Part shown: positions 1 through 32,000 of the stretch, piece by piece
Layout of the letters: the number at the start of each line of letters is the position of its first letter
Numbering within the stretch: position 1 is the stretch's first letter
NCBI RefSeq assembly: GCF_008189525.1
Contig: NZ_CP043314.1
Span: forward strand, 90,001-122,000
Source: Candidatus Saccharimonadota bacterium
GTDB lineage: Bacteria; Pseudomonadota; Alphaproteobacteria; CAJXXZ01; 1604HC
DNA length: 32,000 nucleotides
Reading direction: 5' to 3'
Made by a program: the position numbers and the translations under genes
Notes under the pieces: model-generated
Seen by the model: the letters and a program-made list of their open reading frames with translations, nothing else
What the model was told of the DNA's origin: nothing
Database searches by the model: none

Positions 1-329
1 ATTCAGGTGCTAAAGAAGTTGAGTGCATAGGTCTTCCCTCTTCTAAAAAGCATGGTGCTTCAGTAGGAGATGTTATTAGAATCTCTGTAAAAAAAGCAAA
101 CCCTCAAGCTAAATTAGTTTCTAAAGGTAAGGTGTGTCATGGTGTTGTGGTCAGTACAGCTTCTCATATGAGACAAAAAGGTGGAATAATGTCTAAATCT
201 GATTCCAATTTTATTGTTTTAGTAGATGAAAAAGGTGAAATGATCGGTAATAGAGTTTTGAACCCTGTATCTAGGATTATAAAAGATAAATATCCTAAAA
301 TTGTTTCTTTAGCTCCGGAGGTGTTTTAA
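1..329 (+). CDS. rplN: 50S ribosomal protein L14 (5' end outside window)
   Basis: The frame whose first full codon is at nt 3 is open from the window edge. Its translation, SGAKEVECIGLPSSKKHGASVGDVIRISVKKA...GVVVSTASHMRQKGG...KIVSLAPEVF, aligns along its length with bacterial L14 (E. coli ends FMKIISLAPEVL). The Met at 132 in the ORF track is internal. The TAA stop at 327-329 overlaps the rplX ATG (TAATG). Confidence 0.9.
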   Translation, partial: SGAKEVECIGLPSSKKHGASVGDVIRISVKKANPQAKLVSKGKVCHGVVVSTASHMRQKGGIMSKSDSNFIVLVDEKGEMIGNRVLNPVSRIIKDKYPKIVSLAPEVF

Positions 330-670
330 TGAAAAAAAATAAGAATTTTGATATGAATACACCTAAATTTAAAATAAAAAAAGGTGATATAGTTATGGTT
401 ATCTCTGGTAAGAATAAAGGTTCTATAGGTCCTATTACTAAAATGTTTCCAAAAGAATGTAAAGCTTTAGTAGAAAACATTAACACTGTAAAGGTTCATC
501 AAAAGCCTTCTCAAGGACAGCCAGGATCTATTGTTGAAAAAACAATGCCTATTCATATATCCAACTTATCTCATGTAGAATCTGGTAAGCCTGCGAAAGT
601 TTGCTATAAGATTGATGGAGAAGAAAAAACTCTTGTTTTTAAGAAAAGTGGTAAGAAGGTTAGAGTATGA
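329..670 (+). CDS. rplX: 50S ribosomal protein L24
   Basis: It has a KOW-type motif (KIKKGDIVMVISGKNKGSIG) and sits between rplN and rplE. A GGAGGTG Shine-Dalgarno at 317-323 lies 5 nt before the ATG. Confidence 0.9.
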   Translation: MKKNKNFDMNTPKFKIKKGDIVMVISGKNKGSIGPITKMFPKECKALVENINTVKVHQKPSQGQPGSIVEKTMPIHISNLSHVESGKPAKVCYKIDGEEKTLVFKKSGKKVRV

Positions 671-1245
671 GCGAATTTAAGCAAAAATTTAATACAGAAA
701 TTAGGCCAGTTCTGAGAAATATTATGAAATTAGATAATATTCTTGCTGTGCCTACTTTGGAAAAAGTTGTTTTGAGTGCTAGCTTTGGTAGAAGCATGAA
801 GGATTCTGCTAATATGAACTTTATATTTAAAGAAATGAAGATGATATCTGGTCAGGTTCCAGTTATAGCTAAAGCTAAAAAATCTGTATCTAGTTTCTCT
901 GTAAGAGAGGGAATGGATTCATCAGCTTTTGTTACTTTGAGATCAGATAGAATGTTTGATTTCATATATGAATTTGTAAACATAACATTGCCAAGAGTTG
1001 TGGGTTTTGAAGGATTGTCATCTAAATCTTTTGATGGACAAGGTAATTATAACTTTGGATTAAAAGATCATTTGCCTTTTATAGAATCTACAGAAACTGG
1101 ATTTACATTTGGTATGAATGTAGCAATAGTTACAACAGCTGATACTGATTATAATTCAAAAATTCTTATGCAAGCTTTGAACTTTCCTTTCAAAGGAGAA
1201 GTGAATGATGTTATTAAGAAAGTTAAAGGAGGGGTTAATGGCTAG
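667..1245 (+). CDS. rplE: 50S ribosomal protein L5
   Basis: The N-terminus FNTEIRPVLRNIMKLDNILAVPTLEKVVLSASFG matches the L5 pattern (E. coli [34 protein letters not shown]). The start overlaps the rplX stop (ATGA), and the operon position is conserved. Confidence 0.92.
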   Translation: MSEFKQKFNTEIRPVLRNIMKLDNILAVPTLEKVVLSASFGRSMKDSANMNFIFKEMKMISGQVPVIAKAKKSVSSFSVREGMDSSAFVTLRSDRMFDFIYEFVNITLPRVVGFEGLSSKSFDGQGNYNFGLKDHLPFIESTETGFTFGMNVAIVTTADTDYNSKILMQALNFPFKGEVNDVIKKVKGGVNG

Positions 1246-1543
1246 TATAGGAATTGTTAACCGAAATAAAAAAAGAGTTGAAATGGAAAAAAAATATAGA
1301 GACAGAAGGAATAAGCTTAAATCTATAATGAAAAGCAAAACTGTCTCTATGAAGGAAAAGGTTGAGGCTGCTAGGAAGCTTAATTCTTTGCCTGTTAAAA
1401 GTTTTTCTACAAGAACTGCACTAAGGTGTGAAATCACTGGAAGACCTAGAGCTATTGTTAAGCAATTTGGTTTGTGTAGAATTAAGTTTAGAGAATTCGC
1501 TCTGGCAGGATACCTTCCAGGGATTAAGAAAGCTAGTTGGTGA
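1238..1543 (+). CDS. rpsN: 30S ribosomal protein S14 (long, 101-aa form)
   Basis: The C-terminus GRPRAIVKQFGLCRIKFREFALAGYLPGIKKASW is the canonical S14 end. I prefer the ATG at 1238 (MASIGIVNRNKK), which has AGGAGG at 1227-1232 five nt upstream, over the ORF-track start at 1205. Confidence 0.88.
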   Translation: MASIGIVNRNKKRVEMEKKYRDRRNKLKSIMKSKTVSMKEKVEAARKLNSLPVKSFSTRTALRCEITGRPRAIVKQFGLCRIKFREFALAGYLPGIKKASW

Positions 1544-1552
1544 GGTTTAATT

Positions 1553-1942
1553 ATGATTAATGATAGAATTTCAGATTCTTTTTCTAGAGTTAGAAATGCA
1601 CTTTTGGTTGGAAAGAAGCATGTTTCTGTATTAAACTCTGCAATAGTTAAATCTGTCTTCAAGGTTATACAAGAAGAAGGTTTTATTGAGGATATAAAGG
1701 AAAATAGCGATAGAGAGCTTTTGATAAAATTAAAATATGATAAAAAAGGTATCCCTGTAATAAGAGGTATAAGTAGAATTTCAAAATCTTCTAAAAGAGT
1801 TTACTATAAATGTAAGGACTTTGATGGAATGAGAAGAAAAGATTTTTCTATGTTCATTGTAACAACTTCAGTTGGTGTTATGTCTGACAGAGAAGCGCTA
1901 AGAAGTGGTGTTGGTGGTGAGCTAATTGGGAAGGTGTTTTAG
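1553..1942 (+). CDS. rpsH: 30S ribosomal protein S8
   Basis: The 129-aa product starts MINDRISDSFSRVRNA (S8 pattern M..DPIAD.LTRIRNA) and ends GVGGELIGKVF. The operon position is conserved. Confidence 0.92.
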   Translation: MINDRISDSFSRVRNALLVGKKHVSVLNSAIVKSVFKVIQEEGFIEDIKENSDRELLIKLKYDKKGIPVIRGISRISKSSKRVYYKCKDFDGMRRKDFSMFIVTTSVGVMSDREALRSGVGGELIGKVF

Positions 1943-2475
1943 TGTCTATTAATGCTTTAAAGCCTATCAAACTAGAAAAAGAAGTTACTGTCGTTTTGGA
2001 TGGTGATTCTGCATCAATGAAAAGCTCTGCGGGTGAGCATGTTATGCAAATTCCTTCTTTTTTGAACTTAGAGATGTATGAAGAAGAAGATCAAAAGTTT
2101 TTGAAGTTTTCTACAGAAGATAAAAAACATATACCAATGCTAGGAACTATTAAGGCTATCCTTAAATCTTTTATAGTTGGTCTTACAAAAGGGCATGTTA
2201 AAACTCTAAAATTAGAAGGTGTTGGTCACAAAGCAGAAGTTTCTGGAGATATATTGAAACTATCTTTGGGATATAGTCACCCTATTAACGCCGATATTCC
2301 TAATGGGGTTAATGTTTCTGTATCTAAAAATGAACTAAAAATTACAGGAATTGATAAACAGAAAGTGAATCAATTTAGTGCAACAGTTCAATCTTTTAGA
2401 GCTTTCAAACCATACAAAGGACCTAAAATACTAGACTCTGATAAAATATACATCATGAAAGAGAGAAAGAAGTAA
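1942..2475 (+). CDS. rplF: 50S ribosomal protein L6
   Basis: This 177-aa ORF has a GTG start overlapping the rpsH stop (TAGTG). Its length and position match L6, with an L6-like internal pattern (LKLEGVGHKAEVSGDILKLSLGYSHPI) and end (FRAFKPYKGPKI). Confidence 0.9.
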   Translation: MSINALKPIKLEKEVTVVLDGDSASMKSSAGEHVMQIPSFLNLEMYEEEDQKFLKFSTEDKKHIPMLGTIKAILKSFIVGLTKGHVKTLKLEGVGHKAEVSGDILKLSLGYSHPINADIPNGVNVSVSKNELKITGIDKQKVNQFSATVQSFRAFKPYKGPKILDSDKIYIMKERKK

Positions 2476-2864
2476 TGTCAAGAATAAGTAAAGCATTTTT
2501 AAGAAGACAAAGTAGATATAGAAATAGAATCAAATTAGCTGCAAAAAAGAAAATTGCTTCTAAAAGTAATGATTTTACAATATTAAGACTTTGCGTTTCT
2601 AAGTTTTCTAGAACTATTTTTGCACAAGTTATAAATGATGATTTAGGTCATACAGTAGCTTCTGTAAGTACGCTTTCAAAATCTTTTCCTGCTAATGAAA
2701 AGAGTTATGGTGTTAAGGCTGCTGATTGGGTTGCAAGACAAATCAGTGATAAAATGAAAAGTATTAAATACAATCAGATTATTTTTGACAAAGGTGGATA
2801 TAAAATGCATGGAATAATAAAAACTATAGCTGAAGTTTCTAGAGAAAATGGATTGGAGTTTTAA
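2475..2864 (+). CDS. rplR: 50S ribosomal protein L18
   Basis: It carries the L18 core motif LRLCVSKFSRTIFAQVINDDLGHTVASVSTLS. The start overlaps the rplF stop (TAATG). Confidence 0.88.
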   Translation: MSRISKAFLRRQSRYRNRIKLAAKKKIASKSNDFTILRLCVSKFSRTIFAQVINDDLGHTVASVSTLSKSFPANEKSYGVKAADWVARQISDKMKSIKYNQIIFDKGGYKMHGIIKTIAEVSRENGLEF

Positions 2865-2866
2865 TT

Positions 2867-3376
2867 ATGACAAAACAATATCATTCATCTACTTCTAAGT
2901 TAAAAAAGAATGTTCTTTCTTTGAACTGGGTATCTGCAACTACTAAAGGTGGAAAAAGACAAAGAATATGTGCTTTTGTTGTTGTTGGTGACGGAGCTGG
3001 AAGTGTAGGATATGCTTTAGGAAAAGCTAAAGAAGTCCCTGAGGCTGTAAAAAAAGCTATTGATAAAGCGACTGCTAACATGTTTAAGGTTCATTTGAGA
3101 GATAATAAAACTTTCCATCATGACATTAACACTAAATACTGTGGAACTAAGATTTGTATTAGATCTGCAAAATCAGGGTCAGGTATAATAGCTAATGAAA
3201 CTGTTAGATCAGCTTTGAATGCTTTAGGTGTGAAATCTGCAACAGTTAAAGTTATAGGTAGCAGTAACCCATACAACGTTATAAGAGCGTTGTTTAAAGG
3301 TTTGGAAATAATACAGCCACCTAAGCTTATTGCAGCAAGAAGAGGCATATCTGTAAAGCAAGTCATAGGTATATAA
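2867..3376 (+). CDS. rpsE: 30S ribosomal protein S5
   Basis: The motif VSATTKGGKRQRICAFVVVGDGAGSVGYALGKAKEVPEAVKKA matches the S5 core. The operon position is conserved. Confidence 0.92.
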   Translation: MTKQYHSSTSKLKKNVLSLNWVSATTKGGKRQRICAFVVVGDGAGSVGYALGKAKEVPEAVKKAIDKATANMFKVHLRDNKTFHHDINTKYCGTKICIRSAKSGSGIIANETVRSALNALGVKSATVKVIGSSNPYNVIRALFKGLEIIQPPKLIAARRGISVKQVIGI

Positions 3377-3508
3377 ATAAATTTATTTGTTTTTTTGTTA
3401 GAGGTATTCTTCAGTAAATATTAAAAATTGCTTGTTACTAAGTAGTGTTTTTGCTTATTTGAAGAATTGTTTGTTCACTTTTCCTAAAATATTTGATATG
3501 TTTGTTCT

Positions 3509-3955
3509 ATGAGTTTGAATAATTTATCTAGACCTGTTTATGTGAAGTCTAGAAAAAGAGTTGGTAGAGGAATAGGTTCTACAAAAGGAAAGACTGCTGG
3601 AAAAGGACATAAGGGTCAGAAAGCTAGAGCTGGAGCTTCTATAAAAGGAGAAGGTGGACAAACCACTCTAATTAGAAGGCTTCCAAAAGTTGGTTTTACT
3701 TCAAGAAAAAAGATAAGATCTAACGTTCATGTTTGTACGTTGAGAACTATATCTGAACTTATTAAAAGTGGTAGAATATTAGAAACTGATGTTATTGATG
3801 ATAATCTATTTAGAAATAAAGGTATTATTGCTAAGCATAAAGTTTTGAAAATAATAGGAAATGACCTGTTGAATTCTCCAATTAAAACTAGTGTAAAAAA
3901 GATCAGTGCCGGAGCTAGAAAAGCAATAGAAAGCTCTGGAGGAGAAATTTTGTAA
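3509..3955 (+). CDS. rplO: 50S ribosomal protein L15
   Basis: The glycine/lysine-rich N-terminus RKRVGRGIGSTKGKTAGKGHKGQKARAG is typical of L15. The gene lies immediately upstream of secY. Confidence 0.9.
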   Translation: MSLNNLSRPVYVKSRKRVGRGIGSTKGKTAGKGHKGQKARAGASIKGEGGQTTLIRRLPKVGFTSRKKIRSNVHVCTLRTISELIKSGRILETDVIDDNLFRNKGIIAKHKVLKIIGNDLLNSPIKTSVKKISAGARKAIESSGGEIL

Positions 3956-3958
3956 AGA

Positions 3959-5296
3959 ATGGCTGCTAAATTTAAACAAGGGTCAAGAAATTTTGTTATT
4001 AGAAATAAATCCAAAAATAAAGGATCTGTTTTTGGTAACTTAAAAGACTTAAAAGCAAAAATTATTTTTACATTCTCTATATTATGTATTTATAGGTTTT
4101 TGACACACATACCTATACCAGGTGTTGATTTGTCTGCATTGCAAGCTTTGTACTCTAAGTACAGCTCTAAGATGCTAGATTCTATTGATTCCTTTTCTGG
4201 TGGGTCATTACAAAAAGCTTCTATAATGGCCTTAGGATTAGCTCCATATATATCTTCTAGTATAATCATGCAACTTCTGGGTTCCACATCAGAGTATCTG
4301 AAGTCCTTAAAGAAAGATTCAGATGGAAACTTGAAAATAAAACAATACACAAGATATTTGACTGTTGTTATATGCTCTATACAGTCTTATGGGCTTTCTT
4401 GGGGCTTGGAATACTTTAATGATAGCGTTAATTCTCTAGTGATATTGCCTGGAATTTTCTTTAAATTATCTACAGTTGCTTCATTCCTAGGTGGTACCAT
4501 TTTAGTAATGTGGCTTGCAGAGCAAATTTCTTCAAAAGGATTAGGTAACGGATCTTCATGGATAATATTTGTAAATATATCAATATCTGGATTTGCTTAT
4601 TTCCTAAGGTTGTTAAGTAGATTAAGTGATGGATCTTTGTCTTATATTCATTTTTTGGTTTTCGTTGCTATGATTTGTCTAATAGTTTTTGCTATAATAT
4701 TTTTTGAGAAAACAGCAAGATTTATAAAAATTATTATACCTTCACAAAGAGGCTTGATGTCTAATATAGAATCTAGGAACAGAATACCAATAAAGCTTAA
4801 TGTTTCAGGTGTATTGCCTCCTATGTTTGCAGAAATTTTTGTAGGATTCTTGGCTGCTTTAGGAAATATAAGCTGGAAATCTTTAGGAGTTCCTGAGATT
4901 TTAATTTCTTTTATATCTTCAGAGTTTTTTTATATTGTTCTGAAAATGTTTGCTATAGTTCTGTTTGCATTTGTGTATTCAACTGTGGCAATGAACCCGA
5001 AAACAATGTCTCAAGATTTAGCTTCCAGCGGAAGGTTTGTGCCAGGGCATAAAACAGGAGATCAGACAGAAAAGTTCTTTGAGAGAGTTATTTTCAGAGT
5101 TACAGCGTATGGTGCTTTATATCTTATATTTATAGCGTTTGTGCCAGATATTTTTATAAAGAAGCTTAATCCATGTTTATCAATAAGTGGTACAAGTTTT
5201 TTGATTCTGGCTGGAGTTTCTATGGAGTTTGCTGAGCAAGTTCAAGTGCATGGAATGTCTTACTTTATGAGCAAGATTGCGAGCATCAAAAAATGA
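3959..5296 (+). CDS. secY: preprotein translocase subunit SecY
   Basis: The 445-aa product has about 10 hydrophobic segments. The TM1 region FSILCIYRFLTHIPIPGVD matches the SecY pattern (..FRIG..IPIPGID), and GGTILVMWLAEQISSKGLGNGSS matches the TM5 region. Its stop overlaps the adk ATG (ATGA). Confidence 0.93.
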   Translation: MAAKFKQGSRNFVIRNKSKNKGSVFGNLKDLKAKIIFTFSILCIYRFLTHIPIPGVDLSALQALYSKYSSKMLDSIDSFSGGSLQKASIMALGLAPYISSSIIMQLLGSTSEYLKSLKKDSDGNLKIKQYTRYLTVVICSIQSYGLSWGLEYFNDSVNSLVILPGIFFKLSTVASFLGGTILVMWLAEQISSKGLGNGSSWIIFVNISISGFAYFLRLLSRLSDGSLSYIHFLVFVAMICLIVFAIIFFEKTARFIKIIIPSQRGLMSNIESRNRIPIKLNVSGVLPPMFAEIFVGFLAALGNISWKSLGVPEILISFISSEFFYIVLKMFAIVLFAFVYSTVAMNPKTMSQDLASSGRFVPGHKTGDQTEKFFERVIFRVTAYGALYLIFIAFVPDIFIKKLNPCLSISGTSFLILAGVSMEFAEQVQVHGMSYFMSKIASIKK

Positions 5297-5925
5297 AGAG
5301 AATTGCTTTTATAGGGCCTCCAGGATCTGGAAAAGGAACTCAGTCAGAGATAATTTCTGATCTTTTTGATATAAATGTTTTTTCAATTGGGTTGGCTCTA
5401 AGGAGAGAAATAGAAAAGAAAACAGATCTTGGTTTTAAGGCTCAAGAGTATATATCCAAAGGAGAGTTAGTCCCTATGGATATACTGAAATGCTTTTTTA
5501 AAGATTTTTTTAAGGAAAATGAAGAGTTTATAGTGGATGGATTGCCTAGAACAGTTGACCAAGCAAAGTTCTTACAGACTTTTTTCAAAAACAACATGCC
5601 TCTTGAAATGGTTATAGAATTTGTTGTTCCAGAAGAAAGTGTTGTTGGCAGGCTTTCAAAGAGAATAGTTTGTTCTAAGTGTGGATCTCTTATCAGCTGT
5701 GTTAATGAAAAAATATGCTCTGAATGTGGATCTGTTGAGTTTGAAAAGAGACAAGATGATCTTTCTGAGCAAGCTATAAGAAAAAGAATAAGCATTTTTG
5801 GGGAAGAAATAAAAGAAATAAGAGAGTTTTATAAAAAATCTGGAGTTTTTTACTCTTTTGATGCTAGTGGAGATGTTTTGGAAATAAAGTCTAGATTGAT
5901 TGAATTGATCCAGAAAAATACTTAG
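5293..5925 (+). CDS. adk: adenylate kinase
   Basis: It has the P-loop IGPPGSGKGTQ and VDGLPRTVDQA (E. coli LDGFPRTIPQA). The LID region is Cys-rich (CSKCGS...CSECGS). The secY-adk-rpsM adjacency is typical of alphaproteobacteria. Confidence 0.92.
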   Translation: MKRIAFIGPPGSGKGTQSEIISDLFDINVFSIGLALRREIEKKTDLGFKAQEYISKGELVPMDILKCFFKDFFKENEEFIVDGLPRTVDQAKFLQTFFKNNMPLEMVIEFVVPEESVVGRLSKRIVCSKCGSLISCVNEKICSECGSVEFEKRQDDLSEQAIRKRISIFGEEIKEIREFYKKSGVFYSFDASGDVLEIKSRLIELIQKNT

Positions 5926-5940
5926 TTTAGTTTGTTAATA

Positions 5941-5968
5941 TTGATTTTTAGACACTTATATTTATAAT
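5941..5968 (+). promoter_or_regulatory. candidate sigma70-type promoter for rpsM-rpsK-rpoA-rplQ
   Basis: TTGATT (5941-5946), a 16-nt spacer and TATAAT (5963-5968) lie 23 nt upstream of the rpsM GTG. GGGGG at 5979-5983 could serve as the RBS. Matches like this arise easily by chance in AT-rich DNA. Confidence 0.25.
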
Positions 5969-5990
5969 TTGTCTTATTGGGGGTTTTTTA

Positions 5991-6338
5991 GTGAGAATAG
6001 CTGGAGAAAGTTTAAAAGAAAATAAAGCTATAGAATGTGCTTTAACCTATGTCTATGGAATAGGAAAGTATACCGCTTTCGTTATATGTGAAGAGCTTGG
6101 TATCTTAGGAAAGAAAGTTAAAGAGCTAGGTGACAAGCATATGGTTCAAATTCAAAGCTTAATTGAAGAGTTAGATATTCCTATAGGATCTGAGCTTCAA
6201 AAAAGAAAGAGGAATGCAATTATGCGTTTAGTTAATATGAGGTGCTACAGAGGAATAAGGCTTCAAAAGGGTCTTCCTGTTAGAGGGCAAAGAACTCATT
6301 CTAATGCAAAAACTGCTTCTAGAGTAAGGGGGTATTAA
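5991..6338 (+). CDS. rpsM: 30S ribosomal protein S13
   Basis: The GTG-start product begins MRIAGESLKENKAIECALTYVYGIGKYTA (E. coli [29 protein letters not shown]). Confidence 0.92.
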   Translation: MRIAGESLKENKAIECALTYVYGIGKYTAFVICEELGILGKKVKELGDKHMVQIQSLIEELDIPIGSELQKRKRNAIMRLVNMRCYRGIRLQKGLPVRGQRTHSNAKTASRVRGY

Positions 6339-6340
6339 TT

Positions 6341-6730
6341 TTGTCAAAAAAGAAAAGAGTAGGTGTTAAGAAAAAGTCTGTACATAAATCTGGAAAAGTG
6401 TACATAAAAGCAACTTCTAATAATACTATTATGACATTGGTTTCAAATGAAACTAAGCAGGTTATAGCTTGGTGTTCTCCTGGTGTTGTTAATATAAAAG
6501 GATCTAGAAAATCAACCCCTTATGCTGCTCAAACTGCAGCAAACAAGCTTTCAGAAAAAATGCATGAATTTGGTATGGTTGAAGTTGATATAGTTTTAGT
6601 TGGATTAGGTAGTGGAAGAGATTCTGCAATGAAAGCTATTCAAGGTAATGGTTTTAGAATAAATAGCGTAGAAGACAGAACTTCTTTTCCTCATAACGGA
6701 TGTAAGCTTCCTAGGAGGCCTCGTGTCTGA
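6341..6730 (+). CDS. rpsK: 30S ribosomal protein S11
   Basis: It has a TTG start preceded by AAGGGGG. The core GKVYIKATSNNTIMTLVSNETKQVIAWCSPG...GSRKSTPYAAQTAA and the C-terminus PHNGCKLPRRPRV match S11. Confidence 0.92.
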   Translation: MSKKKRVGVKKKSVHKSGKVYIKATSNNTIMTLVSNETKQVIAWCSPGVVNIKGSRKSTPYAAQTAANKLSEKMHEFGMVEVDIVLVGLGSGRDSAMKAIQGNGFRINSVEDRTSFPHNGCKLPRRPRV

Positions 6731-7787
6731 AGATAAGATTTTAAGCCCTGATTCTTTTAATAATGTAGAAGCTTTTGTGGATTCAGCTTCAGTTTGGGAC
6801 TCTTCTATGAGTGCAGGAGGAAGTGATGATTCTATTCCTTTGGAGCAAGGTGAGCTTAGAGGTGTTTTTGAACACGGCCCACTAAAGCCAGGTTATTCAG
6901 TTACTCTTGGAAATCCTTTAAGAAGAGTTTTAATGTCTTCTATAGAAGGAGTAGCATTATGTGGAATAAAAATAAAAGACGTGCATACTGAGCTTTCTTC
7001 TAAAAAAGGAGCAAAGGAAGATGTTGCTGAGATTATAATCAATATGAAAAACATAGTGTTTAAAGCTGATATAGAGCTTTTTACATTTGACTTGATTGTT
7101 GAGAAATCTGGAAAAGTTTTTGCTAAAGATTTGGATCTTCCTAATGGCATAGAAATTCTTAATAAAGATGCATATCTTTTTACTTTGGATGACTCTGCTT
7201 CTTTGGAAATTAGTCTTGTTTTGAAAAAAGGTATTGGTTACTCCCAAGCAAATGACATAACTCTTCCAGATGAAAGTTACATAAAGCTAGATGCTGTGTT
7301 TAGTCCTATAAAAAGGGTTGTATTTAGCTCTGCTTCTACTATGGTTGGTCAAAACACTGAATATGAGATTCTGGTTGTTGAGATAGTAACAAATGGATTT
7401 GTTGAGCCAGGAAAAGCTTACAAGCAAGCAAGTGAAATTCTAGTTAATGAGTTTGGCAGAATGCATAAGGTTTTTGATGAAGTTAAAGAGACTGAAGAAG
7501 AATTAGAAGAAGTAAACGAAAGTTTATTTGATTTAATAAGCGCAGATCATTTTCCTTTAAGAGCTGTGAAAGTTATGCATGAATCAGGTATGACTTTTGT
7601 TGGTGACATAGTTGTGAAAAATAAAGAAGATTTGATGAAGATGGGTAAAGTAGGTTCTGTTACAATAAACAAAGTAATCAATGTTCTAGAAAGTAAGTAT
7701 GGATTTTCTTTGGAAACCGAGATAGAAAATTGGGAATCTTTAAGAAACAAAAGAATTGAAGAAACAGAAGAAGAAGGTGGTGAGTAA
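6723..7787 (+). CDS. rpoA: DNA-directed RNA polymerase subunit alpha
   Basis: GNPLRRVLMSSIEGVA matches E. coli GNALRRILLSSMPG. The C-terminal domain motif is LRAVKVMHESGMTFVGDIV...KMGKVGSVTINKV. The GTG start at 6723 has AGGAGG (6713-6718) 4 nt upstream and overlaps the rpsK end. An alternative ATG at 6804 would remove about 27 aa of N-terminal extension. Confidence 0.9.
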   Translation: MSEDKILSPDSFNNVEAFVDSASVWDSSMSAGGSDDSIPLEQGELRGVFEHGPLKPGYSVTLGNPLRRVLMSSIEGVALCGIKIKDVHTELSSKKGAKEDVAEIIINMKNIVFKADIELFTFDLIVEKSGKVFAKDLDLPNGIEILNKDAYLFTLDDSASLEISLVLKKGIGYSQANDITLPDESYIKLDAVFSPIKRVVFSSASTMVGQNTEYEILVVEIVTNGFVEPGKAYKQASEILVNEFGRMHKVFDEVKETEEELEEVNESLFDLISADHFPLRAVKVMHESGMTFVGDIVVKNKEDLMKMGKVGSVTINKVINVLESKYGFSLETEIENWESLRNKRIEETEEEGGE

Positions 7788-8161
7788 TGCGTCATAAGCA
7801 GAATAAAAGCAAGCTTAACATGAAAGGTGGTCATAGAAAAAGTCTTTTTATGAACCTATCTAAGTCTTTAATAAAAACTATTTCTGATGATAAGAAGATC
7901 AAAACAACTCTTGCTAAAGCTAAAGCTTTTAAACCTAAGGTCGAAAGAATGATTACCACAATGAAAGGTTTTGATTCAGATGAGAAAATAGCTTCTGTTA
8001 GAAGAGCTGTTAGTTTCTTTGGAGATAAGGAATTTGTTATGAAACATATATCTCTTGTTTCTGATAAATATAAAGATAGAAATGGTGGGTACACCAGGAT
8101 TATCAAGCTTCCTAGGAGAAAATCTGATGGTTCTAAAATGTGTTTTGTGGAGCTTGTCTAG
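7787..8161 (+). CDS. rplQ: 50S ribosomal protein L17
   Basis: The product begins MRHKQNKSKLNMKGGHRKSLFMNLSKSLI (E. coli [29 protein letters not shown]). The start overlaps the rpoA stop (TAATG). Confidence 0.9.
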   Translation: MRHKQNKSKLNMKGGHRKSLFMNLSKSLIKTISDDKKIKTTLAKAKAFKPKVERMITTMKGFDSDEKIASVRRAVSFFGDKEFVMKHISLVSDKYKDRNGGYTRIIKLPRRKSDGSKMCFVELV

Positions 8162-8174
8162 AAAATTTTAGAAT

Positions 8175-8200
8175 TTCAATGTTCCACGTGGAACATTGAA
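8175..8200. repeat. perfect 26-bp palindrome, copy 1 of 2, function unknown
   Basis: TTCAATGTTCCACGTGGAACATTGAA is self-complementary about the 8187/8188 centre. It begins 14 nt after the rplQ stop. The 20-bp core AATGTTCCACGTGGAACATT is identical to the copy at 8701-8720. Confidence 0.85.
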
Positions 8201-8698
8201 GTAATTTTACTTATTTATTTGTAAGTTTTTTTCGTTTTTTTTGTTATCTAAATGTTTTAAATGTCTTTTGATATTATTGAGAGGCTATACTTTTCCTGTA
8301 AACTAAATTTATATAGATTTTTTATATTATGACTTATTGAGAACTAAATGATATATTGTTTATGATTTTTTCTATATCTATAATTTATTATATTAAGAGA
8401 TATTTATGTTCATACATTGTTGAATTAAATGGAAAACACTGAATTTTTCTGGATCATTATAAAGAAAATATGATATTTTATTAGAAACTTGTAAATTTTT
8501 TAATAAAAAACTTATTCATTTAGATTATTGAATTATAAAGGGCTTAATTTTAGTATTTATTTTTTTTATATGGAGATATTTATGTTGCTAAAGATTAAGA
8601 GCAGATTTTTTAAAGAAACTACTATTTTCTATGATGATATTTTTAGTTTCCTTGCTTGTTTTTATAGATAAAAATCATAAAGTATTTTTGCTCTTTTA

Positions 8699-8722
8699 TT
8701 AATGTTCCACGTGGAACATTAA
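8699..8722. repeat. perfect 24-bp palindrome, copy 2 of 2, function unknown
   Basis: TTAATGTTCCACGTGGAACATTAA is self-complementary about the 8710/8711 centre. It overlaps the stop codon (8719-8721) of the minus-strand tsaB. Confidence 0.85.
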
Positions 8723-9255
8723 CTTTGTTTAAAGTCAGGCTTTAAATATGGTTCGTAAATATACAAAGGTTCTTTCAATTTTAAAGCTTTGATTAGTATT
8801 GTGTATCCTATATTTTCTATTACGTTTGTTTTGAAAGTATCATTTTTATCCATAGAGTTGTATGTAATATCTTTATTCAACTCTTCATTCTTTTTTACTT
8901 GCCAGTTTTCAAAGTAATGCAATATAGTGGCTTTATTTAGTTTGATTATAATTGGACTTGGGATTATTTCATCTACAGAAACATTGTTACAAATAATATT
9001 CGGATGGCTTGTTTTTATAGCCATTACAGTTGCAAATGCTATTCTTATACTAGAGAATGAGCCTGGACCTCTTAAAAAAGAAATTCTATTTATTTCACTT
9101 AATGTTATTTTTTCTTCTTGCAATGCATTTGATATTTCTTGTACAAGATTTGTTCTTGCGTTGCTGATTTTTTTAGAATATTTCTTTGTATGGTTTAAAA
9201 AGATTTCTATCACAAAATCTTTATTTATATAAAATAGAACTATAGAGTACATCAA
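8719..9255 (-). CDS. tsaB: tRNA t6A37 modification protein TsaB (YeaZ-like), short form
   Basis: LSEINRISFLRGPGSFSSIRIAFATVMAIK matches the TsaB signature (E. coli [30 protein letters not shown]). The product is 178 aa against about 230 aa typical. The N-terminal IDT-type motif is not conserved. Confidence 0.65.
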   Translation of the reverse strand: MMYSIVLFYINKDFVIEIFLNHTKKYSKKISNARTNLVQEISNALQEEKITLSEINRISFLRGPGSFSSIRIAFATVMAIKTSHPNIICNNVSVDEIIPSPIIIKLNKATILHYFENWQVKKNEELNKDITYNSMDKNDTFKTNVIENIGYTILIKALKLKEPLYIYEPYLKPDFKQS

Positions 9256-9321
9256 TTGGATTTTATTATATTTTGAATACTTAGACTACCTATATTTTTT
9301 TTGACAAGTTAATATTGTTCT

Positions 9322-12105
9322 ATGTACAGAAATAAACTAAAAGAAATAGAAAATAAATCTACAGACTTTTGGAATAAATTACAAATAAATAAATCTGAAA
9401 TCTCTAACAAAGAGCCTTATGTTATATTGGATTTTTTTCCTTATCCAAGTGGTTTCGGTTTACATGTGGGTCACACTTTGGGCTACATAAGTACAGATGT
9501 GAAAGCAAGATTTGAAAGAATGAATGATAAAAATGTACTATATGCAATGGGATTTGATTCTTTTGGATTGCCAGCTGAGCAATATGCTATACAAACTAAT
9601 CAACACCCAGAAATAACTACACAGCAGAATATAAGTAATATGAAAAAGCAGCTAAAGGCTTTGGCTTTGAGTCATGATGAGTCAAGAACTTTTAACACAT
9701 CCGATTCTGATTATTATAAATGGACTCAATGGATGTTCCTAAAAATGTATGATAGTTTTTTTGATAATATAGAAGGAAAAGCTAAGCCTATTTCTGATTT
9801 AGTAGAAATGTTAGATTCTGGAAAATTTACAGTAGAAAATGGAAAATTATATAAAGCCTCAAATTCTGTTAAGTCTATAAACAAAGATAAAGAGGAGATA
9901 ATTTCTTCTATGAGACTGGCTTTCTTAGAGGAAGTAGAAGTGAATTGGTGCCCTAAGCTAGGAACCGTACTTTCTAATGAAGAAGTTAAGAATGGCTTAA
10001 GTGAGAGAGGTAATTATCCTGTAGAAAAAAGACCTATGAAGCAGTGGATGATTAGAATTACTTCCTATGCTGAGAGACTTAATAAGCAGTTGGATATTTT
10101 AGATTGGCCGCAAAATATTGTTTCTATGCAGAAAAATTGGATTGGAGAACAAGAAGGAACAGAGATAGTTTTTTCTACTAAAAAAGGTGATATAAAAATA
10201 TTCACGACAAAGCCTCAAACTTTGTATGGAGTTACTTTTTTGGCAATCTCTTCTAAGCATCCAGTTCTAGGTGGAATGAAAGTTGATGAAAACAAATTCA
10301 CAAACATATATGCAAAGCATCCAATAACAAATGAAGAGATTCCTATTTGGACTGCAGATTATGTGTATTCAGATTATGGAACTGGAGCTGTTATGGCTGT
10401 CCCAGCTCATGATCAAAGGGATTTCGAATTTGCAAAAGAGAATGATATAAAAATAAAATCCGTTTTAAAGCCTGATTACAAATGGTTAGAGGAAAATTAC
10501 TTAGGAAGCGTAAAGCAATCTGAGATTATGCTTGAGTGGGAAAATAATCCTGATAAATTTTCTTCTGCATTCGAGGGGCGAGGAAATTTGATAGATATTG
10601 AACAGTTTGATGTAAATGAATTTTTATCTATAAATAAAGAAAAAAATAAGGTTTTAGAGCATTTGCTTGATAAAGGTTTTGCTAAACAGGTAAAAATGTT
10701 CAAGCTCAGGGATTGGCTTTTTAGTAGACAAAGATATTGGGGAGAGCCATTTCCTATTGTTTATGATTCCAGTGGCAAAGTTTTTCCTATTTGTGAAGAA
10801 GAATTACCTGTTGAGCTTCCTAAACAACATGATTTCTCCCCTAGAGAAGGAAATGACCCAGAGGCACCTTTAGGTAGATCAGCAGATTGGAAAAGTGTTA
10901 AAGGTTCTATTGTAAATGGCAAGTTCACTTCTAAAGTAGGAAATGAAGAGTTTACAAGAGAAATTAATACCATGCCAAATTGGGCTGGGTCATGTTGGTA
11001 TTATTTAAGATATATGGATCCTACGAATAAAATGGAATTTATCTCTAAAGAAGCAATGGAATATTGGTCTTCTTCAAAGGTTGGAGCTATAGATATGTAT
11101 GTTGGAGGAGCAGAGCATGCAGTGTTGCATTTATTGTATGCTAGATTTTGGCACATGTTTTTGTTTGATTTAGGGTATGTAAAAAACAAAGAACCTTTTG
11201 ATAAATTACTTAACCCTGGCATGATCACAGCAGATGCGTATAAAAATGGTAATGATGTTTATATTGATATTAATGATGTTGAAATAAGAAATAAGAAAGC
11301 ATATCAGATCAGTACTGGAGAATTATTGGTGATAGAGCCTGGAAAAATGGGCAAAAGGTACAAAAATGGAATTGATCCTCAAGATATGTGTGATAAATAC
11401 GGTATAGATGTTTTTAGGCTTCATGTTATGTACATGGCTCCAATTACTCAAACTAGAAATTGGAACTCTGACAATATAATTGGAATGGAGAGATTTTTGT
11501 CTAAAGTGTATTCTAAAATATCTTCTATAAAATTACTTGATACAGATTCTGACGAAAATCTTATACACAAAACTATAAAATTTGTGACAAAAGAGATGGA
11601 AGAATTCAGATTTAATACTGCTATTGCAACGTTAATAAAATTTGTAAACGATTCTGATAGTATTTCTCTATCTACTGGTTTAAGTTTTTTGAAAATGCTA
11701 TTTCCATTTGCGCCTCATTTATCAGAATATTTATATCAGTTGCATAGAAATAATCTAAGTATCTTTGATGAGGTTCCTGATCAGCACAAAGAAGGATTAG
11801 ATTCAGATTTGATTGACGAAATAAAAAACAAATCAATATGTATGTCTAAATGGCCAGAATACGACGATTCTAAAACTAAGAATCTATATATGGAAATGCC
11901 TATTACAATCAATGGTAGATTAAGAGATAAAATAAATGTTCCAGTTGATTTAGATGAATCTGAAATAGAGAAGCTTGTTATGGATAGAGAAAAAATTAAA
12001 TCTTTTGTTGCTGGGAAGAATATAAGAAAAAGTATTGTGATTAAGAAGAAAGATCCTAAAGACCCAGATAGGTTGATTAGTATGATTTGTAATTTAGTTA
12101 TATAA
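9322..12105 (+). CDS. leuS: leucyl-tRNA synthetase
   Basis: It has the class I HIGH-type motif PYPSGFGLHVGHTLGY and the KMSKS-type motif GKMGKRYKNGIDP. RDWLFSRQRYWGEPFPIV and the CP1 editing motif AVPAHDQRDFEFA are also present. The N-terminus YRNKLKEIENKSTDFW aligns with E. coli YRPEEIESKVQLHW. Confidence 0.95.
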   Translation: MYRNKLKEIENKSTDFWNKLQINKSEISNKEPYVILDFFPYPSGFGLHVGHTLGYISTDVKARFERMNDKNVLYAMGFDSFGLPAEQYAIQTNQHPEITTQQNISNMKKQLKALALSHDESRTFNTSDSDYYKWTQWMFLKMYDSFFDNIEGKAKPISDLVEMLDSGKFTVENGKLYKASNSVKSINKDKEEIISSMRLAFLEEVEVNWCPKLGTVLSNEEVKNGLSERGNYPVEKRPMKQWMIRITSYAERLNKQLDILDWPQNIVSMQKNWIGEQEGTEIVFSTKKGDIKIFTTKPQTLYGVTFLAISSKHPVLGGMKVDENKFTNIYAKHPITNEEIPIWTADYVYSDYGTGAVMAVPAHDQRDFEFAKENDIKIKSVLKPDYKWLEENYLGSVKQSEIMLEWENNPDKFSSAFEGRGNLIDIEQFDVNEFLSINKEKNKVLEHLLDKGFAKQVKMFKLRDWLFSRQRYWGEPFPIVYDSSGKVFPICEEELPVELPKQHDFSPREGNDPEAPLGRSADWKSVKGSIVNGKFTSKVGNEEFTREINTMPNWAGSCWYYLRYMDPTNKMEFISKEAMEYWSSSKVGAIDMYVGGAEHAVLHLLYARFWHMFLFDLGYVKNKEPFDKLLNPGMITADAYKNGNDVYIDINDVEIRNKKAYQISTGELLVIEPGKMGKRYKNGIDPQDMCDKYGIDVFRLHVMYMAPITQTRNWNSDNIIGMERFLSKVYSKISSIKLLDTDSDENLIHKTIKFVTKEMEEFRFNTAIATLIKFVNDSDSISLSTGLSFLKMLFPFAPHLSEYLYQLHRNNLSIFDEVPDQHKEGLDSDLIDEIKNKSICMSKWPEYDDSKTKNLYMEMPITINGRLRDKINVPVDLDESEIEKLVMDREKIKSFVAGKNIRKSIVIKKKDPKDPDRLISMICNLVI

Positions 12106-12281
12106 AAAACGACTTTAAAATATATATTCAATAAATATAGTTAAATAGTTATGGGTTGTTTGGATTTGCAAAACATAATTTTCTATATTATTTATTTATG
12201 AACCTTATTTTTTAGTTTTGTATTTACGAAATTATTATAACTTGACTCTTCTTTAATGATTTATATTTAAATTATTATCAC

Positions 12282-13004
12282 TTACATAGATTTGTGTACA
12301 GATTTAGCTATTGTGAGTCCAAAAATTTTTTTAGCACCAGAGAGTTTCAGAATCCTAGCACACTCTTCCATAGTTGCTCCAGTTGTTATCATATCATCTA
12401 TTATTAGTATATTTTTACCTTTTATTTCTTGTTTATGTATGCCATTTACTTCAAATGTATCTTTTATATTCTTCTGTCTTTGAAGTTGATTGTAATTGCT
12501 TTGACTTTGGGTGAATTTAGTTTTTAATATTCCAGTTTTAAGAAAAGTTTTGTTGGATATATCAGATACATGTTTTGCTATTAATGAAGTTTGATTGTAC
12601 CCCCTCCAAACCATTTTCCAGAAATGAATTGGAACTGTTACTATTATGTCTGTCCTGTCTAATAACGGCTTTCCGCATGAAACTAGAATCTTTGCAAAGA
12701 ATTTTGCCATATAAGTTGCGTTGTGATTTTTATATAACATGATTATTTTTTTACTAAAGCTATCGTACTTCATGGCTGATTTTATTTTATCTAAGTTGAA
12801 TTCTTTATTTATGCAGCTTGCACATAATGCAAACTCTGATATTTCGTGTGGAAATGGATTAGAGCACCTTATGCAAGAGGGATTGTGTATGAATGTAATT
12901 TCTTTCCAGCAACTATTACATAATCCATCTTCCTGTACTTCATTAGAGCAAGAGTAACAATATTTTGGGTTTATTATATCCACTATACTCTTTAAGTTAA
13001 TCAT
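12282..13004 (-). CDS. comF: ComF family protein (phosphoribosyltransferase-domain, N-terminal Cys-rich zinc-finger-like region)
   Basis: The PRPP-binding motif KNILIIDDMITTGATMEE lies near the C-terminus. The N-terminus has paired CxxC motifs (CYSCSN...CNSCW...CIRCSN...CASC). The start overlaps the tpiA stop (ATGA on the minus strand). Confidence 0.75.
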   Translation of the reverse strand: MINLKSIVDIINPKYCYSCSNEVQEDGLCNSCWKEITFIHNPSCIRCSNPFPHEISEFALCASCINKEFNLDKIKSAMKYDSFSKKIIMLYKNHNATYMAKFFAKILVSCGKPLLDRTDIIVTVPIHFWKMVWRGYNQTSLIAKHVSDISNKTFLKTGILKTKFTQSQSNYNQLQRQKNIKDTFEVNGIHKQEIKGKNILIIDDMITTGATMEECARILKLSGAKKIFGLTIAKSVHKSM

Positions 13005-13903
13005 TTATCTCTTGCTTCTGTATTCTGTGATTTATTATTTGTTAAATTTTTAGCTGTATTATGATTTTCTTTTGTCAAAGAGTTATCATTAAGTAAATCT
13101 TGTTTGTTTTTATATGTATTTGAATCTAAGCTCTTGTTAGAATTCTGATATTTGTTATTTTTTAAATATGAGCTTATTTCATAAATTGTAGGAAAGAAAT
13201 CTGTACTTAAGCTAAATCTACCAAAACAAATTCCATCAAACAAATCTACATAAGGCCATATATTTTCTTTGTTTAAAGATCCTCCATAACATACTTTTCC
13301 TTCTATATTTCTTTCTTTTAATAAGTTCTTTATTTGTTTGAAATCTTCTTCTAATTCATGAATTGGTGCTGCACTTGCTTTGCCTATGTAATGTTTTGGC
13401 TCCAAAATTACAGTTAGTTTATTTATTTGTTTATCACTTAATGATTTGATAAAACTCTTATTTTCTATTAATTTATACAACTCTAAATGATTTTCTACAA
13501 ATATGATTGGAATTAAGTTATTTGTAATAATATCTATAGCATGCTCTGATAAAGAATATTTTTCAGATCTAGTTTCTGAATGTCCACACAAGATATGTGT
13601 ACATAGATCTTTTAGCATTGAGGATGATATATTACCAGTAGAATTCTTACCTACATAATTTGAATTTTGTGCAGATAGAAAAATATTTGAATCTTCTGCT
13701 GTTGGATTATTTTTCTGCTCAGAGTATGTATAGATTGATTTTTTATGATATGAAAAAACTTCATTTAGCATATTTAATGAAACAAAAGGCACAGCAAATA
13801 TATTAGTTATATTGTCTATTTTATTTTGCTTTAAAAAAACATTTAGATCTTGTTCGAAGTTGGGTCTTAAAAACCCTTTCCAGTTTGATATAACAAAAAA
13901 CAC
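13001..13903 (-). CDS. tpiA: triosephosphate isomerase (divergent, with C-terminal low-complexity tail)
   Basis: It has a GTG start. TIM catalytic landmarks are present: ISNWKG (Asn/Lys), ILCGHSETR (His), ILEPKHYIG (Glu) and CYGGSL (phosphate loop). SAQNSNYVGKNSTGNISSSMLKDL aligns with E. coli [25 protein letters not shown]. Confidence 0.8.
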   Translation of the reverse strand: MFFVISNWKGFLRPNFEQDLNVFLKQNKIDNITNIFAVPFVSLNMLNEVFSYHKKSIYTYSEQKNNPTAEDSNIFLSAQNSNYVGKNSTGNISSSMLKDLCTHILCGHSETRSEKYSLSEHAIDIITNNLIPIIFVENHLELYKLIENKSFIKSLSDKQINKLTVILEPKHYIGKASAAPIHELEEDFKQIKNLLKERNIEGKVCYGGSLNKENIWPYVDLFDGICFGRFSLSTDFFPTIYEISSYLKNNKYQNSNKSLDSNTYKNKQDLLNDNSLTKENHNTAKNLTNNKSQNTEARDK

Positions 13904-14048
13904 TAAGTGTATTTTATATAAATATGAACATAATTACAATTTGAATTGTATGTTTGTAATATGTTTTTATAATCAGCAAAGTTAAATTAATTATGTAATT
14001 TTAAAATGAGCTTTTTTATTTCTTCTATATTTATTAAAGTTTCATATA

Positions 14049-14076
14049 TTGATTATTTTTCGATTTTTGCTAGAAT
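14049..14076 (+). promoter_or_regulatory. candidate sigma70-type promoter for tRNA-Glu
   Basis: TTGATT (14049-14054), a 16-nt spacer and TAGAAT (14071-14076) are present, with a TGc extended -10 element at 14068-14070. The -10 ends 8 nt before the mature tRNA 5' end. Confidence 0.45.
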
Positions 14077-14084
14077 GATCATGT

Positions 14085-14157
14085 GCTCCTATCGTCTAGA
14101 GGCCTAGGACGCCACCCTTTCACGGTGGTAGCACGGGTTCGAATCCCGTTAGGAGTG
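14085..14157 (+). tRNA. tRNA-Glu (anticodon UUC)
   Basis: I folded the cloverleaf by hand. The acceptor is GCTCCTA/TAGGAGT (G1-U72 wobble). The D arm is GTCT-AGAGGCCT-AGGAC, as in E. coli tRNA-Glu. The anticodon stem is CCACC/GGTGG with loop CTTTCAC (anticodon TTC at 14119-14121). The variable loop is TAGC and the T arm is ACGGG-TTCGAAT-CCCGT. The discriminator is G, and no CCA is encoded. Confidence 0.9.
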
Positions 14158-14217
14158 CTTTTAATTTAAAATCTCATTTTTTGAATTTTCATTTTTTTTG
14201 CAATTTTAGTGATAGAT

Positions 14218-15156
14218 TTATTTTGTGGAATTTTCTATTTCTCTGATTTTTCTAAGTTTTTCAAAATCTTCATCAGCATGATAAGAAGATCTAGTTAATG
14301 GAGAAGATGAAACTACTAAAAATCCCTTTTGTAAAGCAATGCTTTTATATTCTTTAAAAATTTCTTCAGATATATATTCTTTAACTACATGGTGTTTAGG
14401 GCTGGGTTGTAGATATTGACCTATAGTCATAAAATCTACATTTGCTGCACGAAGATCATCCATTAACTGTATTACTTCTGACATAGTTTCACCCAAACCT
14501 AACATTATTCCTGATTTAGTAAATGTATTTGGATCTAATTTTTTGGCTTCATCAAGTAGTCTGAGTGAATTATAGTAATTAGCTCCGATTCTTACTGTTG
14601 GATAAAGGCTAGGTACAGTTTCTAAGTTGTGATTAAAAACATCTGGTTTAGCTTGCATTACAATTTCTAAGGCACCTTTTTTTCTTAAAAAATCTGGCAC
14701 AAGAATTTCTACAGTAGTTTCTGGGTTCTTTGCTCTAATAGCATGTATTATTTTCTTGTAGTGATTTGCACCACCATCTGGCAAATCATCTCTTGTTACT
14801 GAAGTTACAACTATATGTTTTAGTTTCATATTGAAAACTGTATTTGCTATATTTTCAGGCTCTTCAGGGTCTAATTTTAGAGGTCTTCCGGTTGCGATAT
14901 TGCAAAAAGCACAAGCTCTTGTACATACATTTCCCATTGCTAGTATTGCAGCATGTTTTTTAGACCAACATTCAAGTATGTTAGGACAAGCAGCTTCTTC
15001 GCATACTGTGTGCAGTTTTTTAGTACGCAGCATTTCTTGAAGTTCAGCGCTCATTTGAGTAATTTTGATTCTAGGTTTATATCTTTTACTTAATTGATTA
15101 TCTTGATTTGATTTAGTTTCTTCATTTGGATCTGTTATTTTTATATGAGAAATCAC
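14218..15156 (-). CDS. lipA: lipoyl synthase
   Basis: The N-terminal auxiliary cluster motif is [13 protein letters not shown] and the radical-SAM motif is [13 protein letters not shown]. The product is alignable throughout with E. coli LipA. It has a GTG start. Confidence 0.95.
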
Positions 15157-15271
15157 TGGAGAATTTTACCATGGAAAAAGTTTGTTCATAAGTGCATATT
15201 GATTTAAAATATATAGTAAGTTTCTATAGGCTATATTATAAAATATTATTATAACTTATTAGTTTGTATGA

Positions 15272-15973
15272 TTACTTTGAATTTATTTTTCTATAAATTA
15301 ATAATCTAGATCCTTCAGGTATATTGTCAGATTTCGCTAAGCTTTTTTGCCCCGCTCCCTTATTAGCTTTTTCATTTACTGCTGTTTTCCTAGATTCATT
15401 ATTAGTTTTTCCATTAGAAAATTGTGTTCTAGGCATTAAAGTAGGAATTTTTTGGCTGTCTTTTTGAGATGTTTTGTGCTTTTTTTTAGGTATATTTTTT
15501 ATATCAAGTGCTTTAGGAGCAAGTCTTGGTTGTGTTGGTGTTTGAATCTGTGAATTCTCTGCAGACTTTCTAATTTCTAAATCTTTTTTAACGCTATCAA
15601 GTATTTTTATTAGAGTTTTATTATCAGGATGTATGCATTCTTTGCGATTTTCATATATATCTATCTTAATAGGTTTTGTTTTTCTGTCACAAAATAGTCC
15701 ATATGCAACAAGGTGATAAGTATCAAGAAGATCTGGGAAGATTATCTCTTGTGGTAAGAGGTGTGGTACATATATTGATGCCATAACTTCATCAGGAATA
15801 TTTGTATATTCTGTGTATAGTTCGCGTACTTCAGAGTAGTTTATATTTTGTGTTGAATAAACTGGCATATAAAATGAAAAAGCTAAGAATAGAAAGCTTA
15901 ATGATTTTCTTGAATTTCGGATATATTTTAAGATCTGATTTTGAGCAAACGTAATATTAAATAATATTTTCAT
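15272..15973 (-). CDS. hypothetical protein with N-terminal signal anchor and Lys-rich disordered tail (ORFan)
   Basis: This is a 233-aa ORF in DNA where stop codons are frequent. It has a hydrophobic segment (SLSFLFLAFSFYMPVYS) near the N-terminus. The C-terminal ~100 aa are K/Q/S/T/P-rich. I recognise no family. Confidence 0.6.
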   Translation of the reverse strand: MKILFNITFAQNQILKYIRNSRKSLSFLFLAFSFYMPVYSTQNINYSEVRELYTEYTNIPDEVMASIYVPHLLPQEIIFPDLLDTYHLVAYGLFCDRKTKPIKIDIYENRKECIHPDNKTLIKILDSVKKDLEIRKSAENSQIQTPTQPRLAPKALDIKNIPKKKHKTSQKDSQKIPTLMPRTQFSNGKTNNESRKTAVNEKANKGAGQKSLAKSDNIPEGSRLLIYRKINSK

Positions 15974-16083
15974 TTCAAGATGATAAAGATTTACTTCAAT
16001 TTTGGCAATAGTGATTGTGAATAAAGCTTTAATAAAAGTAGGGATGCGCTATATTTCTAAATATTGATTGTTAGCTTTTAATA

Positions 16084-17475
16084 TTAATTCTCTTTTAGTG
16101 AGATAATTACAAATCTTTGAGCTAAATAGGCTAATTTTGAATAATGTATATTATCTTCTTGTAGGCACATTTTTTCATAGTGTGTTTTTATTTTTCCATC
16201 TTGTCTTTCAAAAACCATTGTATAATTCTCTGTTTTTCCTGATATTAATACATTTCTACTTTCACCGGATTTATGGATAACTATAATTCTAGCCTGCTCT
16301 TGATCATTGCATAGAATTCTGAATATTGAAAATTTTTTCATGTACAAAGCACCTTCTGGCCCTAATATATTTAATGCATATATTAATTTTTCTCTTAATT
16401 CTTTTGTCGTGCCATTAAGTGCTTCTATTTCTGTGCCATTAACTGTTCTTATTTTTACTAGATTAGCAATCCTATCTTTCATTGACTCTATTTCCAGATC
16501 TTTTTTTTCATTACTTTTTTGGGAAAGTCTAAGCGATTCTTCGGAGCTTTTGTGCTGCTTTTCTAGAATATCTATTTGTAATTTAAGCTGTTTTGAGGAT
16601 AATGCAGAGCACTCTTTTTCTGATTTCGTTAGATCTTCTTGTGTTTTGTTTAGCTCTGTTAAGCGTATTTTATCTTTTTCATAAGATTGGTTAAGTTTAG
16701 TTAATTCTTCGATTTGCTTCTTACTTAATTCTATAGATAAGTCTTTTTGTTCATTTCTTAGTTTAGAAACTTCAAGAGCTTTTTCCAGAGCTTCATATCT
16801 TAGTTTTAGTTCCTTAGTTTTTCCAATACTTGATATTTCTAGTACTTTTAGTTTTTGCTCAGCAATTTCTAGCTTTTTTTCTAATACAGTTTTCTCACTT
16901 TTAAGATTAATATTTTCAAGACTTAATTTGTGTTTTTCATTAACGAGATTCTGCTGTTCGCTTAAAAGACTTAAGTTTTGCGTAGATAATTTGACTTGTT
17001 GTTTTGCAAGTGACATACCTTGCTCTGTAAGATTTCCATTTTGTATTACAAGATCTCTATTTTTCTTTGCTAGTTCTAAATCTGCACTTACTTGTTCTAT
17101 TTTTCTTCGTAAGTCTTGTTGTGATGTTGCGAAGGTTAAGTTTGTAGATTCAGAGGCTAAATCCCAGTTAGCAAAATTTATTCCATTTAAATTTATTGCT
17201 TCTCCTTCCTCTCCATCTCTTACACTTGGATCTGCTAATTCTAGTTGTGCTAAATTTTCTGCATTCAATCTCTGAGTTTGTGTTTCATTTTCACTCGATG
17301 TTGTGCTATCAATATTTGTTTGATTATCATTTTTTAGAAACATATCTTCTAGAATATCTTCTATACAAATTGGGGTTGCAGAGCCTGGGTTTGATTCTGA
17401 TAAACTGTTCCCACCCTTTATATAAAATCCATTATATAACATTAGAATAGAAATGATTTTCTTAAAAATATTCAT
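16084..17475 (-). CDS. exported coiled-coil protein, family A paralog A1 (ORFan)
   Basis: This is a 463-aa ORF with RBS AGGAG 7 nt upstream of the ATG. The N-terminus MNIFKKIISILMLYNGFYIKGG is signal-peptide-like. It shares the WDL-S-STN box and the RYxxLE...R(N/H)E(Q/T)KDLS box with A2 and A3. About 250 aa are E/K/L/Q/N-rich and Pro/Gly-poor. Confidence 0.8.
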   Translation of the reverse strand: MNIFKKIISILMLYNGFYIKGGNSLSESNPGSATPICIEDILEDMFLKNDNQTNIDSTTSSENETQTQRLNAENLAQLELADPSVRDGEEGEAINLNGINFANWDLASESTNLTFATSQQDLRRKIEQVSADLELAKKNRDLVIQNGNLTEQGMSLAKQQVKLSTQNLSLLSEQQNLVNEKHKLSLENINLKSEKTVLEKKLEIAEQKLKVLEISSIGKTKELKLRYEALEKALEVSKLRNEQKDLSIELSKKQIEELTKLNQSYEKDKIRLTELNKTQEDLTKSEKECSALSSKQLKLQIDILEKQHKSSEESLRLSQKSNEKKDLEIESMKDRIANLVKIRTVNGTEIEALNGTTKELREKLIYALNILGPEGALYMKKFSIFRILCNDQEQARIIVIHKSGESRNVLISGKTENYTMVFERQDGKIKTHYEKMCLQEDNIHYSKLAYLAQRFVIISLKEN

Positions 17476-17622
17476 TTTTCATCTCCTTTTAAATCGAAGT
17501 TTAGTAAATATACATCATTTTAAGTTAGATAGGATAGTTAAATAACACTGATGTTTTGTTCGACAGTATGTGAAAATATGTATACAGCAGACCTGGAGGG
17601 GGTGATAAGTGTACAAGATATC

Positions 17623-18924
17623 TTATTTGAATTTACAAGAACGAGTAATTAATCCCAATCCATGCCCTGTAATCTCTTTGTAATTCTTAATAAACTCTTC
17701 AAAAATTTCTTTAGATTCTAGTTGTTGTGTGTTTTTCTTATCTTGTAATTTTTCAAATTTATTTCTTTTAGTTAATCCTGAGAACTTACGAATACATTCA
17801 TCTATGAGAGATTCAAAGTACATAAGCCTTTCATTTCTACATTCATAAGTCTGCCATTTCATGGAATAGAGACTTTCTAGCAAAATGAACAGGCTTTTTC
17901 TATGTTTTTTATTTTCTGAGGAAAGTGATTTATATTGATTTGATAAGGATACATATCTATATATAAACCTTTTTATTAGGCCTTCAAGTTTTATTTCCAT
18001 ATATCTCATTCTCTCTGAATGACTTTCTGCTTCAGATTGTGTTTTTGTTTTATATGCTGAATACTCTGCCTCTTTTTGTTTGAGTTTTAGTGCATCTTGG
18101 AATGAATTAAATTTAAGCATTTTAATTTCTCTGTCATGATTCCTAGATAAACTCTGTAAAGTTTCATCATGCTCAGATGTTCTTTGGTTGTATCTTTCTG
18201 TAAGACTCTTTAATTCTATTTTTAGTTTTTCTACTTCAATTTCTCTGGATTTGTTTTGTTCAGTTAAGCTTTTGAGGTTTTGTTTCATTTCTTCAGTAGA
18301 TAGGTCTTTTTGTTCATGTCTTTGTGAGGAAATATATAAAGCTTTTTCTAAAGAACTATATCCTTGCTTTAATTCTGTAGACTTTTCTTTGTTTGCTTCC
18401 TTTAGTTCCTCATATTGTCTTTTGAAAACTTCCAGCTGATTTTTCAAGGATGTATTTTCACTTTGTAATTTACAATTCTTGATATCTAGTTCACATACTT
18501 TGTTTTCAGAGTCCTGTAATTTAGAGAGAAGAGTATTATTTTCCTCTTGCTCTTTTATGATTTTTTGTAATTCTTGCTGTAATTCTGCGTACATAGGGTT
18601 TGTTGATGCTGACTCTAAGTCCCAATCTACTAAATCTAAATCTATTTCATCTAACATATTCATTCCACTCAGCTCATCTAAACCACATGAATTCAACTGT
18701 TTTAATTTCGCAGCAGTAAGCATTGGTGAGGTTTTTGTTGGTAGATCAGGAACTGGTGATGCTTCAGCAGCTTTCGATACTTTAGGAATTGATAGTTTTT
18801 CAAATTCATTTGTATCTGATAACTTTTCGAATTCACTTCCACCAAACATTGCATGCAACCCATTGCACAGCATTATCAAGGTAAATATATATATTGTTTT
18901 TTTCATGTTTTTGATCCTTTGCAT
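17623..18924 (-). CDS. exported coiled-coil protein, family A paralog A2 (ORFan)
   Basis: This is a 433-aa ORF with signal peptide MKKTIYIFTLIMLCNGLHAMFGG. An alternative start at 18906 has AAAGGA upstream. Family A boxes are present (VDWDLESASTNP, ELKQGYSSLEKALYISSQRHEQKDLS). The ORF-track start lies 1 nt from the B1 stop. Confidence 0.8.
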   Translation of the reverse strand: MQRIKNMKKTIYIFTLIMLCNGLHAMFGGSEFEKLSDTNEFEKLSIPKVSKAAEASPVPDLPTKTSPMLTAAKLKQLNSCGLDELSGMNMLDEIDLDLVDWDLESASTNPMYAELQQELQKIIKEQEENNTLLSKLQDSENKVCELDIKNCKLQSENTSLKNQLEVFKRQYEELKEANKEKSTELKQGYSSLEKALYISSQRHEQKDLSTEEMKQNLKSLTEQNKSREIEVEKLKIELKSLTERYNQRTSEHDETLQSLSRNHDREIKMLKFNSFQDALKLKQKEAEYSAYKTKTQSEAESHSERMRYMEIKLEGLIKRFIYRYVSLSNQYKSLSSENKKHRKSLFILLESLYSMKWQTYECRNERLMYFESLIDECIRKFSGLTKRNKFEKLQDKKNTQQLESKEIFEEFIKNYKEITGHGLGLITRSCKFK

Positions 18925-18925
18925 T

Positions 18926-20317
18926 TTATATAAAGTTTTTTATGTGAAGGCGTTGATCAGGTTTCTTATTTGCAATAAAAGTAATTCCTGTATTAGCATT
19001 TAGAACTTCTTTTAGATAAAGCTGTTTTCCAACTATGTTATTTCCCATAGCTTCGTTTAATTTAATAGAAATAATCATTATAGAAAGGAGCTTATTCCAT
19101 GCTGACTCTTTGTCTTTAGTGTCAAGTTTTAAGTCGAAAGCATCTATAAATTCAGTTGCTAGCTCTTTCTTTACTGAACAACTAGATTCTTTAAAAATAC
19201 TTGCAACTTTATCCCCTACTAGAGCAGCATCTGGCCTTGAAGCTTCTTTTAGTATTGCTCTATAAAAAGATAACTGATCTAAAGCGCCATTTAAATCTTC
19301 ATCTTTTCTGCGCATACTTCTATCACTATTTTTTATTTCAGATTCTAGTTTTGCATTTTCGACTTTGAATTCCAAAGCATTCTCTAGCTTGCTTTCTAGC
19401 GCATTTACTTTTTCTCTAAGTTTTTCAATTTCAGTGTCTTTAGATGACTCTGCTGATTTTAAATTTTGAACAACTTCTTTTAAGCTTGAAATTTCCATTG
19501 CTTGACTCAAAGATTTATTATGTGATTTTTCAGAATCTTCTTGTAAGTTTTTTATTGTACATTTTGCTTCTTCTAAAAGTTTATTGAGATGTAAAATTCT
19601 TTCTGTATTATGCTTTTCATTACACTCTTTTGATGTAGATTCTTTTACTAAACTTAATACTGCTTCTTGCTTTTCAGATTTTACAGACTCAAGCTCTAAT
19701 TCCTTAGAATTTAAATTTTTCTCTAATTTCTCTAGACTAGATTCTGCTTTTTCTATTGCTACACCTGAACATTCTAATCTAGCTCTTTTATCAGCAAGTT
19801 CTTTTATAGCAAATGCAAGCTTTTCTTTTTCAGAAAGTAGTTCTTGGTTTGAAATTTCTTTTTCATTAAACCTTTTATCTTTTTCTTTTGATAATTCTGC
19901 GTAAGACTCTCTTTCTTTTTTAAGTGATTCGGATACCGTATCATTTAATGCTTTATTTGAGCTTCTTAGGTCTCGATTCATATCAGATAGATTTAAAACT
20001 GCTTGTTGTTGAGTTTCAAGAAGTTGTCTAGTCATTGTAAGTTTGCAGTGCATATTTTGTAATTTACATTTCGCAATTTGTGCGATTTCCATACAAATAT
20101 GCTTATCTTTTTCAGTTTCTATTTTATCAAGCCAGGCATTTATATTTATATGCGCAGAACTCATCATAGTTCCTGTAGATGACACTGATACAGCGGTCAT
20201 TGTTTCATATTTTTCAGAGCTAGACAGGTCACCTGATTCCATGCTATGGATTTCGCCTGGCATAGCATTTATCATATTACATAGTGCTAACAGAGTTATG
20301 TATTTCTTTACATTCAT
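18926..20317 (-). CDS. exported coiled-coil protein, family B paralog B1 (ORFan)
   Basis: This is a 463-aa ORF with signal peptide MNVKKYITLLALCNMINAMPGE. It is alignable by eye with B2 over the coiled-coil part and a C-terminal non-coiled module (…GNNIVGKQLYLKEVL…). Confidence 0.8.
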   Translation of the reverse strand: MNVKKYITLLALCNMINAMPGEIHSMESGDLSSSEKYETMTAVSVSSTGTMMSSAHININAWLDKIETEKDKHICMEIAQIAKCKLQNMHCKLTMTRQLLETQQQAVLNLSDMNRDLRSSNKALNDTVSESLKKERESYAELSKEKDKRFNEKEISNQELLSEKEKLAFAIKELADKRARLECSGVAIEKAESSLEKLEKNLNSKELELESVKSEKQEAVLSLVKESTSKECNEKHNTERILHLNKLLEEAKCTIKNLQEDSEKSHNKSLSQAMEISSLKEVVQNLKSAESSKDTEIEKLREKVNALESKLENALEFKVENAKLESEIKNSDRSMRRKDEDLNGALDQLSFYRAILKEASRPDAALVGDKVASIFKESSCSVKKELATEFIDAFDLKLDTKDKESAWNKLLSIMIISIKLNEAMGNNIVGKQLYLKEVLNANTGITFIANKKPDQRLHIKNFI

Positions 20318-20500
20318 TTATTCTTACCTTTAATCAACCTAACAGCTTTAACAAAATTAAGTTTGTTAAAATTACAGCACAAAATAAACAAAAATAAAAC
20401 GATTACTCATTTTCAATCTATAAAAAATCCGTTTTCAAGTTTCATTTTGCTAATGTTGATTAACTGATTCTGCAAGCATTTTCGTAATTAAGACTCTGCT

Positions 20501-21499
20501 TCATTTTATGTTTTGTGATGAAAACAATTTAACTGCAGAAGGATTTTCAGCCATCAATTGCTTAACTTTAAAAAGATTAAAACTGTTTATTAATTTGTCA
20601 TAAGTTTTTGATTCTTTGATTAGTTTTAGAAAACTTTTAATGGTTTTTTCTTTATCATTATCTATCTTACTATCTAGTGATTTTTCTTTTAAATATTCCA
20701 TAAATAAATCTATGGAAATGTTACTAAGATCAGATAGAGAAACTTTATATAATTCACAAGCTGTTTTATTAACATAAGCTTCAGAGTTTGCAATTTTTAG
20801 TTCAAATTTAAGCAGTTCGTCATTTTTTCTAGCTTCAGAACTTTGCTGATTATATTTTGATTCTAATATATTTAGTTCAGCTTGTAATGATTCAGCCTTA
20901 ATTTCGTGCAGTTCTTTTAGAGAGGTTTGTTTTTCTAGTTTTTCTCTCATTTCTGCTATTGAAAGGTCTTTTGTTTCATGTCTTTTAGTTGAGGTAGAAA
21001 GAGACCTTTCCAAGCTGTTATATCTTTCTTTTAGCTCCCTAGTTTTTACACTATTTTCTTCTTCCAGATACTTAACTTTCTCTTGAGCATTTTTTAGTTT
21101 TATATGTAATAAATCATTCTCAGTTTTTAGATCAGTATTTTCCATATTTAATTTATGATTTTCATTTTCAAGCTTTTGTAACTTAGATAAATCATTTACA
21201 TTTTGTGCTAATAGATCTGAGCTTTCTTTTTGGTGATTTAATGCATTTTGTAAATCTTTTTGTAATGCATCAGAGGTAAGGTTTGTAGAAGTAGAGTCTA
21301 AATCCCAGTTTCTGGTTAATTCAAACAACTCATTATGCAGCTTAGATAAATTTTGGGCAGTAAGCTCAGATTTCATTTGTACAGATGCCAAGGAATTAGG
21401 TGAACTGCTCATGCTTGGTATACTCCCATTCCCACTTGGCATTGCACTTAATGAGCTGCAGATAGAAATTAATGTGATGTATTTCCTGATTTTTCTCAT
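20501..21499 (-). CDS. exported coiled-coil protein, family A paralog A3 (ORFan)
   Basis: This is a 332-aa ORF with signal peptide MRKIRKYITLISICSSLSAMPSGN. Family A boxes are present (RNWDLDSTSTNL, ELKERYNSLERSLSTSTKRHETKDLS). Its start lies 7 nt from the B2 stop. Confidence 0.8.
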   Translation of the reverse strand: MRKIRKYITLISICSSLSAMPSGNGSIPSMSSSPNSLASVQMKSELTAQNLSKLHNELFELTRNWDLDSTSTNLTSDALQKDLQNALNHQKESSDLLAQNVNDLSKLQKLENENHKLNMENTDLKTENDLLHIKLKNAQEKVKYLEEENSVKTRELKERYNSLERSLSTSTKRHETKDLSIAEMREKLEKQTSLKELHEIKAESLQAELNILESKYNQQSSEARKNDELLKFELKIANSEAYVNKTACELYKVSLSDLSNISIDLFMEYLKEKSLDSKIDNDKEKTIKSFLKLIKESKTYDKLINSFNLFKVKQLMAENPSAVKLFSSQNIK

Positions 21500-21506
21500 T
21501 TATTTT

Positions 21507-23468
21507 TTAATTCCTAATTAATCCTGCAACTTGAGATAAATCTGCAGTGGTAAATTTCTCCCCAGGCTTTGCGTTTGCTTTAAACAGAATATCTTGTGAG
21601 CTGCCAAATATTTCTTTCAAAAATAGGATATGCCCAACTATATTTTCTCCTGTGCATTGATCTAAAGACTTACATACCAACATTAGAGTTACAGATCTAT
21701 ATATTGACTTATTAATCTCTCCCTTTTTATCAAGATTTAGATTAAAAGAACGTATGAACTTAGATGCAACACAATCTTTTTTAGAATAACTTGAGTTTTC
21801 ATATATTTCTTTAACCTTTTGGAATGCATAACTTGGCTGTGAATTTTCAGCTGTTTCCAGTAATTTATCATATAGAGATACTTTTTCTTTTTTATTTGTT
21901 AATTTCTTTTGTATTTCCAATAATCTAGATTTCAATGTTTTATTTTCTTCTTTTAGTGCAGGTGCAATGCTTGGTATTTTTGCAACCTCTGCTTCTAGCT
22001 TTGTGTTTTTTGCTTTATATTCATTTAATTCAGCTTTTAGCATATCTATTTCAGATTCCTGTGACATACATTTAGACTCAAGGCCAGATAATTTAGTAAC
22101 TGTTTTTAGAATTGTTTCATCTGCAGATTCTTTATCTTTGGATAGGCTTGCTATTGTGCTATTTGCTTCTTCTAGTAATTTCTGAAGATAAGAGTTTTTC
22201 TCATTCATATTTCTTGTATTACATTCATTTGCTGTAGATTCTTTTGTGAGATCTAATTCCATTGAATGCTTTGCAGATTTTACAGCTTCAAGCTCAGATT
22301 CTTTAGAGTTTATACTTCTTTCTAATTTTTCTATATCAGACTCTGCTTTTGCTCTTGCTTCAGTTGAGTATTTCAGATTTGCATTTTTATCAGCAAGATC
22401 TTCTCTAGCATCTGCAAGTTTCTTTTTTTCTGCCATAAGATTCTCTTTGTCTATTAGTCTGCTGGTTTTTTCTTCTGATAATTCTGCAGCTCTTTTTCTC
22501 TCTTCTTCTTGAGCTTTAGATGCATTTTCTTGTGATTTAGCAGCCATATCAGCTAATTTAACAGTTGCTTCAGAATTTGCATTTATTGCTATTTGTTGGC
22601 CTGCAATAAATTGTTTTAATGATTCTATATATCTGTCTTTTTTGCCAAATCTTTTGTTTGAAAATTGAATTATTTCTGTGACAAGCTCTGTTTCTTCAGG
22701 ATTGTTGCATCGTTCTAACCAGCATCTTATTCTTTTAGAAGAATAAAGTGCTTCCATAGATCTTTGTGAGATGCGGGACAAAGAAGACTTATGAGACAGT
22801 GCATCCCAATCCATCTGAGGTAATGCTATGCCTGTACGAGAAGAAGCAACAGATGTTCCGGATCTTCTACTGGACTTTGTTCGTTCTGTTAAGTTTGCTT
22901 GCTGCATTTGCATTTGCATTTGCATCTGTTGCATCTGCATTTGTAGTTGGGCGATATTATCCTGCACTGAAGATGAAACAGATCCACTTTTTACTGAACT
23001 ACTAGATACAGATTTTACGCTTGATCTATTTGCATTAGGAGCTAAAACTAACTCTCTTGCATTTCCTAAACTTGCTGTAGGGGCTTCAGGTTCTACAGGT
23101 ATTTCTGCACGATTGCCTACATCACTAGTCTCTGACATTGTGACAAAAGTGCTAGCTGTGCTATATGCTGCAGATCCAACTTTATGAGCAGTGGATGAAG
23201 CAACAGAAAGTATTGCTGATCCAGCTCTGCTTAGCTGTGACCTAGTTTGACTAGCTTGCGTTTCTGTATACAAATCTGTTGAAGTGCTTGATCTAGAGGA
23301 TGTTGGTCCATTTTCAGGTACTTGCTCTATTTTCTCAGATTCAGATCTCAATTCGCATGAAGTGCTAGAGTCATGTTCTGACTGTATAGAGTTTGTCTCT
23401 ATGTCTGCTTCTATAGATGCGTAAATACTACTGCATAATATAGAAAGAATTAAAAACTTCTTTTGCAT
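21507..23468 (-). CDS. exported coiled-coil protein, family B paralog B2 with S/T-rich N-terminal region (ORFan)
   Basis: This is a 653-aa ORF with signal peptide MQKKFLILSILCSSIYASIE. About 190 aa are S/T-rich low-complexity sequence that includes QMQMQQMQMQMQMQQ. The rest is a coiled coil and C-terminal module alignable with B1 (…GENIVGHILFLKEIF…). Confidence 0.8.
   Translation of the reverse strand: MQKKFLILSILCSSIYASIEADIETNSIQSEHDSSTSCELRSESEKIEQVPENGPTSSRSSTSTDLYTETQASQTRSQLSRAGSAILSVASSTAHKVGSAAYSTASTFVTMSETSDVGNRAEIPVEPEAPTASLGNARELVLAPNANRSSVKSVSSSSVKSGSVSSSVQDNIAQLQMQMQQMQMQMQMQQANLTERTKSSRRSGTSVASSRTGIALPQMDWDALSHKSSLSRISQRSMEALYSSKRIRCWLERCNNPEETELVTEIIQFSNKRFGKKDRYIESLKQFIAGQQIAINANSEATVKLADMAAKSQENASKAQEEERKRAAELSEEKTSRLIDKENLMAEKKKLADAREDLADKNANLKYSTEARAKAESDIEKLERSINSKESELEAVKSAKHSMELDLTKESTANECNTRNMNEKNSYLQKLLEEANSTIASLSKDKESADETILKTVTKLSGLESKCMSQESEIDMLKAELNEYKAKNTKLEAEVAKIPSIAPALKEENKTLKSRLLEIQKKLTNKKEKVSLYDKLLETAENSQPSYAFQKVKEIYENSSYSKKDCVASKFIRSFNLNLDKKGEINKSIYRSVTLMLVCKSLDQCTGENIVGHILFLKEIFGSSQDILFKANAKPGEKFTTADLSQVAGLIRN
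22903..22943. repeat. imperfect hexanucleotide repeat (TGCATT/TGCATC)n encoding (Q-M)n in B2
   Basis: The plus strand reads TGCATT TGCATT TGCATT TGCATC TGT TGCATC TGCATT. It lies inside the B2 CDS, and its unit length keeps the reading frame. Confidence 0.8.
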
Positions 23469-23590
23469 GACTACATTTAACTTACAAAAAATATCATTTC
23501 AAGAATTTAAAACTAAAAAATAAAGTGTTAATCTTGGAATTGGCTGTTTTGTAAAATTTTACATATTTTTTAGCAAAATTTATAATATAT

Positions 23591-24850
23591 TTATACTGAA
23601 ATATCTTCTAAGCTATAGCTAGCTTTAGCTTCAGTTTTATAGCCTGAATGCATATTTTTTTGATCATATAGATAGGTAGCATAAGTCACCATAGCTGCAT
23701 TATCGCTACAAAACTCAGGTTTTGGTACGAATATTTTTTTCCCATTTTTTTCTGCAAAATCACGTAATTTGTTCTTTATAAACATGTTAGAGGCGACACC
23801 TCCTACAAAAACCCAATTTTTTATTTTACAGTTTTCTGATGTGTTGTTTGAGTTATTTATTTCTTGTTCTTTGTTGTTATGAAATTTACTTCCCAATGCA
23901 TTGCGTAGTCTCTCTATTAAAGATTCAGATATAGCATATTGAAGTGCATAACATAGATTCTGTTTGTACTTTTCTGACTTGTCGCTTGATTCCCATTTTC
24001 TTATTACAGCAGTTTTTAATCCTGAGAATGAAAAATTACAACTTTTATCATTTTTCAGGGGCACTGGAAGGTTGAAATTTGGATTCTTAAGGCTAAATGA
24101 ATTTGGATTTTTGCTAAATTCGCTTTGCAAGGCTAGTTGCTCTATATGTTTGCCAGCTGGGTTCTTTAGTCCTATCTTTCTGCCAAATTTATCCAGTATT
24201 TCTCCCACAGCATCATCTAATGATGTTCCTAATACTGAATATTTTCCTAGATCAGTTGCTATAGCTAGCAGTGTATGCCCTCCAGATGCCAATATTACTC
24301 CATAAGGAAAGTCCAATCCTGTGAAGGAGATGCTTTCATTTTTAGAGAAGTTATTATCTGAGCCATTTTGTAAATTATTATTATTATTTAGAGTTTTTCC
24401 TGCTGATTGTTTGTTTGAATTTATATGTTCATTTTGTACATTTATTGAATTATAAGCATGCTTCCATTTCGCTACTAGCAAATGAGCTTCCAAGTGGTTC
24501 ACAGAAACAAAAGGTATATTTAAGGACCAAGCTAAAGTTTTGGCAAAGGTTACTCCAACAGTAAGGCTTCCTAAAAGACCAGGCCCTACTGTAGCTCCTA
24601 TGCAGTGTAGATCATTAGGTTTTATATTTGATTCTTTCAAACATTCTCTAACCATTCCTGGTAATTTAGTCATATGATCTCTTGATGCATATTCTGGTAT
24701 TACTCCGCCAAAATCGGAGTAATCATGTGTTATGGTTTTATTGCATATGCATTTTTCATTGTTAAATATTGCTACTGTTGTATCATCACAGCTAGTTTCT
24801 ATTCCTAAGTAGAATTTATTATACACACTAAATTCTATATCGTTTTGCAT
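23591..24850 (-). CDS. tsaD: tRNA N6-adenosine threonylcarbamoyltransferase TsaD (Gcp/Kae1 family) with low-complexity insertions
   Basis: GIETSCDDT, the metal-binding HLEAHLL, ILASGGHT and VGGVASN motifs occur in the canonical order. The product is 419 aa against about 340 typical, because of N/S/K-rich inserts. Confidence 0.9.
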   Translation of the reverse strand: MQNDIEFSVYNKFYLGIETSCDDTTVAIFNNEKCICNKTITHDYSDFGGVIPEYASRDHMTKLPGMVRECLKESNIKPNDLHCIGATVGPGLLGSLTVGVTFAKTLAWSLNIPFVSVNHLEAHLLVAKWKHAYNSINVQNEHINSNKQSAGKTLNNNNNLQNGSDNNFSKNESISFTGLDFPYGVILASGGHTLLAIATDLGKYSVLGTSLDDAVGEILDKFGRKIGLKNPAGKHIEQLALQSEFSKNPNSFSLKNPNFNLPVPLKNDKSCNFSFSGLKTAVIRKWESSDKSEKYKQNLCYALQYAISESLIERLRNALGSKFHNNKEQEINNSNNTSENCKIKNWVFVGGVASNMFIKNKLRDFAEKNGKKIFVPKPEFCSDNAAMVTYATYLYDQKNMHSGYKTEAKASYSLEDISV

Positions 24851-24929
24851 AATGAAACAATTTTCTCTTTTGTGAAAGTAATTTTAGGCAAATAATGCTT
24901 GCTAGATTTTTATTTTACTTTTTCTAGCT

Positions 24930-25430
24930 TTAGTCATCTGACTCTTCTTTTGTTTTAGGTTTATCTTCTACATATACTTCTAATTCTTGCATTAAGAGTA
25001 TTCTTTCTGAAACTAAATGATCAATTTGACCGCTCAATTTAGCATTTGCTTTGTAGAGAGTTCTGCATGCGCGTTCTATCTTATTTCTTTCCAGCTTCAG
25101 AATATCTCTATCTTGCTCTATGTGCATTGCGCTTGTAATAATAGATGTGTTTCTTGCCTTTAATAGGCTTACTTCTTGTATTAATGTGTTTATCAAGCTC
25201 TGAGAAGTTTTGTTGATTTCAGCTGCAGAATCTGTCTGTGTAGATGAGTCAGATTTTTTAATTTCTTTTAGAGGAATATTTGACCTTGCAGTGTCAGAAT
25301 CATATCTTGAAGAAAAAAACACTTTGTCATTTACAATGTAATTAACAATATAGTCTGAATCCTGCTCTTTGGGAGAATTTTGCAAAACATCTCCAGAGAA
25401 GCAACATAACAAACAAGATAGAAATTTCAT
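24930..25430 (-). CDS. hypothetical small protein with Cys-rich hydrophobic N-terminus and C-terminal coiled-coil-like segment (ORFan)
   Basis: This is a 166-aa ORF. It starts MKFLSCLLCCFSGD and contains a YIVNYIVN duplication. The C-terminal half (LINTLIQEVSLLKARN...LSGQIDHLVSERILLMQELEVY) is heptad-like. I recognise no family. Confidence 0.6.
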   Translation of the reverse strand: MKFLSCLLCCFSGDVLQNSPKEQDSDYIVNYIVNDKVFFSSRYDSDTARSNIPLKEIKKSDSSTQTDSAAEINKTSQSLINTLIQEVSLLKARNTSIITSAMHIEQDRDILKLERNKIERACRTLYKANAKLSGQIDHLVSERILLMQELEVYVEDKPKTKEESDD

Positions 25431-25625
25431 TTATTTATTTTATAAAAGATTTATAAATGAAGTGTTAAGGTTATGTGAATGATCAAGATTTGGTCAGTGC
25501 TCAAACTTGATAAGTGTTAAGTAATTTGCTGGTATTGTTCCAGAAATTTTACTTGAAAGAAAAGGGGTTCAAGTTATGGATATCAAATCTCTCTTATCTA
25601 TTTTGTATATATTTTGTTATATCAA

Positions 25626-32000: not shown

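Follow-up and report, generated by a model that had tools for sequence, protein, structure and literature searches.

Five tandem genes of Candidatus Nesciobacter abundans encode two families of predicted exported, rod-like proteins, A and B, which occur in the order B-A, B-A, A and, judged from sequence comparison, are restricted to one lineage of this bacterium. The genes lie in a 32,000-nt stretch of DNA, hereafter the window. We propose, at a probability of about 0.4, that A and B are lineage-restricted, Sec-exported rod proteins that are made as B+A pairs and act in the envelope or where symbiont and host meet. Because they match nothing else in public databases, the five proteins are candidates for the symbiont-host interface.

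Results

Organization of the B-A cluster

All five genes, and every feature described below, are on the minus strand; the open reading frames lie exactly where the initial annotation had placed them, and its tandem order and division into two paralogous families also held. In order of transcription they are B2 (21507-23468; 653 aa; QEK38936, an exact GenBank match), A3 (20501-21499; 332 aa; QEK38935), B1 (18926-20317; 463 aa; QEK38934), A2 (17623-18924; 433 aa from the first ATG) and A1 (16084-17475; 463 aa; QEK38932), a lone A that lacks a B partner. The GenBank version of A2, QEK38933, is 427 aa long and begins at the ATG at 18906. Each of QEK38932-QEK38936 is labeled "hypothetical protein", and we found no earlier description of these proteins in the literature searched.

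Within the first cassette, 7 nt (21500-21506) separate the B2 stop codon from the A3 start codon, and the 3' end of the B2 coding sequence contains an AGGAA that precedes the A3 ATG by about 12 nt. At the B1-A2 junction (18907-18925), the gap is 1 nt if A2 starts at 18924 or 19 nt if it starts at 18906. The second start (Met7) is more likely because a Shine-Dalgarno-like AAGGA lies 8-9 nt upstream of it and because GenBank calls the 427-aa protein; the gap would then be 19 nt, which is still tight. Thus, although the initially reported spacings of 7, 183, 1 and 147 nt all follow from the reading-frame coordinates, the third is probably 19 nt. Gaps inside the B-A units (7 and 1 or 19 nt) contrast with those between units: 183 nt (20318-20500) between cassette 1 (B2-A3) and cassette 2 (B1-A2), and 147 nt (17476-17622) between A2 and A1, which has its own AGGAG Shine-Dalgarno element. 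From the short gaps alone, we infer that each B may be co-transcribed with the A downstream of it. At about 20381-20433, the 183-nt spacer contains an AT-rich hairpin and, behind it, a T-run that together may form a weak terminator, but this spacer folds no better than shuffled sequences (z = 0.57), and the 147-nt spacer has no significant structure (z = 0.91). The 183-nt spacer also contains a promoter-like sequence (9-of-12 match, 20438-20409); in the promoter scan, sites were no more numerous than expected by chance.

Two constrained paralogous families

B1 and B2 are 32% identical over 414 aa (BLASTP, E 7e-49), bearing out the long similarity first seen by eye. Their most conserved DNA core is a direct repeat (D1) of 297 nt and 70% identity, located at 19535-19831 in B1 and 22134-22430 in B2. 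The A proteins are likewise related (A2/A3, E 3e-28; A1/A3, E 1e-20; A1/A2, E 1e-14), and paralogy within both families is far above chance. The closest A pair is A2 and A3, which are also the ones paired with a B, as expected if the B-A unit was duplicated. All three A genes share a 64-nt direct-repeat family (D2; 69-77% identity; 21247-21310 in A3, 18564-18627 in A2 and 17106-17169 in A1) that codes for NWDLxSxSTN and its flanks. Protein alignment confirmed this motif and ELKxRYxSLE..S..R(H/N)E(Q/T)KDLS as the two signature boxes of the family. Alignment of the A proteins is confined to the N-terminal two thirds, comprising signal peptide, linker and rod; their C-terminal 80-140 aa are mutually unrelated.

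The proposed likeness between the B1 and A3 N-termini also proved real, extending over ~49 homologous residues (BLASTP, E 1e-5). An N-terminal region of ~50 aa is the only part of A and B that hhalign aligns, and this common module has the appearance of an export module. Among paralogs, dN/dS is 0.29-0.57 with near-saturated dS, and the GC and GC3 of the five genes are like those of housekeeping genes (in a ~30% GC genome), giving a base composition that looks native. Because of this dN/dS and composition, we conclude that the five genes are real, constrained and under purifying selection.

Export-type N-termini

Signal peptides were called with a custom heuristic (basic n-region, hydrophobic core, small-x-small site) rather than SignalP. 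All five N-termini have an n-region charge of +2 to +4, a hydrophobic core of 11-14 residues and a small-x-small site at residues 17-25; the same heuristic found no such pattern in about 20 housekeeping proteins of the window. With the predicted cleavage marked by a slash, the N-termini are MQKKFLILSILCSSIYA/SIE for B2, MRKIRKYITLISICSSLSA/MPS for A3, MNVKKYITLLALCNMINA/MPG for B1 and MKKTIYIFTLIMLCNGLHA/MFG for A2. The other four share an A-x-A-type site, which is missing from the hydrophobic N-terminus of A1; the latter reads YIKGGNS in its place, with GNS/L as the best candidate. The N-termini of all five are signal-peptide-like, in line with the initial annotation, with an atypical cleavage site in A1. 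Good (I/L)-x-A sites directly follow the core in four of the five proteins, and a Cys is conserved within the core, again in four of five. Such cores fall short of the length of a transmembrane helix, and 19-residue transmembrane-like windows are only borderline (A2 and B2). A motif search of the five proteins turned up neither a lipobox nor an outer-membrane anchor, nor any known secretion signal. The N-terminal pattern suggests that the A and B proteins would be exported by Sec and, in at least four cases, cleaved.

Predicted helical rods and variable ends

As the initial annotation had described, the proteins are rich in E, K, L and S (each roughly 9-15%) and poor in Pro (0.6-1.8%) and Gly (0.6-3.7%). 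Long helical, coiled-coil-like rods were substantiated by AlphaFold2 models of A3 and B1 and by heptad periodicity 3-9 times the shuffled level. The A3 model (mean pLDDT 69.8; 10-residue block means of 89-98 over residues 81-220) has a disordered linker (aa 17-47), a short helix (48-63), the conserved NWDLDSTSTN loop (64-73), a single continuous 176-residue helix (74-249) and a small helical C-terminal region of low confidence. In B1 (mean pLDDT 60; rod block means of about 70-85, with a dip at the 181-192 break), a disordered linker (aa 18-58) is followed by helices at 69-181 (113 residues) and 188-329 (142 residues) and a C-terminal helical domain at 343-442. B2 has about 190 additional Ser/Thr/Gln-rich low-complexity residues, including a (QM)n run; its linker, of the same character, spans ~230 aa, its helical rod occupies about aa 265-545, and it ends in the conserved B C-terminal domain.

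This domain, placed by alignment at 18929-19291 in B1 (aa 343-463) and about 21510-21872 in B2, is not coiled-coil and conserves the motifs FIxxFxLxLDxK and GxNIVGxxLxLKE...FxANxKP; AlphaFold2 modeled it in B1 as short helices at low confidence. The rods of A2 and A1 end in C-termini unique to each protein, which in A1 spans ~120 aa and is not coiled-coil-like. Low model confidence means that fold searches say little about the C-terminal domains.

Searches for relatives

Consistent with the earlier view that no enzyme motif, named family or secretion-system component was recognizable, we obtained no family match in Pfam, NCBIfam, PHROGs, PADLOC, PDB or Foldseek. When 1.84 billion representative proteins were searched exhaustively with HMMER, a B profile recovered only B1 and B2, and the C-terminal 138 aa of A1 had no PDB relative. 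The five proteins showed neither eukaryote-like domains nor similarity to host proteins, and a Walker A motif was likewise absent. In Cytomitobacter, the closest relatives with sequenced genomes (43-45% TsaD identity), no A or B gene lies near tsaD, and neither family was detectable in the relatives examined.

Genome and host setting

Candidatus Nesciobacter abundans is a Holosporaceae endosymbiont of the marine protist Diplonema japonicum, a diplonemid, and its genome is indeed streamlined, at 616 kb (10.1101/719211). Tight gene spacing is common in this genome, with its long co-directional gene run, which counts against reading the short B-A gaps as a sign of coupling. In these symbionts, 22-50% of genes are hypothetical and many are putatively secreted; the genome authors expect the secreted hypothetical proteins to mediate host interactions and propose effectors aimed at mitochondria or the cytoskeleton (10.1101/719211). 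For Nesciobacter they report secABDEFY, ffh, gspD, gspF, pilB and pilQ, with Tol-Pal cut down to ybgF (Table S3, 10.1101/719211). The symbionts are rod-shaped with a visible, prominent periplasm and lie against, or are wrapped by, a host mitochondrion (PMC5845003; PMC13462478). No periplasmic filament is reported in the electron-microscopy literature on them that we examined.

Discussion

We favor a model in which tandem amplification of the B and A families gave rise to two B-A units and a lone A, whose products are elongated alpha-helical rods that leave the cytoplasm. A short N-terminal Sec-type signal peptide would allow translocation by the retained SecYEG/SecA, and at least four of the proteins would be cleaved after a small-x-Ala site. 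In the mature protein, a flexible linker rich in Ser/Thr/Glu would lead into a helical rod of 170-260 residues (about 17-26 nm), followed by a small C-terminal domain; this domain is conserved among the B proteins and differs from one A to the next. Each B and its adjacent downstream A, at gaps of 7 nt and 1 or 19 nt, would be co-transcribed and made together, and would probably associate through their rods, possibly as a heteromeric fiber or scaffold. The differing rod lengths (176 aa in A3 versus 113 + 142 aa in B1) count against such an association, and the existence of A1 without a B means that an adjacently made B cannot be a strict requirement for the A proteins. The assemblies would act outside the cytoplasm as a structural or host-interface layer, whether periplasmic, surface-exposed or delivered to the host cytosol through the retained GspD/PilQ secretin; one possibility is that they anchor the symbiont against the host mitochondrion. 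Nothing among the anchors, lipoboxes and known secretion signals sought explains passage across the outer membrane.

The location and role of the proteins admit other readings. We regard as rather unlikely a purely periplasmic scaffold, in which the proteins would polymerize between the two membranes into a filament or spacer, giving the envelope shape or stiffness without direct host contact and perhaps offsetting the nearly lost Tol-Pal system. A Sec signal peptide by itself reaches the periplasm only, the motif search gave no sign of an outer-membrane anchor or secretion motif, and the paired, adjacent genes for signal-peptide and coiled-coil proteins seem to resemble the CrvA/CrvB layout. 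The prominent periplasm (PMC5845003) and the reduction of Tol-Pal to ybgF (10.1101/719211) fit as well. However, the exhaustive B-profile search gave no homology to periplasmic filament proteins, rapid divergence with C-termini that vary is a pattern seen more often in host-facing proteins, and the microscopy literature examined reports no filament. That same divergence and variability, and the lineage specificity of the proteins, would suit independent secreted effectors, each acting alone in the host cytosol after leaving through a reduced T2SS/T4P secretin or outer-membrane vesicles and mimicking eukaryotic coiled-coil proteins (tethers, SNARE-like proteins or cytoskeleton binders), with B-A adjacency a by-product of tandem duplication. 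The occurrence of A1 without B, the retention of gspD/pilQ and the proposed mitochondria- or cytoskeleton-targeting effectors (10.1101/719211), and the secretion of orphan periplasmic proteins into the host by Holospora, of the same family (PMC9866348; PMC11909080), also point this way. We nevertheless think it unlikely: the searches turned up neither eukaryote-like domains nor host-protein similarity, a T2SS of four genes may not work, and the B-A unit and its tight spacing have been kept through long divergence (near-saturated dS), hinting that pairing matters.

It seems quite improbable that the N-terminal hydrophobic segment stays uncleaved in the inner membrane as a signal anchor with the rod extending into the periplasm. 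The missing canonical site in A1 and the conserved core Cys would agree with this, and the positive-inside rule places the rod in the periplasm whether cleaved or not, but cores of 11-14 residues are short for a membrane span and four of the five have good sites right behind them. Finally, the searches found no homologs, as might be expected of decaying, functionless or mis-called reading frames, and there were weak matches to SMC, Rad50 and JetC models, as might be expected of cytoplasmic chromosome proteins. Both ideas are largely refuted and very improbable: the five frames are intact (332-653 codons) with dN/dS < 1 and conserved motifs, the matches score 13-24 bits against cut-offs of 567-729 and cover coiled-coil arms only, without a Walker A, and an export-type N-terminus fits a cytoplasmic role poorly.

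Comparison with known systems

SMC, Rad50 and JetC ATPases and the Mycoplasma "helix-rich protein" TIGR04523 share with A and B long antiparallel or extended coiled-coil arms. A and B score only 13-30 bits against cut-offs of 270-729 for these models, lack ATPase heads, hinge and Walker A, and have an export-type N-terminus, which does not fit either. Chlamydial Inc proteins, Legionella coiled-coil effectors and the tandem clusters of streptococcal M and M-like proteins are lineage-specific, fast-evolving host-interface coiled coils with variable ends, often tandemly duplicated, and depend on T3SS/T4SS signals, bilobed transmembrane hairpins or LPXTG anchors. All of these elements are absent from A and B, which instead have classical Sec-type N-termini in a Gram-negative cell, without an obvious outer-membrane route.

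CrvA and CrvB of Vibrio cholerae are signal-peptide-bearing coiled-coil proteins encoded by adjacent genes that co-assemble into a periplasmic curvature filament. They would be the closest mechanistic analog of a co-expressed B+A pair. No homology was detected, A and B have unrelated C-terminal domains, and neither filaments nor effects on cell shape are known from Nesciobacter.

Holospora obtusa, also in the Holosporaceae, has periplasmic proteins with putative signal peptides: an 89-kDa invasion-tip protein, the 63-kDa PRP1, and proteins of 39, 15 and 5.4 kDa (PMC9866348). They accumulate in the periplasm, some being exposed or secreted to the host, and Sec plus T2SS is the proposed route (PMC9866348). 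The exhaustive B-profile search detected no sequence relationship to them, and, unlike A and B, PRP1 contains a D5_N DNA-binding domain. In Holospora these proteins are part of a specialized infectious form, which is not known in Nesciobacter, and a B-A cassette is not reported for that genus.

The Cp194/Cp747/Cp652 family of the co-resident Candidatus Cytomitobacter primus is likewise a private expansion that, like the A and B genes, adjoins tsaD and combines a conserved signal peptide with coiled-coil/repeat regions. It differs from A and B in its boxes, its AAEQY-type repeats and its lack of B-A pairing, and homology is undetectable past the signal peptide (hhalign probability at most 9%), but its N-terminal style (MLKKFIIMLLITSESYA/M) is like that of B2 (MQKKFLILSILCSSIYA/S). 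Given this unrelated expansion near tsaD and the many hypothetical, putatively secreted genes of these symbionts (10.1101/719211), such families are recurrent in the clade rather than a singular oddity.

A five-gene array of two paralogous families follows tsaD

The genes of the array are real, and all five minus-strand ORFs lie exactly where the initial annotation had placed them. In the direction of transcription they follow tsaD in the order B2 (21507-23468, 653 aa), A3 (20501-21499, 332 aa), B1 (18926-20317, 463 aa), A2 (17623-18924, 433 aa) and A1 (16084-17475, 463 aa), with a 233-aa orphan and then lipA beyond them. They are deposited as "hypothetical protein" (QEK38932-QEK38936), each protein forms a cluster of its own when about 15 billion proteins are grouped at 90% identity, and we found no mention of the five genes in the literature searched. 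Matching proteins in protein databases carry the organism name Candidatus Nesciobacter abundans, a diderm alphaproteobacterium of the Holosporaceae, and record OY490516.1 (616,058 bp; assembly GCA_960610765.1) encodes B1 with identical sequence. The array takes up ~1.2% of this 616-kb genome.

Gaps inside the cassettes had been described as tight, which holds for both. The 7 nt between B2 and A3 stands, but the 1 nt given for B1-A2 needs correction: the more probable start of A2 is its second ATG (Met7, nt 18906), as judged from an AAGGA 8-9 nt upstream, from the 427-aa GenBank annotation, and from the resulting N-terminus (MKKTIYIF...), which fits the other N-termini better than that of the 433-aa form. 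With this start the gap becomes 19 nt, tight nonetheless. Terminators, promoters and RNA structure in the spacers were no better than in shuffled sequences, and the sole Rfam match was a tRNA-Glu gene. Plus-strand ORFs antisense to the array (18479-19003, 16307-16684, 22828-23187 and others, up to 174 aa) were rejected as genes since they are shadows of the GAA/AAG/CTT-rich coding strand.

BLASTP bore out the proposed division into two paralogous families. B1 and B2 share 32% identity over 414 aa (E 7e-49), and the A proteins match one another with E values of 3e-28 (A2/A3), 1e-20 (A1/A3) and 1e-14 (A1/A2). Repeats are also detectable at the DNA level, as a 297-nt block of 70% identity in B1 and B2 and as a 64-nt box common to the three A genes. 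Both signature boxes claimed for the A family, NWDLxSxSTN and ELKxRYxSLE...R(H/N)E(Q/T)KDLS, were seen in the alignment. Homology among the A proteins extends from the signal peptide through the rod only, and their last 80-140 residues are mutually unrelated. B2 is longer than B1 by about 190 low-complexity residues rich in Ser/Thr/Gln, among them a (QM)n run. Within the B2 linker, a TGCATT hexamer repeat (22903-22943, about 6.3 copies, 78% matches) underlies the QMQMQQMQMQMQMQQ run and is a potential slipped-strand site of variable length; the B2 protein is identical in the two available assemblies. The linker also holds DWDALSHKSS (22783-22812, aa 219-228), loosely similar to NWDLxSxSTN (4/10 identical), a likeness that may well be due to chance; it sits in a B2-specific insertion.

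Across aligned codons of the paralogues, dN/dS was 0.29-0.57 with dS near saturation (Nei-Gojobori), indicating that the copies are old and kept under purifying selection. Recent horizontal transfer of the array was rejected because its GC (0.29-0.34) and GC3 (0.18-0.24) are the same as those of the housekeeping genes in the window. We also rejected distant homology between A and B beyond the N-terminal ~50 aa: the A3/B1 match (BLASTP E 1e-5) covers the first ~50 residues only, and hhalign of the A and B profiles aligned the signal peptide alone. Judged by this pattern, an N-terminal export module appears to be common to, or to have been exchanged between, two otherwise different families.

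A and B proteins have export-type N-termini and predicted helical rods

Sec-type signal peptides had been proposed for all five proteins. We scored the N-termini with our own heuristic, not SignalP, taking as the type I pattern a basic n-region, an h-region roughly 7-15 residues long and a cleavage site with small, neutral -3 and -1 positions. All five resemble export signals, with an n-region of +2 to +4 and an 11-14-residue hydrophobic core beginning at residue 5-8. A small-x-small site follows at residues 17-25 (INA↓MP, LSA↓MP, LHA↓MF and IYA↓SI in four of the five). The exception is A1, which has the core and lacks an (I/L)-x-A site; its best candidate is the atypical GNS↓L. About 20 ribosomal, tRNA-synthetase and metabolic proteins in the window lack the combination of n-region, core and site. 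Transmembrane-like windows were borderline, confined to A2 and B2, and overlapped the signal cores. None of the five A/B proteins contains a Tat, prepilin, LPXTG or Walker A motif. Lipoprotein identity was rejected, as the lipobox pattern [LVI][ASTVI][GAS]C is missing from the first 35 residues of all five; a conserved h-region Cys is preceded by L or I, not by G/A/S.

Rod regions of all five proteins gave simple heptad-register scores well above those of sequence shuffles. AlphaFold2 models, built from alignments of the paralogues only, were obtained for A3 and B1. The A3 model runs from a signal helix through a disordered linker and a short helix to the NWDLDSTSTN loop, after which a helix is predicted to extend unbroken from residue 74 to 249, with 10-residue block mean pLDDT values of 89-98 over residues 81-220. 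In the B1 model, a signal helix and a disordered linker precede two predicted helices (69-181 and 188-329) and a C-terminal domain that is helical but of low confidence. As far as these tools can tell, models and heptad scores together support a signal peptide plus a long coiled-coil rod, in line with the coiled-coil character claimed for all five. The mature proteins would be 36-70 kDa.

A and B match no known protein family

No named family or enzyme motif had been recognized in the array, and searches of Pfam, NCBIfam, PHROGs, PADLOC, the PDB and Foldseek returned no family match. Matches in Pfam, NCBIfam, PHROGs and PADLOC were limited to sub-threshold coiled-coil hits (SMC, Rad50, JetC, ATG16, Nuf2 and a Mycoplasma helix-rich protein). 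PDB sequence searches gave none with the A profile, the B profile or the A1 C-terminus. Foldseek searches of the A3 and B1 models against the PDB and BFVD gave none at E <= 0.001; the models are confident in the rods only, so this result says little about the end domains.

Several specific identities were rejected. An SMC or Rad50 protein should carry the halves of an ABC ATPase head (with Walker A and B) at its two termini, joined by a hinged coiled coil, and score above cut-off; TIGR02168 and TIGR02169 scored 13-24 bits against cut-offs of 567-729, across coiled-coil arms only and with no Walker A. The Mycoplasma helix-rich family TIGR04523 scored 30 bits for B1 and 17 bits for B2 against a curated cut-off of 270, matches that are due to coiled-coil composition. 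A trimeric autotransporter or type V fibre should end in a C-terminal beta-barrel such as YadA_anchor; Pfam gave no such match at E up to 0.1, and the A3 and B1 C-termini are predicted by AlphaFold2 to be helical. A Gram-positive M or M-like fibril, which should combine an LPXTG sortase anchor with a dimeric coiled coil, was discounted on the missing LPXTG, the lack of a Pfam match and the diderm organism. S-layer, flagellin and phage tail-fibre identities found no significant match in Pfam, NCBIfam, PHROGs, PDB sequence searches or Foldseek.

The strongest negative concerns the B family: an exhaustive HMMER search with the B core profile, run against 1.84 billion representative proteins, recovered only B1 and B2 at E <= 0.001. 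For the A family, a word-index search with the A profile returned A1 and A3 only, a weak negative because it missed A2, which the collection contains. The same kind of search with B1 returned B1 alone and missed B2, also in the collection; word-index negatives are unreliable for coiled-coil proteins since such queries fill the list of 8000 candidates. Neither family turned up when GTDB genomes and JGI metagenomes were scanned with degenerate patterns, though the GTDB scan missed the source genome too, which probably lies outside that collection.

The array is private to the Nesciobacter lineage

The closest TsaD matches come from Cytomitobacter genomes and one metagenome-assembled genome (MAG, CP060235) at 43-45% identity, which marks N. 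abundans as phylogenetically isolated; at such distance, fast-evolving rod proteins could be unrecognizable. TsaD itself (23591-24850, minus strand) is 419 aa long, against 327-334 aa in its closest relatives. Three Asn/Ser/Lys-rich insertions (about aa 133-176, 247-258 and 324-342) account for the extra length; outside them the protein aligns well, with 43% identity to TsaD of Candidatus Cytomitobacter primus.

In C. primus, C. indipagum and the MAG, tsaD is flanked by the ATP-synthase operon on one side and HIT-comEC on the other, and no A or B gene lies near it. Comparison with ORFs of the relatives' tsaD neighbourhoods and with their orphan proteins by tblastn, blastp and hhalign gave nothing significant. 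This absence at the relatives' tsaD loci indicates that the array expanded in the Nesciobacter lineage alone. The tsaD gene of Cytomitobacter and the MAG abuts the ATP-synthase operon and is divergent from HIT-comEC, whereas in Nesciobacter all genes are co-directional in the order prfA-comEC-HIT-(two orphans)-tsaD-(A/B array)-orphan-lipA-tpiA. The differing order points to an inversion or rearrangement at the site where orphans have built up. The three flanking orphans, none homologous to A or B, are all on the minus strand: a 426-aa protein (25626-26906) in which an N-terminal hydrophobic segment is followed by an S/T/D/K-rich linker, a coiled coil and a hydrophobic C-terminal tail (GNPIGSFFNTVTLGLVGAVMN); a 166-aa protein (24930-25430) with the N-terminus MKFLSCLLCCFSG and a coiled coil; and the 233-aa protein (15272-15973), which belongs to no family. 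Together with the array, they make up about 10 kb of lineage-specific DNA around tsaD.

The C. primus neighbourhood (OX638200.1) holds a minus-strand family of its own, whose members Cp194 (8773-9357), Cp747 (16930-19173) and Cp652 (6535-8493) are named for their lengths in amino acids. Cp194 and Cp747 flank tsaD, one on each side, and have in common a 58-aa N-terminus (67% identity) with the signal peptide MLKKFIIMLLITSESYA↓MENEE..., a conserved YYRSQIKEDRADDFAHITYMQ box and a coiled coil; AAEQY-type helical repeats, with faint SNAP/TPR matches, occur in both Cp747 and Cp652. This family resembles A/B in style and in location near tsaD, although the genes are unrelated. The MAG (CP060235.1) encodes a 322-aa protein (13350-14318, minus strand) with a signal-peptide-like N-terminus, a coiled coil and a weak CCDC39 Pfam match. 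It adjoins comEC, and a 494-aa orphan in C. primus and the 426-aa orphan in N. abundans occupy a comparable slot; the three may be fast-evolving positional counterparts, with sequence homology below detection. The C. primus family and the MAG protein indicate that private exported coiled-coil families recur in this clade.

Possible roles of the A and B proteins

N. abundans inhabits the cytoplasm of Diplonema japonicum, a marine diplonemid, alongside a second symbiont, C. primus (PMC13598402). A 2025 review renamed it 'Candidatus Ignotibacter abundans' and gave the host as D. aggregatum (PMC11909080), at variance with D. japonicum in the genome note and original papers. Genomes of this symbiont class are 605-632 kb with energy metabolism nearly absent, and for N. 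abundans 116 hypothetical proteins and 44 proteins with predicted signal peptides are reported (bioRxiv 10.1101/719211). It keeps a Sec system (secABDEFY, ffh), a four-gene T2SS/T4P remnant (gspD, gspF, pilB, pilQ) and a modified T6SS (bioRxiv 10.1101/719211). Electron microscopy shows rod-shaped symbionts with a distinct periplasm, beside or engulfed by the host mitochondrion (PMC13462478; PMC5845003), a plausible setting for the A/B proteins, though one with no direct link to them.

We infer a four-step working for the array, with a probability of roughly 0.4. Sec would export the proteins, with cleavage in at least four, and the mature molecules would each consist of a flexible linker, a rod and an end domain. 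Each B and its downstream A would be co-transcribed and made together, as the gaps of 7 nt and 1 or 19 nt suggest, and A and B would then pair through their rods, with the envelope or the host interface as their place of action. Among the A proteins the two copies linked to a B, A2 and A3, are closest to each other, in keeping with duplication of a B-A unit. A more ambitious version is a long shot: a heteromeric A-B coiled-coil fibre, exported to the surface, that anchors the bacterium to the host mitochondrion or triggers mitochondrial wrapping. In such a fibre the conserved C-terminal domain of B would form the base, and the variable C-termini of A would provide alternative "heads". If true, this would be a bacterial-built organelle tether without a homologue elsewhere.

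Other readings are individually less probable than association of A with B after export. A strictly periplasmic scaffold in the manner of CrvA/CrvB has an appreciable if minor chance of being correct. Rather unlikely is the idea that the proteins are secreted effectors acting independently, with the B-A adjacency a by-product of duplication. The proteins are improbable as uncleaved inner-membrane anchors. Junk ORFs or SMC-like cytoplasmic proteins are largely refuted by the signal of selection, the export-type N-termini and the missing ATPase motifs, and we regard them as very improbable.

The observations of the initial annotation thus stand with minor corrections, and its interpretation holds in part, for putatively exported coiled-coil paralogues of no known family. 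The cluster is an undescribed, lineage-restricted pair of putatively exported coiled-coil families. N. abundans has shed nearly all metabolism, yet it spends ~1.2% of its genome on these five apparently exported paralogous proteins, which would make up about 5 of its 44 reported signal-peptide proteins. The symbiont lies tight against the host's single mitochondrion, at times enclosed by it, and is thought to steal ATP from it; the A/B proteins are concrete, testable candidates for the interface with that mitochondrion or for the unusual envelope, a candidate list rather than a mechanism. The array illustrates well how endosymbionts with reduced genomes go on evolving secreted coiled-coil families of their own, and the co-resident C. 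primus did likewise in parallel, with unrelated genes.

A filament of the CrvA/CrvB type would call for homology to those proteins and polymerisation in the periplasm; B had no detectable homologue in the 1.84-billion-protein scan. The Holospora periplasmic families (89-kDa and PRP1) were compared indirectly, through that B-profile scan, which returned only B1 and B2, and through the weaker A word-index search, which missed A2; neither demonstrated homology to them. The general kind is already recognized: private secreted or periplasmic proteins of obligate intracellular bacteria, flagged collectively by the genome authors. Within the Holosporaceae, the orphan periplasmic proteins of Holospora obtusa offer the closest functional precedent; some are host-exposed or secreted, with a Sec plus T2SS route proposed (PMC9866348; PMC11909080).

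Follow-up and report, generated by a model that had tools for sequence, protein, structure and literature searches.

The locus analysed here raises the question of what kind of family is formed by three paralogous genes, A1, A2 and A3, and where their products would act. An earlier note, made from the sequence, had proposed that two short boxes are held under constraint while the remainder of each protein diverges, and had read this layout as that of an effector or adhesin family. We re-examined the conserved unit, the termini, the gene context and the wider distribution of these proteins within a stretch of 32,000 nucleotides (the window) and against large sequence collections.

Organism and gene neighborhood

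The window derives from Ca. Nesciobacter (Ignotibacter) abundans, a member of the Holosporaceae with a 616-kb genome of 30% GC, and its sequence is contained in GCA_960610765.1, a 616-kb assembly of this species. Ca. Nesciobacter abundans is an endosymbiont of the marine protist Diplonema japonicum. The published genome analysis reports merely 44 signal-peptide proteins, many hypothetical putative secreted proteins, reduced secretion systems (T2SS/T4P remnants and a modified T6SS) and very rare pseudogenes.

The A genes are accompanied by two B genes, in a layout of two B–A pairs (B1–A2 and B2–A3) and a solo A1 (Table 1). B1 and B2 are paralogs (z=41) with a conserved C-terminal domain (z=22), and B2 carries an additional S/T/Q-rich N-terminal region of ~190 aa. 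The likelier start of A2 is M7 at 18906 (427 aa, the length also given by public gene calls), with AAGGA 8 nt upstream. Because the genes form two such pairs, with gaps of 7 nt in one and, in the other, of 1 nt to the first ATG or 19 nt to M7, the gene order is compatible with the suggestion that the B proteins are partners of the A proteins. The Shine-Dalgarno-like sequences of A2 and A3 sit inside the ends of the B genes. The A1 protein recurs unchanged in two assemblies of the 616-kb genome that are independent of each other.

Other orphan genes also lie in the window. X166 and X426 each combine a hydrophobic segment at the N-terminus with a coiled coil, X426 having a hydrophobic C-terminal tail as well, and they split tsaD from HIT, which adjoin each other in relatives.

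Table 1. Features of the A/B cluster and its context (coordinates refer to the window; a slash marks a putative cleavage site)
Feature	Coordinates	Strand	Description
A1 gene	16084..17475	(-)	463 aa; monocistronic, own AAGGAG Shine-Dalgarno; from ORF list
A1 conserved core	16606..17268	(-)	residues 70-290
A1 box 1 core	17140..17169	(-)	NWDLASESTN, residues 103-112; directly N-terminal to long helix
A1 box 2	16729..16812	(-)	ELKLRYEALEKALEVSKLRNEQKDLSIE, residues 222-249; within long helix, pLDDT 90-95
A1 variable C-terminal part	16087..16605	(-)	residues 291-463
A2 gene	17623..18924	(-)	433 aa counted from first ATG
A2 conserved core	18175..18717	(-)	residues 70-250
A2 box 1 core	18598..18627	(-)	DWDLESASTN, residues 100-109
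A2 box 2	18292..18375	(-)	residues 184-211
A2 variable C-terminal part	17626..18174	(-)	residues 251-433
B1 gene	18926..20317	(-)	463 aa; upstream partner of A2
A3 gene	20501..21499	(-)	332 aa; 7 nt downstream of B2 stop codon
A3 signal-peptide-like N-terminus	21443..21499	(-)	MRKIRKYITLISICSSLSA/M; judged by hydropathy and n-region charge against cytoplasmic controls
A3 conserved core	20834..21364	(-)	residues 46-222
A3 box 1 core	21281..21310	(-)	NWDLDSTSTN, residues 64-73
A3 box 2	20954..21037	(-)	residues 155-182
A3 variable C-terminal part	20504..20833	(-)	residues 223-332
B2 gene	21507..23468	(-)	653 aa; upstream partner of A3
Orphan X233 (context)	15272..15973	(-)	hydrophobic segment at residues 24-36
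Orphans X166 and X426 (context)	24930..26906	(-)	between tsaD and HIT

A shared coiled-coil core with two conservation peaks

Pairwise Smith-Waterman comparisons of the A proteins gave z-scores, relative to composition shuffles, of 14-19 at full length and 14-22 over the core, against at most ~7 for unrelated coiled-coil proteins of the same lineage. On these scores, A1, A2 and A3 are homologous over a core of ~200 residues with 33–40% identity, which runs from a short helix (LTAxNLxQL) through the WDLxSxSTN motif of box 1 into a long helix. In the AF2 model of A1, box 1 stands just before an uninterrupted helix spanning residues 113–343 (~230 residues), with pLDDT of at least 90 around box 2 and up to 95; B1 is modelled with two long helices, 69–181 and 188–329. 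Both models are monomers of low overall confidence (pTM 0.25 and 0.21). Along the A core, a crude heptad score stays positive, and MAFFT alignment places gaps of 28 and 7 columns in the long helix. The box 1-to-box 2 spacing is accordingly 136, 101 and 108 residues in A1, A2 and A3—all 3 modulo 7—so that both boxes keep the same heptad phase. With its long predicted heptad helix and phase-preserving indels, the A family belongs with the coiled-coil proteins.

The tryptophan codons of box 1 lie at 17164-17166, 18622-18624 and 21305-21307, and RNEQKD of A1 box 2 at 16741-16758, as first reported; the peptides and plus-strand strings quoted for the boxes are likewise correct. The boxes are the best two 9-residue windows of the family, each with 21 of 27 three-way identities, compared with 14–16 of 27 in triples of unrelated coiled-coil proteins encoded in this cluster and a mean of 14.9 (maximum 17) across 30 shuffles. 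They exceed the coiled-coil background. Neither motif recurs in six-frame translations of the window and 1.6 Mb of other loci, and the 31 places that the two box patterns matched in 596 Gb of genomes encode no relative.

The picture of short boxes amid divergence holds only in part, as the ~110-residue rod between and around them is also 33–40% identical. When the 179 ungapped core columns were permuted, the best 9-residue window had p=0.15 and the second best p=0.01, and clustering of conserved columns at 12–15 residues was not significant. Given the conserved rod and this marginal test, the boxes are the high points of a conserved core rather than islands; with three sequences and the little power that they afford, they can be told only marginally from a core of uniform conservation. 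We therefore replace the isolated-box picture: by alignment, the conserved unit is the ~200-residue coiled-coil core, in which insertions and deletions span whole heptads.

In box 2, invariant charged residues (R-x-E-x-K-D) surround three predicted core positions that are polar: in a crude register assignment from a home-made score, consecutive d, a and d positions are occupied by S, N/H and K. Its conservation had been said to extend to the nucleotide level, a claim that the codons do not bear out: codon identity at invariant box 2 residues reaches 0.55, where codon usage alone would give 0.50 (for box 1, 0.67 against 0.43, over just 8 codons). Amino-acid identity and codon bias account for the nucleotide similarity of box 2, and the codon comparison leaves no separate nucleotide-level constraint. 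Along the alignment, non-synonymous distance (dN) is ~0.3 in the boxes against 0.6–0.8 in the rest of the core, with saturated synonymous sites. Intact ORFs in a 30% GC genome, a core dN of 0.5–0.6 against saturated dS, and the low dN of the boxes together indicate that the A/B genes are maintained.

Unrelated C-terminal ends

Beyond the core, the C-terminal 110–180 residues of A1, A2 and A3 are unrelated on pairwise comparison: z is ~0 in all frame combinations, and blastn returned nothing significant. A frameshift trace linking these ends was not found in any frame combination. The final ~110 aa of A1 are modelled, with low confidence, as a mixed alpha/beta domain. The architecture originally proposed, a shared N-terminal and central module followed by unrelated ends, is thereby upheld.

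Signal-peptide-like N-termini

Signal-peptide-like N-termini, judged by eye and hydropathy, are present on all five A and B proteins, in degenerate form on A1. Those of A2, A3, B1 and B2 comprise K/R, a 10–12-residue hydrophobic stretch (Kyte-Doolittle 1.8–2.5, starting at residues 3–8) and an xA/M junction (xA/S in B2), with putative cleavage sites LHA/M, LSA/M, INA/M and IYA/S, respectively. A1 retains the hydrophobic stretch, has Tyr in place of a conserved Cys and lacks the xA/M site. No comparable N-terminus was seen in the cytoplasmic proteins of the window used as controls. Alignment of the A and B families by hhalign is confined to this segment. The Cys lies in the hydrophobic segment of A2, A3, B1 and B2 (IML-C, ISI-C, LAL-C and SIL-C); since L or I rather than G/A/S precedes it, there is no canonical lipobox ([LVI][ASTVI][GAS]C), and we rejected classification as bacterial lipoproteins. 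The A proteins are probably exported through the Sec pathway. An export signal, one of the roles that the earlier note gave to the shared part, is plausible.

A species-restricted family

A profile hmmsearch of 1.84 billion representative proteins, the search for further members that the earlier note had suggested, recovered A1, A2 and A3 themselves only, and the corresponding B-family search recovered only the B family. The A/B genes are absent from four related genomes in which comEC-HIT-tsaD-atp is present. Pfam gave no hit for A1 or A2 at E<=1, and no homolog, domain or structural match was found for the A proteins. Across these collections they are without a detectable relative and constitute a species-restricted family.

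Several named families were considered and set aside. Trimeric autotransporter adhesins, which are marked by a C-terminal YadA-type beta-barrel anchor and by head or stalk repeats, gave no Pfam or NCBIfam match, and the A C-termini are mutually unrelated. B1 scored best against the Mycoplasma helix-rich protein (TIGR04523), with 30 bits where the cut-off is 270, and, for SMC-type coiled-coil arms, matches to SMC, JetC and LmuB scored 13–24 bits against cut-offs in the hundreds; scores so far below the cut-offs indicate compositional coiled-coil matches. The label "effector or adhesin" goes beyond the data: no homolog, domain or structural match supports it, and a structural role in the periplasm or envelope would account for these observations too.

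Comparison with proteins of other intracellular bacteria

Holospora obtusa has lineage-specific 89-kDa and 63-kDa proteins that pass into the periplasm and from there are released towards host structures, a precedent for Sec-exported orphans acting on the host. They share with the A proteins their origin in the Holosporaceae, but no sequence link emerged from the profile hmmsearch of 1.84 billion representatives, in which the three A proteins were the only hits. Holospora also has a specialised infectious form; none is known for Nesciobacter, and the Holospora proteins are not known as tandem paralogs accompanied by B-type partners. PMC11909080 cites the H. obtusa 89-kDa and 63-kDa periplasmic proteins under references 212, 222 and 224.

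An analogous layout comes from the co-resident endosymbiont Ca. Cytomitobacter primus, whose paralogs Cp194 and Cp747 have a common signal peptide ending in ...SYA/M and a 61%-identical N-module; one copy adjoins tsaD. Like the A family with its signal-peptide-like N-termini, they combine a signal peptide and a shared, coiled-coil-containing N-module with differing C-termini. Unlike it, they have an AAEQY-type helical repeat as the variable part, no B-like partner gene was seen, and the two families are non-homologous (hhalign probability 2–3%).

Coiled-coil-rich effectors secreted by obligate or facultative intracellular bacteria, among them Chlamydia Inc proteins and the coiled-coil effectors of Legionella or Coxiella, form lineage-restricted paralogous families that engage host proteins or membranes, and the A family resembles them in lineage restriction, paralogy and coiled-coil richness. 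T3SS or T4SS delivers these effectors, which carry no Sec signal peptide, and Inc proteins possess a bilobed hydrophobic domain (two closely spaced transmembrane segments), whereas the A proteins have signal-peptide-like N-termini, lack such a domain and show no homology. Assignment as Inc-type or SNARE-like inclusion membrane proteins was likewise rejected, A1–A3 having no internal hydrophobic domain, and A1 and A2 no Pfam match at E<=1.

Alternative explanations

The alternative that survives best, though we consider it unlikely, is a structural role in the envelope, with periplasmic or lipid-/membrane-anchored rods serving as cell-envelope spacers or scaffolds, like Braun's lipoprotein Lpp. 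Sec-type N-termini lead only to the periplasm in an organism with reduced secretion systems, the Cys is conserved in four of the five proteins, and long rods (~230 helical residues in A1; 113 + 142 in B1) suit a spacer. Lpp and other periplasmic coiled-coil spacers are exported alpha-helical coiled coils, as the A proteins are predicted to be; however, Lpp is a widely conserved protein of 58 residues with a canonical lipobox, whereas the A proteins are species-specific, 332–463 aa long and without that motif. Furthermore, the C. primus analogs, with the same ...SYA/M ending, have no Cys, the conservation in sister genera expected of an envelope component was found in none, and unrelated C-termini are odd for a scaffold.

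A distinctly less probable explanation is differential decay after an old duplication in a strongly drifting genome, in which the boxes would be whatever decays most slowly in a generic coiled coil, while the C-termini would have been replaced or scrambled with no bearing on specificity. The saturated synonymous sites, a core identity of just 33–40%, the statistically marginal clustering of conserved columns and the sufficiency of codon bias for box 2 are all consistent with drift. Against it, all five ORFs (332–653 codons) have stayed open in a genome of 30% GC with very few pseudogenes, indels of 28 and 7 residues hold the heptad phase exactly, the boxes show half the dN of the remaining core, the C-termini bear no frameshift trace, and ~7.4 kb of a 616-kb genome is kept for the cluster.

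Very improbable, in our view, is acquisition of eukaryote-like coiled-coil genes from the diplonemid by horizontal transfer with subsequent addition of bacterial signal peptides. The complete absence of bacterial homologs among 1.84 billion representatives and weak sub-threshold Pfam hits to eukaryotic coiled-coil families, among them Nuf2, ATG16 and HAUS6, point in this direction, but these hits are far below cut-offs and typical of compositional coiled-coil matches, the base composition of the A/B genes matches that of neighbouring genes, and the same library, in which diplonemid genomes are perhaps poorly represented, gave no eukaryotic match.

Least credible are polymorphic-toxin-like cassettes (conserved N-terminal delivery module, variable C-terminal toxin, neighbouring immunity gene): the A family shares with CdiA, Rhs and MafB a conserved N-terminal part and variable ends among tandem paralogs, and the published analysis finds T6SS parts and effector/immunity pairs elsewhere in the genome, but no toxin, immunity, Rhs, PAAR or VgrG domain scored in Pfam, NCBIfam or PADLOC, no demarcating motif is present, the genes downstream of A genes are B1 (a 463-aa signal-peptide coiled coil), A1 and X233 rather than a typical small immunity gene, and the putative export signal is of another, Sec type without T6SS-type delivery features.

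A proposed role at the host interface

We lean, with slightly better than even confidence, towards A1–A3 being species-restricted, exported coiled-coil paralogs that arose from a duplicated B–A cassette plus a solo A and act at the bacterial envelope or surface or in the host cytosol, sites that the organism's lifestyle makes likely. The family would stem from an ancient tandem duplication of the two-gene cassette together with one solo A copy. After export, the core may assemble into a coiled-coil rod, either by self-association or together with the co-transcribed B protein. Within this rod, box 2 could form a polar layer that sets register or partner, and box 1 could cap its beginning or serve there for docking; the rod would present a different C-terminal module in each paralog.

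A more specific version, which we regard as a long shot, would have the B–A pairs form heteromeric rods on, or released from, the endosymbiont, as tethers or spacers at the bacterium–mitochondrion interface, with box 2 as the A–B pairing layer and the C-termini binding different host targets. At this interface in D. japonicum, points of membrane apposition have been seen, with no tethering complex known (PMC13462478). More generally, the three A genes are real and their products plausibly act on the host, where they may serve in positioning the endosymbiont against host structures such as the mitochondrion, or in binding them.

A continuous coiled-coil core shared by the A proteins

The three A proteins encoded in the window are homologous: local alignment scores exceed those of composition-preserving shuffles by 14–19 SD over the full proteins and by 14–22 SD over the core segments. 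Shuffling is an overly permissive null model for coiled coils, so we added an empirical comparison with unrelated coiled-coil orphans encoded in the cluster itself and in related genomes; these reach z values of at most about 7, and the A–A values stay well above. A sliding conservation profile defines a continuous alignable core (residues 70–290 of A1, 70–250 of A2, and 46–222 of A3), with pairwise identities of 33–40% and conservation that peaks at 0.5–0.6 in box 1 (WDLxSxSTN) and box 2 (an R-x-E-x-K-D patch) and runs at 0.3–0.5 in the rod between them. The earlier note, whose coordinates and peptide strings were all correct on re-checking, had described two boxes within a diverged remainder; the boxes are real as the best windows, but the conserved unit is the whole core, within which they are not islands. 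Its reading of a conserved N-terminal module followed by a variable, unalignable C-terminal end captures the architecture correctly: the C-terminal parts share no similarity as protein, as DNA, or in any pair of reading frames, and have no significant blastn match, so that no frameshift origin can be traced for them. Nonsynonymous divergence (dN) is about 0.3 in the boxes, 0.6–0.8 in the remaining core, and about 1 in the C-terminal alignment, which is itself meaningless.

The A proteins begin with K/R residues followed by a hydrophobic segment of 10–12 residues, ending in LHA|M in A2 and LSA|M in A3, with a degenerate version in A1. The two B proteins share this design (INA|M in B1 and IYA|S in B2), and the housekeeping proteins of the window lack the segment. 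With hhalign, the A and B profiles align only over this signal-peptide-like segment, and homology between the two families is therefore not demonstrable. A Cys in the middle of the segment (L/I-C-N/S) is conserved in A2, A3, B1, and B2 and corresponds to Tyr in A1; there is no canonical lipobox.

Past the N-terminal segment, a variable S/T/P/N-rich linker leads to a short conserved helix (LTAxNLxQL) and then to box 1, which in the AF2 model of A1 lies directly ahead of one uninterrupted helix (residues 113–343); pLDDT is 90–95 around box 2, with low confidence elsewhere. Counting from the Trp of box 1, the Arg of box 2 lies 136, 101, and 108 residues further on in the three proteins; each value is 3 modulo 7, and the differences of 28 and 7 residues reappear independently in the MAFFT alignment as gaps of exactly these numbers of columns. 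Three spacings would agree modulo 7 by chance about once in 49. Such spacings and indels mark the core as a coiled coil in which the two boxes have stayed in phase. By a crude home-made score, the register puts conserved polar residues at three consecutive core positions in box 2 (S at d, N/H at a, and K at d), with invariant R, E, D, L, and S on their flanks.

Statistical standing of the two boxes

Boxes 1 and 2 are the two best three-way windows of nine residues, each with 21 of 27 identities, whereas the same statistic gives 14–16 for unrelated coiled-coil triples from the same cluster and a mean of 14.9 (maximum 17) over thirty shuffles. Their patterns are absent elsewhere in six-frame translations of the window and of 1.6 Mb of other loci, and their 31 hits across 596 Gb of genomic sequence include no relative. 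The boxes therefore stand above the coiled-coil background and are not a generic low-complexity coincidence, the two objections that the earlier note had raised against itself. When the 179 ungapped columns of the core are permuted, the best 9-residue window has p=0.15 and the second best p=0.01, and windows of 12–15 residues are not significant; with three sequences, the boxes are only marginally separable from the core.

The proposal that box 2 is conserved even at the nucleotide level did not hold, and a nucleotide-level element was rejected: its codon identity of 0.55 is explained by identical residues and AT-biased codon usage, for which 0.50 is expected. In box 1, codon identity is slightly in excess, from only 8 codons, and this box lies within a 64-nt segment that is 69–77% identical across the three A genes. 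The WDL of box 1 resembles the clathrin W-box (PWxxW), and W-x-L comes near an LIR motif; box 1 fits neither consensus, and its reading as a known eukaryotic short linear motif was rejected.

Gene organization and genomic context

The encoded lengths are 463 aa for A1, 433 aa for A2 (more likely 427 aa, from M7), and 332 aa for A3. A3 starts 7 nt from the B2 stop codon, and the B1 stop lies 1 nt from the first A2 ATG and 19 nt from M7, the start with better support, with Shine-Dalgarno-like sequences sitting within the 3′ ends of the B genes. Spacers of 183 nt and 147 nt precede B1 and A1, respectively, and A1 has its own AAGGAG. B1 and B2 are paralogous (z=41) and, unlike the A family, conserve their C-terminal domain. 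Collectively, the gaps, spacers, and B1–B2 paralogy define the layout as a duplicated B–A bicistron plus a solo A gene. The duplication is old: synonymous sites among the A paralogs are saturated (dS 1.2 to >2) and the three A copies are roughly equidistant. Promoter and terminator scans gave no excess over shuffled expectation. An additional N-terminal region of ~190 aa, rich in S/T, is present in B2 and absent from B1; it contains a QMQMQQMQMQMQMQ run and an MDWDALSHKSS segment faintly like box 1 of the A proteins.

The window (GC ~30%) opens with a ribosomal-protein/secY/adk/rpoA block, tsaB, and leuS, followed by a single minus-strand run of comEC, HIT, X426, X166, tsaD, B2, A3, B1, A2, A1, X233, lipA, a tpiA-like gene, and comF. 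X426, X166, and X233 are orphans, and the tandem A/B orphan cluster spans ~7.4 kb, retained in a 616-kb genome from which most metabolic functions have disappeared. The A1 protein is identical on two assemblies of this genome, one of them from Tree-of-Life (GCA_960610765.1; OY490516.1).

Coordinates of features in the window and in loci of related genomes (L082, Candidatus Cytomitobacter primus)
Feature	Locus	Coordinates	Strand
A1	window	16084–17475	−
A2	window	17623–18924	−
A3	window	20501–21499	−
B1	window	18926–20317	−
B2	window	21507–23468	−
Cys-containing segment, A2	window	18860–18924	−
Cys-containing segment, A3	window	21443–21499	−
Cys-containing segment, B1	window	20260–20317	−
Cys-containing segment, B2	window	23415–23468	−
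B2 extra N-terminal region	window	22900–22950 and 22800–23400	−
Triosephosphate-isomerase-like ORF	window	13001–13903	−
TsaD	window	23591–24850	−
X166	window	24930–25430	−
X426	window	25626–26906	−
Peptide-chain release factor ORF	window	29946–31196	−
C. primus orphan family	L082	8773–9357	−
C. primus orphan family	L082	16930–19173	−
C. primus orphan family	L082	6535–8493	−
obg–comEC slot orphan	L085	11350–12318	−
obg–comEC slot orphan	L084	4488–5555	+
obg–comEC slot orphan	L082	13797–15281	−
obg–comEC slot orphan	L083	13599–13922	−

TsaD has 419 aa versus 327–334 aa in its Cytomitobacter relatives, the extra length consisting of N/S/K-rich low-complexity insertions (e.g. around residues 125–175 and 325–345). 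The triosephosphate-isomerase-like ORF (300 aa; weak Pfam TIM match, E=2.8e-19) ends in an N/K/S-rich tail of ~55 aa, and glycolysis has been reported lost in this organism. The release factor ORF (416 aa) carries an N/K-rich extension of ~70 residues ahead of its PCRF domain.

Restriction of the cluster to Nesciobacter

Scans of A1–A3, B1, and B2 against Pfam, NCBIfam, PADLOC, and PHROGs returned only sub-threshold coiled-coil noise, the best hit of a PDB sequence profile search had E of 0.038, and Foldseek found 0 matches to the A1 model in the PDB at E<=0.001; the B1 model is of low confidence in its C-terminal domain. Word-indexed searching with both the A and the B profile, across 5.8 billion proteins, recovered self matches only, and a full-profile hmmsearch of all 1.84 billion representatives recovered only the three A proteins. 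Syntenic loci were located through TsaD homologs, which in the closest genomes (Cytomitobacter species and a 558-kb MAG) are only 43–45% identical. In the four related genomes, comEC–HIT–tsaD is followed directly by the atp operon, and no A or B gene is present. The cluster is therefore Nesciobacter-specific and sits at a rearranged junction. The A family comprises species-restricted paralogs maintained as intact genes, two of them tightly linked to B genes.

Orphans of similar design in the neighborhood and in Cytomitobacter

Beyond tsaD lie further orphan genes for probably exported coiled-coil proteins, X426 and X166, located between HIT and tsaD, which neighbour each other in the four related genomes. 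X426 is hydrophobic in an N-terminal segment and in its C-terminal tail (GNPIGSFFNTVTLGLVGAVMN), and also has an S/T-rich region and a coiled coil; in X166, a coiled coil accompanies a hydrophobic N-terminus rich in Cys. Their similarities to C. primus Cp494 (z 5.8–7.9) and to Ci107 (z ~5), respectively, are weak and within the coiled-coil background.

C. primus shares its host cell with Nesciobacter and carries orphans of its own inserted beside tsaD. Two of its proteins, Cp194 and Cp747, have in common a signal peptide and an N-terminal module, 61% identical between them, that contains a coiled coil; their C-terminal parts differ. The module has boxes YYRSQIKEDRADDFAHITYMQ and KLELQxxQNEFNxQIxKLQNE, and these analogs lack the Cys seen in Nesciobacter; AAEQY-type helical repeats (faint SNAP/TPR matches) are common to Cp747 and Cp652, and Cp194 and Cp652 lie between tsaD and the atp operon. 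These proteins follow the same design as the A family without detectable homology, hhalign finding no relation to A or B. The presence of such an analogous family in a co-resident suggests that this protein type has been invented repeatedly or evolves very fast. The slot between obg and comEC holds one orphan in each of the four related genomes, with a signal-peptide-like N-terminus in three of the four (all but Cp494). No two of these proteins can be aligned (z at most 2.5), suggesting a positional gene that evolves fast.

Possible roles of the A and B proteins

Periplasmic proteins of Holospora are released to the host, a precedent at the same family level for a host-directed role. We consider a host-directed or surface role the most plausible for the A proteins, since Ca. 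Nesciobacter abundans (the recent new name is Ca. Ignotibacter abundans), a member of the Holosporaceae that lives as an endosymbiont in the marine diplonemid Diplonema japonicum, is an obligate symbiont of the host cytoplasm and associates with the mitochondrion. The A proteins would be exported through Sec; their core would form a rod, by self-association or with a B partner, in which box 2 may act as a polar layer defining register or partner and box 1 as a cap or docking motif at the rod start, and the variable C-termini would supply different specificities. The earlier label of effector or adhesin is plausible as a putative assignment.

A purely envelope-structural role accounts for the evidence as well and ranks second. 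Neutral decay of old paralogs is weaker, as the ORFs are intact, indels preserve the heptads, and dN is lower in the boxes. Polymorphic-toxin cassettes are likewise weaker, failing each defining feature tested, as is a host-derived origin, for which the lack of bacterial homologs is the sole argument. The A family is a new orphan addition to a familiar kind, the lineage-specific exported coiled-coil paralogs of intracellular bacteria.

Published genome analysis predicts only 44 signal-peptide proteins in this organism, along with many hypothetical putative secreted proteins, T2SS/T4P remnants, and a modified T6SS; with so few such proteins genome-wide, the cluster makes up a considerable part of the repertoire that the symbiont can present to its host. 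Its significance is modest unless the A/B proteins prove to be the missing tether at the symbiont–mitochondrion interface, which we regard as very improbable. As it stands, this is a well-defined orphan family of putative function; if its proteins do position the symbiont at the host mitochondrion or take part in some other interaction with the host, they would offer concrete candidates for the interface of an energy-parasitic symbiosis.
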